DNA from: an uncultured Actinomycetes bacterium
GTDB taxonomy: Bacteria > Actinomycetota > Thermoleophilia > UBA2241
DNA: 64,000 nt
Reading direction: 5' to 3'
Assembly: GCA_963725665.1 (NCBI GenBank)
Contig: CAVRZA010000004.1
Span: 160,001 to 224,000 of the forward strand
Part shown: in pieces, positions 1 through 64,000 of the stretch
Layout: each line of letters opens with the position of its first letter
How positions within the stretch are numbered: position 1 is the stretch's first letter
Program-made: the position numbers and the translations under genes
The notes under the pieces: model-generated
What the model was told of the DNA's origin: nothing
Databases searched by the model: none
The model's input: the letters and a program-made list of their open reading frames with translations, nothing else

Positions 1-72
1 ACAACGATGGTCGTCGTCGAGGCGGACCCATCGTGTCGCCTGACGTCGTCGGGGTGGTGTCAGGCGCGCCGC

Positions 73-386
73 CTACGCCGCCGCGTCGGCGGTCTCGGGC
101 TCGTGCACGCAAGACGGGCCCAGCGATCGCAGCGAGAAGTTCAGGAAGATGTGGTGGCCGTCGAAGTCGAGCACCCGCATGTCGTCAGTCGTCCCGAGGT
201 CCCTCGTGATATCCCTGTAGCGTGACCGTACAGTTCGCGGCAGCGGTCGATCGGGATCTCGTAGGCGATGAACTTCTCGAGGCCCTTGGCATGGAGTCTC
301 TCGATGAGCTCGGGGTCATCGATGGTCGGATATGAGCCAAGGAGCAGCAGCGGTCCGCTGCCGCCGAAGACGAGGATCCCTTTCAT
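73..386 (-). CDS. Conserved small hypothetical cytosolic protein (one frameshift near 225)
   Basis: MKGILVFGGSGPLLLL...FIAYEIP in ORF 141..722 continues after a frame change as RDITRDLGTTDDMRVLDFDGHHIFLNFSL to TAG at 73-75. Confidence 0.6.
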
Positions 387-712
387 GTGCCGCCCCCTGC
401 CGCGCGCGGCGAGTACACGCAGGATCGTTCCCGGCTTCATCGCCACGGAATCCTTGGTCCGCGGCGGCGTCGTCGCACAGCCGACACGCGCGAGCATGCG
501 GGCCGCTAAGCTGTACTCTCTGACAGCCTCGTCGTGAGGGCCTCTGCGATGCGAGTCCGTCGTCGATGTGCTTCGTGGGCCCGTCCCCGGCCTCTGGCGC
601 TTGCCCGCCGACTGCGAGAGGATGCGACGTGACGGAAGCCGTGCATCCGCCTCCGCCCGAGGGTGCCGGCGAAGGACGGGTAGCACCGGGCCGAGCGGCA
701 AGGAGACCCACC

Positions 713-1524
713 GTGGAGCCAAGCTACGACGAGATCACGCAGCGCAACATCGGCGTGTTCACGCCCGAGGAACAGGCGCGGATGCAGCACGCTGGTCGTA
801 GCCGTCGGAGGGTGCGGTGCCATCGGCGCTCCGGCGGCCCATTATCCTGGCTCGCCTCGGTGTGGGCGAGATGCGGCTCGCCGACCCCGAAGAGTTCGAG
901 GCATCCAATCTGAACCGTCAGTACGGCAGCCTACGTCGACACTATCGGCGTCAACAAGGCAGAGGCAGTGGCGTCCGAACTGAGGAGGATCAACCCTGAG
1001 ACTCATGCTCGCAAACGTTCGCCGACGGCGTTTGCGAGGGCTCCATCGGCGCACTCCTCGACGGCGCCGATGCAGTCGTCGACGCTGTCGATTTCTGCGC
1101 CCTTGACGCCGAGCTCCTCCTGCATCGGGAGGCTCGACGACGCGGGCTGTGGGTGTTCGCCAGCCAGGGAGCCGTCGAGATCACAACGGTGACGTGCTTC
1201 GATCCGGCGCAGCCCGCCCTTGAGGACATGGTATGCGTGAATGGCCGCCCCTCGGTCGCCAAAGCGATCGAGTCGTTCATGCCTGTGCTGCCCAAGGCGG
1301 CGACGCCCGAGGCGCTTGCGCGAGCCGTCGTTGGAGAGCTGCCGAGTGTACCTTCAGACGCATTGTCGGCTCTCGATGCTGCGTTCGTCGTGGATGAACT
1401 CGTCCGCGTGCTCGTTCGCCGGCTGGCTCCGCACGTCGTCGCTCCCGACCTCTACGTGTTCGACCAGGACGAGCTCTGGCTGCGCTTCTGGGACGCACGC
1501 AGAAACGCGTGGCGCGCGGGATAA
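713..1524 (+). CDS. ThiF/MoeB/HesA-family adenylyltransferase (several frameshifts)
   Basis: AAGGAG RBS and GTG at 713. Pieces in shifted frames: RNIGVFTPEEQ, VAVGGCGAIG, LARLGVG..LADPEEFEASNLNRQ, GVNKAEAVASELRRINP. Confidence 0.8.
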
Positions 1525-1665
1525 CCAGGTCCACTCTCAACTGGGGTGCGCTGCCGTATCCAGCGCCCTACCCCGGCAGCGCTCCGACGTAGACGACCGT
1601 TCTATCGCCTCCCTCGCCCCATCCTTCGATGACTCCAACGAGGGTTCTCGACAGGGGGTGTCTCC

Positions 1666-2448
1666 TTGCGCATCGAGCGGGTCACGGACGAGAGAGAACT
1701 GGTTCGGCTCTACGCCTTCCGCTACCGCGTCTTCGTCGAAGAGCTGGGGTGGATGGCGCGCAAGGACCGCGGCGCTCACATCCTCGTCGACGAGTTCGAC
1801 GGTGAGGCGGCCGAATACGCCGCCTACGACAACACGGGAGAGGTCGTGGGGAGTGTACGCGCCGTCCCCGACGGCCCGCTCGGCCTGCCCCTTGAGCGGT
1901 GTCGCGTGCTCGACGGCTACCGCAAGGACAAGAGACTCGTGGAACTCTCGCGTCTGGCCGTAGCCCCTGCCTGGCGTTGCACCCTTCTTGCGGCCTTGCT
2001 CATGAAAGCCGGCTACCAGTGGGCGGAGCGGACGGGGGCGACGCATCTCGTTCTCGACACCTACGTCGGCAAAGGCGTCTCACCTGACCGTCTCTACATC
2101 AAGCTCGGTTTCGAGCAGCTGACTCGCCCGTACCAAGACCCCGACTACCTCTGGAAGCAGGGCGTGGTGACGTTCTCGCTCGACATCGATGGGGCGAAGC
2201 GTGACTGGCCGAGCCTGCGGCCCAGCCTGCATCATTTCTTCACTGCCGAAGACGAGCGCATCGACCACGCGCTACCCCGCCGTCCGGAGTTGTTCGCGGT
2301 GCCGCGGCCGCAGCCAGAGCCGGAGCGGCGACGCGGAGGGATCGGCGCGCGGCTGCGGCCGCGGCCGGCGGCTGCCGAAGCGGCTCGGGCCCGCGCCTCA
2401 GCGACGGGCCAGAAGCCGGCCGAGACTCGCGGCGTCGACGGGGCGTGA
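1666..2448 (+). CDS. GNAT-fold acyltransferase, LuxI / FeeM N-acyl amino acid synthase-like
   Basis: FRYRVFVEELGW...DEFD, GSVRAVP and VELSRLAV motifs. The Arg-rich C-terminal tail may be a frameshift artefact. Confidence 0.75.
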   Translation: MRIERVTDERELVRLYAFRYRVFVEELGWMARKDRGAHILVDEFDGEAAEYAAYDNTGEVVGSVRAVPDGPLGLPLERCRVLDGYRKDKRLVELSRLAVAPAWRCTLLAALLMKAGYQWAERTGATHLVLDTYVGKGVSPDRLYIKLGFEQLTRPYQDPDYLWKQGVVTFSLDIDGAKRDWPSLRPSLHHFFTAEDERIDHALPRRPELFAVPRPQPEPERRRGGIGARLRPRPAAAEAARARASATGQKPAETRGVDGA

Positions 2449-5112
2449 CGAGTAGAATCCCTGGCCCAGCTTGCAGCCTAACCGCCGCAGCTCGCGCATC
2501 TGCTGTTCCTGCTCGATGCCTTCGGCTACGACCTCGAGCTGGAGCGTCTCGCCCAGGGTGATGATGGCGCGCGCGAGCGCGGAGTGGTCCTCGCCGTCGG
2601 CCACGTGGTCGACGAACGGCTTGGCGATCTTCACACCGTCGACCGGGAACTGGCGCAGATAGCTTAGCGACGAGTAGCCGGTGCCGAAGTCGTCGATCGA
2701 CAGTCGTATGCCGAGCGCCTTGAGCTCCCTGAGCCTCGCCAGGGTGGTGTAGCTGTCCTCGACCAGCGCGGTCTCGGTGATCTCGAGCGTGAGATTGGCC
2801 GGGTCGATCCCGGAGGTCTCCAGCGCGGCGCTGACCTTCTCGACAAGGAGGGGGTCCTTGATCTGCCGCGGGGAGAGGTTGACCGACATGCGTAGCGGCG
2901 TGTCTTTGAAGCGGTCTCCCCACTGGCGGAGCTGACGACACGCCTGGTCGAGAACGAAGTCGCCGATGGGGATGATGAGCCCAGTCTCCTCGGCGACCTG
3001 GATGAACCAGCCCGGGAGCTTGAGGCCCTCGCGAGGATGTTCCCAGCGCACCAGTGCTTCGGTGCCCACGATGCACTGCGTCCTGATCTCGATGATCGGC
3101 TGGTAGAAGACGACGAACTCGTTGCGCTCGACCGCTCGGCGGAGTTCATTCGCCAGCTCGAGCCTTTCGTACACCGCCGCCTGCATGGCCGGCTCGAAGA
3201 CCTCGAGGCGATCCTTGCCGTGTGCTTTCGCCGAGTACATCGCGACGTCGGCGTCGCGCAGAAGCTCCTCCGCGGACGTGTGGGAGCCGTCAGACACGGC
3301 CACCCCAACGCTTACCGATATCGAGAGGTGCGTCGTATCGAGCGAGAAAGCTTCGTCGAACAGGTCGAGCACTCGCTGGGCGACCCGGCACGCCTCGTCG
3401 AGGTCGGTCGCCCCCTCGAGCAGAATGGCGAACTCATCCCCCCCGAGCCTTGCCGCGGTGTCGCTGGCTCTGAGCATGCCGCGCACCCGCTGGGCCACTT
3501 GCACCAGCAGGTTGTCGCCCAGCACGTGGCCGTAGCTGTCGTTGACGAGCTTGAAGTCGTCGATGTCCATGAACAGCACGGCGACATCGACCCCCGTTCT
3601 GGCGGCGTTAGCGAGCGCGTGCTCGACTCGGTCCTTGAAGAGCACGCGGTTCGCGAGTCCGGTCAGGGCATCGTGGAAGGCTTGGTGCTGGAGCTCGTTC
3701 TGAAAGCGGATACGTTCGCCGATGTCCCGCGAGGTGAACACGAGGCCGTGCACGTGAGGATCCTCGAGCAAGTTGGCTATGACCGTCTCCGTGAAATGCC
3801 ACGTTCCTTCATGGTCGCTCATACGCCACTCACCGCGCACGCTGCGCACCGGTTGGCTGGCGCAGTGCGCCACCAACGACAACATGGAGTTGCGGTCGTC
3901 GGGGTGCACCAGGTCGCTGAGCCGGTGTTCCGCGAGGTCCTCGGCGACGTAGCCGAGGACGCTCAGCGCGGACGGAGTGGCGTAGAGGATCGACGTCTCC
4001 TCGTCGGTCACGAGGATGGTGTCGGACGAGTTGGTGACGAGCGAGCGAAAACGCTCCTCCGTCTCGTGCGAGCCCTTGAGCTCGTGCAGGGTACCGCTCT
4101 CGCGTAGGGCCACGACCTGCCTCGCCAAGAGCAGCGGTGTCACGGCCACGGCGGCCAGGATCATCAAGCCGAGCGAAGTGTCGAGAATACCCACGGCGGC
4201 CAGCAGGAGGACCCCGAACCCGGCGGTGGCTGCCACGTAGGCTACGAGATAGGCGAACAGGTTCGGGATGACGATCTCGTGCTGGGGGCCTTCATCGGAT
4301 TTGTTCCGCAATCGCTCGTAGCCTGCCCAGGCAACGAGGATCCAGGACAGCGCGCCCATGCAACTCTGGAGGGTCGCGTTGCCGGTACCGCCATCGATGG
4401 TCTGGTAGCCGTAGATGAGGTCGCTGGCGAGCAGGAGCAGAAGCGCGGCTCCAAGCGCAACCATGCTCGCGTCGCGTGGTAGGGACCGCCGGCGCACGAT
4501 GAGCGATACGAGGCCGAAGACGAGGAGCACGTCGCCCAACGGGAAGGCGGCGGAGACGATCAGCGAAGGCAGGCTTCCTTGAGCCGACGCGAACGTCGGC
4601 ACGATCAGGGTGTAGGCGACGACCATGCCCGCGCCGAAGAGCACCGCCACGGCGTCGAGGGCGAAGCCGACAGCCTCGGCGCGCGTCGTAACGGCTTTGG
4701 GAAACTGCAGCAGCCCCGCCACCGAAAGCGGATAGAAGGCAAGAAAACAGACATCGGCCCACGAGGGCGACGGCACGTAGCCCAGCAGCGCCCCATAGGC
4801 GAAGGTGATCAGGCTGCCGAGCAGCACCGCGAACAGGCCAACGCTGACAAGGAGCCACGGCCTGCGCCACCTCCCGGGCTGCGCCAGCGCCGACAGGAAG
4901 AACAGCACGGTCGACAGGACGACCAGCGCCTCGAAGCTGAGGCTGCTCAGTGCACTGCCGTCGGCGAGCCCCCACCACGCGGAGACACTGGTGAGGATGC
5001 ACAGGCCGCCGACCACGTTGGCGGCTATCAGAAGAAGACGATGCGCATTCGAACGGAGCGTTGCGTGCCGCGATGCCGCTGGACGAGCAAGGGCGGTGTG
5101 CGCCACCGACAT
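2398..5112 (-). CDS. Membrane sensor PAS-GGDEF-EAL c-di-GMP enzyme
   Basis: ~9-10 hydrophobic helices, PAS, RLGGDEF, TEALVRW, IDDFGTGYSSL. Start taken at MSVAHT. Confidence 0.92.
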   Translation of the reverse strand: MSVAHTALARPAASRHATLRSNAHRLLLIAANVVGGLCILTSVSAWWGLADGSALSSLSFEALVVLSTVLFFLSALAQPGRWRRPWLLVSVGLFAVLLGSLITFAYGALLGYVPSPSWADVCFLAFYPLSVAGLLQFPKAVTTRAEAVGFALDAVAVLFGAGMVVAYTLIVPTFASAQGSLPSLIVSAAFPLGDVLLVFGLVSLIVRRRSLPRDASMVALGAALLLLLASDLIYGYQTIDGGTGNATLQSCMGALSWILVAWAGYERLRNKSDEGPQHEIVIPNLFAYLVAYVAATAGFGVLLLAAVGILDTSLGLMILAAVAVTPLLLARQVVALRESGTLHELKGSHETEERFRSLVTNSSDTILVTDEETSILYATPSALSVLGYVAEDLAEHRLSDLVHPDDRNSMLSLVAHCASQPVRSVRGEWRMSDHEGTWHFTETVIANLLEDPHVHGLVFTSRDIGERIRFQNELQHQAFHDALTGLANRVLFKDRVEHALANAARTGVDVAVLFMDIDDFKLVNDSYGHVLGDNLLVQVAQRVRGMLRASDTAARLGGDEFAILLEGATDLDEACRVAQRVLDLFDEAFSLDTTHLSISVSVGVAVSDGSHTSAEELLRDADVAMYSAKAHGKDRLEVFEPAMQAAVYERLELANELRRAVERNEFVVFYQPIIEIRTQCIVGTEALVRWEHPREGLKLPGWFIQVAEETGLIIPIGDFVLDQACRQLRQWGDRFKDTPLRMSVNLSPRQIKDPLLVEKVSAALETSGIDPANLTLEITETALVEDSYTTLARLRELKALGIRLSIDDFGTGYSSLSYLRQFPVDGVKIAKPFVDHVADGEDHSALARAIITLGETLQLEVVAEGIEQEQQMRELRRLGCKLGQGFYSSRPVDAASLGRLLARR

Positions 5113-5327
5113 GGACTCTCCCGCTTGACTCCGAGCTGGTGCGCGGCCGACACGCGCCCCAAGCATTTGCCGTAAGAGAGAGAGTCGGCACGCGGTAGCC
5201 TCCGCTTGAGGTGACTGCGTCGGCTGGGGAACCGGGGTGGGGGCGGGCATCGGGGCGCTGAGTACGGCGTCGGCCGTCTCGGCCGGACCGCGCCGCCACT
5301 GGGCTTGAGATGATGAGGCCGGGCCGT

Positions 5328-6437
5328 TCACTCGCGGTAGATCTTGACTCTGTTCTTGCCGGCGCCCTTCGCTTCGCAGAGCGCCTCCTCTGCGGCTGCC
5401 GCGAGCTCGTCGGCGTCGTCGCACTGGGCGGGAAGACCAGCTACGCCGGCGCTCAGCGTGAAGCGCCCCAGGTACTCGTCTTCGCCGGTCCTGAAGTCGG
5501 TGACCTCTAGCAAGTTGCGCATGCGCTCGGCGACCAGGGCGGCGCCTTCTTTGGTGCAAGGTGTGTTGGGGAGAAGGAGGGCGAACCTGGCCCCAGCGCA
5601 GCGGTAGGCGAGGTCGACCTTGTGCCGCATGCTTCCCTTGAGCAAGCGGCTCACCGCCCGGAGCAGGTACGTTCCCTTCGCTTGGCCTCGCTCCTCGACG
5701 AACTCTTCGAAGTCGTCGACTTCGAAGAGAATGGCCGACAGGGGCTGGCCGTAGCGGCGCGCACGTGCCGTCTCGGAGAGCAGTCGCTCGTGGAAGTGCC
5801 AGCCGCTGTAGAAGCCGGTGACGCTGTCCGTCATCGCTTCACTCCCGACGTTGCGCCTCAGGCAAGCGATCTCGAGGGCGGTGGCGGCGCTGTTGGCGAG
5901 TGCCTGCAGGTAGGCGGCTTCTTGCTCACCGGGCGGGTCCGATCGGTGGGCCTGCACGTTCACATAGCCCCACGGCTCGTTGCGCGACAGGAGCGGGATC
6001 ACGAGACGGATCTGTCCGCCGCGGCTGGCCCACGCCAGCCGGCGCCGCTGGAGCGCTTTCCCCACGAAGGGGTCGGTGGGTGCCGACTCGGGCTGCGTGC
6101 CGGCGGCGTTCTTCCGGGCGTGCGTATCCGTCGTGCGTCTCGCGGGCTTTGCCCGTCCCAGGCACACATCGACTTGGTGGTCGGTCTCCGCGAGCACGCG
6201 AGTGACCTCTGTCACGAGGATCTCGGAGATGTCGTGCATGTTCTTGGCTACGCTCATCGCGCTGATCGCTCGCAAGAGCGAGTCGAAGGTCGCCGTCTGT
6301 GGCGCTCCCGGACTTTCCGGTGAAGCGGTCCTCGCAGGCGCCCGGCGTGAGGCCGGCTTGCGCTCCGCCGCGTTGCCGTTGTCGCCTCCCCGACCAGGCA
6401 GGCCGACGGGTCCTTTGCGCCTTCTCTCGCTCGACAT
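5328..6437 (-). CDS. GAF + degenerate GGDEF-domain protein
   Basis: DSVTGFYS...VDDF framework, but the active-site loop reads RCAGARF instead of RxGGDEF. Confidence 0.85.
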   Translation of the reverse strand: MSSERRRKGPVGLPGRGGDNGNAAERKPASRRAPARTASPESPGAPQTATFDSLLRAISAMSVAKNMHDISEILVTEVTRVLAETDHQVDVCLGRAKPARRTTDTHARKNAAGTQPESAPTDPFVGKALQRRRLAWASRGGQIRLVIPLLSRNEPWGYVNVQAHRSDPPGEQEAAYLQALANSAATALEIACLRRNVGSEAMTDSVTGFYSGWHFHERLLSETARARRYGQPLSAILFEVDDFEEFVEERGQAKGTYLLRAVSRLLKGSMRHKVDLAYRCAGARFALLLPNTPCTKEGAALVAERMRNLLEVTDFRTGEDEYLGRFTLSAGVAGLPAQCDDADELAAAAEEALCEAKGAGKNRVKIYRE

Positions 6438-6506
6438 CGTGACCTCACGCCGGCTGACTGCCGCCACACGAGCCTCCAGCTGCTTGCCGGGTCCCTCCAT
6501 CGCTTG

Positions 6507-7607
6507 TCAGGTACTCGCCGCCGCCGTCGCCGCACTGAGTGCGCGAGGCCGTGCGTGCTTGACCTCGTACATGCGTGCATCCGCGCGAGCCAGGAGCGCG
6601 TCTATGCGGCCGAGCTCTTCCCACGTCGCAACGATGGTGCCGAAGCTCAGCGAGAGGTCATAGTCGTCCCCGAGCTCCGCGCGCTTGTCGGCCACGTTGT
6701 GCTCGAGGCGCGCAAGCATCGTCTGCTGATCGAGTCGCTCGTGGTCCCGGCCCAGGATGGCCAGGGCGACGAACTCGTCGCCGCCGATGCGCGCCAGGAT
6801 GTCGTCCTGTCGGAACGTGAGTCTCAGCGTGTCGGCGGCGGCGATGACGAGGACGTCACCCGCCGCATGGCCGAGACGATCGTTGACGTGCTTGAGGCCG
6901 TCGACGTCGAAGTACATCAGCAGGACTTGGGCGCTGAGGCGTCTCGCCCGCGGTCTGGCCTGATCGACCATGGCGAAGAAGCCCCTGCGATTGAGGAGCC
7001 CGGTCAGGTCGTCGCGGTGAGAGATGCCCAGCAGGCGCTCCTCTTCCTCTTTGCGCGTCGCGATGTCGCGGGCGATGGCGAGGTAGAGCGTCTGGCTGTG
7101 GATCTCGATCTGGCGAGCGCTCATCTCCACGGGCAGGCGCTCGTTGTCCCTCGTCAGGAGCGTGGTCTCGAAGACCAGGTGGTGTGCGTCGTGGAGGGTC
7201 TGCCAGTGCTGGTGGGTCGCGCGGCGCGCCTCTGGAGCGATGACCTCCTCGGCCGAGATCGCGAGGAGCTCCGGCCGAGAGTAGCCGAGGGTCATGCAGG
7301 CGGCTTCGTTCACCTCGGTGAAGACCGGAGCGGCTTCGTCGTCAGTCTGGCCTTGCACGAACAGGGCGTCGCTGCAGGCGTCGAAGAGCACCCTGTAGCG
7401 CCGCTCGCTCTCGAGTTGCTCTCGGTGAGCCGTCTCGAGCGAGTCGATCGTAGAGAGGAGAGCGCTGCGTTGTGAGAAGACCACGGCCACCGTGAGCGCG
7501 AGAAAGAGCAGGCTGAGGACGTACTGTGCCGTCTCGGGCAGGATCCACTGACCGGCGGCGACCGCGGCTGCGGCGAATACGAGCGCCATGGCCGTTCGGC
7601 GGTTCAT
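6507..7607 (-). CDS. Membrane-anchored PAS-GGDEF diguanylate cyclase
   Basis: Two N-terminal TM helices, PAS, DDLTGLLNR, RQDD I-site, RIGGDEF. Confidence 0.9.
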   Translation of the reverse strand: MNRRTAMALVFAAAAVAAGQWILPETAQYVLSLLFLALTVAVVFSQRSALLSTIDSLETAHREQLESERRYRVLFDACSDALFVQGQTDDEAAPVFTEVNEAACMTLGYSRPELLAISAEEVIAPEARRATHQHWQTLHDAHHLVFETTLLTRDNERLPVEMSARQIEIHSQTLYLAIARDIATRKEEEERLLGISHRDDLTGLLNRRGFFAMVDQARPRARRLSAQVLLMYFDVDGLKHVNDRLGHAAGDVLVIAAADTLRLTFRQDDILARIGGDEFVALAILGRDHERLDQQTMLARLEHNVADKRAELGDDYDLSLSFGTIVATWEELGRIDALLARADARMYEVKHARPRALSAATAAAST

Positions 7608-7767
7608 GCTTCGCCCTGCCTTGGGCGAGGGATCGCGCGGTCGATCAAGCTCGCACCCCGTTCCTGCCGGTCTTGGAGACAACCCACGTTAGGGGCATCG
7701 GTCGGCAGAGGGGCGGCGACAAGCCCTCCTAGACGGATATACTCCCCGCCTCCGGCAGCCTCGGGGG

Positions 7768-7822
7768 ACCGTCGGGGAGTCGTCTGGCAGCTGTCTGGTA
7801 GGTGTCTGGGGGTCGTCTGGGG
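7768..7822. repeat. 11-bp period tandem direct repeat (x5, degenerate)
   Basis: accgtcgggga gtcgtctggca gctgtctggta ggtgtctgggg gtcgtctgggg. Confidence 0.7.
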
Positions 7823-8011
7823 CTGCGCATGCGGACGATGCGGACCTCTTGCCACGTGCCGCTCTTGCCGCTCGCCGTCATGCCGGCGAAATCGCCCTTC
7901 ATCGTGCCGGAGGCCGAGAAGCACTGCACCGGCAGTCTCCTTCAGCGTCCTGCCCCAGCAAGGTGTACTTGAGGCCGCGTCTTGACGTCGGCGGAATGTC
8001 GCCGCGTCATG

Positions 8012-9246
8012 TCAAGGCAGCCACGCCGGCAGGCTCCCGGCGCCGAGCTGGGCGGCCGAAGTCGCAACCGCCGGATCGACCGTCCACAGGGTAGCTACGT
8101 CGTTCCCGGCCGTGAGGCTGCGCAGAGCGAAGCTGATCTGCGTCCCGTCGGGCGACCACGAGAGCCTGGTGACTGCCACCTTCGAGAACGGCCCGACCCA
8201 GCTGAGCTTGCGCGCCGAGATGTCGTAGACGTAGAGGCGCGTGGTCGTCATCGAACCCGCGGGCGGCATGCCCCAGAAAGCGACCTTTGCTACCCAGCGG
8301 TCGCCACCCCGTCGCGTCGCGTCCGGCGAGCGTCGTGGCCTTCGTGAAGAGGGCGTTGCCGGTCGTCACCCAGCGCACCATGTAGCTCACGGAGACGTCT
8401 GAGCCGGTGGTCGACGTGATGACGAAGCGGCCGCGGGGAGAGACGCGCGGGTCGCGGAAGCGCCGGATGTCGTACGAGCCGGAGTAGCGAGCGCGAGCGA
8501 TCACCCTCGGTGTGGTCCCCGAGGCGAGCTTGAGCGAGACCAGCTTCTCGCTGATCAGGCGCGAGCCGGGCTCGCTCGGGGCGGGCCCGGCGTCCGCCAG
8601 GCGGACGTAGACGAGCCTGGCCGCGGCCGGGGCCGCCGACGGCTCCGTGCCGCGCAGGTCGCGGAACGAGGCCGAGACGCCCGAGACGACGTTGAGGGAG
8701 TAGAGCCTGTCGCTCATGGGGTAGGCCACGCGCGTGGCTCTCGGCGACCCTGCGACGAGGAGCCTGGTGGAGGAGAGCCAGGTGAAGGAGTCGACCGACC
8801 TGACGCCGCGCGCGGCGAGCGACAGCGCTTTCACCGTCGCGTTGGCGACGTCGCAGACGTAGACCTTGGGACCTATGGCGGTGGGCAGCAGCGCCAGGCG
8901 GGCGCCGTCGGGCGACGCCTCGATGCGCGACGGCCTGAAGGCGAGGTCGACGAGCTTGGTCGCTGCGCCGTCGGTGGGCGCGACGCGCCACAGCGCGTCG
9001 CGCCCACCCTCCCTGCGCACGACGATGATCGATGATGGCTGCGCGTCGGCAGCGACGATCGAAGCGCTCGCCACCGAGCCCCGGGGCGATCGAGCGCGAG
9101 ACGCCCGCGTCGGCGCGGAGCGGGGTCGCGCCGGCGACGAGGAGCGCGCCGAGGAGGGCCAGGAGCCCCGCCAAGGCAGACAGAGCGACGACGGTCTTGC
9201 CCGCGCGCCGCCCGCCTCTTCCCAGTCCCGCAGTGACATCTACCAT
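8012..9246 (-). CDS. Secreted TolB-like beta-propeller protein (frameshifted)
   Basis: Signal-like N-terminus (ORF 8290..9354), SPDGARLA / SPRGRFV / WSPDGTQISF repeats spread over three frames. Confidence 0.7.
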
Positions 9247-9410
9247 GACTGCCTCTCTCCCTCGGCGGCCGGGCACGCGACAGGCGCCAGTCAGCGCCAT
9301 AAGAGCGCCGCTGCTCGCCCGCGAGACGCGGCTCGCGTTCTCTCGGCGTCGCACCGGCTCACGCCTTCCCGGCGTTGTGCTGGCGACGCGATCGTGGGGC
9401 GGCTTCGCTC

Positions 9411-9734
9411 CTAGGAGTCTGCCGCCAGGACCTCGTCGACCCAGCCGATCCCGGCGATCGCGGCCGGGAACCCGCAGGTCGTGATCGCCAGAAGGCCGAC
9501 GTGCCGGACCTCCTCGGAGCTCGCTCCGGCGGCCAGCGCCTTCCTGGCGTTCGAGCGCACCGCTCCCTCCGCCAACGCGCCGATGGCAAGCCCGAGCTTC
9601 ACCAGGCGCGCCGTACGCTCGTCGAGCGGCCCGGCACCGTCTACCGCCTCTCCCAACGCGTCGAGGGCGCTCGAGACGTCGGGATACCCGCTGCGGAACT
9701 TGAGATACACCTCTGGCAGATGCTCATCGATCAC
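9411..9734 (-). CDS. Carboxymuconolactone decarboxylase (CMD/AhpD-like) family protein
   Basis: GPLDERTARLVKLGLAIG...ALAAGASSEEV...TTCGFP. Confidence 0.85.
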   Translation of the reverse strand: MIDEHLPEVYLKFRSGYPDVSSALDALGEAVDGAGPLDERTARLVKLGLAIGALAEGAVRSNARKALAAGASSEEVRHVGLLAITTCGFPAAIAGIGWVDEVLAADS

Positions 9735-9829
9735 GGTGGGGCCTCCTGGTCGAGCCTGTCACGGCGTGGGGCCGCCCCTGGCGGTGTTGGCATTCTACCG
9801 CTGCGCAGCGGCGGGTAATCCGGGGATAC

Positions 9830-10141
9830 TCAGAGTGCAGCCTGGATCTCGGCGACCGTCTCCTCGCTGGGAAGGCCGCTCGACAGGGTGACGACCGCGA
9901 CCGTCGGCCCGAAGGACCTGGCGGCTGTGAAGGCCGCCCGCAGCGCCCGGAACATGGACTCCTCGTCCCCTCGCGCGAACGTGCTCAGCCTGCCCACCGT
10001 GAGGTCGACACCCTCGTCGGCGGCCGCCTTGACGGCGGCCCGGACCGCCGGGCCGACGTGAGGCTGCCGCAGGGGATAGACGGAGAGTTGCAGACCCATC
10101 TCGTCGTTTGTGTCTGCGAGAGAGTCGGACATCAGTCTCAT
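9830..10141 (-). CDS. YkoF / thiamine-binding-like small protein
   Basis: QLSVYPL...VGRLSTFARGD motif, ~100 aa. Confidence 0.7.
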   Translation of the reverse strand: MRLMSDSLADTNDEMGLQLSVYPLRQPHVGPAVRAAVKAAADEGVDLTVGRLSTFARGDEESMFRALRAAFTAARSFGPTVAVVTLSSGLPSEETVAEIQAAL

Positions 10142-10186
10142 CCTCCTTGTGCCTCGTCGGTCATGTGCTCCACGGGTGGGGCGGCC

Positions 10187-10477
10187 CTAGATGACATATG
10201 CACAGCCGTTCCAGAACGCCCTGATCTTCTGCGTTCGCCCGTGGACTTCAAGCACTAGTTCGTGGGGGACGCCACGGGCGCCTGCGTCGAGGTAGAGATC
10301 GAAACCGCCGGCGTCGATCGGGTCGGCTTGCTGCCTCCATCCCGGCGGGCGGATCGTGTCGGCGGCGAGAAGCGTGAGGCTCCCACTGCAGCAGCGGTGG
10401 CTGGTTGTCCACACGTAAAGGTGGCCGCCGTGCTCGCGGACGAACGCCCTGACCTGGTCTGACGCGAGTATCCTCAT
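10187..10477 (-). CDS. Small CC-motif hypothetical protein
   Basis: 96 aa, VREHGGHLYV...RCCSG, in operon context with AGGAGG RBS. Confidence 0.65.
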   Translation of the reverse strand: MRILASDQVRAFVREHGGHLYVWTTSHRCCSGSLTLLAADTIRPPGWRQQADPIDAGGFDLYLDAGARGVPHELVLEVHGRTQKIRAFWNGCAYVI

Positions 10478-10525
10478 CCCGACCTCCTGGGCGCCTGCCC
10501 GGGCAGCCTAGCGTCGTCGCCCAAG

Positions 10526-11647
10526 CTAGCCCCAGACTCGCTTCGCGGTCTCGACCACGAGCCTGAGCTTGGCCTTCTCTTCGTCGACGGTGAGCTCGTT
10601 TCCCACGAGCGAGGTGGCGAACCCACACTGCGGCGAGAGGGCCAGGCGATCGAGAGGAACGTAGCGCGCCGCCTCACGAATGCGCGCCTCGAGGTCGGCG
10701 CTCTTCTCCAGTCGGCCCGTCTTGGTCGTCACTAGTCCCAAGACGACGCTCATCTCCTCGGGCACCGTGCGCAAGGGCGCAAAGTCGCCCGAGCGCTCAT
10801 CGTCGTACTCGAGTAGCAGGCGCTGCACGGGAACGCGACCGAAGAGGCGGTCGGCGAGCCAGTCCCAACCGCCGGCGACAAGCCAGCGGCTCATCTGGTT
10901 CCCCTTGCAGAGGTGCATGGCGAAGGTCACACCGGGATGGTCGCCGACCACCAGCTTGTCGAGCTCGGCGCCCATCTCGATCCAGCGTTCCGCCGGCCAA
11001 CCGCGCTGCTCGTAGAACTCGCGGTAGCCGGGGTCGACGAACAACGGATAGTGTGGTGCGTCGAGCTGGATGTAGGTCGCGCCTAGACGCACGAGCTCGT
11101 CGACCTCTGCGCGCAGGATCTCGGCGACGTCACCCAAGAAGTCCTCGACCCGGGCGTAGGCGGCCGTCGAGCGCCTCGGATCCCAGAAGTTGGCGAAGAG
11201 GCTCGGGCTCGGCAGCGTCACCTTGAGGATGCGGTCGGTGCGGCGGCGCGCATAGGCGAACTCGGCCGCCGACAGGAAGCGGCGGGGGCGCAGCTTGTCG
11301 ACGACTGCGATCGCTGGGCGCTCCACCGTGCGTCGACCGAGCTCGTCGCTCTGCCACGTGCCCCACAGGAAGGCGTCGATGTCCCACTCGCCGAAGCCTT
11401 CGACGGCCTCAGTGAGCTGACTCTGGAAGGAGAGGCGACGCATCTCGCCATCGGTGAGGACGTCGAGGCCGGCCTCTTCTTGGAGCTGCAGTGCCCAGTC
11501 GACGGCGGCGTCCTCGGCGCGAGCCAGCTCCGCAAGGGCGAGCTCACCGCGGTCGTAGCGCGCCCTTGCCTCGAGGAGCTCGGGAGGACGCAAGAGGCTG
11601 CCGACGACGTCCGTCCTTGCCTGAGCGGGGTTCAAGGAATCGCTCAT
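10526..11647 (-). CDS. Cobalamin-independent methionine synthase II family (MetE catalytic-domain-only, YxjH-like)
   Basis: VVGSLLRP, TDGEMRR, IQLDAP, Zn ligands HLC...LEYD...SPQCGF. Single barrel of 373 aa. Confidence 0.9.
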   Translation of the reverse strand: MSDSLNPAQARTDVVGSLLRPPELLEARARYDRGELALAELARAEDAAVDWALQLQEEAGLDVLTDGEMRRLSFQSQLTEAVEGFGEWDIDAFLWGTWQSDELGRRTVERPAIAVVDKLRPRRFLSAAEFAYARRRTDRILKVTLPSPSLFANFWDPRRSTAAYARVEDFLGDVAEILRAEVDELVRLGATYIQLDAPHYPLFVDPGYREFYEQRGWPAERWIEMGAELDKLVVGDHPGVTFAMHLCKGNQMSRWLVAGGWDWLADRLFGRVPVQRLLLEYDDERSGDFAPLRTVPEEMSVVLGLVTTKTGRLEKSADLEARIREAARYVPLDRLALSPQCGFATSLVGNELTVDEEKAKLRLVVETAKRVWG

Positions 11648-11855
11648 GGCAATACTGATACCCGGATGGTTCGCGACTCAGTTGACGGCACACTGTTCGG
11701 CTTCGAGCGCCATGACGGCGTCGGGCGAGAAGGAGGGATCTGGTCGGCCGTGCCTCGTGGCAGGCAGGAGTCGGGCCGATCGTCTTCGTATTCCACACCA
11801 GCGCCACACGCGGGTCGGTGCGCGAGACGAGCTTTCGGCGCCGAAAGGCGGTGTC

Positions 11856-13964
11856 ATGGATAGAAGCGAGTTCCACGCTCCCGGTGCGGGCCGGGTCGTC
11901 ACGACGCGGGATGGCTACGCCGCGTTCGTGCCGGCACGCCTGCCGCCCAGGCTCACCATCACGAAGGAGCTCGCCCTGGCGCTATCGCGCGCCGACGCCG
12001 CCCTGGGGGAGCTCTCGGGCGTCGGCGGCGAGCTACCCGATCCGCAACTGCTCGACGCCCCGTTCAAGCGTCAGGAGGCGCTGTGCTCGTCGCGCATCGA
12101 AGGTGCCGAGGTGACCTTCTCCGATCTGCTGCTCGACCAGGTCTCGGCGGCGCGCCCGAGCGTTCCTCGCGATCATCTGCGCGAGGTGCGCGATTGCGTT
12201 GCGACGCTGCGCTACGGCGTCGCCCGACTCGAGGAGACGTCCCTCTCCCTCGACCTGGTGCGCGAGCTGCACGAGCGGCTGTTGCGCGGCGATATCGGCG
12301 ACTTCAGGGCGCCGGGCCAGTTCAGGACGTCGCAGAACTGGATCGGCCCGCCGGGCGCGACGCTGGCGACCGCGACCTACGTGCCGCCGCCCGTGCCGGA
12401 GATGCTGCAGGCACTCGAGGACTTCGGCGCCTTCCTGCAGGAGCGCGGACGGCTGCCCGACCTGATCCAGTGCGCCATGCTGCACGAGCAGTTCGAGGCC
12501 ATCCATCCGTTCGTCGGGGGCAACGGGCGTCTCGGGCGTCTGCTCATCACGCTGTTCCTGATCGATCGCGGGCGTCTCACCCGCCCCTTGCTGTATCTCT
12601 CCGCGTTCCTGGAGGGGCACCGCGACGAGTACTACGCCCTTCTCCAGCGCGTGCGCACGCATGGCGAGTGGGTACCCTGGCTGGTCTTCTTCGCGAACGG
12701 CGTCCGCGAGACGGCCGAGCGCGCGACGAAGCAGGCCCGCGCGCTCATCCGGCTCCACGCTCGCTTCAGCTCCGAGGTGAAAGGACGCGAGCGGACGCTC
12801 GCCCTCGAGTTGTTCCGCACCCCGTGCATGACGGCGCCCGAGGCCCGCCGCGTCCTGGGGATGGCCAAGGGGAAGGTGCGGCGGGTGATCGGTGAGCTCG
12901 AGACGAAGGGGCTGCTGGTGGAGTACGCCGAGCCCCGCAAGCCGCGCGTGTATCTTGCCGGCCCCGTCCTCGAAGCCGTCATGCACCCCCTCGAGGAGCT
13001 GCGACACCGGCCCGAGGTGGTCGCGCAAGGCGCCGCTATCAAGTCGGGGCCGCCTCCGGCCGGGGTGCCCGTGCGGCGCGCCGACCGCTTGATGAGGGAG
13101 GCGATGGCCATTGTCGACACCGCGAGGGAGCATGGGGCGCAGCTTCGCCTCGTCGGAGGTCTGGCCGTCCGGCGCTACTGCGTCGATCTCGACTTCATCG
13201 ACCGCGAATACTCGGACATCGATCTCGTGGGCCTCTCCGAGCAAGCCCGCGAGCTGGGCGAAACCTTCGCGGGCCTCGGCTACGTGGAGAACCGCTACGT
13301 CAGCCAGGCGACCGACTCCGGCCAGGTGCAGTTCATCAAGGCCGACGCGCTGAAGGCGGCGTCGGTGCCCGCGGCGGCGGCCGCCGCCGTGGGCGCCGAC
13401 GCCACCCCGACCGCGGCCGCGGCGGGCACCCAGTCGGTCGAGCCCCCCCTGGTCGACCACGTCGACATCTTCCTCGACGTGATGCGCATGGATCACGACA
13501 TCGACGTCAGCGGGCGGCTCGACATCGACGAGTACGCCGTCTCGCCGGTCGACGCCCTCATCGCCAAGCTGCAGATCGGCAGGATCAATCAGAAGGACGT
13601 GCACGATGTCATCGCGCTCCTGAAGGACCTGCCGGTGCGCGAGATCGTCGACGACGCGTCGCTCGACCTCTCCTATTTCGCCGACGTCTGCGCGCGTGAC
13701 TGGGGTCTCTACCAAGACATCAGGGCGAACCTCGATGTGGTGCTCGAGCGGCTTGGCGACTACGGCCTCTCCGAGGATGAGCGGGCGACGGTCCACGGTC
13801 GCCTTGCGGCGATCATCGCGGCCATCGAGGAGAAGGCCAAGTCGCTGCGCTGGCGGTTGCGCGCTCGCGTCGGCAAGCGGGTAGCCTGGCGGCGCGAGAT
13901 CGAGGACACGGAGGGCGCCATGGTCATCGCCCCCGAGTGGGATTGGCGGCGCGACCTGGGCTGA
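11856..13964 (+). CDS. Fic-domain protein fused to a C-terminal nucleotidyltransferase-like domain
   Basis: SSRIEG inhibitory motif, HPFVGGNGRLGR, HTH, then LRLVGGLAV...YSDIDLVG. Confidence 0.85.
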   Translation: MDRSEFHAPGAGRVVTTRDGYAAFVPARLPPRLTITKELALALSRADAALGELSGVGGELPDPQLLDAPFKRQEALCSSRIEGAEVTFSDLLLDQVSAARPSVPRDHLREVRDCVATLRYGVARLEETSLSLDLVRELHERLLRGDIGDFRAPGQFRTSQNWIGPPGATLATATYVPPPVPEMLQALEDFGAFLQERGRLPDLIQCAMLHEQFEAIHPFVGGNGRLGRLLITLFLIDRGRLTRPLLYLSAFLEGHRDEYYALLQRVRTHGEWVPWLVFFANGVRETAERATKQARALIRLHARFSSEVKGRERTLALELFRTPCMTAPEARRVLGMAKGKVRRVIGELETKGLLVEYAEPRKPRVYLAGPVLEAVMHPLEELRHRPEVVAQGAAIKSGPPPAGVPVRRADRLMREAMAIVDTAREHGAQLRLVGGLAVRRYCVDLDFIDREYSDIDLVGLSEQARELGETFAGLGYVENRYVSQATDSGQVQFIKADALKAASVPAAAAAAVGADATPTAAAAGTQSVEPPLVDHVDIFLDVMRMDHDIDVSGRLDIDEYAVSPVDALIAKLQIGRINQKDVHDVIALLKDLPVREIVDDASLDLSYFADVCARDWGLYQDIRANLDVVLERLGDYGLSEDERATVHGRLAAIIAAIEEKAKSLRWRLRARVGKRVAWRREIEDTEGAMVIAPEWDWRRDLG

Positions 13965-14255
13965 CGATGCCCTCGGCGAGCGTCGGCCCTCCGGGCTGTC
14001 GCTCGGCTGCCCGCGTCCACTCCGTCGCCCCACCGCACACTCTCGTTGCCGCGCGCCGCCCATTCCTCGTCACCTCGCCCCGGCCGATGCTCGACCTCGC
14101 GGAGTCGCGGTGGGTCTAGTACTCGCTCGCCGCCACGGTCCGCGTGCGGACAACGCTTCTTCTGCGATTTTCGGCGCCGAAACGTTCAAGCGCCTGCGTC
14201 GCGATGCCGATTGAGAGGGAGGTGAGAAACCCTGGCCTCTGGCGAGCCTGCGAGT

Positions 14256-15899
14256 GTGAGCGTGGATATCGAGAGCCTTCCCGACACCTTCCTTGACGAC
14301 CTCCGAAACGGCGAGCGCGATGCGTTCGTCCACCTCTACCAGCTGTACCGTCTGCCCGTCTACGACCTCGTCCGGCGCCTTGCGCACGGTAGTCAGGACG
14401 CTGTCGCCATCGTGCGTGAGGTCTTCGTCGCGGCCTACAGCCAGATTCTTCTGCACAACGGCCCGATCGACCCGCGACCCCTGATCTACAGAGTCGCCCT
14501 CGACACCTGTCACGATCACGCCGGCACCACCGATGGACGCGGCGAGCGAGCTCACCTTGTCGCCCTGCCACAACCCGGGGAACGCAAGCAGAACGAACTC
14601 GGCCGGCGCTTCGAGCTGGCGTTGGGGACGCTTGGCGAGCGTCAGTACACGGCGCTCCTTCTCCACGACGTTCACGGGCTGCGTCACGACGAGACGGCGG
14701 CGGTCCTCGGCCTGTCGATCGAGGCGACGCTTGCGCTGTTGTTCAGGGCGGGCGAGGAGTTCCGTCGCTCATTCGAGGATCTGTCGAGTGGCCAGCTCGA
14801 CGGGAGTTGCCGGCTGGCGGAGACGGCCGCCGCGAGCGCGGTGGGCCGGCGAACCTTGCAGGCCGACGAGGTGCGCAGGCTCCGCGAGCACGCCGGGTAC
14901 TGCCGCCAGTGCCGCATGACGATGGCGACGTGGGGTTCGGGCCCGGTCGGCTTGGCCCTCTTCCTCAAGGAGGCTTCGCTGCCAAAGGTGCTCCAGGCGG
15001 CGCCCGTGTTCGGGATCTTTGGCTCGGCCGGCGACGCCGGCGCGCCTGCACGCGGGGCCACCGGCCCCGCGAAGGCGAGCACCGGCGTCGCCGGCTCCAG
15101 CCTGACTCTGCTGGCTGTCGTCGGCCGGGCTCTGGCGAGCAAGACGGCGGCTTACGTCGTCGCCGCCGTCTGCCTCGGCGGCTTCATCGGCCTGGCCGCA
15201 TACGTATCGGGGCATGACTGGCCGCCGGCGCCGCCGGCCGCCGCTCCCGCCGCTCGCGCTGCGGCGGGATCGACGCGGCCGGTCGGAGCGGCGTCGCTCG
15301 CTCGCAGTGGGCGTAGCACTGTGGCGAGCAACCCGGTCGGCAACGCAACGACCGCCCATGCGCCCACGTTCGCCCGCGCGACGAGTGCGCTCAAAGTGGC
15401 GTCGCCGGCTCTGGCCCAGGTCGCGTTTGTCTCGACAAGCGATGCGCAGTCCGCTCAGCCGGAACGCTCCGCGGGTGGCGACACGTCGACTGGCGACGGA
15501 GCAAAGGGCGACACAGCAGAAGGCGGCGGATCGAGGGACGCCACGCAGGTCGGCCACGAGGAGGAGTGGGGCAGCGGCCCAGTGGTCATGGACTTCGGCG
15601 CGTGGCGCGGCGTCGCGCTGGTGTTCGGCGCCCGCCACGGCCACCGTTACAGCACCCGTGCCGGCCACGGCCATAGCAGTGGCGAGGCCGTGAAGCCCGC
15701 GACGCGGGCATGGTCGAGACCGTTCCCGCGCGGGGAGAAAGCCGAGAGACACCGGAAGACCGAGAAGAGCTGGAGAACTGAGCGGGTCGTGAAGGACGGG
15801 AGAGCTCACAAGGTCGACACACCCGACGAGCCCGACAAACCCCACAAGCACGACAGGTCCCACAGGCACGACAGGCACGACAAGTCCAACAAAGGCTAG
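14256..15899 (+). CDS. ECF sigma factor fused to a zinc-finger (ZAS-like) domain, TM helix and low-complexity tail
   Basis: Sigma region 2/4-like N-terminus (GERDAFVHLYQLYRLPVY; RQYTALLLHDVHGL), HAGYCRQC, hydrophobic helix, His/Lys/Asp-rich C-terminus. Confidence 0.75.
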   Translation: MSVDIESLPDTFLDDLRNGERDAFVHLYQLYRLPVYDLVRRLAHGSQDAVAIVREVFVAAYSQILLHNGPIDPRPLIYRVALDTCHDHAGTTDGRGERAHLVALPQPGERKQNELGRRFELALGTLGERQYTALLLHDVHGLRHDETAAVLGLSIEATLALLFRAGEEFRRSFEDLSSGQLDGSCRLAETAAASAVGRRTLQADEVRRLREHAGYCRQCRMTMATWGSGPVGLALFLKEASLPKVLQAAPVFGIFGSAGDAGAPARGATGPAKASTGVAGSSLTLLAVVGRALASKTAAYVVAAVCLGGFIGLAAYVSGHDWPPAPPAAAPAARAAAGSTRPVGAASLARSGRSTVASNPVGNATTAHAPTFARATSALKVASPALAQVAFVSTSDAQSAQPERSAGGDTSTGDGAKGDTAEGGGSRDATQVGHEEEWGSGPVVMDFGAWRGVALVFGARHGHRYSTRAGHGHSSGEAVKPATRAWSRPFPRGEKAERHRKTEKSWRTERVVKDGRAHKVDTPDEPDKPHKHDRSHRHDRHDKSNKG

Positions 15900-15952
15900 G
15901 GGGATCGGCCTCGCACCAGGACACCGGAGTCCCGTCCCGACCGACCCTCGAG

Positions 15953-17407
15953 GTGCAGAGCCCCGCGCAGGAGCTGATCACTCTGAACTCCACCGCCTTC
16001 TCGTCACTCGAGCTCGAGACCGTACTCAAAGCGGGGCTCGACCGGGTCGTGGGGATCCTCGGCGCCGACGGCGGCTGGATCGGCCTCGGCGACGAGCGCT
16101 TCCTCGAGGTAGTCTGCCGCTGTGGCGTCTTCGGCGACCGTGCCGAAGCGATCGTTGCGGTCGAGAACGACGTCGTCGGGCGCGCTCTCAGGGAATGGGA
16201 ACCAGTGCTCGTCCAAGACGCCGCGGCCAGCCCGTGGGCTCCTCGTCCCCTCCTGCGTGAGGGCGTCGCTACCCTTGTCGTCCTTCCGCTGCAAACGCAC
16301 GGCTCGGCGCTCGGCGTGCTGGTCGTGGCCAGCCGGCGGCCGCGGGACTACTCGTCCGGTGAGATCGACAGCGCGCGTGCGGCCGGGAACGAGCTGGCGT
16401 CGGCGATCGAGCGTGCCCTGGTCTTTCGTGGACAGCTCGATCGCATCGAGCGCCAGCGGCTCGTGCTCGAGGCGGCCGAGACGATCAACCGCAGCCTCGA
16501 CTCGTTCTCGCTCGAGTCCACCATCCTCGCCGAGGCGGCGCGCCTGGTGAGGGCTCCGAAGGCGGCGCTGCTCGCGGTCCGCGGCGACGTGCTCGTCGCA
16601 CAGGAGGTGTATGGGTTCGGCGACAAGTTCAAGCGCCTCTTCGTCGTGCCGCTCGAGGGCTCGCCCTTCGCCCGTGCGGTCCTCAGCGGCGAGACGGTGG
16701 CCGCTGAGGACGTCGACCCAGACGAGGTGGGCGAAATGGACATCGCCGGGAAGGAAGGCTACCGGGCGTTCCTCACGGCGCCCCTCCGGAGCCACAGAGG
16801 CACCTACGGCGTCCTCGCTCTCTTCTACGACACTCCCCGCTCTTTCGTCGACGACGAGAAGGTGGTGTTGCGCACCTTCGCGATTCAGGCCGCCATCGCG
16901 CTCGACAACCGGCGCCTCATGCGGGAGAAGGACCAGATGGCCGTGCGCGACGGGCTCACCGGCGCCCACAACCGCAGCTACCTGGAGTTGACGCTTGAGC
17001 GCGTCGGAAAGGAGCTGCGTCGCAACGGCGGTGTCGTGAGCATCCTCTTCGTCGACCTCGATGGCCTGAAGAAGGTCAACGACAACCACGGTCACCGGGC
17101 GGGTGACGAACTTCTTCGCCAGCTTGCGACCCTTCTGATGGAGAGTTGTCGCGCGACCGATATCGTCGCTCGCTACGGCGGTGATGAGTTCGTGGTGCTC
17201 ATGCCGGGAACGGACACCGAGGGCGCCGGGCACGTGGTCCTCAAGGTTCAGGAAGCGATCGCACGCTACAATGCCGCCGCAACCGGACCGCTGCGGCTGT
17301 CGGCGAGCATCGGCGTGCACACCGCCGGCGCCGACGAGGTCGCCGACCTCCTAAACGAGGCCGATCGCCGTATGTACGCGACAAAGCGGCGCCGCGCCCG
17401 CGGTTAG
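15953..17407 (+). CDS. GAF-GAF-GGDEF diguanylate cyclase
   Basis: Two GAF repeats, DGLTGAHNR, RATD I-site, RYGGDEF. Confidence 0.9.
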   Translation: MQSPAQELITLNSTAFSSLELETVLKAGLDRVVGILGADGGWIGLGDERFLEVVCRCGVFGDRAEAIVAVENDVVGRALREWEPVLVQDAAASPWAPRPLLREGVATLVVLPLQTHGSALGVLVVASRRPRDYSSGEIDSARAAGNELASAIERALVFRGQLDRIERQRLVLEAAETINRSLDSFSLESTILAEAARLVRAPKAALLAVRGDVLVAQEVYGFGDKFKRLFVVPLEGSPFARAVLSGETVAAEDVDPDEVGEMDIAGKEGYRAFLTAPLRSHRGTYGVLALFYDTPRSFVDDEKVVLRTFAIQAAIALDNRRLMREKDQMAVRDGLTGAHNRSYLELTLERVGKELRRNGGVVSILFVDLDGLKKVNDNHGHRAGDELLRQLATLLMESCRATDIVARYGGDEFVVLMPGTDTEGAGHVVLKVQEAIARYNAAATGPLRLSASIGVHTAGADEVADLLNEADRRMYATKRRRARG

Positions 17408-17556
17408 CTGCGGGGTGCGCCGGGCGCTCGGCTGGCTGCCATCGCGTCGGTCGCCCCCGGCCGTGCGGCGCGCGGCCCCGAGCAGTCTTGTCGTCCACCT
17501 CTCAGGCCACGGAGGAGGGACATGATGAGGGGATATGCTTGCAGGCGGAGCCATCG

Positions 17557-18219
17557 ATGACGCAGCGTGTCGTGACACACGAACAGGCGCGGCGCATCTA
17601 CGACGTCATCGGCCGGGGGCAGGACACGCGACCGCTGAGCGAGCGCCGCGCCCTCGACGAGCTGGCGCGGCGCTGCGCCTTCGAGGCGGCGACGGCCGTC
17701 GTTGAGTTCGGCTGCGGGACGGGACGCTACGCGGCCGAACTCCTCCGCACGCGTCTGTCCGCCGAGTGCCGCTACCTGGGCATCGACGTCAGCCCCAAGA
17801 TGGTCGGGCTCGCGAGCGAGAAGCTGGCACCCTGGGCGACGCGGGCCAGGGTCGTGCTGACGGACGGATCCCCGCGGCTGTCGGAGCCCGACGGCTCCTG
17901 CGACCGCTTCATCAGCACCTACGTGATCGATCTACTAAGCGGCGAGGAGACGGCGGTGGTCCTGGCGGAGGCGCACCGTGTGCTGCGCCCCGGTGGTCTC
18001 CTGGGGCTCGTCAGTCTGACATGTGGTGCGACCCTCTCGGCGCGGATGCTCACCGTGGCGTGGCAGCGACTGTGGGCGGTCCGCCCCTGGCTGCTCGGCG
18101 GCTGCCGCCCGATCGAGATCACGGGGTTTCTCTCGCCGGCCCAGTGGTCGCTGCGCGATGAGTCGAGCGTGGGCAAGTACGTCCTGACGTCCCAGGTCGT
18201 GGTGGCGGAGCGGATCTAA
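17557..18219 (+). CDS. Class I SAM-dependent methyltransferase
   Basis: VVEFGCGTG, GIDVSPKM, HRVLRPGG. Confidence 0.85.
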   Translation: MTQRVVTHEQARRIYDVIGRGQDTRPLSERRALDELARRCAFEAATAVVEFGCGTGRYAAELLRTRLSAECRYLGIDVSPKMVGLASEKLAPWATRARVVLTDGSPRLSEPDGSCDRFISTYVIDLLSGEETAVVLAEAHRVLRPGGLLGLVSLTCGATLSARMLTVAWQRLWAVRPWLLGGCRPIEITGFLSPAQWSLRDESSVGKYVLTSQVVVAERI

Positions 18220-18310
18220 GACGCAGCCGCCCCGGCCACCTGCCGGGCGGTGGCGAGGCGAGATACGGGAGGGACTCGGACTGGCCCCCCACGGGCGGCA
18301 AGAGGGCAGC

Positions 18311-18456
18311 AAAAAGCCCGCCGCACTATCTGCAGTTCGCCGCACGGGTCTCCTCTTTGCTTCTCGGGACCGAAGCCCCTTGGGAGTAGATCCCTTGCGG
18401 GGTCTGCTCCTCACGAAGAGGATCTCCGCCGCGTCCCACAAAACGTGACGGCGGGC
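18311..18456 (-). ncRNA. Putative structured small RNA (~146 nt), copy 1, family unknown
   Basis: 5' GCCCGCCG pairs with 3' CGGCGGGC followed by UUUUU. Internal hairpins with GCAA and C(UUCG)G loops. Promoter directly upstream. Confidence 0.7.
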
Positions 18457-18463
18457 AAGCGGC

Positions 18464-18492
18464 ACTCTAGTTGTCCGTCAACGGCGATGCAA
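18464..18492 (-). promoter_or_regulatory. Sigma70-type promoter TTGCAT-N17-TAGAGT
   Basis: -35 at 18492-18487 and -10 at 18469-18464, 7 nt before the paired RNA 5' end. Confidence 0.65.
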
Positions 18493-18749
18493 TACCAAAA
18501 GCCTCGGCCTCTCGCAGAGGGTTGGCTTTCGCCGCCGCCTGGGGGCGGGGCTCATGGTGGGGTCGAGATGGCGCGGGAGCAGCGAAGGTGCACGCACGGG
18601 TTCCGGGGTGGGCCGAGAGTGCGGGGCTCACCGGCGGCGCGTGTCCGCACTCGGGGCGTGGGTCCTCGTCAAGGGTGGTGTCTGCGGCGCGAGTGGTAGT
18701 TGCGGCGCGAGCGCTCTTGCGGCCGGGGCGCCGGTCCCGGCGCGCGCGG

Positions 18750-21638
18750 CTACTGTTTGCGCAGCGCCTCGAGCCGCGAGAGCGTCTTGCCCAGCGCCGT
18801 GATCTGCCGCCCGAACTCCACGAGATCGCCGGCCTTGAGAGCCTGTTGCGCGGCGCCGTACTGCGTGTTGGCGCGAGCGATCAACTGTGCCGCGGCGGCG
18901 GTGGGCGGTGCGCCGGTCGCGGGGCCGCTCGGCGGCCCCGCGGCCGGCGCACCGCCGAAGACCTCGGCCAGCGCGCCCTCGAGCGTGGGTGCCATGACGA
19001 CGTTCTGCTGCTGTCCGGTCGGGGGCAGATTCGTGGTTGCGGACGGCGCGCGGTAGAAGACGATGACTCGCTGCACCTGGGGTAGCTGCGTCTGCTCGGA
19101 CTCGAGGTACAGCGGTTGCACGTAGAGCAACGAATCCACGATCGGGACGACGATGAGGTTGCCGAAGATCACGCGCGACCCGTGCTGCCCCCAGAGCGTC
19201 CGCTGCGCGGAGATGGTGGGGTTCTGGTTCACCGCCGCCTCCACCTGCGCCGGCCCGTACACGTTAAGGCTCGACGGGAACTCGAAGCTCACGGCCTTAC
19301 CGTAGTTGGGGAGGTCGGACTCGGCGCCCAGCCAGCCGATCATGTTGCTGCGCCCGTTGGGCGTGAAGGGCAGGATGAGCACGAACTCCTCGCGCGTCTG
19401 GCCGGGCAGGCGCATGATCATGTAGTAGGGGTTCATCTGGCCGGCCCCGGTGATGGAGACGCCCGTCGGCACTTGCCACTGGTTGCCCTTGTTGTAGAGG
19501 AGGCTGGGGTCGGTCACGTGGTAGGTGGCGAAGAGCTCCGTCTGCGCGGTGAAGAAGTCCTGCGGGTAGCGCACGTGCGCGCGCAAGGTGGCGTCCATCG
19601 CCGCCATGGGCTTGAGCACCCCGGGGAAGACCTTCTCGTAGGTGCGGATGATCGGATCGGCGGGGTCGAAGACGTAGAGGGCCATGCTGCCGTTGTAGGC
19701 GTCGACGACGACCTTCACTGCGTTGCGGATGTAGTTCATGGAGTTGATGCCGGCGAGTGGCTGTGAGTATGGATAGCTGCTCGTGGTCGTGTAGGCGTCG
19801 GCGATCCAGTAGAGGCGCCCGTTCGCGATGACCATGTAGGGAGCGCGGTCGAAGGTGAGGAACGGGGCTGCCTTCGCCAGTCGTGTGCGGATGGCGTTGT
19901 AGATGATGACCCGGCTCTCGCTGGTGATCGCCGTCGTCGTGAAGAACTTGATGGTGCCGAAGCGCACGCAGAAGGCCAGCCGGCTGAAGAACGGATCGAT
20001 GGGGATGCCGCCGCTGCCGTCGTAGCTGTGATAGACGTCGCCGCTCGGGCCGGGGTAGTCGAACTCGGGGAACTTCGTCCTCACAAGCAGGTAGTCCGTG
20101 CCGTTCAGCCCGAAGTAGGTGCGCGGTTGGGTGACCGCCAGCGTGGGCGCGTCGGAGACGACGGGGACGTCCTGCACGAGGAAGTCCGGGGAGCCGCTGG
20201 AGGCCACCTGGTTCACCGCCGAGACGGCCACGCCGTAGCCGTGAGTGTAGGTGACGTGCTGGTTCACCCAGGTCTGGGCCTGGTCCGGCAGTCCGGAGAC
20301 GTTGAGCTCGCGAGGCGACAGCATCGTCTGGCGATAGTCGCCACCGACCTGGTAGCGATCGACGCTAACGGTGGTGAAGGCGTAGTAGGGCCTCAGCTGC
20401 TGTAGCTGGGTGTAACTGCGTTGCAGCGCCTCAGGGTCCCACAGGCGGATGTTGCCGATCGTCCCGGGGTTAGCCCTCAAGGCGGTCGCGGTCAGGTTCC
20501 CGGTGAGGGGATAGGACTTCTCGCTGACCGCGGTGAGGTCGTAGGCCGAGCGCGTCGCGGCGAGGTCGTAGGTGATGTAGGGGAGCTCCCGGCTGAGCTG
20601 GTTGGGATTGACGAAGAGCGACTGGAAGACGGCCGGCACGATGCCAAGCAAGACGATCAGGGCGGCGATCCACGCACCGATGGCGACCAGCGGCCATCGG
20701 GGACGCCGCGCGCGCACGGCATTGTAGACGAGCGCCCCGCCGAGGGCCAGAGCGACCACCATGAGGACGCGGATGATCGGCAGGCGCACGTGTACGTCCG
20801 TATACCCAGCGCCGAAGACGGCCCCCGAGCTGGAGAAGAGCAGGTTCCAAGCCTTCAGAAGGTAGCCGAGGCCGCCCACGATGAAGAGCGCGCCGAGGAG
20901 TGCGGAGAGGTGCGCGACGGCGCCGCTCTCGAGACGCGCGCTCCCGAGCCTGCGCACGCCGCGCGCCACCTGGAGCGGCGCTAGCCCGCCGGGTTCCGCC
21001 CTCGTGGTCGATTCGCGTTGCGGCAGCTCTATCCCCCCGAGCGACAGGTGAACGATGGTGGCGGCGACGAGGGCGACCACGATCGTCGCGAAGAGGAACC
21101 CATAGACGTACTGCCAGGCCGGCAGCGTGAACACATAGAACGAGAGATCGTGATGGAAGATCGGGTCCTTGGTGCCGAAGGGCACACCGTAGATGGCGCG
21201 TGCGAACGTGACCCACGATCCTGCCGCACTGAAGCCGACCATGACGGCGACGATCAGCGTGAGCACCAGACCGACCTGTCGCACGCGCCGCGACGCATTC
21301 TCGTGCACGTATTCGACGACGTCGATGCCCTCGAAGGCGCGGTACTTGGGCGCGATCCGGCGCGCGAGCGCGATGTTGCCGTAGACGATGGCGAAGAATG
21401 CGCCGCCGAACAGGGGGCCCAGCACCAGCCCCATCGTCACGCGTTTCCAGAAGACGTTCCGGAGGGCGACTTCGCCGAACCACAGCCAGTCGACGTAAAG
21501 GCGCGCGACGGTCTCGAGCGCGACGATGAAGACAACGACGGCCAAGACCGCGACGACCACGCGCCGGGCGCGAGACCGGCGCCTTCGACGCGGCGGTTCC
21601 TTCTTGTGACGCCCGCGAAAAGGGATCACTCTGCCCAC
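18750..21638 (-). CDS. UPF0182 family membrane protein
   Basis: DWLWF, DPIFHHDLSFYVF, NIRLWDP, YTHGYG, NYIRNAVKVVVDAYNG. Confidence 0.95.
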   Translation of the reverse strand: MGRVIPFRGRHKKEPPRRRRRSRARRVVVAVLAVVVFIVALETVARLYVDWLWFGEVALRNVFWKRVTMGLVLGPLFGGAFFAIVYGNIALARRIAPKYRAFEGIDVVEYVHENASRRVRQVGLVLTLIVAVMVGFSAAGSWVTFARAIYGVPFGTKDPIFHHDLSFYVFTLPAWQYVYGFLFATIVVALVAATIVHLSLGGIELPQRESTTRAEPGGLAPLQVARGVRRLGSARLESGAVAHLSALLGALFIVGGLGYLLKAWNLLFSSSGAVFGAGYTDVHVRLPIIRVLMVVALALGGALVYNAVRARRPRWPLVAIGAWIAALIVLLGIVPAVFQSLFVNPNQLSRELPYITYDLAATRSAYDLTAVSEKSYPLTGNLTATALRANPGTIGNIRLWDPEALQRSYTQLQQLRPYYAFTTVSVDRYQVGGDYRQTMLSPRELNVSGLPDQAQTWVNQHVTYTHGYGVAVSAVNQVASSGSPDFLVQDVPVVSDAPTLAVTQPRTYFGLNGTDYLLVRTKFPEFDYPGPSGDVYHSYDGSGGIPIDPFFSRLAFCVRFGTIKFFTTTAITSESRVIIYNAIRTRLAKAAPFLTFDRAPYMVIANGRLYWIADAYTTTSSYPYSQPLAGINSMNYIRNAVKVVVDAYNGSMALYVFDPADPIIRTYEKVFPGVLKPMAAMDATLRAHVRYPQDFFTAQTELFATYHVTDPSLLYNKGNQWQVPTGVSITGAGQMNPYYMIMRLPGQTREEFVLILPFTPNGRSNMIGWLGAESDLPNYGKAVSFEFPSSLNVYGPAQVEAAVNQNPTISAQRTLWGQHGSRVIFGNLIVVPIVDSLLYVQPLYLESEQTQLPQVQRVIVFYRAPSATTNLPPTGQQQNVVMAPTLEGALAEVFGGAPAAGPPSGPATGAPPTAAAAQLIARANTQYGAAQQALKAGDLVEFGRQITALGKTLSRLEALRKQ

Positions 21639-21788
21639 GCCTCTATTATGAGCGCGTCCAGCCTCACTGTCGTCGTTCTACGGGCGCTTCGGACGCTGCG
21701 CTGCTGTAGACGCCGTTTCGCAACGGACGCTGCCCTACCGCAACCGCCGTTCCACCGCAAACTTCGCACCGTGGACGGTGCTTGAACT

Positions 21789-21839
21789 CTGGCGCCTCTC
21801 CGACGCCGGCGCCTGTCCGACGCTGGCACCTCTCCGACG
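21789..21839. repeat. 17-bp tandem repeat x3
   Basis: ctggcgcctctccgacg ccggcgcctgtccgacg ctggcacctctccgacg. Confidence 0.8.
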
Positions 21840-21969
21840 CGGCGCGTCTCGCGCCCGCCGACGCTGTTCAGCGTGGGTGCCCTTTTAGCCCGGACGTTGT
21901 TCGACACAGGCCGGGGCGAGGGTAGAAACAGGATAGATTTACTCCGTTTTCAGTCGAAACGAGGTACAC

Positions 21970-22821
21970 ATGGCGGGAGTCAACGGCGCTAGAGCATTCC
22001 AGCTCTCGCCAGCAGCGCGTCTCCTCGACGCGCCCCGGTTCGAGGTCATACCGGTCGGCGGGGTAGAGGAACGAGTGTCCGTGCTCGTGCCCGGCACGAC
22101 CGTGACCGTCACTTGCTCGCAGCGGCACGGCGTCGATCGGACGCTCGAGGTCAGCGAACATCTCGCCCGTCGTGGTTACCGTGTCGTGCCTCACCTGGCG
22201 GCTCGCCTGGTGCGTGACCGCGACCATCTCGAGCAGATCGTCGCGCGACTTGAGGCTGCCGGCATAGGTGAGGCATTCGTCGTCGGCGGCGATGCCTCGA
22301 CCCCGGCCGGCAGCTATCGCGACGCGGGCGATCTGCTCGAGGCGCTCGACTCTCTCGCGGACTCTCCCGCGGTGGTCGGCGTGGCGGGATACCCGGAGGG
22401 GCATCCGTTCATCAGCGAGGCGCGGCTACTCGATGCCCTGCGGCGCGCGCAGCCGCACGCCGACCACGTCGTGACTCAGATCTGCTTCGAGGCGGATGCC
22501 CTCGTCCGCTGGATCCACCGCATCCGGCAGGCGGGGATAACGCTGCCCGTCATCGTGGGTCTGCCCGGCGTCGTCGAGCGCCGCAAGCTCGCCGAGATAT
22601 CACTGCAGGCCGGCGTCGGTCCCTCGCTGCGCTACGTCGCGAGGCACGGTCGGCAGCTCGCGTCGCTGGCGCGCTCGCGGCGCTACGATCCGACTCCCTT
22701 GACGCGCGCGATCGCGGCCCATATCGACGATCCGGGGCTGGGCATAGGAGGCGTGCACCTGTTCACCTTCAACCAGGTCGAGACGACGCAGGCCTGGCTG
22801 GCGCGCACAGGGTCGCCATAG
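21970..22821 (+). CDS. metF: Methylenetetrahydrofolate reductase family protein
   Basis: VVPHLAAR, FVVGGD, VAGYPEGHP, VTQICF, HLFTFN. Confidence 0.85.
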   Translation: MAGVNGARAFQLSPAARLLDAPRFEVIPVGGVEERVSVLVPGTTVTVTCSQRHGVDRTLEVSEHLARRGYRVVPHLAARLVRDRDHLEQIVARLEAAGIGEAFVVGGDASTPAGSYRDAGDLLEALDSLADSPAVVGVAGYPEGHPFISEARLLDALRRAQPHADHVVTQICFEADALVRWIHRIRQAGITLPVIVGLPGVVERRKLAEISLQAGVGPSLRYVARHGRQLASLARSRRYDPTPLTRAIAAHIDDPGLGIGGVHLFTFNQVETTQAWLARTGSP

Positions 22822-22881
22822 GTGTCGCATCGTCGCAGGAGGCCTGGTCGGGGAGGCCTGTGCGGGAGGCGGGAGGGTTCA

Positions 22882-23170
22882 GACTGGCCCCCCACGGGCG
22901 GCAAGAGGGCAGCAAAAAGCCCGCCGCACTATCTGCAGTTCGCCGCACGGGTCTCCTCTTTGCTTCTCGGGACCGAAGCCCCTTGGGAGTAGATCCCTTG
23001 CGGGGTCTGCTCCTCACGAAGAGGATCTCCGCCGCGTCCCACAAAACGTGACGGCGGGCAAGCGGCACTCTAGTTGTCCGTCGACGGCGATGCAATACCA
23101 AAAGCCTCGGCCTCTCGCAGAGGGTTGGCTTTCGCCGCCGCCTGGGGGCGGGGTTCATGGTGGGGTCGAG
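22882..23170. repeat. 289-bp direct repeat, copy 2
   Basis: Offset 4603 bp from copy 1, same orientation. Confidence 0.95.
22914..23059 (-). ncRNA. Putative structured small RNA, copy 2 (identical to copy 1)
   Basis: Same sequence as 18311..18456, with promoter TTGCAT-N17-TAGAGT at 23095-23067. Confidence 0.7.
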
Positions 23171-23236
23171 GGAAGGCTGAGCGAGCACCGGTGCGTGGCT
23201 GCTAGAATCGTGCTCCGCGATTCCGGAGGTAGGCCC

Positions 23237-23788
23237 ATGAACATCCTCGCCATCGGAGGGAGCGCTCGGCTCAACGGCAACAGCAACTCCCTCATGCGGA
23301 CAGCCGTCGAGAGCGCGGTCAAGAGGGGAGCCACGGCGGAGATCCTGTACGCGCGGAAGCTGGACGTGCAAGGTTGCCTCGGTTGTGACGGGTGCAAGCG
23401 CTCGGCCGACTCGACGTGCGTCGTCGACGACGACATGCACAGGGTCTACGCACTGCTGAAGGAGTGCGACGTCCTCGTCGTGGCGACTCCCGTCTATTTC
23501 TACTCCATGACCTCGTGGCTCAAGGCGATCGTCGATCGCTTCTACGGGCTGCTCGACCCAGACTCCGAACCGCGCCTCGAGAAGGGGAAGGGCTTCTACG
23601 CCATCACCAGCGAGGAGGAAGAGCGCGCCTACACGGGGCAACAGGTCATAGCGACGCTGATGCGCGGCCTGGCCTGGTTCGGGATGGACCTGCGCGGCGA
23701 GTTGGTCGCCGTCGACGTGGGCAAGGCCGGCGACTGGAAGAAGCGGCAGGATCTCATCCAGGCGGCGGAGCGTCTCATCGTGGTGTGA
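23237..23788 (+). CDS. Flavodoxin-like iron-sulfur flavoprotein / NADPH-dependent FMN reductase
   Basis: GSARLNGNS, CLGCDGC...C, ATPVYFY. GGAGG RBS. Confidence 0.88.
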   Translation: MNILAIGGSARLNGNSNSLMRTAVESAVKRGATAEILYARKLDVQGCLGCDGCKRSADSTCVVDDDMHRVYALLKECDVLVVATPVYFYSMTSWLKAIVDRFYGLLDPDSEPRLEKGKGFYAITSEEEERAYTGQQVIATLMRGLAWFGMDLRGELVAVDVGKAGDWKKRQDLIQAAERLIVV

Positions 23789-23949
23789 GTCTGTGCGTTC
23801 GGCGTCGGCCTCGGGGTGATAGGGCCTTCGGCCAAGTCTCTGACCCGAAGACCATCCCGCACCCGGTAGTGCCCCGGCCGTAGATTTGTGCGCTCACCTT
23901 GCGCTCCAGCGGGCATACTGCGCACAGTCCGGACCACGAAAGGAGAGGC

Positions 23950-24246
23950 ATGCCACCAATCACCGACCTGTTGACCGAGCACGCCCTGCTGCAGCTGGCG
24001 TCGCCGCGCGCGTTTCTCGACGGCGCCTCGACCGCCGAGCACGGCTCGGTCGAGCTCTACGAGTCGGGCGAGCAGCGCCTGCGCGCCCGTGTCGAGGACA
24101 CGGAGATCTACGAGACGGAGCTCCTCGTGACTAATGGTGAGCTCGCCTGGTCGTGCACCTGCGGGGAGGCCGGCGAGGCGCTGTGCCGTCACCTCGTGGC
24201 GACCGCGCTGGCCACGTGGCCCGACGAGGTGCCCGAGGAGCCCTGA
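23950..24246 (+). CDS. SWIM zinc-finger protein
   Basis: SCTC...LCRHLVA. Confidence 0.8.
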   Translation: MPPITDLLTEHALLQLASPRAFLDGASTAEHGSVELYESGEQRLRARVEDTEIYETELLVTNGELAWSCTCGEAGEALCRHLVATALATWPDEVPEEP

Positions 24247-24281
24247 GGCGTAGTGGCCGATCCAGGTCGGGGCGGGCGGCC

Positions 24282-24911
24282 TCAGCTGATGCGCAAGCTG
24301 CCGAGGCCGATGTCCTTGGGGACACGCTCGGGGGAGAGGAACTCTTTACCCAGGCGGCGTGCCCTGTCGAGGTGCGATGGCCGCGACTCCTCATCGTCGT
24401 CGACCTCGTAGAAGAACTCGGTCTGGACGTCGCGGATGCCGCAGTATCCGAGGATGCCGACGTCGATCTGCGTGCGCATGGCGGTGTCGTAGCCGTACTT
24501 GCGGTAGGTGGCCTCGCGTGACCCCGCCACGCAGAGCAGCAGCGTCGGCCGGTCTCGCAGCAGACCTCGGGAGCGACCAGGCGTGAACTCGTACGCCCAA
24601 CCTGAGGCGAAGACGCGGTCGATCCACCCTTTCAGCATCGCTGGCAGCGACCACCACCACACGGGGAACACGAGCGCCAGCGCGTCGGCGCGCTCGATGC
24701 GCGCCTGCTCGGCGAGTACGTCGGGCGGCATGGGAGTCCCTTCGAACTGGGCGTAGTCCTCGGGGCGCAGGCGGGGGTTGAAACCCTGCCTGTAGAGGTC
24801 GCCCACCTCGACTGTGTGTCCGGCCGCCGTCAGGCCAATGCAAAGACCGTCGAGGATCGCCCCCGAGAAGCTGTCGCGACGCGGATGAGCGAACATCACA
24901 AGAACGTTCAT
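24282..24911 (-). CDS. NAD(P)H-dependent (quinone) oxidoreductase, flavodoxin-2 fold
   Basis: AHPRRDSF, FPVWWWSLPAMLKGWIDRVF. Confidence 0.9.
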   Translation of the reverse strand: MNVLVMFAHPRRDSFSGAILDGLCIGLTAAGHTVEVGDLYRQGFNPRLRPEDYAQFEGTPMPPDVLAEQARIERADALALVFPVWWWSLPAMLKGWIDRVFASGWAYEFTPGRSRGLLRDRPTLLLCVAGSREATYRKYGYDTAMRTQIDVGILGYCGIRDVQTEFFYEVDDDEESRPSHLDRARRLGKEFLSPERVPKDIGLGSLRIS

Positions 24912-25876
24912 GTGCACTCCTTCGACCGGACGTCGGCTGCCACACTGCTTGCGGTTCCCGGCCCGCGCGTGTCTTCGGCCTCCTGGTAGCCCGCCAGCGG
25001 CGCCGACTCCGGTGGCAGGGCGGAGCGGCGCGTAGCGAGCACGGAGCCGACCAGGATGAGGGGGAGACCGGCGGCTATACCCAGCGTGAACGGTTCGCTC
25101 AGGACGACCACGCCGAGGAGCACGGCGACGAGCGGGTTGATGTACGTTATGACCGTTGCGCGCGCCGGTCCGACCTCGAGGATGAGCTCGAAGAACACGA
25201 GGAAGGCCAGGGCCGTGCAGATCAGCGCGAGGGCGACCACAGAGCCGATCGCCTCGACGGAGGCGCTCTGCGGGAGGTGCGTCAGGGCGACAGGGGCGTA
25301 GCCGATGGCGACGATCGTGATGGCGGCGGCCGTCACGCCGAGGCCCGGAAGATCGGCGAGACGCCGGCTGATGATCAGCGGTCCGATCGCATAGCAGAGC
25401 GCCACCACGATCACCTCGCCGACCGCAAAAAGGTTGGTCTGCCCGACGTCTATGCCGACCAGCACCGCAACGCCGGCGAACCCCACGATGAGGCCCGCAA
25501 GACGGCGCCCGTCCAAGCGTTCCATGCCCGGCACGAAGCCGTAGAGGACCGCTCCCATGAGCGGCACGGTGGCGATCAGGAGCCCCGTCATCGAGCTCGT
25601 GATGTGCTGCTCGGCGCGACCGATAAGGAGCCAGGGCAGGGCCAGTTCTACCCCGGTGAACGCCAGCACCCAGCGCCAGCGCGGGAGCAGCGCACGCAGA
25701 TGTCCCTTGCGCGCCGCCAGCGGCAGGAGCAGCAACGCCGCCGGCGCCGTGCGCAAGAAGACCAGCGTGGGCGGTGAGAAGTCGCGCACCGCAACGCGGA
25801 TGAGAAGATAGGGGATGCCCCAGATCAGGCACAGGGCCCCGAACAGGATCCAACCCTTGCGCGACAAGAGGTCCAC
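24908..25876 (-). CDS. EamA/DMT family transporter
   Basis: IWGIPYLLIR, ~10 TM helices, VGPARATVITYINP. Confidence 0.9.
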   Translation of the reverse strand: MDLLSRKGWILFGALCLIWGIPYLLIRVAVRDFSPPTLVFLRTAPAALLLLPLAARKGHLRALLPRWRWVLAFTGVELALPWLLIGRAEQHITSSMTGLLIATVPLMGAVLYGFVPGMERLDGRRLAGLIVGFAGVAVLVGIDVGQTNLFAVGEVIVVALCYAIGPLIISRRLADLPGLGVTAAAITIVAIGYAPVALTHLPQSASVEAIGSVVALALICTALAFLVFFELILEVGPARATVITYINPLVAVLLGVVVLSEPFTLGIAAGLPLILVGSVLATRRSALPPESAPLAGYQEAEDTRGPGTASSVAADVRSKECT

Positions 25877-25981
25877 CTCGCTCGACGATGGATCGACGGT
25901 CGACGCCGCCGGCTGTCTCAGGCCGGTGGCGGGCCATCATCTTACTGGAGACGGACCGGGCTGGGAGAGGGGCGAAGGTCG

Positions 25982-26497
25982 CTAGACGAGGCGCTGGCAG
26001 ACGACGACGTCGAGCCAGCGCCCGAACTTGCAGCCGACCTCACGCAAGACACCCACCCGCTCAAACCCGAGGCGCTCGGCGAGCGCCAGTCCGGCGACGT
26101 TCTCGGTGCAGATCTGCGCGATCACCACGTGCAGGCCGAGTCGTCGCGCGGCGTCGAGCGCGGCCGAGCCGAGCGCCAGGCCGAGTCCGGAGCGTTGCGC
26201 CGACGGGGCGATGTACACGGACGCTTCGACCGTGCGCTCGTACGCGCCGCGCTCCGACCAGCGCACGAGCGACGACCAGCCGCGCACGCTCCCGTCGATC
26301 TCGGCCACGAGCGCTGCGCGGGTCGTCGCGCTCACCAGCCAGCGGCGTCGAGCGTCCGCGGTCTCGGGCTCGAGATCGAACGTGGCCGTGGAGTTGAGGA
26401 CGGCGTGGCTGTAGATGGCGGCAATGTCGTCCGCGTCGCCGAGCGTCGCCGCCCTGACGCGGATCTCGTCTTGGGGCTTCGTGCGGTCTGTACTCAT
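25982..26497 (-). CDS. GNAT N-acetyltransferase (phosphinothricin acetyltransferase-like)
   Basis: TATFD, TVEASVY, GFERVG..REVGCKFGRWLD. Confidence 0.9.
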   Translation of the reverse strand: MSTDRTKPQDEIRVRAATLGDADDIAAIYSHAVLNSTATFDLEPETADARRRWLVSATTRAALVAEIDGSVRGWSSLVRWSERGAYERTVEASVYIAPSAQRSGLGLALGSAALDAARRLGLHVVIAQICTENVAGLALAERLGFERVGVLREVGCKFGRWLDVVVCQRLV

Positions 26498-26624
26498 GGT
26501 CGCTGCACCTCACCGACCCCATGTCGTCGGCCCAGCGGATCCTTCCTTCGCCGCAAAGCCTACCGCGAACCCCCATCCGGCCCTCACGCTCTGCCAATCC
26601 GGACACAGTCCAACAAATCCGCAC

Positions 26625-26680
26625 TTGACGTCGGGCTCACCCAACCTATGATGTCGTTCGATTCTGTTCGATTCGATTCG
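26625..26680 (+). promoter_or_regulatory. Promoter TTGACG-N16-TATGAT with an adjacent TTCGA repeat array (putative DeoR/GlpR-type operator)
   Basis: ttgacg 26625-30, tatgat 26647-52, then gtcgttcgattctgttcgattcgattcg. Confidence 0.55.
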
Positions 26681-26940
26681 CACCGGGGGTCGTCGGGGGT
26701 GGTGCTCGCTCGTCTGTCTCGTCCCGTTACACCGTTTGCGGCCCAACGCCCCTCCACTCGTCTCCGCTCAGGGCGGTCGCCGTCCGGCACAGGTCATCGC
26801 CATGTTCGGCGGTGACACTCCTCTCTCCGCGTCTCTGTGAGTATTATTACGAGTAGGGACGATCGAGTCGGCGACTACGCCCAGGGACCGTCGAGTCGGC
26901 GTATCGGCGTCGATGTGATTGCGACGAAAGGATTTGTGAG

Positions 26941-27888
26941 GTGAAGACGACCGTCTTCTTCGCCACGGACGTGCACGGGTCGGAGGTCTGCTGGCGCAAG
27001 TTCGTGAACTCCGCCAAGCACTACGAGGCCGACGTGCTCATCCTCGGCGGCGACATGACCGGCAAGGCCATCGTGCCCATCACCGCCGACGGGGCCGGTC
27101 ACTATCACTTCTCCATGCAGGACCAGCGGCACGAGGTCGAGGGTGACGAGGAGCTCGCGCAAGCCCAGAGGCTGATCCAGGACCACGGCTACTACCCCGT
27201 GCCCATGACGCGCGAGGAGTTGCAGGACTACACGGACCACCCGGAGCACCTCGACGACGTCTTCCGGCGGGAGATGCTGCGCACGGTCGAGCGCTGGATG
27301 GCCTTCGCCGACGAGCGCCTCACCGGCAGCGACATCCTGTGCATCGTCTGCCCCGGCAACGACGACAGCCACGAGATCGACCCCATCATCGACGCCACGA
27401 CGTCGATCACGGTGGGCGAGGGCAATGTGCTCGATCTCCCGGGCGGCTATCAGCTCGTCTCGAGCGGCTACACGAACCCCACGCCCTGGGACACCCACCG
27501 CGAGGAGGACGAGCCGGCGCTCAAGGCGCGCATCGAGGCTATCGTCAATCAGGCATCGGTCGGCCCGGAGCGCCTTGTCCTGGGTCTCCACGCGCCGCCC
27601 TACGACACCGTGCTCGACATCGCCCCGAAGATCGACTGGGAGTCGCTTACGGTGCAGGGACAGGACACGGCGCACGTGGGCTCGACGGCCGTGAGGGAGG
27701 TGATCGATGAGGTCCAGCCGGTGCTCTCCCTGCACGGCCACATCCACGAGAGCCGTGCGGCCATCCGCATGGGGCGCACCCTGGCGGTCAATCCCGGCAG
27801 CACCTACGTGGAGGGCACGTTGTCGGGCTGCCTGCTGCAGCTCGACGGCAAGGACAAGATCAAGCAGTACAGGCTGGTTTCTGGGTGA
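26941..27888 (+). CDS. Metallophosphoesterase (Icc-related, calcineurin-like)
   Basis: TDVHG, GGD, PGNDD, LHAPP, HGHIHE. Confidence 0.9.
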   Translation: MKTTVFFATDVHGSEVCWRKFVNSAKHYEADVLILGGDMTGKAIVPITADGAGHYHFSMQDQRHEVEGDEELAQAQRLIQDHGYYPVPMTREELQDYTDHPEHLDDVFRREMLRTVERWMAFADERLTGSDILCIVCPGNDDSHEIDPIIDATTSITVGEGNVLDLPGGYQLVSSGYTNPTPWDTHREEDEPALKARIEAIVNQASVGPERLVLGLHAPPYDTVLDIAPKIDWESLTVQGQDTAHVGSTAVREVIDEVQPVLSLHGHIHESRAAIRMGRTLAVNPGSTYVEGTLSGCLLQLDGKDKIKQYRLVSG

Positions 27889-27963
27889 GGACACCCGGAT
27901 CGGCGAGCTGACGGGGGCGGCCGATCGATGGTCGTCCACCGACTGTGATAGGAGGGGGAGCGA

Positions 27964-29605
27964 ATGGCAGACACGACAGCAGGCGCACCGATGGAGAAGA
28001 CGCTGTTCGTGCGCAAAGCGAGCGGCCTTGTCAAGGGCTGGTCGACGACAGACGGATTCAGGTACTCGTTCTTCTCCACCAACATCTTCCTCGGGATCTT
28101 CGGCTTCACCTACGCCGTCTTCATCCCCGGCGGCAGCCTCTTCTGGGCCGTCGTCATCACGACGGCCCTCGTGCTGCTCGAGGTCGTCGTGTACGCGGGG
28201 CTGATCTCGGCGATGCCACGTGCCGGCGGCGACTACGTGTGGCAGACGCGCGTGTTCCACAGCTCGGTCGGCTTCGTCCTTGGTGCGACCGGCTGGTGGT
28301 TCATCCTCTGGCTGTGGATCCCCCTGTACGCGGCGCTCTGCGTCAACCAGTTCATCATCCCGCTGCTAAGGATCGTGGGCTGGGGCAGCGCCGCCGACTG
28401 GCTGTTCACCAGCAACGGCATCTTCGTGGCGTCGCTGGCGACGATCGCCCTGGCGACCTACCTGGTCGCCATCGGCATGAAGTCCTACGCGACCTTCCAG
28501 AAGTGGGCCCTGTGGATCGGCTTGGCCGGCATGCTCGTGGGCGGCATCCTCCTGCTGGTCAACTCGAAGGCGAATTTCATCGCCGCCTTCAACCGCGAGA
28601 ACCTTCAGCTATACGGGGTCACAGGCGCGTACGGGAAGACGCTCGCCGCCGGCGGCGAGGGCATGCCCACGTCGATGTTCTCCGGTGCGGCGTGGGACAC
28701 GCTGAAGCTGATGCCCTTCATGCTGTTCTGGCTGCTTGTGGCCGAACTGGGGCGCTACCCTCTACGGCGAGGTCCGCGGCGCCAAGGACTTCCGCAAGAA
28801 CCTCTACCAGATGGGCGGCGGTCTCCTGGCGGCGGCTGCCATCGGACTTGTCTTCCTGGCGCTGGTCAGCAAGACGATGGGCTTCAAGTTCTTCATGGCC
28901 GGCAACAACGGCTACGAGGGCGTCATCTACGGCTACATCCCCGCGACGCCGCAGGGGGGCGAGTACCTCTCACCTACGGCGATGACGGCCTGGCTCGTCA
29001 ACAACTCGGCCTTCCAGGTCATCCTCATCGCGGCCATCTCCCTCCTTGTGTTCGGGTGGTGGGGGACGGTGTTCCTCTCGTCGACGCGCATGATCTTCGC
29101 GTCGGCCTTCGACCGCATCCTGCCGGAGCGGGCGGCGGCGGTCACAAAGGGCGGCGTGCCCTACGTGGCGCTGCTGCTCATGGCCATCCCGTCGGTCATC
29201 GTCTCGGCCTTCTACGCCTACGCGGACTGGTTCATCAAGCTCACCTACGACGCGACCCTGGTGATCGCCATCATGTTCCTCGGGTCCGGCCTCGCGTTCA
29301 TGATCATGCCGTGGCGCACCAAGGCTATCTGGGTGGCCTCAGCCCTGCCCAAGGCCAAGATCGCAGGCATCCCGGTGATGGCGATCGCCGCGGCCGGCTA
29401 CTCCGCGTTCCTCGCCTTCAACCTCTACCTGTGGTTCTACGATCCGACCAACACGTACGGCGTCGGCTACAAGAACAGCAACTCACTCATCTTCATGGCG
29501 ATCCTGTACGTCAGCGCGATCGTCATCTGGGTGGTCGCCTGGGTGGTGCGCAAACGCCAGGGCATGGCGCTCGAGGCGGTGGCGAAGGAGATCCCAGTCG
29601 AGTAA
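27964..29605 (+). CDS. APC-family amino acid/amine permease (one frameshift near 28735)
   Basis: LFVRKASGLVK, AMPRAGGDYVW, then a shifted frame with RMIFASAFDRILP. ~12 TM helices. Confidence 0.88.
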
Positions 29606-29699
29606 CTGAGACGGACTGGGGCCGCAGCGCCCCTCTGATCGTTGTGCGGGCGGCGGCTCGGCTGGTACAGCCGAGCCGCCGCCACGAGAAGGAGGTTGC

Positions 29700-31106
29700 A
29701 TGAAGATACTGACGAGGCTGGGCGACAACTCCAACGTCGAGCTGACGCGGGAGGAGTTGCGCAAGGAGCTCGAGGAGGGCACGCAGGCCGCGGCGACCAA
29801 GGCCAAGATCGCCCCGCTCACCGAGAACGAGCTCGACTACCTCGAGGAGATGTTCGTCTGTCCCAGCCGCATCTGGGGCGTCGAGCGCGGCCACGAGGTG
29901 GTCATGACCAAGGACGGCTGCGTCAACGCGCTCAACTCGTCGCGCATGTCGAGCGGCGTCGCGGCGCCCGTCAACCGCGAGGTGGGGGTGCGCCTCTTCG
30001 AGTCGATGCTGGGCTTCGACTCGATGGAAGTCTCGCACAACGACTACTCGGTCAAGCCGCAGCGCTTCCTCAAGGCGCTCGAGCAGGTGCATATGGAGCT
30101 CCTGCAGGAGACGACGATCTTTCCCCTGCTCTACGGCTTCATGCCGAACTTGGGCCTCTACTACCGGCCCGACGGCTCCTTCCCCAACCCCTCCGACCTG
30201 CTGCCGATGGGCAAGATCGACGAGGCTCGGCAGACGCAGGAAGAGGCCCTCGAGGCTTGCCAGGCGGACTGCATCGAGATGAGCGACTGCATGCTCGAGA
30301 TGGGTGCCGACGGCATCGACTACGACACCGTGGCGTCGACCGGCGACGCGGAGTTCCTGGCGGTGCTGCGCACGACCGAGCATGTGGCGAACGAGACGGG
30401 GCTGCCGGTCGAGATCGGCATGTCGGCCGAGATGGTGCTCGGCTTCCACGGCCAGCTCGAGTACGACGGCGTGCGCCTGGCCGGCCTGTGGCCGCACCAG
30501 CAGGTGCAGCTCTGCGAGAAGGCCGGCTGCACGATCTTCGGCCCGGTCGTCAACACCAACACGAGGAAGACCATCCCCTGGAACCTGTCGCGGGCCGTCA
30601 CCTTCGTCAAGGCCTGCACCGACATCGCCAAGATCCCCGTGCACGCCAACTGCGGCATGGGCGTCGGCGGCGTGGCCATGTTCGAAACGCCCGCCGTCGA
30701 CGTCGTGACGCGCGCCGGCGCGGCCATGGTCGAGATCGGCCGCGTCGACGGGTTGTAGGTGGGCACGGGCGACCCGGCCGGGATGCACACGGCGCATCTG
30801 TTGGCCTCGTCGATGGGTGGCATCAGGGCTGCCGGAGATCTGGTGGCGAGGATGCAGCTCAGCAAGAAGATGAGGATCGACGATGCCAAGCGGTACGTGG
30901 CCGACAAGCTCCATGTGAGCCCGCTCGACCTCTCCGACCCGACGGTGATGAGGCTCCTGCGCGAGGAGCTCGACATCGGCGTGGTCACGGCCGTCCCCGG
31001 CATCGCCAAGGGCATGGCGGCCAAGGTGCGCATCGCCGAGCTGCTCGACATCGAGATCAACTCGGTCGAGCAGTTCAAGAAGAAGACGGGCCTGCGCAGC
31101 GTGTAG
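29700..31106 (+). CDS. mtbB: Dimethylamine:corrinoid methyltransferase MtbB with in-frame TAG (pyrrolysine) at 30756-30758
   Basis: ORFs 29700..30758 and 30759..31106 are in the same frame, separated only by TAG. VDGL-[TAG]-VGTGDP...[10 protein letters not shown]...LREELDIG matches the MtbB VDG(I/V)-Pyl-IGVGDP context. Confidence 0.92.
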
Positions 31107-31114
31107 ACCGCAAG

Positions 31115-31272
31115 TGCGGCGAGACGTCGGCGCCCCTGCCGGGGCGCAAGCGCCGTTAGGCGAATGCAGAACGCGCGAGCGTGGGCGCGCGGGGTCGGGC
31201 TGCGGCGAGCGTCGGCGCCCCTTCCGCGGTGCACGCCGCCAGCCGAGTGCAGTTAGGCGAATGCAGAACGCG
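31115..31272. repeat. Degenerate two-unit direct repeat between convergent mtbB and tkt
   Basis: gttaggcgaatgcagaacgcg exact at 31155-75 and 31252-72. tgcggcgag(a)cgtcggcgcccct at 31115 and 31201. Confidence 0.75.
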
Positions 31273-31334
31273 GGAGGGGCCGGGCCGTACGGCGGCCCGG
31301 CCCCTCGCGCGGAATCGGCCTCGTGTGCCGGCTA

Positions 31335-33380
31335 TCAGCCGCCAACGGGAGCCGTCTGCGCCTTGCTCAGCAGAGCCTTGGCGCGCTGGTAGACGTTCTC
31401 GGCGGTGAAGCCGAGCTGCTCGAAGATCGTGCCGCCCGGCGCCGAGGCGCCGAAGCGGTCGAGGGTGATGAGCTCGCCCTCGTCACCGATCCAGCGGTGC
31501 CAGCCTAGGCTCGCTGCGGCCTCGACGGCGAGGCGGCGCCGGCAGGACGCGGGCAGGACGCTCTCGCGGTAAGCCTCGTCCTGGCGTGCGAACAGTGTGA
31601 ACGAGACCATGTTGACGAGGCGCGAGCGCACGCCCTCGGCCGCGAGTCGCTCGTGGGCGGCGAGAGCGTGCTGTACCTCGCTGCCGCTGGCGATGAGGAT
31701 GATGTCCGGTGTGCCTGCGCCGTCGGCGTCGGCGAGCACGTAGGCGCCGCGCGCCAAGCCGCTCGCCGGGGCGTAGACCGCGCGGTCGATGATGGGCAGG
31801 TTCTGCCGCGTCAGCATGAGCCCCGTGGGACCGTCGTTGCGCAGGGCGATCTTCCAGGCCTCTACCGTCTCGTTCGCGTCCGCGGGGCGGATGTCGGTGA
31901 AGCCGGGAGTCGCACGCATCATGGCGAGATGCTCGATCGGCTGGTGGGTGGGTCCGTCCTCGCCGAGGCCTACGCTGTCGTGCGTGAGCACGTAGACGAG
32001 CGGCTGCTTCATGATCGCCGAGAGGCGAAAGGCGGGCCGCATGTAGTCGGTGAAGACGAAGAAGGTGGCCACGTAGGGGCGCACGCCCCCGTGCAGGGCC
32101 ATGCCGTTGCCGATCGCCGCCATGGCGTGCTCGCGCACGCCGAAGTGGAAGTTGCGCCCCGCGGGCGTCGTCGCCTGCTGGTCGGGCACGTCCTTGATCA
32201 GGGTGTTGTTCGAGGGCGCGAGGTCGGCCGAGCCGCCGATCAAGGTGGGCAGACGCGGCGCCAGCGCGTTGATGACCTTGCCAGACGCCACGCGGGTCGC
32301 GACCGCGCCGTCCTCGGGCTTGAACAGCGGCAGGTCGGCGTCCCAGCCCTCAGGCAGGGTCCGCGACCAGGCATCCTGCCACGCCTTCGCCCGGGCGAGG
32401 TCGGACGCCCTCCACGCCTTGAGACGCTCGTTCCAGGCGGCGTGCGCGGCTGCGCCGCGTCGCGCCGCCTCCTCGTAGAACGCCCTAACCTCGTCGGGCA
32501 CCAAGAAGGTCGGCTCGAGGGGCCAGCCGAGGTTCTCCTTGGTCAGCTTGACCTCGTCGGCGCCGAGCGGCGCGCCGTGGGCGCCGGCGGAGTCCTGCTT
32601 GTTGGGCGAGCCGAAGGCGATGTGAGTGCGCACAGCGATGAACGACGGCCTGCCCGTCTCGGCCTTGGCCGCGGCGATCGCCGCGTCGATGGCCTCGAGG
32701 TCGTTGCCGTCGCCGACGCGCTGCACGTGCCAGCCGTAGGCGGCGAAGCGCGCACACACGTCCTCGGTGAAGGCGAGGTCGGTCGAGCCGTCGATGGTGA
32801 TGTGGTTGTCGTCGTAGATGACGATGAGCTTGCCGAGCTTCTGGTGGCCGGCGAACGACGCCGCCTCACTGCTCACGCCCTCCATCATGTCGCCGTCACC
32901 GGCGAGCACGTAGGTGAAGTGGTCCATCACCTGCGGCCCGTCGCCGTTGAACGTGGCGGCCAGGAAGCGCTCGGCGACGGCCATGCCGACGGCGTTGGCG
33001 AAACCCTGGCCCAGAGGGCCGGTCGTCGTCTCGACGCCGGCGGTGTGGCCGTACTCGGGGTGCCCCGGGGTCCTGCTGCCCCACTGTCTGAAGGCGCGCA
33101 GGTCGTCGAGCGTCACGTCGTAGCCCGTGAGGTGAAGCAGGGAGTAGAGCAGCATGCTGGCATGGCCGGCCGACAGCACGAAGCGGTCGCGGTTTGGCCA
33201 AGCCGGGTCGGCCGGGTCGAAGCGCAGGTGCCGCGTGAACAGCGTGTGCGCTACGGGCGCCGCGCCCATCGGCATGCCGGGATGCCCGGAGTTGGCTTTC
33301 TGCACTCCGTCGACGGCGAGGAATCGGATCGTGTCGATGCAGCGTTCTTCGAGACTCTGTGCACTCGCCACTGGGATCAT
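31335..33380 (-). CDS. tkt: Transketolase
   Basis: [38 protein letters not shown]. Confidence 0.97.
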
Positions 33381-33578
33381 CTGCGTCCTTTCGTCCCCGC
33401 CGTCACCAGGGCGATGCGGCGGACGCTCGTCCGCCTCGCCCCCACGGGCGGGATCGGGTGGGTGGTCGGCCGGACAGTGTTGCGCTCGCGGAGGCAGAGC
33501 CCGGCGGGCGCCCTCCCGCCCGAGGCGGGAGGGCGCCCGCCGTCAGCGGGCGCGTGTCTTGGTCGTGGCGCGTAGGGC

Positions 33579-34685
33579 CTAGCCGAAGTACTCGCGGACG
33601 AACTTGACGAAGCGCTCGTTCTCGGCGACCGTGCCCGGCGTGACCCTGAAGTAGCCCTCTTTGCCGTTGATCGGCTTGATGGTCTTGATGAGGACCTGGT
33701 AGCCCTCCTTGGCGGCGTCGACCATCTCCTGCGACGTCTTGCCGGTCACGCCGGCGTCGACGAGCATGTAGTTGCCGTGCGGCGGGTAGGGCTTGAGGCC
33801 CTTGGCCTTCAGCTCCTCGACAAAGCGGTCCATCCACTCGTTGTTGTACTTGACCTTCTCCTTGACCTCCTCGGGGTTATCGAGGATCGCCTCGGCGGCC
33901 GCCATCGCCATCAGGCTCACGTTCCAGGGCAGGTACATGCGGCTGAAGGCCTCGACGAGCTCGGGCACGGCGACGACGTAGCCGAAACGCACACCCGCGA
34001 GGCCGTAGGCCTTGGAGAGGGTGTGCGAGAGGAACACGTGCGGGTACTTCTCGACGAGGTCGATCTTGGCCTCGACCTGCGGATGGTAGTCGAGGTAGGC
34101 CTCATCGACGCAGAGCGGGATGCCCAGCTCGCAGAACTTGGCCAGGTCGGCGTCGTCGATGAAGATCCCCGTCGGGTTGTTGGGGTTGATGATGAGCATC
34201 AACTTGGTCTTCTCGTTGACGGCCGCCAGCATCCCCTCGACGTCGTACTGCAGGTCGGGCTCGCGCAGCGGGATCTGGACGTTCACGCCGCCGCACAGGC
34301 CGGCGCGCGAGGGGAACATCTCGAACGTCGGGATCGAGCAGAGGAACTCGTCGCCCGGCTTCATGAAGATGCGCATCATCGCGTCGATGGTCTCGGAGGA
34401 CCCGTTGGCCACCGCGATGTTGTCCGGGCTCACGCCGTGCAGGTTGGCCAACTTCGTGCGCAGCCGCAGCATCCGGTCCGGGTAGCGGTTGCCCTGCTTG
34501 ATGATGTTGGCGGCCGCGTTGACGACCTTGTCGGAGGGCGGCACGGGGTTCTCGTTGAGCATCATGCGGCCCAACTCCGGATGCGCCCATGCGACGTCGC
34601 AGACGGCGATGCTGTACTGGGGCGCCGTCATCACCCACGGCATGAACAGGTCCTCTACCGGCTTCTTGATCTGCGCCATTCTCAT
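33579..34685 (-). CDS. PLP-dependent aminotransferase class I/II (HisC-like)
   Basis: NENP, NPNNPTG, VDEAY, TLSKAYGLAGVRFGY. Confidence 0.9.
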   Translation of the reverse strand: MRMAQIKKPVEDLFMPWVMTAPQYSIAVCDVAWAHPELGRMMLNENPVPPSDKVVNAAANIIKQGNRYPDRMLRLRTKLANLHGVSPDNIAVANGSSETIDAMMRIFMKPGDEFLCSIPTFEMFPSRAGLCGGVNVQIPLREPDLQYDVEGMLAAVNEKTKLMLIINPNNPTGIFIDDADLAKFCELGIPLCVDEAYLDYHPQVEAKIDLVEKYPHVFLSHTLSKAYGLAGVRFGYVVAVPELVEAFSRMYLPWNVSLMAMAAAEAILDNPEEVKEKVKYNNEWMDRFVEELKAKGLKPYPPHGNYMLVDAGVTGKTSQEMVDAAKEGYQVLIKTIKPINGKEGYFRVTPGTVAENERFVKFVREYFG

Positions 34686-34712
34686 CCGTCCTTCCTCGTC
34701 AGGGGATCGTCG

Positions 34713-35936
34713 TCAAGCGGGTGTCGGAGCCGCGAAGCAGCTTCCTTCGAGGCACTTGCCTGCGAACTCGACCATGTCGTTGGTGGCCTTGCTGAACTGC
34801 TCCGCCGTCTTCACCAGCGCCGGGTGCGTGTTGTACTCGTCCCTGGTGTAGCCGTCCTCGCGGTAGGCGCGCTCGAAATAGGGCACGCGGAGCAGCTTGT
34901 CCATGACCTCCTCGGGGAAATCCTGCCAGATGCGCCCGCCGTCGTATGTGATGTCCTGGGGGGTGGGGAAGAAGAGCAGCTCGTCGATCAATCCCGGCGG
35001 GCAGGTGACGATGATGTCGCCGCCGGCCTTCTCCTCCAGGTGCCAGATGCGCGTCTTGCCGTCGACGGTCGGTCCCAGACGCAGCGAGCACGACAGCATC
35101 TTGCTCGGGTAGCCGCGCTCCTTGACCGTGCGGTAGGCCTTCTTGAAGATGGCCAGTTCCGCCGTGCGCACATCGGCCTCGGTGAGCTCGATGCCCTCCT
35201 CCTTGGCGAAGTCGCGCAGGCCGCCGAGGTCGCCGTAGCGGGCCTCCATGTGGGTGATCACGGAGCGCCACTTCGAGAGGTCGACGCCGTTGGCCTTGGC
35301 CTTCTCGAGACCCCGCACGACGGTCTTCGCGCAGTCCAGGAGCTGCGACAGGACGAAGGTGAGCGTGTTGTTGGTCGGTATGCCGCGCGAGGTGAGCTCC
35401 TCGATGAGCTGGTAGCCCTGCTTCGTGCCGGGGCACTTGACCATGACGTTCGGGTTGACGGCGTGGATCTCGAGCGCCTGGGCGAGCATCGCGTCGTAGT
35501 CGAAGCAGGAGCGCGGGTCGACCTGGCCCGAGAGGAAGCCCTCCTTGTAGCCGGAGGCCTCGAAGAGGGGCAAGAACATGTCCGATCCGGCCTTCACTAC
35601 CTCTTTGTAGAGCAGCCAGAAGAGCGACTCCTTGTCGAGACCGTCGTGCTCTTCCATAAGACGTTGAGCGACCTTCTCCCAGCGCGGCGGATCGTCCTTG
35701 ATCGCCTGCAAGGAGAGGGGCGGGTTGGTGGTGACCCCGCGGAACAGCTGGCCGAGGGGGTTGTCTCTGTCGTACATGCGCGCGAAATTGCGTCTCAGGG
35801 TCTCCTTGTCGCCCTCGTCCGCCTTGGCCAGCTCCGTCTTGGTGAAGTTCTCGAAGATCACCGGGGAGGAGTCCCACCAGATCTCCATGCCGGGACTCAC
35901 GGCGACCAGCGTCTCCATCAGGTTGTGTTCTTGCAT
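34713..35936 (-). CDS. Transaldolase-family protein (divergent, 407 aa)
   Basis: WWDS, GVTTNPP, SGQVDP, VMVKCPGT (Schiff-base Lys), NNTLTF. Confidence 0.85.
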   Translation of the reverse strand: MQEHNLMETLVAVSPGMEIWWDSSPVIFENFTKTELAKADEGDKETLRRNFARMYDRDNPLGQLFRGVTTNPPLSLQAIKDDPPRWEKVAQRLMEEHDGLDKESLFWLLYKEVVKAGSDMFLPLFEASGYKEGFLSGQVDPRSCFDYDAMLAQALEIHAVNPNVMVKCPGTKQGYQLIEELTSRGIPTNNTLTFVLSQLLDCAKTVVRGLEKAKANGVDLSKWRSVITHMEARYGDLGGLRDFAKEEGIELTEADVRTAELAIFKKAYRTVKERGYPSKMLSCSLRLGPTVDGKTRIWHLEEKAGGDIIVTCPPGLIDELLFFPTPQDITYDGGRIWQDFPEEVMDKLLRVPYFERAYREDGYTRDEYNTHPALVKTAEQFSKATNDMVEFAGKCLEGSCFAAPTPA

Positions 35937-36025
35937 GTCTCCTCCTAGCTTCTAGGCTGAAGTGGATAGGGCGCTTCCGGCCCAAACAGCGGGCTCTTGT
36001 GGCCGGCCCCCGGCCGGGCGCGCCC

Positions 36026-36979
36026 TCATTGGTCTGCGAGCCATTTCGGATAGTCGGGGTCGGCGAAGCCGCGCTCGGCGCGTCCGACGCGCTCCATGGC
36101 CCATTCCATGTAGTCGAAATCGATCTTCGACACCGTGTGCTGGATCATCGCCCACACGTCCCACCAGATGGCGGAGACGATCTTGTAGAGCATCATGCGG
36201 CCGAAGAGACGCTCGTCCATGTGGCCCAGGTAGACTTCGATGACGAGCCGCTCCTCCTCACGCGAGTACGGGTGCTCCATGACGTGGTCGCCGAGGTCGA
36301 AGTACGGGTCGGTCATGCCGCCGTACTCCCAGTCGATGATCCACATCTTGCCGTCGGCGTCGATGATGAAGTTCTCCGAGAGCAGGTCGTTCTGGCAAGC
36401 GACGTCGGGGACGGGGTTGCGCGCCGTCGCCTCTTCGATCTCGTCCATTCGCTTCAGCATCGCGGCGAGACGGTCCGGCATGGGAGTGTTGATCTCGCGC
36501 GAGACCTTCGTGTAGCGGCGTAGCATGTCGAAGATCTCGATCTTGTTGCTGAAGACGGCCTTGTCGTGGTACACGCGGACCGCCTCGACGGCCTGCTTGA
36601 TGCGCTCCGGGTGCCCGGCCATCGTGTCGGGGTGCATGACCTCGCCGTCGACGAAGTCGATGACCATGGCCTTCTCGGGCTCGATGACGTGGGCGACCTG
36701 GGGGGCCGTGCCGATCCTGGCCGCCTCGAGCATGCACTCGCGCTCGATGTCGCGGTCGATGAACATGTCGGTGCCGGCCCCGGGCACGCGCAGTACGTAC
36801 TTGCCGCCGCCGGGGTTGCCCCAGCCGCCGTTCACCCAGATGATGTAGTTGTGGTTGGTGATGCCGCCCGGGAGCTCCTCCCAGCGGATGTCCTTGCCCT
36901 TCCAGTCGTCGATGCGCGCCACGGCCTCTTCGGGAGTCAGTCCGTGTGCCTTGTGGGTCTCGGTCGTCTCGCCTCCCAT
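36026..36979 (-). CDS. Choline/ethanolamine kinase-family phosphotransferase
   Basis: GGITNHNY, VLRVPG, CQNDLLSENF, IIDWEYG, DPYFDLG. Confidence 0.88.
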   Translation of the reverse strand: MGGETTETHKAHGLTPEEAVARIDDWKGKDIRWEELPGGITNHNYIIWVNGGWGNPGGGKYVLRVPGAGTDMFIDRDIERECMLEAARIGTAPQVAHVIEPEKAMVIDFVDGEVMHPDTMAGHPERIKQAVEAVRVYHDKAVFSNKIEIFDMLRRYTKVSREINTPMPDRLAAMLKRMDEIEEATARNPVPDVACQNDLLSENFIIDADGKMWIIDWEYGGMTDPYFDLGDHVMEHPYSREEERLVIEVYLGHMDERLFGRMMLYKIVSAIWWDVWAMIQHTVSKIDFDYMEWAMERVGRAERGFADPDYPKWLADQ

Positions 36980-37060
36980 TCCCCCTCCTTCTCTCATCTG
37001 CCGGTTGCAGCGGTGGGAAAGCCTGGTCTTCCCCGTCGCGTAGGAACGTTGCGGATCATC

Positions 37061-38443
37061 TCAGGAGACCGGGACCTCGAGTCCCATGGCGGCAAGTTCG
37101 GAGCGAACCTCGTCCATCACCTTGAGGTAGTCATCATTGATGATCCGCTTGCTCTTCGGGTCGTAAACCTCCTGGAAAGTGAGTCCTTTCTCGGGATCCT
37201 TCAGCTTGTCGCCGAACAGTGGATAGAGCTTCTGCGCGATCGGCTCGGCCTGCGCGCGCGTCAGCTTGGCGGCGGCGAGGCCCATCTCGGCGTGGAACTT
37301 GTGGTCGTCGGGCACCAGCGAGTCGGACTGCACCGCCATCGCCGGGTGGCCGGAGAAGACGTTGCCGCCGGAGGTCACCACAGCGAGCAGGTAGCAGGCC
37401 ATCTCGTGGTGGTACTGCTTGGTCCCCGAGCCGCCGCCGAGGTAGGGCAGGTTGACCATCGGGTAGCGCATGTTGCGCCCGATGGCCGCGTTCGACATGG
37501 CGATCGCCCAGATCAGCGGCTTCGTCGATGAGAGGTGCAGCTTGCTGTGCAGCGGTGCGTTGTAGTGGTAGCTGCCGCGGAAGATCAGGTTGCCCATGAT
37601 CATGTAGCAGGTCGCCGTGACGGCCACGCCCTCGGCGCCGCCCGCGTAGCCCCCGAAGAGCGGCGTCGAGGTCGAGCCGATGTTGGCGCTGATGCTGTTG
37701 TAGAAGGCCACCTTCTGCAGCGCCTCGTAACCGACCACCATCTCGCTGAGGAAGTCGATGAGGAAGCCGTCGCTGGGGCGCAGGCCGAAGTCGGGATAGC
37801 TGGCGGCGAACATCGAAGCCGGCTGCGAGGCGGCCGAGATGCCGTTGATGATGGGCAGGCCGGCGCGGCCCGACCGGCGTATCCCCTCGCGCGCCAGGCG
37901 CACCGTCTTGCACGCGGCGAGGACCTCCTGCGGCGAGCGCACGCGCGCATCCCTGCCGCGGAGGTGCAGGATCGACGGGACGCTCACCGAGTCGACGATG
38001 CTGAAGGACGCCATCTTCTCGACGGTATCCATGTAGACCTGCTCGTCGGTGGTGTAGATGCCGCCGCCCACGTGCACCCACGGACGGTCGTCCGTGGTGT
38101 CGGGGCGGCGGCCGTACATCGTCTTGCGCTCACGTCCCTCGCCGAAGGTCGCGCCGGTGGGGCACTGTGCGCAGGCGGTGAGGATCTCGTCGCGCGTGAA
38201 CTCCATGACGCGGTTGGTCTCGGGGCAGTAGCCGCCGGCCTCGGCCAGCAGGTCGACGGCCGCCTGGAAGACCCGGTCCGTAAGGTCGTCGTCGGTGTTG
38301 ATGATGGTCTCTCTGTCCCACTTGATCTGATGGCGCACGATCAGCTCGGCGAGCTTGGGGACGTAGCGCTTCATGTAGTAGTCGATCTCCGAGGTGAGCG
38401 GACCAGTCTCGGCGCGATCGAATACCTCGATCAGGTCAATCAT
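37061..38443 (-). CDS. MtmB-family monomethylamine methyltransferase homologue, pyrrolysine-free
   Basis: DDDLTDRVFQAA, PLFGGYAGGAEG, KGLTFQEVYD. The Pyl-equivalent region (GRPGMGI-O) reads GRAGLPI-I. Confidence 0.88.
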   Translation of the reverse strand: MIDLIEVFDRAETGPLTSEIDYYMKRYVPKLAELIVRHQIKWDRETIINTDDDLTDRVFQAAVDLLAEAGGYCPETNRVMEFTRDEILTACAQCPTGATFGEGRERKTMYGRRPDTTDDRPWVHVGGGIYTTDEQVYMDTVEKMASFSIVDSVSVPSILHLRGRDARVRSPQEVLAACKTVRLAREGIRRSGRAGLPIINGISAASQPASMFAASYPDFGLRPSDGFLIDFLSEMVVGYEALQKVAFYNSISANIGSTSTPLFGGYAGGAEGVAVTATCYMIMGNLIFRGSYHYNAPLHSKLHLSSTKPLIWAIAMSNAAIGRNMRYPMVNLPYLGGGSGTKQYHHEMACYLLAVVTSGGNVFSGHPAMAVQSDSLVPDDHKFHAEMGLAAAKLTRAQAEPIAQKLYPLFGDKLKDPEKGLTFQEVYDPKSKRIINDDYLKVMDEVRSELAAMGLEVPVS

Positions 38444-38530
38444 TGAATGCTCCTTCAGGTCGGGCCGCCGTTGGCGCGGGGTTGCGGGTCGACGACGCCG
38501 TCATCGCGAAGTCGCTCTCGGCGCCCGTCG

Positions 38531-39175
38531 TCACGCGAGCTCCGTAGCCACCATCACGGCTTCGTAGGCCGAGGCCGCCCAGCCGTCGGCGCCGATCTGG
38601 TCGGCCCACGCCTGAGTGGTAGCCCCACCTCCGACCATGACCTGGTACTTGTCGCGCGTCCCTTGCTCCTTGAGCGCTTCGATCAGGTCGCGCTGCCCTA
38701 CCAGCGTAGTGGTCAGCAAGGCAGACATGGCGATGATGTCCGCGTCGACCTCCTTCGCCTTGTCGACGAACTTGAAGAGGTCGACGTCGATGCCCAGGTC
38801 CCAGACCTCGAAGCCCGACGTCTCGAAGAGGAGTCTGAGGATGTTCTTGCCGATCGAATGCAGGTCGCCCTTGACCGTGCCGAGGACGATCTTGCCCTTC
38901 TTGGGCCCCTCGCCGCCGCTCTCCCTGATCTTTGGCTCGAGGATCTCCATGGCCGCTTGAAAGGCCAGCGCGGCCTGCATCAGCTCGGGCAGGAAGATCT
39001 CCTCGCACTCGAACTGCTCGCCGATCACGTTGAGCCCGGGCAGAAGCCCCTGATCGATGATGGCTTTCGCCTCGACACCCTCGGCGAGGGCATCGTCGAC
39101 CGCCGCGAGGACCGCGTCCTGGTCCTGGTCGATGACCGCCTGCTTGAGCTTCTCAAAGACCTGTTCGTCTGTCAT
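38531..39175 (-). CDS. Methyltransferase cognate corrinoid protein (MtmC/MtbC/MttC-like)
   Basis: IFLPELM cap domain, GTVKGDLHSIGK (DxHxxG), SALLTTT, VGG. Confidence 0.93.
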   Translation of the reverse strand: MTDEQVFEKLKQAVIDQDQDAVLAAVDDALAEGVEAKAIIDQGLLPGLNVIGEQFECEEIFLPELMQAALAFQAAMEILEPKIRESGGEGPKKGKIVLGTVKGDLHSIGKNILRLLFETSGFEVWDLGIDVDLFKFVDKAKEVDADIIAMSALLTTTLVGQRDLIEALKEQGTRDKYQVMVGGGATTQAWADQIGADGWAASAYEAVMVATELA

Positions 39176-39253
39176 CTGGTGCGCTCCCTGTCCCTTCTTC
39201 AGCCTGCGCTGTTGTTCAGGCCGATCGTCGCCCGTGTCGTGGCCGCCGGGTCG

Positions 39254-40711
39254 TCACGCCCGCGCTTCTTCCAGGGGCACGGCGTCGCCGGCGACGATGC
39301 CGGGGAAGCGTTCCCTGATGGCATCGTCGAGGTCGGCGTCCCACACCGCCGGATTGGCCTGCGAAAGGATGCGCAGCGCCTCGGCGAGCGCGCGCGAGCG
39401 GATCTCGGGCCGTCCCGCATCCTCCCACTGGGGCCGCATGCCGCGGTCGGCCAGCCGCGGCAGCACCGCGGTGGTCCGCATGCGCGCCTTCGTGTGCTTG
39501 CGGCCCATGTAGCTGCCGCCGGGGCCGACCGCGGCGATCTCGTCGATGGCCAGGTTCTCGTCGCTGAACTCGAGGCCCCGCCAGACGCGCTTGTCCATGA
39601 GCGCGACCTCGTTGTCGATGACGCACTTGGCGAAGTCGAAGGCCATGAGCGAGCTCAGGAGGCCGCCCATGTTGAGCAGCGTCGCGCCGGCGGCGACGCC
39701 GAGGAGCGTGTTCATCCCCGTTTCAAAGCCCGACTGCGCGTCGTTGGCGTGCGCGTTGGTGAGGCCGATGTAGCCCCCGGAGGGCACGTCGTAGTAGCGC
39801 GCCATCTGCGCCACGCCAGCCAGGAGCATGCCGGTCTCGATGGCGCCGGGGGCGTAGGCGCCCGTGCGCATGTCCGCCACGGTGGGCAGGCTGGCGTAGA
39901 TCACCGGTGTGCCCTCGGCGACCATCTGCTGCAGCGCGGTGATTGCGAGGAACTCGGCATTGGCGACGACCAGACAGCCCAGCAGCGTCATCGGCGCCGT
40001 GAGCCCCGCGTTGGGCACCACCGTCGTGTAGACGGGCAGGCGCCGCTCCGTGAGCCACATGACCGCCTCGGTCGAGTCGACGTCCATCGTGAGTGGGCTG
40101 ACCATGGGGCAGTAGTGGTGGTTGATGATCGGGCGCTCACGGTAGGCATCCGCGCCCCCGGCGATGAGCTCGCCAAGCGCGATCACCTGGCGTAGGTCGT
40201 CCATGGTGGGCGTGTTGCTGCGCACCGGCTTGAGGCAGTTCTTCAGCGCGGGATAGAAGCGGCTCAGGCTGTGCTGCCCGGGCGGGGCGTCGTCGGCCAG
40301 CGTAGAGATGCTGAAGACGTCGAACCCGGGCAGCTCGTTGATGAGGTAGGCGATAGTGGCGATGTCGGTGGAAGTCGCGCGGCGTTCTACGCCGGTGACC
40401 GGGTCGACCACGTTGGGCGCCGAGGAGCCGGTGACGACGACGGGACCGTCGTCGGGGATGGTGCGGTCGAACCCGGGGTCGCGGCCGCGGAACGTGAAGC
40501 TGCCCGGCGCCATCGTGCGATATCTCTCCACGACGGCGCCGGGCAGCTTCACGAGGCCGGTCTCGTCGTCGACGAGGCACCCATGCTGGGCGAGTATCTC
40601 TCTCGCGCGCGCGTTGTGCGCGAGGACGCCGACCGACTCGAGGACCTCGAGCGAGGCCTCGTGGGTGCGCTCGACCTCCTCCGGCGTGAGCAGTTCGAAG
40701 AACGCTGCCAT
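39254..40711 (-). CDS. MttB-superfamily methyltransferase, pyrrolysine-free
   Basis: EASLEVLESVGV, SPL, APMTLLG, DMRTG, DAQSGFE. The Pyl site is occupied by Leu (YIG-L-TNAH). Confidence 0.92.
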   Translation of the reverse strand: MAAFFELLTPEEVERTHEASLEVLESVGVLAHNARAREILAQHGCLVDDETGLVKLPGAVVERYRTMAPGSFTFRGRDPGFDRTIPDDGPVVVTGSSAPNVVDPVTGVERRATSTDIATIAYLINELPGFDVFSISTLADDAPPGQHSLSRFYPALKNCLKPVRSNTPTMDDLRQVIALGELIAGGADAYRERPIINHHYCPMVSPLTMDVDSTEAVMWLTERRLPVYTTVVPNAGLTAPMTLLGCLVVANAEFLAITALQQMVAEGTPVIYASLPTVADMRTGAYAPGAIETGMLLAGVAQMARYYDVPSGGYIGLTNAHANDAQSGFETGMNTLLGVAAGATLLNMGGLLSSLMAFDFAKCVIDNEVALMDKRVWRGLEFSDENLAIDEIAAVGPGGSYMGRKHTKARMRTTAVLPRLADRGMRPQWEDAGRPEIRSRALAEALRILSQANPAVWDADLDDAIRERFPGIVAGDAVPLEEARA

Positions 40712-40716
40712 CAGGC

Positions 40717-42006
40717 CTACACCTCACTCTCGCCGGCGGGGGCCGGGGTGGCGGGGGACTGGGCACGGGCGGGATCCGAGCCAGCGACGACGGCCGCCGA
40801 CGCGGCGATCTCGGCCAGCTCTGCAATGTGGCTCTCAATGAACTCAATCAACTTCACCTGATGCTCGAGGTACATGAGGTACTCGTCGTCGTTGCGCGCT
40901 GTCTTGTCCTCGTAGTAGGCGGTGACGTCCCAGTTGAGTACGTACAGGTTGCCGTTGGCGATCATGCGCGGCAGCAGCGCCAGCTCGGCCGCCGACATGG
41001 GACCGGGCTCGTCGTGCCTGGCAGCCTCGTCCTGGTAGGCGCGCACGAAGATGGCGGTCTTGTCGAGCCACAGCTCACCGCTGTCCGGCCCCTCCCAGGA
41101 GCTGCAGAAGTACGCCAGGGCGAGGCCCAGGTCAAAGAGGCGGTAGTCGAGCTTCGACCAGTCGAAGTCGAAGAAGCCGGTGCACGAGGACCCAGACCAC
41201 TCCACGGGGCGCATCGCGACGGCCTCCTGGTCGACCCACTTGAGGTTGCCGGGGTGGAAGTCGCAGTGCACTGGGATGAAGGGCATCCCCAGCAGCTGTG
41301 GCTCGATCGCGGTCCCCTTCTCGATGACCTCGAGGATCGCCGGCAGCTTGGCGAGGAAGTATTCGTCACTGCGCGTGTCGGTCGCTTGGGTCGCGCAGTC
41401 CTTGAAGGTGGCCGGAAGGCTGCGCAGCAGGTCCATGATCGGCGGCTGTTCGCGGGCGAGGCCTCGCGGATCGAAGTCGTGAGCGCAATAGTGGAAGTCG
41501 GACAGCACGCGCGCCGCGCTGTCAAGCTCTCTGTCGGTGCAGCGGTTCTTGACCCACGTGTACCTGTCCGCGCCGCTGAGCATCTCGTAGACGGCGAAGA
41601 AACGCACGAGCGTTCCGCCGTCGAGGACCTCCTCCCGAGTGACGAACGTGCCCGCGGCTTTGGTCGGGAAGACCTGCGCCGCCAAGTGGAAGCCTTTGCG
41701 GTTGATGTGACTCACGAGCGCGTGCTCGAAGCGGACTTCGCGCTCGGTGATGGCGCGGTTGTACTTGCGCACGAAGTAGCGGCGCTCACCGCTGCCGTCG
41801 TCGGCCCAGATGGCGAAGCTCAGGTTGACGTAGCCGCCGGTGATCTGTTCGATGCGCACGAACGCGCCCAGGTCGTAGTCGGTGGTGAAGACCTCGACGA
41901 GCTGCCCGGCGAGGAACTCCCATTCCAGCACGTCGCGCAGATGCGTGGTCTCCGCGACGAGGCTCTTCGTCAGCTCGAACAGCTCGTTCGCTCGCCGTAT
42001 GTCCAC
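40717..42006 (-). CDS. APH / homoserine kinase type II-like phosphotransferase
   Basis: GGYVN, FVRKY, HCDFHPGN, FDFDW. Confidence 0.88.
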   Translation of the reverse strand: MDIRRANELFELTKSLVAETTHLRDVLEWEFLAGQLVEVFTTDYDLGAFVRIEQITGGYVNLSFAIWADDGSGERRYFVRKYNRAITEREVRFEHALVSHINRKGFHLAAQVFPTKAAGTFVTREEVLDGGTLVRFFAVYEMLSGADRYTWVKNRCTDRELDSAARVLSDFHYCAHDFDPRGLAREQPPIMDLLRSLPATFKDCATQATDTRSDEYFLAKLPAILEVIEKGTAIEPQLLGMPFIPVHCDFHPGNLKWVDQEAVAMRPVEWSGSSCTGFFDFDWSKLDYRLFDLGLALAYFCSSWEGPDSGELWLDKTAIFVRAYQDEAARHDEPGPMSAAELALLPRMIANGNLYVLNWDVTAYYEDKTARNDDEYLMYLEHQVKLIEFIESHIAELAEIAASAAVVAGSDPARAQSPATPAPAGESEV

Positions 42007-42031
42007 AGCGCTCCCCCTCAGATCCGTGCCT

Positions 42032-42844
42032 TCACGCGACGACGCACCGCATCCCCGCGCGCTCTATCTGCTCGCGCGCGGGCTCCTCGACGCTGTCGTC
42101 TATCACGACCACGTCGACCTGGTCCGCGCGACAGATCACCACGTCGGCGACCACGCCGATCTTGCTGCGGTCGGCGAGCACGATCACCTCGCCGCGCGTG
42201 TGGTCGATCATCGCGCCTTCGATGCTGGCCATGGCGAGGCTCGGTGTGGTCACGCCCTCTTCGAGGTCGAACCCGTCGGCGCCGATCAACGTCTTGCCGG
42301 CGCGGAAGCGTTCCAGGTGCTCGAGGGCCGGCGGACCCTCGACCGCGTTCGTGCGCGGGCTGTAGAACCCGCCCAGCAGGATGAGCTCGAGGCGCAAGCC
42401 TTGGGCCTCGGTCACGGCGCCGACGTTGTGCGTGATCACCCGCGCCTGGAGCGCGGGATCGACGTGGCGCAGAACGCGTGCCGCCGTGGTGCCGTTGCTC
42501 AGGAACACCGTCTCGCCGGGCTGGATCATGGCCGCCGCCGCCTTGGCGATGCGCCCTTTCTCCTCCGTGTGCGCCGCCGCGCGCTCGACGTAGAGCGGCT
42601 CTTCGAGCATATGGCGCTTGAGGATCGCGCCGCCGTGGGTGCGCAACAGCATGCCCTCGGCTTCGAGCCGCTCGAGGTCCCTGCGGATGGTCATCTCCGA
42701 GACGCCGAGATCCTCGCTCAGCGACGAGACGCGCACCTCGCGCCGCTCGTTGAGGATCTCGACGATGCGCACGCGGCGCCCGGCTGGGATCATCTCACGG
42801 ACCTCAGGGACTCCTGTCGGTGACACTGGTTCCCTTGTGCTCAT
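42032..42844 (-). CDS. DeoR/GlpR-family transcriptional regulator
   Basis: VSEMTIRRDL, RTHGGA, GTT, LADRSK. Confidence 0.93.
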   Translation of the reverse strand: MSTREPVSPTGVPEVREMIPAGRRVRIVEILNERREVRVSSLSEDLGVSEMTIRRDLERLEAEGMLLRTHGGAILKRHMLEEPLYVERAAAHTEEKGRIAKAAAAMIQPGETVFLSNGTTAARVLRHVDPALQARVITHNVGAVTEAQGLRLELILLGGFYSPRTNAVEGPPALEHLERFRAGKTLIGADGFDLEEGVTTPSLAMASIEGAMIDHTRGEVIVLADRSKIGVVADVVICRADQVDVVVIDDSVEEPAREQIERAGMRCVVA

Positions 42845-42862
42845 GGTTGCCGCCCGGCGATT

Positions 42863-42889
42863 CCGAACATAGTCGCACACATCATAGCA
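42863..42889 (-). promoter_or_regulatory. Extended -10 promoter (TGCTATGAT) with downstream ATGTTCG box
   Basis: Minus strand tgctatgatgtgtgcgactatgttcgg just upstream of the deoR start. Confidence 0.5.
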
Positions 42890-43046
42890 CTCGCCGACCG
42901 GATTCAAGCTGTGCAGTTCTGGGAGATGTTGGGCGGCCCTGCCGGGTGTTGAGAGTGGCAGACTAGTCGAAAAGTCTTGACATCATAGGAGCCGAGGAAG
43001 AAGGTTGCGCCGACAGGTTTGGCCATGCTGAGCATTGGGGGTCTCT

Positions 43047-44690
43047 ATGGCAGACGCCATGTCCACACCACCGACCGGCAGCGGTCCTCCGGGGGGCGCG
43101 CCAGTCCTCGACGAAGACACCAAGCAGCTCCACGAAATGGGCTACGCCCAGGAGCTCGACCGCCGCATGAGCGGCTTCTCCAACTTCGCGATCTCTTTCA
43201 CCATCATCTCGATTCTGTCGGGCTGCCTCACCGTCTACTCCTTCGGTCTGCAACACGGCGGCCCGCCGGTCATCAACTGGGGCTGGCTGGGCGTCGGCAC
43301 CATCGTGTGCTTCGTCGGCCTGTCGATGGCCGAGATCTGCTCGTCCTACCCGACGGCCGGTGGCCTCTACTACTGGTCGGCCAAGCTGGCGCCCGGCAAG
43401 AGCGGGCCTTGGTGGTCGTGGTTCACCGGCTGGTTCAACCTGCTGGGGCAGGTCGCCGTCACGGCCGGCATCAGCTTCGGCTGCGCCTTCTCGTTCGCGG
43501 CCTTCCTCGCCGAGTACACCAACCAGAGCTACTGGCTGTCGCCGGGGCACGTCCTCGCCGTCCTGTTCGTCGTCCTCGCGTTCCAGGGCCTGTTGAACAC
43601 CTTCAGCATCCGCCTGGTGGCCCTCCTGAACGACATCTCGGTCTGGTGGCACCTCATCGGTGTGGCGGTCATCGTCTTTATCCTGTTCTGGGGGCCCGCG
43701 AAGACGGCAAACGCCAACTCGTTCTCGTTCATGTTCGGCAGCGAGGGGTGGAACGCGTTCGCGGGGCTCTCTGGATTCACGATGCCCGTCTACGTGGCGC
43801 TGCTCGGCCTTCTGAACGCGCAGTACACGTTCACCGGCTACGACGCCTCGGCCCACGTCTCCGAGGAGACGATCAAGGCGAACGTCGCCGCCGCGAAAGG
43901 CATCTTCAACTCCATCTGGGTCTCGCTCATCGCCGGCTTCATCCTGCTCGTCGGCGTGAGCTACGCGATCCCGGACTTCTCGCACCCGGTCAAGTTCGCG
44001 GGGTCGGTGATGACGGACTATGCCTCGTTCGCCGTGGTGTACCCCTGCTGGGCGGCGACCTTCGTTGACGCGGCCGGCAGGTCGGCGGCCCTGCTACTCA
44101 TCCTGGTGGTCGGCGTGGCGCAGTTCTACTGCGGCATGTCGTCGGTCACGGCCAACTCGCGCATGATCTACGCGTTCTCACGCGACGGCGCCGTCCCCGG
44201 TCATCGCCTCTGGCACACGGTGAGCAAGAAGCGGCGCGTCCCCGTCGCCTCGGCCTGGTTCGGCGCCGTGGGAGCGTTCCTCATCTCCATCCCCTACCTG
44301 TGGAACTACACCGCCTACAACGCGGTGGTGGCCACGGCCGTCGTCGGCCTCTACATCGCCTACATGATCCCGGTGATTCTGCGCCGCATCAACTCCAAGG
44401 CGTTCGTGCCGGGCCCGTACAAGCTGAACCCGACGTTCAGCTTCGTGATCAACTGGATCGCCATCATCTGGGTGGTGTTCATCTGCATCGTGTTCCTGCT
44501 GCCGCAGTGGTCACCGATCACTGTCAAAACGTTCAACTACTCGCCTGTCATTGTGGCGGCCGTCATCGGGTTCGCCGGCATCTACTGGTTGGTGAGCGCT
44601 CGCAAGTGGTTCAAGGGACCGAAGGTCCAGGGCACGGCCGAAGAACTCGCCAGGATCGAGCGCGAGCTCACCGAGTTCGACGTAACGTAA
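43047..44690 (+). CDS. APC-family amino acid/amine permease (GABA/choline-type)
   Basis: MGYAQELDR, FSNFAISF, AEICSSYPTAGGLY, GYDASAH, SRMIYAFSRDG. Confidence 0.93.
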   Translation: MADAMSTPPTGSGPPGGAPVLDEDTKQLHEMGYAQELDRRMSGFSNFAISFTIISILSGCLTVYSFGLQHGGPPVINWGWLGVGTIVCFVGLSMAEICSSYPTAGGLYYWSAKLAPGKSGPWWSWFTGWFNLLGQVAVTAGISFGCAFSFAAFLAEYTNQSYWLSPGHVLAVLFVVLAFQGLLNTFSIRLVALLNDISVWWHLIGVAVIVFILFWGPAKTANANSFSFMFGSEGWNAFAGLSGFTMPVYVALLGLLNAQYTFTGYDASAHVSEETIKANVAAAKGIFNSIWVSLIAGFILLVGVSYAIPDFSHPVKFAGSVMTDYASFAVVYPCWAATFVDAAGRSAALLLILVVGVAQFYCGMSSVTANSRMIYAFSRDGAVPGHRLWHTVSKKRRVPVASAWFGAVGAFLISIPYLWNYTAYNAVVATAVVGLYIAYMIPVILRRINSKAFVPGPYKLNPTFSFVINWIAIIWVVFICIVFLLPQWSPITVKTFNYSPVIVAAVIGFAGIYWLVSARKWFKGPKVQGTAEELARIERELTEFDVT

Positions 44691-44835
44691 GTCATCCAAT
44701 TGCCGTGTGAGCAGACCTCACCCGACAGCCCCGAGTGTGCGGACGGGCGGCGCGGCAGCGCCGCCCGTCCGCTTTGTTTTGCAGCTTGGGCGGCGGTATC
44801 GTAGCCTGCGCGACGCTGAGAGCCGAGGAGGGGTC

Positions 44836-45456
44836 ATGACCGAGCCGCGCGAGATCGCCGACACCGCCAAGGAGGTCGTCCCCGGCCTCTTCCACTGGCA
44901 GATCCGCAACAGCAGCATCGGGGGCGGCATATCGAGCTCCCACGCCCTGCAGGTCGACGGGGAGAGCGTGTTCATCGACCCGGTGCGGCTCGGTAACGAC
45001 GCTCTGGCCGCCTTACCCCGGCCCAGGGCCGTCCTCCTCACCGCGAGATGTCACCAGCGCTCGGCGTGGCGCTACCGTAAGCACTTCGGGCTGGAGGTCT
45101 GGCTGCCCGAAGACGCGTCGGCCGCCGACGAGGAGCCCGACCGCCGCTACGCGGAGGGCGATGTGCTGCCCGGCGGGCTGCTGGTAGTGCGGACGCCGGG
45201 CCCCGAATGGCCGCACTACTCGTTCGTGCGGCAGGACGAGCCCGGCGTCCTTTTCTGCTCCGACCTCATCTCTCACGATGGCGCGGGGGAGCTGCGCTTC
45301 ATCCCCTTCGAGTACCACGAGGATCCCGCCGCGACGCGGCGCAGTGTCGGGAAGCTCCTCGACCTACAGTTCTCGATCCTTTGCCTGGACCATGGCGAGC
45401 CGCTCGTCGACGAGCCCAAAGAGGCTCTGCGGCGGCTGCTCGAGGAGACGGCCTGA
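44836..45456 (+). CDS. Metallo-beta-lactamase-fold protein
   Basis: VFIDP, LLT..CHQR, RTPG, LFCSD, LDHGEP. Confidence 0.7.
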   Translation: MTEPREIADTAKEVVPGLFHWQIRNSSIGGGISSSHALQVDGESVFIDPVRLGNDALAALPRPRAVLLTARCHQRSAWRYRKHFGLEVWLPEDASAADEEPDRRYAEGDVLPGGLLVVRTPGPEWPHYSFVRQDEPGVLFCSDLISHDGAGELRFIPFEYHEDPAATRRSVGKLLDLQFSILCLDHGEPLVDEPKEALRRLLEETA

Positions 45457-45519
45457 CCGCCCTCCTGAGCTGCCGCCCGGAGCCTAGTGCGGCCCGGATC
45501 GCCGCCTCCTTGACCTGAC

Positions 45520-45744
45520 TTAGCCACCCCCGATGGGCGGGAAGAGGGCTACCGTGTCGCCGTCGTGCAACTCGTCGCTGAGTTCGGCGTGACGGCCGTT
45601 GACGAAGCGCAGGAGAGCCTGCTCTGGGCCGATGCCTAGGTCGGCAATGAGGTATGCCAGCGACGACCCGTGGGGGAGGTCGCGCGCCTGAGTCTCGAAA
45701 CGACCGTCACGCAGGGTGGCGTGGAGCTTGATCGTGACCCGCAC
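45520..45744 (-). CDS. MoaD/ThiS sulfur carrier
   Basis: VNG...LHDGDTVALFPPIGGG C-terminal GG. Confidence 0.85.
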   Translation of the reverse strand: MRVTIKLHATLRDGRFETQARDLPHGSSLAYLIADLGIGPEQALLRFVNGRHAELSDELHDGDTVALFPPIGGG

Positions 45745-46402
45745 GGGCCCCTCCGGTGCTTTCGCCTCGCGAAGATGAGGCCGGTGCGGCTCGTGCCACG
45801 AGCCGCACCGGCCCCTCGGGCAGCATGTCGGCGAGGCCGGCGTCGAGGGGGAGGCGGAGCGCCCGCCCGCCGAGCTCGACACGGCGGGCGCTCCGCCAGA
45901 AGCGCTCTGGTCTTGCGTTGAGGAACGCGACCAGATCGTCAGACTCCACCGACACGCCTCGCGCGAGCAGGCGTTCGCCCAGCAGCGGCAGAACGGTGTT
46001 GAAGAGGCACACCTTCACGGCCCCCCGGCCGGCGCCCTGACCATCCCGTTGAGGGCCCGATCGGTCGCCCTGCGGCAGGGTGATGCTCTGCCGCATGGTA
46101 GCCAACACGCCACCCCGCCGCAGGCAGGCGCCCGCCAGGCCGGGCAGCGCTCCCGAGAGAGCGAGACGCGACCCGGCGTCGAGAAAGCAGCCGTCGAGGT
46201 CGTCGACCGGGTGACCGTCGACGCAGACCGTCTTCACGCGCCGCTCGATCTCGTCGACCGACAGTCCCAACCGCCCGTGCAGGAACTCCCGCGGCGTACA
46301 TGGCTCCGCGACCGCTACGCCGACCCCCGTCATCAGCAGGGGCAGGAACTCGGCGACGGGCACCGCCTCGAAGACGAGCAGCAGCTCGGCCCGCTCCTCC
46401 AT
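45707..46402 (-). CDS. Conserved hypothetical protein in the AOR operon (C-terminus uncertain)
   Basis: VDGHPVDDLD...LALSGALPGLAGA, lying between aor and the moaD-like gene. Confidence 0.6.
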   Translation of the reverse strand: MEERAELLLVFEAVPVAEFLPLLMTGVGVAVAEPCTPREFLHGRLGLSVDEIERRVKTVCVDGHPVDDLDGCFLDAGSRLALSGALPGLAGACLRRGGVLATMRQSITLPQGDRSGPQRDGQGAGRGAVKVCLFNTVLPLLGERLLARGVSVESDDLVAFLNARPERFWRSARRVELGGRALRLPLDAGLADMLPEGPVRLVARAAPASSSRGESTGGARAGHDQAPRHPA

Positions 46403-46448
46403 GGGCCTCCTCCGCAGCGACGTGGCCTGCTCGACCCGGTCGTCCCTC

Positions 46449-48185
46449 CTACCAGCTCATGACCGCGTCGAGATCCTCGTCGGTCACTTCGAAGGTCAGG
46501 TCGTGCGGCGCCAACGGCTCTTTGGAGAAGAACGCCGGCAGCCGGTCGTCGGCCGACGTGAAGCCGGCCCGCCGGTTGAAGTCGCGCTCCGTCTCGAGGA
46601 TCTTCTTGCCCAGCGCCGTGACGTCGTCGCCGCTGACGGTCGTCCCGCTGAACGCTCCCAGCAGCTCGAGCAAAGCGTCGAAGGTCTCTGGCTGATCGAG
46701 GACGGCAAACGCGATGAACAGGCACATGCCCGTCGCATCGATGGCCGCCGTGGCGATCTGCAGGCTGCGCGAGAGGTCGGCCTGCCCCTCCGGCTTGAGC
46801 GGGTCGACGAACCCTCCGACCTTCAGGATGTTGGTGGCTATGGCGTAGCCGGCCGTATGGTCAGCGCCCATCGGGCTGGTCGCGTAGGTGACGCCGATCC
46901 CCTGGATGGCCCGCGGGTCGTAGGCCGGCAACGCCTGCCCCTTGACCACGGGCACGTGTTCGACGCCGAGCACCCGGCCGGTGACGGCCGCGCCGCTGCC
47001 GATGATGCGGCCGAGCGGCGTGCCCTCGCCGACCTGCTTGAGCAGGTCGATCGCGCCCGGACCGTCGCCGAACTCGAGCAGCCCGGCGTCCATGGCGACG
47101 GCGATGGTCGTGCCCATCTCGATGGTGTCCAGGCCGATGTCGTCGTCGAGCCGGTCGAGCTGGGCGATGATGTCGAGGTCGTCGATGCCGCAGTCGGCGC
47201 CGTGCGCCCACACGGTCTCGTACTCGGGCTGCTTGGTGACGTAGTTGCCGTCCTTGTCGTTGAAGATGCCCGAGCAGCGGATGACGCAGCCGCTGTTGCA
47301 GGCGTGGGTGGCCAGCCCGCCGCGCTCGATCTCGAGGGCGGCTTCGGCCTCACCGCTGACCCGGGCGGTGCCGGCGAACACGCCGACGCGGAAGTTGTCG
47401 GTGGGATAGCCGCCAGCCTCGTTGATGATGTTGGCCAGGACGTTCGTGCCGTAGGCCGGCAGGCCCTCGCCTGTGACCGGATGCTTCTTCAGCCCCTCGA
47501 TCCAGGCCTTGTTCGCGGCCGCGAAGCGCTCCGGCTCCTTGGGTTGGCGACGCGTGGTGCCGGTGGCATCGAGGACGATCGCCTTGACTCCCTTGGCGCC
47601 CATGACCGCACCGACGCCGCCGCGCCCGGCATGACGCGTCGGATGCAGCTCCATGTCGGTGCAGGCGATCGATGCGGCGCTCAGGCGCATCTCGCCGGCC
47701 TGGCCGATGCACATGGCGGCGATCTTCTCGCCGAACTCCTGCTTGAGGCGCTCGACGGTGTCGTAGGTGCCGAGGCCGCGCAGATAGTCGGCCGGGCGCA
47801 CCTGCACGCCGTCGCGCGACACGATGATCAGGAACAGCGAGCCCTGGGCGGGTTTGCCCTCGAGGACGATGGCGGCATAGCCGAGCTTGGCCAGGGCGTC
47901 GGCCACCTCGCCACCTGCGTTCGATTCCTTGATGCCCCCGGTGAGCGGGCTCTTGCAGCCGACGGACAGGCGCCCGGACATGGCCGCCGTGCTCCCGCTC
48001 AGCATGCCGGGGGCGATGACGAGCTTGTTGTCGGCGCCCAAGGGATGAGCGTCGGGTGGGACTTCGCGGGCGACGACGGTCGAGGTCATGCCTCGGCCTC
48101 CCAGACCGTCGTAGTCACCAGGGGGCGCTGTACGCGCGCGGGGCCCTCCTTCGGCGGACATGTCGATCCTCAGAACCGTGTCCAT
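46449..48185 (-). CDS. aor: Tungsten-type aldehyde:ferredoxin oxidoreductase
   Basis: KSPLTGGIKESNAGG, AGRGGVGAVMGAK, CNSGCVIRC, PEYET, DDIGLDTI, YDPR. Start MDTVLRID with GGAGG RBS. Confidence 0.93.
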   Translation of the reverse strand: MDTVLRIDMSAEGGPRARTAPPGDYDGLGGRGMTSTVVAREVPPDAHPLGADNKLVIAPGMLSGSTAAMSGRLSVGCKSPLTGGIKESNAGGEVADALAKLGYAAIVLEGKPAQGSLFLIIVSRDGVQVRPADYLRGLGTYDTVERLKQEFGEKIAAMCIGQAGEMRLSAASIACTDMELHPTRHAGRGGVGAVMGAKGVKAIVLDATGTTRRQPKEPERFAAANKAWIEGLKKHPVTGEGLPAYGTNVLANIINEAGGYPTDNFRVGVFAGTARVSGEAEAALEIERGGLATHACNSGCVIRCSGIFNDKDGNYVTKQPEYETVWAHGADCGIDDLDIIAQLDRLDDDIGLDTIEMGTTIAVAMDAGLLEFGDGPGAIDLLKQVGEGTPLGRIIGSGAAVTGRVLGVEHVPVVKGQALPAYDPRAIQGIGVTYATSPMGADHTAGYAIATNILKVGGFVDPLKPEGQADLSRSLQIATAAIDATGMCLFIAFAVLDQPETFDALLELLGAFSGTTVSGDDVTALGKKILETERDFNRRAGFTSADDRLPAFFSKEPLAPHDLTFEVTDEDLDAVMSW

Positions 48186-48439
48186 GGGCACCTCCCGTGA
48201 ACGGTGGACCACCCGGCGGCGGCTCCGGTCCCGGCTCCTGCCGAGAAGTAGGAGCGCCGGAGGACGGTTCACGACGGACCCGCATATGTTAGTAATCCTC
48301 AGACTACTCCCTGGGCCGTTCATCGGGAAGCGTTCTCGCGTGCTACGGCGCCCTGCAGGTGGGGTGCTAGGATGAGCGCGTAGGCGGCCCCGGCGCCAAG
48401 GGCGCCGGGGCCGCCGGTTCGCCAAGAGGGGAGGGTGAC

Positions 48440-49238
48440 GTGGCCGAGCGTAAGAGCGAGGCCGACCGTCGGGGCGAGGCCGAACACGTGCGCCGCAACA
48501 GGGCGGCCTGGGCCGAGTGGGCGAGCGACTTCGTCGGCCCAGGCGAGCGCGCGTGGGCCAGTGAGGAGCCGTACTGGGGCATCTGGGCCATCCCCGACTC
48601 CGAGCTGCACGTGCTTCCCGCTCGAGCTCGCCGGCAAGGAGGTCGTCGAGCTCGGCTGCGGCACGGGCTACGTGTCGGCGTGGCTTGCCCGTCGCGGCGC
48701 GCGACCCGTCGGCGTTGATGTCTCCCCGGAGCAACTTGCGACGGCCCGGCGTCTGCAGGAGGAGCACGGCCTCTCCTTCCCCTTGCTCGAGGTCAGCGCC
48801 GAGCAGCTTCCCTTCCCCGATGCTAGCTTCGATTTGGCCATCTCCGAGTACGGGGCGAGCATCTGGGCCGATCCCTACCGGTGGGTCCCCGAGGCGTCGC
48901 GGGTGCTTCGCGTCGGAGGGCAGCTCATCTTCCTCGTGAACGGCACCATCATGATGCTCTGCACCCCCGACGACGCCGACGCGCTGCCGTCGGATCGTCT
49001 CGTGTGCGACTACTTCGGCATGCATCGCTTCGAGTGGCCCGGTTGGCCCTCGGTCGAGTTCCACCTCGGCTACGGCGACTGGATCAGGCTCCTGCGCGCC
49101 AACGGGTTCGAGGTCGAGGACCTGCTCGAGTTGCGTCCAGCAGAGAACGCGACCACCGATTTCGACGACATCGTGAGCCTCGAGTGGGCGCGGCGCTGGC
49201 CCTGCGAGGAGGTCTGGAGGGCGCGCAAGCGGGGTTGA
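48440..49238 (+). CDS. Class I SAM-dependent methyltransferase (frameshift near 48620)
   Basis: N-terminus in ORF 48440..48718, then VVELGCGTG, FDLAISEYGA. Confidence 0.8.
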
Positions 49239-49279
49239 GGGAGTGGGGCGCGGCGGCCGATGGCCGCCGCGCCCCAACG

Positions 49280-49324
49280 AAAAGGGCGCCCGCGGGGCCG
49301 GCATTGCCGGCCCCGCGGGCGCCC
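49280..49324 (-). terminator. Intrinsic terminator of the cold-shock gene
   Basis: Perfect ~19-bp GC stem (49284-49324) followed by TTTT on the minus strand. A second hairpin lies at ~49244-49276. Confidence 0.75.
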
Positions 49325-49337
49325 GTGAATCCGTGCC

Positions 49338-49535
49338 TCAGACGGGCCGGACGTTGACCGCCTGAGGTCCCTTGCGGCCCTCGGTCACGTCGAACTCGAC
49401 GGTCTGGTTCTCAGACAGGGTGGCTACGCCGGGAGCGAGGCCGTTGACGTGCACGAACACGTCCTCGCCCTCTTCCTGCTCGATGAACCCATAGCCCTTC
49501 TGGCCGCTGAACCACTTCACTTTGCCCTGCGTCAA
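49338..49535 (-). CDS. Cold-shock protein
   Basis: GKVKWF, KGYGFI, DVFVH, KGPQAVNV. TTG start with AGGAG RBS. Confidence 0.95.
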   Translation of the reverse strand: MTQGKVKWFSGQKGYGFIEQEEGEDVFVHVNGLAPGVATLSENQTVEFDVTEGRKGPQAVNVRPV

Positions 49536-49832
49536 CTTCTACTCCTCGTCTCGTGAGCGTGTCCGCGGCGACGTGTCGAACCAACGATGCGCGCTCGTCA
49601 CTATGGGCGCTGCCTACGATCGCGGGTGCGCCGCAAACAGGCGGCTCACTATACCGTGTTCCCGGCGGCGAGGAAACCGGGGGCCGTCAAGACGGTCGCT
49701 GCCTAAGGCACGGGAGCGTGGTCATCGAGGCGCGCGCAACGCAAAGCGCACTTGCGTAGAGAGCCTCGTCCAGCCATGCTTACACGTCTTGGATAGAATC
49801 CCGCGGGCGGACCGCGATGAGAAAGGAACTGC

Positions 49833-50132
49833 ATGCCGAGCGTGAGAAGACGAACCGAGAAGAAGCGGACCGGGCCGGGCGTCGGCTCGCGCCGGCGCTA
49901 CTGCCACTTCTGCAAAGAGAAGATCGACGTGATCGACTACAAGGAGTTCGGGGCGCTGCGCAAGTTCATCAGCGACAGGGGCAAGATCAAGTCGCCGCGC
50001 ACCACCGGGACCTGCCGGCGCCACCAGCGCCAGGTGGCCGTCGCCGTCAAGCGGGCCCGCGAGATGGCCCTTCTTCCCTACGTCTTCGCGGCCCCGGACG
50101 CGGAGAGGGGCGGTCGTCGGCGCCCTCGCTGA
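49833..50132 (+). CDS. rpsR: 30S ribosomal protein S18
   Basis: [40 protein letters not shown]. Confidence 0.95.
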
Positions 50133-50174
50133 CCGTCGCCTCTCTGAGCCACTGACGTCGGGCAGGTCGCTGCC

Positions 50175-51608
50175 ATGAAGGTCCGCCTCATCGAGCCCGC
50201 GCCGCGGGGCATGAACACGTTCAGCATGATCCTGCTCCCCCGCCTCGGTCTGCCCATTATCGCCACGACGCTCAGGCAGCAGGGGCACGACGCGAAGATC
50301 TACGCCCCTCAGATGGCGCCGGTCGTCTGGTCCGACGTCTACGACGCCGACCTGGTCGGGATCACGACGACCACCTCGACGGTGACCGACGCCTACCGGT
50401 TCGCCGACGACGTGCGCTCCCGCGGGATCCCGGTCGTCATGGGCGGCTCGCACGTGACGTTCATGGCCGATGAGGCTCTCGAGCACGCCGACTACGTCGG
50501 GCGCGGCGAGGGAGGCGAGCAGCTCATGCCCGAGCTGATCGAGGCGCTTGGCGGAGACCGTGAGCTGGAGAGCATCAAGGGCCTGTCGTTCCGCCGTGAC
50601 GGCGAGGCCGTGCACAACGAGCCGCGCGGCTTCTGCACGAAGCTCGAGGATCTGCCGTTCCCCGACATGACGCTGATCCACGGCCACGAGAACCTGCACA
50701 CGACGCCGATGATGACGAGCTGGGGATGTCCCTTCAACTGCCACTTCTGCTCGGTCACGGCGCTGTTCGGCAGGAAGTACCGCTATCGCAGCGCGGACAG
50801 TGTGCTCGCCGAGCTGCGCGAGAAGCGGCCGCGCAAGGTGTTCTTCTACGACGACAACCTGGCCGCCAACAAGCGCCGGCTCAAGGAGCTTCTGCGCAGG
50901 ATGATCGCCGAGGACCTGGTCACGCCGTGGTCGGCGCAGGTGCGCGTCGACGTCGCCAGGGACGAGGAGCTGCTCGAGCTGATGCGCGACTCGGGCTGCG
51001 TGATGGTGTACCTCGGTCTGGAGTCGGTGAACCAGGAGACGCTGGACAGTTACGACAAGCACCAGACCGTCCAGGACATCGTCGACGGCGTGCGGGCGCT
51101 GCATCGCTACGGCATCATGAGCCACGGCATGTTCGTCGTGGGGGCCGACTCCGACACGCGCCAGACCATCCAGGATACCGTCGACTTCGCCAAGAAGAAC
51201 GGCATCGACACGATCATGTTGAGCGCGCTCACGCCGCTTCCCGGCACCACGACCTTCCGCGAGCTCGACGAGCAGGGCCGCATCTTCGACAAGCGCTGGG
51301 AGTTCTACGACTCCCACCACGTCGTCTTCCATCCCGCCACGATGTCGGCCCACGAGCTGCAGCTCGAAGCCCTGAAGGCCTATCGTCGCTTCTACTCCAG
51401 GGGGCAGTGGCTCAAGTACCTTCTGACCTTCCGCTTCACGAGGCTCCTCTTTCAGACCTGGGGGATGTACATCAGGGCGAACTGGCTCCGGAACGAGGAC
51501 AACAAGGCTTTCATGACGTCGGTGCAGGAGGCCTCCGCCCGGCGTGCGCTGGCGCCCGCTCGGGCTCCGGACACTCCCGAGCCGGCGGCTCCCGGCTCCC
51601 CTTCCTGA
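50175..51608 (+). CDS. B12-binding-domain radical SAM protein
   Basis: PRLGL, VMGGSHVT, GEGG, GCPFNCHFC, FYDDN, LGLES. Confidence 0.92.
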   Translation: MKVRLIEPAPRGMNTFSMILLPRLGLPIIATTLRQQGHDAKIYAPQMAPVVWSDVYDADLVGITTTTSTVTDAYRFADDVRSRGIPVVMGGSHVTFMADEALEHADYVGRGEGGEQLMPELIEALGGDRELESIKGLSFRRDGEAVHNEPRGFCTKLEDLPFPDMTLIHGHENLHTTPMMTSWGCPFNCHFCSVTALFGRKYRYRSADSVLAELREKRPRKVFFYDDNLAANKRRLKELLRRMIAEDLVTPWSAQVRVDVARDEELLELMRDSGCVMVYLGLESVNQETLDSYDKHQTVQDIVDGVRALHRYGIMSHGMFVVGADSDTRQTIQDTVDFAKKNGIDTIMLSALTPLPGTTTFRELDEQGRIFDKRWEFYDSHHVVFHPATMSAHELQLEALKAYRRFYSRGQWLKYLLTFRFTRLLFQTWGMYIRANWLRNEDNKAFMTSVQEASARRALAPARAPDTPEPAAPGSPS

Positions 51609-51797
51609 GGTCCACCGGGCCGGCGCGGCGCAGCCTTCGCGACGGCTGCTTCCGCTTCTTCCTACCGCTCTCGCCGCTGCTCGCCACCGCTCTGCGCTCT
51701 CGCCACCGCTCCCGCCGCTGCTCTTCGCCACCGCTCCTGCCCGCCTTGGGGTATCGTTGCCGGCGGATCCCGCGCAGGCTTCGCTTGGAGGTAGACG

Positions 51798-52307
51798 ATG
51801 GACGTCCTCGATTGCATCGCGCAGCGCTACAGCGCGCGCGGCTATCGCTCCGACCCGGTGGACGAAGAGGCACTCGACAAGGTGCTCGAGGCGGCGCGTC
51901 TGGCGCCGACCGCCGCCAACCGGCAGCCGTTTCGCGTGCTGGTCATCCACACGGCAGGCAGGGAAAAGGAGCTCGCGCGCATCTATGGCCGGCCGTGGTT
52001 CGTCCAGGCGCCCCTCGTGCTGGCGGTCGTGGCGGTGCCGGGCGAGGCGTGGCGCCGCATGGACGACAAGCCCTACGACGAGGTCGACGCAACGATCGCC
52101 ATGGACCACCTGATCCTCGCCGCTGCCAGCCTCGGCCTGGGCACGTGCTGGGTCGCCGCCTTCGATCCGGCCGTGGCGCGTGATGTGCTTGGTCTGCCCG
52201 ACGATGTCGAGCCGCTCGCGTTCACGCCGCTCGGCTACGCGACGACGCCGCCAAAGGAGAAGAAGCGGCGGCCGCTCGCGGAGCTCGTCAAGTACGAACG
52301 CTGGTGA
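51798..52307 (+). CDS. Nitroreductase family protein
   Basis: RYSARGY, APTAANRQP, GLGTCW. Confidence 0.92.
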   Translation: MDVLDCIAQRYSARGYRSDPVDEEALDKVLEAARLAPTAANRQPFRVLVIHTAGREKELARIYGRPWFVQAPLVLAVVAVPGEAWRRMDDKPYDEVDATIAMDHLILAAASLGLGTCWVAAFDPAVARDVLGLPDDVEPLAFTPLGYATTPPKEKKRRPLAELVKYERW

Positions 52308-53673
52308 GCGCGTCGAGCAGCTCGTTCCAGGCGTCGAGATAGGCGTCGACGTCGTCGTCGACCGCCGGGATGGGGACCACGGGTCCGGCGCCTACGATCG
52401 CCTCCCACACGCTACGGTTCGCCAGCCAGATGCGGATCAGGCGCGCGAGCAAGTCGTCATGGCAGGCGCGCGCCTCGGCGGCGTCGCGGACCGGCGTCGG
52501 GCGGAACGTGTAGCCGGAGCGCGGCCCGAGATGGTGGATGTGCCAGGGCAGGCCGGTGCGCTCGACGCCGGCACGCATGCCTGCGGCGAGGCGCGCGCCC
52601 AGCCGCTGTGTGTGCGCGTAGGCCTCGGGCGTGAGCACCTCCAGCATGATCGCTTTCGCCGCCGCCATAGAGAGGGCGTTGCCGAAGAGCGTGCCACCGG
52701 TGGCGACCAGGTCGGAGCGCTCGCCGTCGGAGCCCTTCGCCTGCGTCAGTACCTCCGCGACTTCGTCGGTCATGCCCCAGGCACCGAACGGCACTCCGCC
52801 GGCGATCGACTTGCCGCTGGTCACGAGGTCGGGCGCGAGCCCCCACATCTTTGTCAGCCCACCCGGACCGACGACTTGAGTGTGCGTCTCGTCGAACGCC
52901 AGGAGGGTGCCGGTCTCGCGCGTGACCGCCCGCAAGGCGTCGTTGAAGCCCGGCTCGGGGAGGATCAGGCCGAAGTTGTTCGTCAGCGCTGGCTCGGTGA
53001 GCACGAGGGCCACCTCGTGGCCCTCGAGAGCCCGAGCCAGCGCCTCGGGGTCGTTGAAGGGCACGATGACCGTCTGCTCGATCACGCTCCTGGGCAGGCC
53101 CTTCTCCTCGGGAACAAGCTTGCCGTCGGCCTTGAGCTCGACGAGTGTCTGGTCGAAGTGCCCGTGGTAGTGGCCGTCGAACATGAGCACCTTCTCGCGC
53201 CCGGTCACGACGCGGGCGACGCGGATCGCCTCGGTGTTGGCTTGCGACGCCGACAGCGTGTACTGCCACTTCGGCAGGCTGTAGCGGCGGCCGAGCTCCT
53301 CAGAGACGACGATCGCGTCCTCCGTCGGGAGGAGGAACTGGTTGCCGCGCGCGATCCTCTCGGAAACAGCCCGCACGAGCGGCTCGGGCGCGTAGCCGCA
53401 GAACATCGACATGTCGGCGATGTTGAAGTCGCTGTAGGTATGTCCGTCGACGTCCGTGAAGCGGGCGCCGCGTCCCTCGACGACCCAGAGCGGTGGGTGG
53501 TGGTAGCTGCCGACGAGCCAGGCCATGGGTACGCCGTTCGGCATGACGCGGCGCCCGCGCTCCAACAGCTCTACGGAGCGTGGGTGAGCGTCGCGGAAAC
53601 GCGCGTCTTCCCGATTCTTCAACTCGCGCACAAGGGCGCGCTCGACGGTGAACACGGGGTCGATGGTCGTCAT
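52288..53673 (-). CDS. Class III PLP aminotransferase (GSA-aminomutase-like)
   Basis: DVDGH, YHG, FDETH, SGKSIAGG, GGTLFGN. Confidence 0.9.
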   Translation of the reverse strand: MTTIDPVFTVERALVRELKNREDARFRDAHPRSVELLERGRRVMPNGVPMAWLVGSYHHPPLWVVEGRGARFTDVDGHTYSDFNIADMSMFCGYAPEPLVRAVSERIARGNQFLLPTEDAIVVSEELGRRYSLPKWQYTLSASQANTEAIRVARVVTGREKVLMFDGHYHGHFDQTLVELKADGKLVPEEKGLPRSVIEQTVIVPFNDPEALARALEGHEVALVLTEPALTNNFGLILPEPGFNDALRAVTRETGTLLAFDETHTQVVGPGGLTKMWGLAPDLVTSGKSIAGGVPFGAWGMTDEVAEVLTQAKGSDGERSDLVATGGTLFGNALSMAAAKAIMLEVLTPEAYAHTQRLGARLAAGMRAGVERTGLPWHIHHLGPRSGYTFRPTPVRDAAEARACHDDLLARLIRIWLANRSVWEAIVGAGPVVPIPAVDDDVDAYLDAWNELLDALTSVRT

Positions 53674-53921
53674 GGAGCGACTCCTCCTCGTCGATCGAAG
53701 CCGGCGTCGCCGGCGGCCGTCACGGCAGGTCGCGGCCGCCGGCCCATAGGAGCATTCGCCGCCGCCACTCCCTCGTCAAGTCAGCCCGACGGTATGCTTG
53801 TCGCTGATCAGTGCGCCGGAGTGGGGTGCTGGTCGGGATCATGGAGGCTGCCGGCTTGTTCTCGGGGCGGCGTCCCGGAGTGCGTGTGGGTGCGCGCTCC
53901 GGTGTCAGGAAGGGGCTGCGT

Positions 53922-55358
53922 GTGAAGGCAGAGTTGCGAGTCTTGAGCCCGGCCGAGCGCGAGCAAGTGCACGAGCGCACGCTGCACGTCCTCGCCACCA
54001 AGGGCATGCGCGTCGACACGGCCCAGGGACGTGTGATCCTCCGCGAAGCCGGGGGGCAGGTCGACGAAGAGACGCGCGGTGTCCGCTTCCCCGAGGAGCT
54101 CGTCGAGCGGTCGATCGACATGGCGACCAAGGAGTTCGCGCTCGGCGGTCGCCGAGCCGATTGGAGCTTCGCGCTGAACGCCGGCGGCTTCTCGCTCTGT
54201 GCAGACGGCGGCAGCAACGTGTTGCTCGACCGGCGCACGGGCGAGCGCCGCGATTCGACATTCGAGGATTGGCTCGAGATGACGCGCGTCCTCGACGCCA
54301 TCGAGGACGTCGGGATGTACTGGTGCATGATCGACGGCGGTCTCGACTGGTCGACGCCCGTCGGCATGGTCGAGTACCTGACGCACCTGTTCGGCACGTT
54401 CGGGCGCCACGTGCAGGACTCCTACGACACGCCGCGGGTCATGCCCTGGGTCACGCGTGCGCTCGAGGTCGTCTTCGGCAGCCGCGAGGAGGTGCGTCGC
54501 CGGCATCCGTTCTCGTTTCTGATCACGCCGGCCTCGCCCCTGATCATCGAGGAGCACTACACCGAGTCCTGGCTCGCCTCACGCGGCTACGATATTCCCG
54601 TCGCCGTGATGCCGATGCCGCTCATGGGCGCCACCGCGCCCGGGAGCCGCATCGCCACGCTGGTGCAGGCGAACTGCGAGGTCCTGGGCACGCTCTGCCT
54701 GGTGCAGGCGGCCGACCCGGGGGTGCCGTTCATCTACGCGCCCGTCGTCGCTAGCATGGACCCGCGCAGCGGGCGCTACAGCGGCGGCGCCATGGAGCAC
54801 TACGTGCTCGGCGCCGCCGCGACCGAGATGGCCCGTCACTACGGCTTTCCAGTGCTTGCCAGCGGCTGCGGCACCGACCATTTCGTGCCCTCGCTGCAGG
54901 CGGCCTACGAAAAGGCGATGAGCGCTCTGCTCGTTACCCTCTCGTGGCCCGACTTGCTAGTTGGCCCCGGCATGCTCGGCGGCGCCTCGGTCATGAGCTT
55001 CGAGCAGCTCGTCATGGACGTCGAGGTCTTCCGCGCCGCGCGCGCCGCGCACGAGGGCATCACGGTGAGCGATGAGTCATGGCTGGATGAAGCTGTGGCG
55101 CACGTCGACTTCGGCGGCAGCTTCCTGTTCGAGAGATCGACCAAGGAGAACGTGCGCCGCGGCGAGTGGGCGATGAGCCGCTTCGGCCTGCACGACACGC
55201 GCGGCGCCTGGGAGCGCGGCGGCTCGCCGACGACGCTCCAGCAGGCGCGCGACGAGGTAGAGCGGCTCCTCGCCTCGCACGAGCCGGAGCCGCTCCCCGA
55301 GGACGTCGCGCGCGCGCTGCGAGATCTGCGTCGTGAGGCGGCCGCGGCGTCCTCCTGA
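53922..55358 (+). CDS. MttB-superfamily methyltransferase, pyrrolysine-free (second copy)
   Basis: VHERTLHVL, SPL, GATAP, MDPRSG, QAAYEK. The Pyl site is occupied by Gly (SGC-G-TDH). Confidence 0.88.
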   Translation: MKAELRVLSPAEREQVHERTLHVLATKGMRVDTAQGRVILREAGGQVDEETRGVRFPEELVERSIDMATKEFALGGRRADWSFALNAGGFSLCADGGSNVLLDRRTGERRDSTFEDWLEMTRVLDAIEDVGMYWCMIDGGLDWSTPVGMVEYLTHLFGTFGRHVQDSYDTPRVMPWVTRALEVVFGSREEVRRRHPFSFLITPASPLIIEEHYTESWLASRGYDIPVAVMPMPLMGATAPGSRIATLVQANCEVLGTLCLVQAADPGVPFIYAPVVASMDPRSGRYSGGAMEHYVLGAAATEMARHYGFPVLASGCGTDHFVPSLQAAYEKAMSALLVTLSWPDLLVGPGMLGGASVMSFEQLVMDVEVFRAARAAHEGITVSDESWLDEAVAHVDFGGSFLFERSTKENVRRGEWAMSRFGLHDTRGAWERGGSPTTLQQARDEVERLLASHEPEPLPEDVARALRDLRREAAAASS

Positions 55359-55465
55359 GAGTCCACCGGCTTGGCGTTGGCGGTGCGGGGGCAGAATCCC
55401 CTCTGTCTTCGGGCTTTTCCCGAGGGCGTCGCGGTGCTCAGATCAGAAGGACGGGCCGGGTCGCA

Positions 55466-55675
55466 GTGTGGAGGTCCAAGTCATGGTGGCTCTTCGTCGG
55501 CTTGCTTGCCGCTGCGTTGACGGCCGTCGTGGTCATCGCGTTCGTGACCTCGAGCCCCTTGACGAGCTACGGCGGCAGGGCGCCGCGTCCCGCCGGCCTG
55601 AGCGCGCCTGCGGCGCCGTATCCATCCCTGCACCCGGGCGCCGGCTCCGCCTCGGTGTCCGGCGCGTCGCAGTGA
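55466..55675 (+). CDS. Small membrane-anchored hypothetical protein
   Basis: 69 aa with one hydrophobic helix. Confidence 0.4.
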   Translation: MWRSKSWWLFVGLLAAALTAVVVIAFVTSSPLTSYGGRAPRPAGLSAPAAPYPSLHPGAGSASVSGASQ

Positions 55676-55688
55676 CCGTGGCCATCTG

Positions 55689-56396
55689 ATGGCTACGCTC
55701 TACACAGGCACCTCGGGGTTCGCTTACCCGGCGTGGAAGCCGGGCTTCTACCCGTCCACGGTGCCCGCCGCGAAGTTCCTTGAGTACTACGCTACGCGGC
55801 TCAATTGCGTCGAGATCAACTACACCTTCAGGCGCATGCCCGCCGCATCCACACTGCAGTCGTGGGTCGACCTCACCCCCGAGGGGTTTGCCTTCGCCGT
55901 CAAGGCGCACCAGCAGATCACGCACTTTCGCCGCCTCAAAGACGCCGGCGAGCCCACGCAGGCATTCCTCGCCGCCCTGGAGCCGCTGCGCGCCGCCGGC
56001 AGGCTTGGTCCCGTGCTGTTCCAGCTTCCGCCGCACCTGAAGGTCGACGTGGAGCGGCTCGATGCCTTTCTCGAGCTGCTGCCGCCCGACTCGAGATACG
56101 CCTTCGAGTTCCGCGACGCCTCGTGGTTCGTCGACGACGTGTACTCGCTGCTCGGCGAGTACGGCGTGTCGCTGTGCGTGGCCGAGTCCGACAAGCTGGA
56201 AGTACCCGATGTCGTCACCGGCGGCTTCGTCTACTACCGCTTGAGGAAGCCGACCTACGACGAGGCCGACCTCGACGGCGTCGTCGCTCGCTCGCGGCAG
56301 GTGCTGGCCGGCGGGCGCGACGTGTACGTGCTGTTCAAGCACGAAGACGACCCGACGGGAGCCCTCTACGCGGAGCGCGTGCTCGCGGCGGCGTAG
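55689..56396 (+). CDS. DUF72 family protein
   Basis: GTSGF.Y..W, VEINYTF, LFQLPP, FEFR..SW. Confidence 0.92.
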   Translation: MATLYTGTSGFAYPAWKPGFYPSTVPAAKFLEYYATRLNCVEINYTFRRMPAASTLQSWVDLTPEGFAFAVKAHQQITHFRRLKDAGEPTQAFLAALEPLRAAGRLGPVLFQLPPHLKVDVERLDAFLELLPPDSRYAFEFRDASWFVDDVYSLLGEYGVSLCVAESDKLEVPDVVTGGFVYYRLRKPTYDEADLDGVVARSRQVLAGGRDVYVLFKHEDDPTGALYAERVLAAA

Positions 56397-56524
56397 CCGC
56401 GGGTGGCTTGCGCCGTCGGCAGCCGAGCCCGCGTCGGCTTGCACTGGCGCGCTTCGGCGGTAGTGTTAGCGGACCGCGAATCGACCTCGTCGTGGCGTCG
56501 TGCGGCGAGGGGAAGGAGAGGCCC

Positions 56525-58049
56525 GTGTCCATCGTCCTTGACGGCAGCTCGCTGACGATCGAGAAGCTGGCGGCCATCGCCCGTGACGGCGAGGCGGTCG
56601 TGCTCGACGCGGCGGCTCTCGAGCGCATCCGTCGCTGCCGCGAGATGCTCGAAGAGAAGCTCGCGGCAGGCGAGATCATGTACGGCACCAACACCGGCAT
56701 CGGCGAGTTCTCCGAGGTCGTGCTCAACGACCAGCAGGTGCAGGAGTTCCAGCGCTCGCTCATCTACAACCACGCCGCCGGCATCGGCGAGCCGGCCCCC
56801 GAGGAAGTCGTGCGCGCCGCCATGGCGAGCCGTGTCAACGTGCTCGCCCGCGGGCACTCCGGCATCCGCGCCGAGATCCCGCTCACCCTGGTGAAGATGC
56901 TCAACGGCGGCGTCACGCCGGTGATCTGCCAGAAGGGCTCCGTAGGCGCCTCCGGCGACCTCGCCCCGATGGCGCAGATGGCGCTGCTCATGATGGGCGA
57001 GGGCGAGGCCTTCTACCAGGGCGAGCGCCTGCCCGGGCGAGCGGCCATGGAGCGGGCCGGCATCCCGGTGCCGGGCCTGCATGCCCGCGACGGCCTGGCG
57101 ATCATCAACGGCTCCAACGTGCTTACCGCCATGAGCGCCCTGCTGCTCGTCGACGTCGAGCGCTGGCTGCGCCAGGCGGAGATCGCCTGCGCCATGAGCC
57201 TCGAGGCGCTGCTGGCGAACCTCAAGCCCTACGACGTGCGCCTGCACGAGCTGCGCGGCTTCGCCGGCGCGGTCCGCAGCGCCCGGACCATCATGCGCTG
57301 CATCGAGGGCAGCGACCTGGCCACGGGCAAGATCAAGACCAAGGTCCAGGACGCTTACTCGATGCGCTCATCGCCGCAGGTGATCGGGGCGGCGCACGAC
57401 GCCGTCGCCTTCGCTCGCTCGCAGGTCGAGATCGAGCTCAACGGGGTCGGCGACAACCCCATCTTCCTGCCCGACGAGAGGCTCACGCTCACCGGCGCCA
57501 ACTTCCAGGGCACGCCCGTCTCACTGCCCATGGAGCTGGTCGGTCAGGCAATCACGATGGTCTGCGTGTTGAGTGAGCGGCGCCTGAACCGCCTCGAGAA
57601 CCCCGCCCTCAGCCAGGGGCTGCCCGACTTCTTAACGCCCGACCCCGGCTTCTACTCGGGCCTGATGCTCAGCCAGTACACCGCCGACACGCTGATCGTC
57701 GAGCAGCGCCTCCTCTCCGCCCCCGCCTCGACGATGTCGATCCCCGCCGCGGCCGACCAGGAGGACTTCGTCTCCATGGGCATGAACACGGCCCTCAAGA
57801 ACCGGCAGATCCTCGAGAACGCGTGCGGGGTGCTGGGCATCGAGTTCATGGCGGCGGCGCAGGCGCTCGACTTTCGCGACTTCACGCCCGGGAAGGGGCG
57901 TGCGGGTCGCGCACGACGTCATCCGGCGGCACGTGGCGCACCTGGATGAGGACCGGCCTCTCTACCCAGACCACAACGCGATGATGGCTCTCGTGCGCTC
58001 TGGCGAGATCCTCGCGGCGGTCGAGGAGGCCGTGGGACCGCTGGCGTGA
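56525..58049 (+). CDS. MIO-dependent aromatic amino acid ammonia-lyase (HAL/PAL family; frameshift near 57895)
   Basis: YGTNTG, GSVGASGDLAP (ASG MIO), QDAYSMR, DNP, QEDFVSMG. The C-terminus continues in a shifted frame (VAHLDEDRPLYPD) to TGA 58047-49. Confidence 0.88.
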
Positions 58050-58162
58050 GGCTGTGGTACGTATTTCACAGTGGTTGAGCAGCGAGTATTCTGTCTTGCT
58101 TGCAAGGGGTCGCGCGCTTCCGGGAGCCACGACGCGTGACGAAGACAAAGGGGAGGAAGACT

Positions 58163-59188
58163 ATGCGTGACTTGTCCACAAGGTCGAGGGTCCTGAGCCT
58201 CGCCACCATCCTCGGGCTGGTCGGGCTGGCGCTGCTCGTCGCCGGCTGCGGGAGCAGCACCACGACGAGCAGCGCCAGCCCCAGCGCCAGCCCGAGCGCG
58301 ACTTCCACCGCGGCCGCGCCGTGGACCGCCGCCGACCTCGCCGCGATCACGACCGACAGCTCACTCACGGCCTTGCTGCCGGCCGACATCCAGAGCAGCG
58401 GCGTGATCAAGTGCCTGAGCGACATCCCGTACCCGCCGTGGGAGTACTTCGACCCGCCGACCAGCACCAATCCGGCCGGCTTCGACTTCGACATGTCCCA
58501 GGCGCTGGGAAAGAAGCTCGGCGTCGAGGTCAAGTTCATCGACAGTACGTTCGAGTCCATCCTGCTCAAGATCAAAGGCGGCCAAGGCGACATGGCCTTG
58601 TCGGCGATGTACGACAACGAGGAGCGTCAGAAGGCCGGCTACAGCTTTGTCGACTACACGTTCGACGGCACAGGCATCCTGGTCGCCAAGGGCAACCCCA
58701 ACGGGATCACCGGCCTGGACAGCCTCGCGGGTAAGACGGTCGCCGTCGAGAGTGGCGCGACACAGGTGGTTGTGCTTCAGGAACTGAACAAGGACTTTCA
58801 GAGCGCCGGCGAGTCGCAGATGCAGATCCTGAGCCTCCCGGACCAGCCCGCGGCGCTGCTCGCGGTCAAGAGCAATCGGGCCGTCGCCGACCTGACCGAC
58901 TTCTCCACAGCCGTGGACATCGCCACGACGAACGACGGCAACACCTTCGAGGTGGTCCGCGATCCGGCGGCGCCCTACGAGCCGCAGATGAACGGTATGG
59001 CCGTGCTCGCCACGAACACGCAGCTCGTGGACGCCCTCCAGAAGGCGCTGCAGGCCCTGATCGACGAGGGTTCCTACCAGAAGCTGGTCGCGGCGTGGGG
59101 CTTCGTCCCTGTCGAGTCGGCGCAGGTGAACCAGGGTCCGGCCTACGCCGCGAGCCACGCAGGTCTCCCCGTGAGCCCCTCGCCGTAA
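58163..59188 (+). CDS. Polar amino acid ABC transporter substrate-binding lipoprotein
   Basis: Lipobox LVAGC, YPPWEY, GFDFD, SAMYDNEER. Confidence 0.9.
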   Translation: MRDLSTRSRVLSLATILGLVGLALLVAGCGSSTTTSSASPSASPSATSTAAAPWTAADLAAITTDSSLTALLPADIQSSGVIKCLSDIPYPPWEYFDPPTSTNPAGFDFDMSQALGKKLGVEVKFIDSTFESILLKIKGGQGDMALSAMYDNEERQKAGYSFVDYTFDGTGILVAKGNPNGITGLDSLAGKTVAVESGATQVVVLQELNKDFQSAGESQMQILSLPDQPAALLAVKSNRAVADLTDFSTAVDIATTNDGNTFEVVRDPAAPYEPQMNGMAVLATNTQLVDALQKALQALIDEGSYQKLVAAWGFVPVESAQVNQGPAYAASHAGLPVSPSP

Positions 59189-59192
59189 CACC

Positions 59193-60170
59193 ATGACGGT
59201 TGTGGGACCTTCTGGCCAGCTTGAAGGAGGTGCGGCGGCGCCCGGGGCGGGCTTGCCCGCCCCGGGCGCCGCGCGCCCGGAGGCGATAAAGGCGATCCCG
59301 GTCCGTCACTGGGGCCGCTGGATCGGCGCCGCTATCGTCATCTACCTGGTTGTGGCTCTCGCGTACTCGTTCGTCAAGAACAGCAACGTGGAGTGGCCGG
59401 TGGTATGGGAGTACCTGTTCAAGCCGCTGACGCTGCGCGGCCTGTTGCTCACGATCGAGCTGACGTTCGTCTCGATGGTGATCGGCGCGGCCGGCGGAGT
59501 CCTTCTGGCTGTGATGCGGCTCTCCGACAACTACGTGCTCTCGGGTATCGCCTGGGTCTACATCTGGTTCTTCCGTGGCACCCCGGTCTACGTGCAGATC
59601 ATCATCTGGGCCAACCTGGGTGTGTTTTATCCGAATGTCATCGCGGGGCTGCCGTTCACCGGTGTCGTGTTCGGCTCCACCGACAGCGGCACACTCGTGG
59701 CGCGCATCATCGTGCCCGCCATCCTCGCCCTCGGTCTGAACGAGGCGGCCTACGCCGCCGAGCTGGTGCGGGCCGGCATCATCTCCGTCGAGGCGGGTCA
59801 GACCGAAGCGGCGCTGTCGCTGGGCATGTCGCCCACGCTCACCATGCGCCGGGTCGTGTTGCCGCAGGCGATGCGTGTGATCATCCCCACGTTCGGCAAC
59901 GAGACGATCAGCATGCTCAAGACAACGTCGCTGATCGCCGCCATCGGCGGCCTCGAGATGTTCGGCCGCCTGCAGTCGGTCTACTCACAGACCTACCAGA
60001 TCATCCCGCTGCTCGTCGTGGCCTGCATCTGGTATCTCTTCCTCACGTCGGTCCTGACCATCGGCCAGGGCTACCTCGAGGCGTATTTTGGGAAGGGCTT
60101 CGGGGAGAAAGAGGCCGAGGCCGCGGAGAAGCGGGCCGTGAAGCGAGCAGCGAGGGCGCCGCATGTCTGA
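59193..60170 (+). CDS. Polar amino acid ABC transporter permease
   Basis: [34 protein letters not shown]. Confidence 0.93.
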
Positions 60171-60981
60171 CGAGAGCGGACATATTGTCTCGCCGACCGT
60201 CTCGGGGGTGTCGGCCGGCCAGCCCATGGTCAAGGCCGAGCAGGTCTGGAAGAGCTTCGGCAAGCTCGACGTGCTCAAAGGCATCGATCTCGAGGTCATG
60301 CCCCAGGAGACCTACGTCCTCCTCGGTCCGTCGGGCGGCGGCAAGTCGACGCTCCTGCGCTGCATCAACCATCTCGAGAAGATCAACGCCGGGCGGCTGT
60401 GGGTCGGCGGCGAGCTCATGGGCTATCGCCAGAGGGGCGATGTCCTGCATGAGATGCGGGCGAAGGACGTCGCGCGTCAGCGCTCTGAGGTGGGCATGGT
60501 CTTCCAGCGCTTCAACCTCTTCCCGCACATGACCGCCATCGAGAACGTGATGGAGTCGCCGATCAAGGTGCAGCACGTGCCTCGCCAGCGAGCCGAGAAC
60601 GAGGCCGAGGAGCTGCTGACCAGGGTGGGCCTGAAGGAGAAACTCGACGTGTACCCGGCTCAGCTCTCGGGTGGCCAGCAGCAGCGCGTCGCCATCGCCC
60701 GGGCCCTGGCCATGAAGCCCAAGCTGATGCTCTTCGACGAGCCCACCTCGGCGCTCGACCCCGAACTGGTGGGCGAGGTGCTCGACGTGATGAAGCAGCT
60801 TGCCCGCGACGGCATGACCATGGTCGTCGTGACACACGAGATGGGCTTCGCCAAGGAGGTCGCCGACGGCGTGGCGCTGATAGACGGCGGCGTCATTGTC
60901 GAGAATGGTCCGCCGCTCGAGGTTCTCGTCAACCCGAAGGAAGAGCGCACGAAGCTCTTTCTGTCGAAGGTGCTCTCCTAG
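60163..60981 (+). CDS. Polar amino acid ABC transporter ATP-binding protein
   Basis: [22 protein letters not shown]. Confidence 0.95.
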
Positions 60982-61143
60982 GGGCATCGTCAATGACCCG
61001 GGCAGAGAGAGGCTCTGCTCGCGGCATCGTCCAGTCGGCCGCGACGTCGCGAACCAGCAGTCGCGCACCGCGTCCCCGCGGCCGAGTGTCGCGCCAGGGT
61101 CCATAGAATCGCCGCAACCAAGCCACGGGAGGAAGGTCCGCTC

Positions 61144-61803
61144 ATGTCGACCACCGAGAAGCTCATCCTGGCCGTGCAGGACGGTGACGGCGAACAAGCC
61201 GCCGCCCTTGCCCGTCAGGCCCTCGACGAGGGCGCCGAAGCGGCAGCCCTCGTCGACGCGCTGACGGGCTGCATACGCGAGATCGGCGATCGCTTCGGCA
61301 CCGGCGAGATCTTCCTGCCCGAGCTGATGCTGGCTGGGCGCGCGATGCAGGGCGCGATGAGCGTCCTCGAGCCGGAACTTGTGAGGTCGTCGGCCGCCCT
61401 GCGGAAGCGCGGCACCATCGTGATCGGCACCGTGAAGGGCGACGTGCACGAGATCGGCAAGGATATCGCCACCACCATGCTCAAGGCGGCGGGGTTCGAT
61501 GTGCACGACCTCGGTCGGGACGTGAGCTCGTTCGACTTCGTGCGCCGGGCCGAGGAGGTGCACGCCGACATCATCGGCGCCTCCGCCCTGATGACCACGA
61601 CGATGCCGGCGCAGAAGGAGATCATCGACGTCCTCGAGGCGAAGGGCCTGCGCGCGAAGTACCACGTGATCATCGGCGGCGCCCCGGTCACCAGCGAGTG
61701 GGTCGCCGAGGCGGGCGCCGACAGCTGGGGCGAGGACGCCGGTAAGGCCGTGAAGATCCTCGAGCAGGTGATGGCCGAGAAGGCCGGGAAGCTGGAGGGC
61801 TGA
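61144..61803 (+). CDS. Methyltransferase cognate corrinoid protein (second)
   Basis: IFLPELM, GTVKGDVHEIGK, SALMTTT, IGGAP. Confidence 0.93.
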   Translation: MSTTEKLILAVQDGDGEQAAALARQALDEGAEAAALVDALTGCIREIGDRFGTGEIFLPELMLAGRAMQGAMSVLEPELVRSSAALRKRGTIVIGTVKGDVHEIGKDIATTMLKAAGFDVHDLGRDVSSFDFVRRAEEVHADIIGASALMTTTMPAQKEIIDVLEAKGLRAKYHVIIGGAPVTSEWVAEAGADSWGEDAGKAVKILEQVMAEKAGKLEG

Positions 61804-61807
61804 CGAC

Positions 61808-63193
61808 ATGCCGCACCTGAAGATGTGGGAGATCATGCAGCGGGCCGCCGAGGGCCCCTTCTGCGAAGACGACACCTTCCTCTACGAGGTCTTCCTGCCG
61901 ACGATGAAGCAGGTCCTGCGCAAGTACGAGATCAGGTTCGACCCGGCCTCACCGGTGCCCGCAGACGACGATCTCGCCGACCGCGTCTGGCGAGGCCGCC
62001 GTCGAGCTGTTCCTCGAGGTCGGCGTGCACAACGTCGACACGCAGCGGCGCATCATGATCAGCGAGGCCGAGCTGAACGAGGCGCTCTACCTCGCGCCCC
62101 GAGCAGCACATCGTCGGGGCGGGCCACGAGACGCGCTGGTGGAGGCCGCGTCGTGTCGAGGACGAGCGCGCGCCGTTCTGCATCTTCAGCCCCGACATCA
62201 CCTACGACGAGGACATCTTCCTGCAGGCCTCGATGGCCTACGTGCAGGAGCCTCTGGCCGACGGTGTGTGCGGTCCTATCCTCGAGGAGAGCATCGGCGC
62301 GCAACATCGTCTCGGGCACGCCCTCGGAGATGGCCGGCGTGATGGAGCACGCCATGTTGCTGCGCAACGCGGCGAAGCTGGTCGGCCGGCCGGGGCTCTT
62401 CTTGGTCGCGGTGGGCACCGCCCAGTCCGACACGGGTCAGGTCGCCGTCAGCAACGACGAGTGGGGTGTGCGCGCGAGCGATGGTCGCCTCATCGGCGTG
62501 CTTACCGAGATGAAGACCGACAACGAGCTTCTGAACAAGGTCGCTCACTGCAAGCAGTACGGCTGCGCCATCGGCTGCCTGACGGGCGCCATCTACGGCG
62601 GCTACGCCGGTGGCGCCGAGGGCACCGCCGTGCTCGAGACCGCCCATCACCTGGTGGGCCTGACCGTCTACCAGCACAACTTCAACAACAGCTTCCCGTT
62701 CCACCTGCAGTACACGTCCAACAGCGGGCGGGAGATGCTGTGGGTGGTCAGCATGGTGCACCAGGCGCTGGCGCGCAACAGCCGCATCCTGTCGACCTCG
62801 CAACGGCTTCTTCAACGCCGGACCGGGGACCGACATGCTCCTCTACGAAGCGGCCGCGCACGCCATCGCCAGCACCGTGTCCGGAGGCGACCTGTGGACG
62901 GCGGCGCCGCGGCACAACAAGTACCGCAACTACGCGACGCCGCTCGAGGCGCGTCTCGCCTGCGAGGCCGCCCACGCTGTGGCGCGGCAGGGGATGACGC
63001 GCGCGCAGGCCAACGAGATCGTCGTACAAGCTCCTCGGCGAGTACGAGGAGACGATCGCCGACGCCCCGGCCGGCAAGCCCTTCCAGGAGTGCTACGACG
63101 TCATGAAGGTGCGGCCGAAAGAGCTGGTACCTCGACATGTACAAAGCCGCCAAGGAGAAGCTACACGGCCTGGGCGTCGAGTTTCCCTATTGA
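61808..63193 (+). CDS. MtmB-family methyltransferase homologue, pyrrolysine-free (multiple frameshifts, probably sequencing errors; pseudogene not excluded)
   Basis: DDDLADRVW, GRPGLFL-V-AVGT at the Pyl position, IYGGYAGGAEG, shifted-frame GPGTDMLLYEAAA and AGKPFQECYDV, ends LGVEFPY-TGA. Confidence 0.8.
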
Positions 63194-63211
63194 GGCTGGC
63201 GCTGCCCGGCG

Positions 63212-64000
63212 TTACGGCCCGTCCACGCGCGGGGAGGCGACCGCCGTCGTCTGGTAGAGACCGGCGGCGACCTCGCGGCTGCCTCCGTGGAGCTGAGAAA
63301 GCGTCAGACGCTGCAGGCTGAGCGAGAGCAGTCCCGCGCCCACGGCCACCACAAGCTGCATCGCCTGGAAGCCGAGGGCGAAGGCGATGGCCGGTCCGCT
63401 CTCGATGCCGTAGACGGCGAGCGCCGCGACCGCAGCGGCCTGGAAGGTCCCCACGTTGCCCGGCGTGGCGGGGATGAGCCCGATGATGTTGGTCAGCACG
63501 AGCACGAGCGCAGCGCCACGCAATCCGGCGCCCTCGAGGTGGAAGGCGTGGAGCGCCGCGAACGCCGCCGCCACCTGCACCAGCCAGGCGAGCGCCTGCA
63601 CGCCGAGCTCCGACAGGGCCGACGAGGGCCTGCCCATGATGCGCTGGCTCTCGGCAAGCTCCGGCAGGTAATGGCCGACCCTCTGCCGCAGCCGCGACGC
63701 GCGGCCCGAAGGGAACCGAGGCAGGCGCAGCTCGAGACGCCGCGGGTACCCCTTGCGTTCGCTCTCGCGACGCTCACGCTGGCGCTCGAGGATCACGAGG
63801 CCGCCCAGGCACGCGCACGAGAACACGGCTCCGAAGACGAGCACCTCGACAGCCCACGACGGTGCGGAGAGAGTCGACACGATCGCCAGTGCGAGCGCCA
63901 CGAAGCTGACGGTGGCGAAGAGCCGCTCGGTGAGGCTCATGCCGAGCGCCGTCGCGAAGTGCACCGTCGCGCGTCGCCGGCGCAGCAGGATCGACAGCAC
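63212..64000 (-). CDS. Lysylphosphatidylglycerol synthase TM-domain (UPF0104 flippase-like) protein, 5' part outside the window
   Basis: TERLF, PATPGNVGTFQ, hydrophobic helices. Confidence 0.8.
   Translation of the reverse strand: MLSILLRRRRATVHFATALGMSLTERLFATVSFVALALAIVSTLSAPSWAVEVLVFGAVFSCACLGGLVILERQRERRESERKGYPRRLELRLPRFPSGRASRLRQRVGHYLPELAESQRIMGRPSSALSELGVQALAWLVQVAAAFAALHAFHLEGAGLRGAALVLVLTNIIGLIPATPGNVGTFQAAAVAALAVYGIESGPAIAFALGFQAMQLVVAVGAGLLSLSLQRLTLSQLHGGSREVAAGLYQTTAVASPRVDGP

Follow-up and report, generated by a model that had tools for sequence, protein, structure and literature searches.

Does a run of co-oriented genes encoding an MIO lyase, an amino acid importer, a corrinoid protein and a relative of the monomethylamine methyltransferase MtmB form one catabolic pathway, and if so for which substrate? 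The original prediction for positions 56525-63193 of the window (the whole 64,000-nt stretch of Thermoleophilia DNA analysed here, which comes from a soil or wetland actinobacterium) listed an MIO lyase with a YNH segment, a polar amino acid ABC importer, a corrinoid protein and a homologue of MtmB, hereafter MtmBh, and proposed a methylated aromatic amino acid such as a methylhistidine as their substrate.

Gene content and organization of the locus

A Pfam profile search recovered every one of these genes on the + strand (Table 1), and hut genes are absent from all 64,000 nt of the window, which agrees with the earlier remark that hutU, hutI and hutG are not nearby. The stretch resolves into two separable units: unit A, the MIO lyase with the importer, and unit B, the corrinoid protein with MtmBh. 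We consider that the two probably serve one theme, the O2-free breakdown of a methylated histidine-type amino acid.

Table 1. Features of the lyase-MtmBh locus, in window positions; for surplus bases, the evidence includes the contigs of relatives that are one base shorter.
Feature	Position	Strand	Evidence
Pyl-free MttB-family methyltransferase homologue (upstream neighbour)	53808..55358	+	Pfam MTTB 204.9 bits
DUF72 gene	55689..56396	+	Pfam DUF72 208 bits
MIO-containing HAL-subfamily lyase, YNH type	56525..58050	+	Pfam Lyase_aromatic 539 bits (56525-57949)
Surplus base in lyase	57886..57899	+	X1 contig; orthologue C-terminus matched after shift
Substrate-binding lipoprotein, polar amino acid ABC importer	58163..59188	+	SBP_bac_3 88.7 bits
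ABC importer permease	59193..60170	+	BPD_transp_1 61.6 bits
ABC importer ATPase	60163..60981	+	ABC_tran 120 bits
Methyltransferase-cognate corrinoid protein	61144..61803	+	B12-binding_2 65 bits; B12-binding 94.6 bits
Pyl-free MtmB-family methyltransferase MtmBh, 7 frame pieces	61808..63193	+
mtmB surplus base 1	61993..61995	+	X1 contig
mtmB surplus base 2	62096..62100	+	X1, X4 contigs
mtmB surplus base 3	62298..62302	+	X1, X2, X4 contigs
mtmB surplus base 4	62800..62801	+	X1, X2 contigs
mtmB surplus base 5	63025..63027	+	X1 contig
mtmB surplus base 6	63114..63122	+	X4 at 63114, X1 at 63122

With SBP_bac_3, BPD_transp_1 and ATPase components in one operon, their starts and stops 4 nt apart or overlapping, the importer is of the polar amino acid type. 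The binding-protein region has alternative starts at 58100 and 58163, the latter an ATG preceded by the ribosome-binding site GGGGAGGAAG, and the translation carries a signal peptide with the lipobox LVAGC; no NCBIfam equivalog is matched by this protein (best 94 bits versus a cut-off of 256). Upstream of the lyase, the MttB homologue has no in-frame stop, scores 315 against the NCBIfam trimeth_pyl cut-off of 525, and is a possible second demethylase.

Frame changes in mtmB and the lyase

As deposited, mtmB passes through frames (modulo 3) 2, 0, 1, 2, 0, 1 and 2, that is, six +1 changes, and its Pfam MtmB matches are split between 61808-63106 (112.8 bits) and 62835-63257 (31.3 bits). A seventh change, which had been missed, takes the lyase from frame 2 to frame 0 near 57886-57899; its C-terminus then continues in that frame, in step with the C-terminus of the orthologue, to the true end at 58048-58050, the start being a GTG preceded by GAAGGAG. 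At all seven sites contigs of relatives from runs X1, X2 and X4 are one base shorter; these contigs come from relatives rather than the same strain, with 16 differences over 689 bases and 32 over 452 bases. Of the remaining indels, the four that were listed fall into two pairs whose members lie a few bases from each other and offset one another; seven more lay outside that listing. Dropping one base at each of the six mtmB sites restores 459 codons with 0 stops, of which 390 are identical, in a gap-free alignment, to the orthologue in the related genome G018, with a dN/dS of 0.17. Genome-wide we counted 199 candidate frame switches; 154 of them are explained by a surplus base, and 45 are of the opposite kind. 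Genes interrupted by series of such switches are those for a class-II aminoacyl-tRNA synthetase (3 switches), a Lon-like protease (5), an SBP_bac_5 protein and a radical-SAM protein, and adjacent pieces of the first three each match successive parts of a single Pfam model.

The seven frame changes are thus almost certainly assembly insertions, and therefore both lyase and mtmB should be intact in the organism; this speaks in favor of the original prediction on the question of mtmB intactness that it had raised. That mtmB and the lyase 3' end are true pseudogenes in the host strain would fit the deposited sequence, in which the changes stand, and the origin of the compared contigs in relatives, not in the same strain. 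We regard it as highly improbable, given that seven out of seven lesions are single surplus bases, with no stop, deletion or gap otherwise and a dN/dS of 0.17 for mtmB, and that lesions of this type also strike many further genes, among them one for an aminoacyl-tRNA synthetase. The single direction of the shifts would fit programmed +1 frameshifting or four-base decoding, and by eye an additional C could be placed between codons at each site; however, an alignment-based search places the surplus base elsewhere, no shared word or context was found around the sites, and the base is missing in relatives, leaving this explanation with a negligible likelihood.

The lyase belongs to a divergent histidase subfamily

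The specificity segment QRSLIYNHAAGIG reported earlier is present in the lyase translation, as is the MIO triplet segment GSVGASGD. Alignments indicate that the enzyme keeps Ala-Ser-Gly and the Tyr loop as well as counterparts of H83, N195, Q277, Y280, R283, F329 and E414, with numbering and residue roles following P. putida HAL, and its best matches among relatives of solved structure are HALs (288 and 283 bits). Beside the MIO triplet, Tyr loop and H83 and E414 equivalents that it has in common with P. putida HAL (HutH, 1GKM), the window lyase reads YNH for LSH, NGSN for NGTQ, NFQG for NFHG and DQEDF for NQEDH, and it also differs in being unlinked to hutU/hutI and in having a separate HutH in its genome. 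Against the TIGR01225 HutH equivalog cut-off of 539.15 the cut-short window frame scores 481.6 and an intact orthologue 498 (the latter narrowly passing the subfamily model PRK09367, 527.9 versus 524), whereas a paralogue on contig C8 reaches 667.9. The original prediction would have been undermined by a plain histidase combined with hut genes elsewhere and an unconserved linkage; these profile scores indicate that the lyase is not a plain histidase and support its assignment to a divergent histidase subfamily.

The 3.7 Mb genome holds three HAL-family genes: that of the window, the HutH-grade lyase on C8, where a hutI-like gene is also found, and a third on C11 without Ala-Ser-Gly. Its sole urocanase match lies at C1:189447-190073. 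The HAL family also includes MIO-less trimethylammonia-lyases, namely ergothionase, the histidine betaine lyase Swoo_3913 and SO_3299, which are reported (bioRxiv 10.1101/2025.08.13.670108; 10.64898/2026.04.22.720169) to be HAL-fold enzymes acting on N-methylated histidines and lacking Ala-Ser-Gly. The window lyase, which possesses Ala-Ser-Gly, falls outside this group.

MtmBh is a full-length MtmB-family protein with valine at the Pyl site

The corrinoid protein carries the DxHxxG motif as GDVHEIG and qualifies as a cognate corrinoid protein; its TIGR02370 score of 204.2 falls just below the cut-off of 215.3, and it is 68-74% identical to the corrinoid genes that precede MtmBh in Thermoleophilia loci. 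For MtmBh itself we relied on the intact orthologue P0001, which matches MtmB (PF05369) at 319 bits, the match spanning positions 2-449 of the 450 in the model and placing it in the family over its full length, and which matches none of the NCBIfam models. Like MtmB1/MtmC of M. barkeri (1L2Q, 1NTH), MtmBh shows full-length homology (P0001 versus 1l2q, E 3e-60) and an adjacent corrinoid protein. The valine predicted at the Pyl site was borne out: Pyl202 of M. barkeri MtmB is matched by Val within GRPGLFLVAVGT in an alignment made with the intact orthologue (85% identical), the identical peptide being present in the window. The residue (V200) is invariant in 15 of 15 aligned clade members. In the same alignment E205 and E229 of MtmB1, presumably residues with functional roles, are replaced by Gly and Leu. 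With Val instead of an in-frame TAG/Pyl202, MtmBh was rejected as a true monomethylamine:corrinoid methyltransferase.

These observations bear on one proposal made at the outset, that the lyase acts on an N-alpha-methyl amino acid to give an unsaturated acid and methylamine, the latter then being used by MtmBh. MIO chemistry is able in principle to accept a secondary amine. Set against this are the clade-wide Val for Pyl, the presence in the genome of a TAG-containing MtmB (630.7 bits) together with PylS, and clade neighbours that include importers and hut genes as well as lyases; methylamine release is therefore very unlikely. Pyl-free MtmB homologues are numerous in genomes, and according to PMC13044021 a function has been demonstrated for one only, MtqB, an enzyme with a conserved Met/Cys/aromatic pocket, which with MtqC forms the tetramethylammonium/choline:corrinoid methyltransferase of Methanococcoides methylutens Q3c and whose monomethylamine demethylation is small or residual, a further point against the methylamine route. 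Compared by description, MtqB and MtmBh are both Pyl-free MtmB-family enzymes encoded beside their own corrinoid gene, with a presumed substrate other than monomethylamine; unlike MtmBh, MtqB is archaeal and feeds coenzyme M, and the MtmBh clade adjoins hut genes and amino acid importers rather than choline/tetramethylammonium genes.

Units A and B in related genomes: linkage and neighbourhoods

Linkage of lyase and mtmB, whose conservation the original prediction had named as a check, is not conserved: in none of 10 lyase loci of relatives does the corrinoid-MtmBh pair follow the ATPase. Permease (69-80% identity) and ATPase (83-88%) orthologues follow the lyase in the same 6 of these 10, and DUF72 orthologues (63-67%) lie upstream in 5. 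Among 40 relatives, 11 carry a lyase orthologue without an MtmBh orthologue, one the reverse, and none both; in G018, where MtmBh is intact, the pair is flanked by PEPCK and a mannosyltransferase-like gene, and neither lyase nor importer was found beside it.

This separation in every relative examined is one argument for chance neighbours, a reading in which lyase and importer form an independent operon for uptake and deamination of histidine or a close analogue and the corrinoid-MtmBh pair has an unrelated methylated substrate, which could be a quaternary amine (choline, tetramethylammonium) as for MtqB. The 163-nt gap between ATPase and corrinoid gene, a separate promoter-like site upstream of the binding-protein gene and the substrates of the sole characterised Pyl-free MtmB point the same way. 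So does the wealth of methyltransferase genes: with about 29 loci of the MttB family, 4 of the MtmB family and 13 corrinoid genes, any gene would, by a rough estimate, lie by chance within 6 kb of one of them in about 10% of cases. On the other hand, we estimate that a HAL-family gene is expected within 5 kb of a given gene at less than 1% here, and both units keep telling company elsewhere, as follows. Overall we judge chance adjacency rather unlikely.

Lyase orthologues adjoin other N-demethylation genes, namely MttB homologues and GbcA-like Rieske oxygenases. In G021 the orthologue adjoins an MttB homologue, an Fdh-like Mo enzyme and a corrinoid gene, and in a second actinobacterial family 5 of 12 loci have GbcA-like oxygenases nearby, a family-level match (185 bits versus a cut-off of 670). 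These GbcA-type N-demethylating oxygenases may be the O2-dependent counterpart of the corrinoid demethylases, or alternatively could hydroxylate the ring of the lyase product. Queries of the urocanase and hutI type against 15 lyase loci of relatives, 3 from the window's family and 12 from the second, revealed no hutU or hutI beside the lyase; the first-fetched loci L039, L041 and L044-L048 lay outside this set.

For the MtmBh clade we kept 80 loci from 201 relatives, with corrinoid-MtmBh pairs at 54-100% identity in at least 7 phyla. A corrinoid gene stands beside MtmBh in 76 loci, polar amino acid ABC parts in 28 (permease in 17), an MttB homologue in 27, HAL in 11 and urocanase in 8; HAL and/or urocanase occur in 13 of the 80, across 4 phyla, 11-4546 nt from the pair. 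Representatives of these hut neighbours pass their equivalog cut-offs (HutH 654.8 versus 539, HutU 434.5 versus 375, HutI 375 versus 298). Mapping the hut label onto the MtmBh tree takes 9 changes, with at least 8 required by well-supported branches alone, and both halves of the tree carry it; the window's own clade includes a locus (L058) ordered urocanase-corrinoid-MtmBh. The partners themselves differ: HALs adjoining MtmBh in other phyla are of the canonical SH type versus the YNH type of the window, the window's binding protein and permease are each only ~30% identical to, and not orthologous with, those beside MtmBh elsewhere, and its MttB homologue, likewise not an orthologue, shares only 25-28% identity with the MttB homologues adjoining MtmBh in other phyla.

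Proposed pathway

Because a conserved Pyl-free MtmBh clade has hutH, hutU, hutI and polar amino acid importers as neighbours, a methylated histidine is a reasonable substrate. Thus the methylated amino acid of the original prediction draws support from the clade's neighbourhood; the lyase-mtmB linkage is not conserved. In the scheme we favor, to which we give an even chance, a methylated histidine would first be demethylated in a corrinoid-dependent reaction and then deaminated; which substrate is used, in what order the steps run and that units A and B are coupled are inferences. In this scheme the importer would take up the methylated amino acid, and MtmBh, possibly with the MttB homologue at 53808-55358, would move an N-methyl group onto the Co(I) of the corrinoid protein. 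Pterin-binding methyltransferases encoded elsewhere (3 candidates) would hand the methyl group on, RamA-type activators (2 RACo-type genes elsewhere in the genome) would keep the cobalt reduced, and either the lyase or the canonical C8 HutH would deaminate what results, be it histidine or an intermediate that still carries some methyl groups.

A similar three-component logic of substrate methyltransferase, corrinoid protein and tetrahydrofolate methyltransferase is shared by the Pyl-free MttB-superfamily demethylases MtgB, MtcB, MtpB, MtyB and MthB, whose substrates are N-methylated osmolytes or amino-acid betaines (PMC8604678, PMC12155760). These belong to PF06253, in contrast to MtmBh (PF05369).

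Although tentative, and with less than even prospects, a broader proposal assigns the role of key enzyme in an undescribed anaerobic pathway to the widespread Pyl-free MtmB clade, in many cases alongside a Pyl-free MttB partner that uses the same corrinoid protein. Such a pathway would strip the N-methyls of methylated histidines (hercynine or partly methylated derivatives of it, or histidine methylated on the ring) and pass histidine to Hut. The YNH-type MIO lyase would then be dedicated to a methylated intermediate and paired with corrinoid demethylases in anaerobes or GbcA-like oxygenases in aerobes.

The assembly holds many single-base insertions, and its apparent pseudogenes are therefore unreliable at face value. 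If the clade does demethylate methylated histidines, the MtmB family would gain a second substrate class, hercynine or methylhistidine would have an O2-free fate in sediments, wetlands and digesters, and the presence of dozens of corrinoid methyltransferases in such organisms would be in part explained.

Gene content and reading frames of the locus

The window has a G+C content of 68% and belongs to a genome of 3.73 Mb on 12 contigs. Searches with Pfam, translation and alignment confirmed the gene set that had originally been read from the sequence (first table), together with the YNH segment and MIO triplet of the lyase and the Val at the pyrrolysine (Pyl) position of the MtmB homologue, hereafter MtmBh. 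Good ribosome-binding sites precede GTG 56525, ATG 58163, ATG 61144 and ATG 61808, and the binding protein carries a lipoprotein signal at its N-terminus. No Rfam match was found over 50000-64000 at E ≤ 0.1. Scans of the intergenic gaps, weak evidence either way, returned a single promoter-like site, ahead of the importer, and no terminator.

Features of the locus and of related loci in the genome (window positions unless a contig is named)
Feature	Position	Strand	Basis or remark
MtbB (dimethylamine methyltransferase)	29610-31106	+	in-frame TAG at 30756-30758
Second methyltransferase cluster	36026-42982	-	
Class-III aminotransferase	52288-53775	-	upstream of lyase group
Pyl-free MttB homologue	53808-55358	+	upstream of lyase group
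DUF72 gene	55689-56396	+	Pfam
Aromatic-amino-acid-lyase family protein	from 56525	+	Pfam
SBP_bac_3 binding protein; BPD_transp_1 permease; ABC ATPase	between lyase and corrinoid gene	+	Pfam
Corrinoid protein (B12-binding_2 + B12-binding)		+	Pfam
MtmB-family protein (MtmBh)	61808-63193	+	Pfam; spread over several frames; last of the genes in 55689-63193
Pyrrolysine-related locus	G000:C3:245990-247345		
Pyrrolysine-related locus	G000:C6:296347-297081		
Third HAL-family lyase	G000:C11:231808-233382 (L050:7808-9382)		
Urocanase locus	G000:C1:189001-192586 (L133:9001-12586)		

The mtmB reading frame runs 2>0>1>2>0>1>2, that is, through six changes that are all +1, and the lyase frame also switches near 57886-57899, with its true C-terminus ending at 58048-58050, colinear with its orthologues. 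Logan contigs from four metagenome runs (four studies) were aligned to 56400-63300, and those of close relatives, seen in runs X1, X2 and X4, lacked exactly one base at 57886, 61993, 62096, 62302, 62801, 63027 and 63114/63122. The remaining indels among those listed, outside of which lie 7 more, form two mutually cancelling pairs a few bases apart. With 16 differences in 689 bases and 32 in 452, the aligned contigs come from relatives rather than from the same strain. When one base is taken out at each of the six sites in mtmB, the resulting 459 codons are free of stops and align without gaps to P0001, the intact 459-residue orthologue in the relative G018 (390/459 identical, dN/dS 0.17). We conclude that the frame breaks are assembly insertions and that lyase and mtmB are both intact; the possibility that the mtmB frameshifts are real, which would have undone the original prediction, is thereby answered by relatives' contigs free of the surplus bases and by an open corrected frame. 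Four-base decoding, or a C inserted from one codon to the next, was also considered and rejected: the best-fitting surplus bases in mtmB, placed by an alignment-based search, share neither base nor context.

A codon-usage hidden Markov model run genome-wide returned 1202 same-strand frame transitions, 199 of which have both frames open for >75 nt around the point of change. Of these, 154 imply a surplus base and 45 are of the opposite kind, and the candidates cluster in runs. Often 3-5 of the ~154 candidate single-base surplus events fall within one gene, example regions being C4:364000-366000, C2:229600-231700, C6:454200-456100 and C1:258400-260800. Six regions were inspected and 10 pieces from four of them submitted to Pfam, where 9 found a match: for three genes, encoding a class-II aminoacyl-tRNA synthetase, a Lon-like protease and an SBP_bac_5 protein, neighbouring pieces hit successive parts of one model, and a B12/radical-SAM enzyme was split into two pieces that match its two successive domains. 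Genes of this assembly that look like pseudogenes should be checked, and similar gene splits were seen in some relatives' assemblies (L043, L046 and L047).

The YNH-type lyase

The best solved relatives of the lyase are histidine ammonia-lyases (7tqr, 288 bits; 1gkm, 283 bits), with a tyrosine aminomutase at 271 bits. Retained are the Ala-Ser-Gly triplet, the Tyr loop and the residues aligned to H83, N195, Q277, Y280, R283, F329 and E414 of the P. putida enzyme. Family-wide, however, it departs from canonical histidases in possessing YNH for (L/M)SH, NGSN for NGTQ, MRSS for LRC, NFQG for NFHG and DQEDF for NxEDH. An intact orthologue reaches 498 with the equivalog model for HutH, whose cut-off is 539.15; a paralogue on contig C8, with a hutI-like gene downstream, reaches 667.9. 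The lyase is thus histidase-like but forms part of a distinct subfamily, and its substrate is probably an imidazole amino acid. Nor is it a trimethylammonia-lyase, because those enzymes lack the MIO triplet (bioRxiv 10.64898/2026.04.22.720169). Ala-Cys-Gly replaces Ala-Ser-Gly in two of seven relatives' orthologues aligned (L044 of G022 and L045 of G019).

Outside the window's family, lyase orthologues of 81-85% identity occurred in 3 of 400 other sampled genomes of the phylum, all three in one family, 12 of whose 121 genomes were positive. A Rieske oxygenase lies within ~5 kb of the lyase orthologue at 5 of these 12 second-family loci, 4 others of which end at contig ends. Its best NCBIfam match is GbcA, a glycine betaine monooxygenase subunit, at 185 bits (cut-off 670), twice the score of ring dioxygenases. 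At L137-L139, L151 and L152 the orthologues adjoin the GbcA-like oxygenase, a luciferase-like monooxygenase and aldo/keto reductases. In another relative, G021, genes for an MttB homologue and an Fdh-like molybdoenzyme lie downstream of the lyase in the same orientation, and the lyase faces a further MttB homologue and a corrinoid gene. These Rieske and MttB contexts favour a role of the lyase with N-methylated substrates, insofar as gene neighbourhood is a guide. The lyases of the two actinobacterial families share about as much identity with each other as do those inside the window's family, which may reflect gene transfer.

The MtmBh clade and its neighbours

Among the candidates scored, P0001 has 649 relatives at E ≤ 1e-10, the best 120 of which show 57-100% identity and lengths of 391-461 residues; V200, at the Pyl position, is invariant in a 15-member alignment. 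When a single genome was scanned for each species, 201 relatives emerged, and 80 loci (54-100% identity) were kept, assigned by record title to the Actinomycetota (Thermoleophilia), Chloroflexota, Thermodesulfobacteriota, Spirochaetota, Bacillota, Pseudomonadota, Bacteroidota, Gemmatimonadota and Fidelibacterota. Neighbour ORFs of at least 90 residues (4477 in the 80 loci) were clustered by single linkage, and the clusters were named from representatives with Pfam and NCBIfam (second table); clusters 0 and 4 are impure, the latter merging ATPase and binding-protein ORFs. Apparent tandem MtmBh paralogues in spirochaete loci were rejected as overlapping shadow ORFs and a merged, unrelated 638-residue ORF.

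Gene families found near MtmBh in the 80 loci
Neighbour	Loci
Corrinoid protein (beside MtmBh)	76/80
Polar-amino-acid ABC ATPase or binding protein	28/80
MttB homologue	27/80
Polar-amino-acid ABC permease	17/80
Fdh-like molybdoenzyme	16/80
IclR regulator	12/80
HAL	11/80
HisC-type aminotransferase	11/80
IOR-like subunit	11/80
ADP-forming acyl-CoA synthetase	9/80
Urocanase	8/80

HAL and/or urocanase genes lie 11-4546 nt from the corrinoid-MtmBh pair in 13 of the 80 loci, and are present in 9 of the 50 loci with at least 2 kb on either side. Four loci have a HutI gene adjoining or between the hut genes, and six carry a regulator of the GntR/UTRA type that matches HutC best, at a score below the cut-off. 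Neighbour representatives score above the HutH, HutU and HutI equivalog cut-offs, and 9 of the 11 HALs bear the canonical SH motif. On an MtmBh tree of 78 rows (two loci with no 400-residue match were left out) the hut label is found in both halves and changes 9 times, at least 8 changes being forced by well-supported branches; the nine-row Thermoleophilia clade holding G018 takes in L058, where the order is urocanase-corrinoid-MtmBh. Assuming that a genome of a few megabases holds a single hut operon, we roughly estimate chance hut adjacency within 9 kb at well under 1%. In six Chloroflexota loci (L083, L087, L088 and L091-L093) a gene with a homocysteine S-methyltransferase domain (PF02574, 254 bits) lies upstream of the pair, and its product may be a candidate methyl-group acceptor.

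Conservation of the linkage

With the largest MtmB piece as query, matches were found in 15 of 41 genomes (40 relatives and G000, the source genome), with an orthologue only in G018 (92% identity; next best outside G000, 38%). There the corrinoid-MtmBh pair sits between PEPCK and a mannosyltransferase-like gene, with neither lyase nor amino-acid importer at the locus, and DNA-level alignment with the window covers 61156-63194 only, at 80%. Full or near-full lyase orthologues (83-88% identity) occur in 11 of the 40 relatives, with fragments in one further, and a separate lyase paralogue (~42%) is present in most genomes. Lyase, binding protein, permease and ATPase stand together in 6 of 10 fetched loci and apart in 3, one contig being too short to judge; the pair follows the lyase group in none of the ten. 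No relative among the 40 has both orthologues. The arrangement is therefore unique to G000 among the genomes examined, and the lyase-mtmB linkage, whose conservation had been proposed as a check, is not conserved among them.

The lyase-importer and corrinoid-MtmBh units might then be uncoupled neighbours by chance, an explanation that we consider possible, though less likely than not. In its favour, the two are separable in all relatives, a 163-nt gap divides them and a promoter-like site precedes the importer; the genome is dense in methyltransferase genes, and neither the importer nor the MttB homologue of the window is orthologous to its counterparts beside MtmBh elsewhere. The recurrence of hut and importer genes beside MtmBh, for its part, ties the clade to histidine catabolism and amino-acid import.

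Methylotrophy genes elsewhere in the genome

The genome encodes PylS (314.6 bits), one TAG-containing MtmB, ~29 MttB-family loci (6 with one TAG), 13 corrinoid proteins, three candidate pterin-binding methyltransferases and two RACo-type activators. These genes mark the organism as methylotrophic on amines; the downstream parts that its systems share are encoded outside this locus. This Thermoleophilia-type actinobacterium also appears to decode pyrrolysine.

The second methyltransferase cluster of the window comprises a choline/ethanolamine-kinase-like gene, a corrinoid protein, Pyl-free homologues of MttB and MtmB (the latter 226.8 bits, no stop), an APH-family kinase and a DeoR regulator. 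The cluster is similar to the phosphocholine pathway of kinase, MthB and MthC (PMC12155760) and to choline use by MtqB (PMC13044021). The third HAL-family lyase has GQS-D and a loop deletion in place of Ala-Ser-Gly and is immediately preceded by genes for a Pyl-free MttB homologue and an aldehyde:ferredoxin oxidoreductase. This lyase is a candidate trimethylammonia-lyase, comparable to ergothionase or histidine betaine lyase. The single urocanase gene of the genome converges on a corrinoid gene and a URO-D-family (MtaA/MtbA-like) methyltransferase gene, and a GntR/FCD regulator adjoins them.

A predicted pathway

In the pathway we propose, the importer would bring a methylated amino acid of the histidine type into the cell, the corrinoid protein would be methylated by MtmBh, possibly assisted by the MttB homologue, and the demethylated product would then be deaminated by the lyase or HutH. 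We give this methylated-histidine reading an even chance. That MttB homologues so often accompany MtmBh hints at a betaine, hercynine for instance; ring-methylated histidines are chemically just as possible. The other route first suggested, in which MtmBh uses methylamine released by the lyase, is unlikely because Pyl is absent and MtqB, the only characterised Pyl-free MtmB, uses tetramethylammonium and choline and has little activity on monomethylamine (PMC13044021). In the literature searched, Pyl-free MtmB is mentioned in only two papers, and none connects MtmB, MttB or corrinoid proteins to histidine, urocanate, hercynine or methylhistidine; the MtmBh clade may already be placed in the tree of PMC13044021. 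The locus would represent a corrinoid-dependent methyltransferase system of known type with a new predicted substrate.
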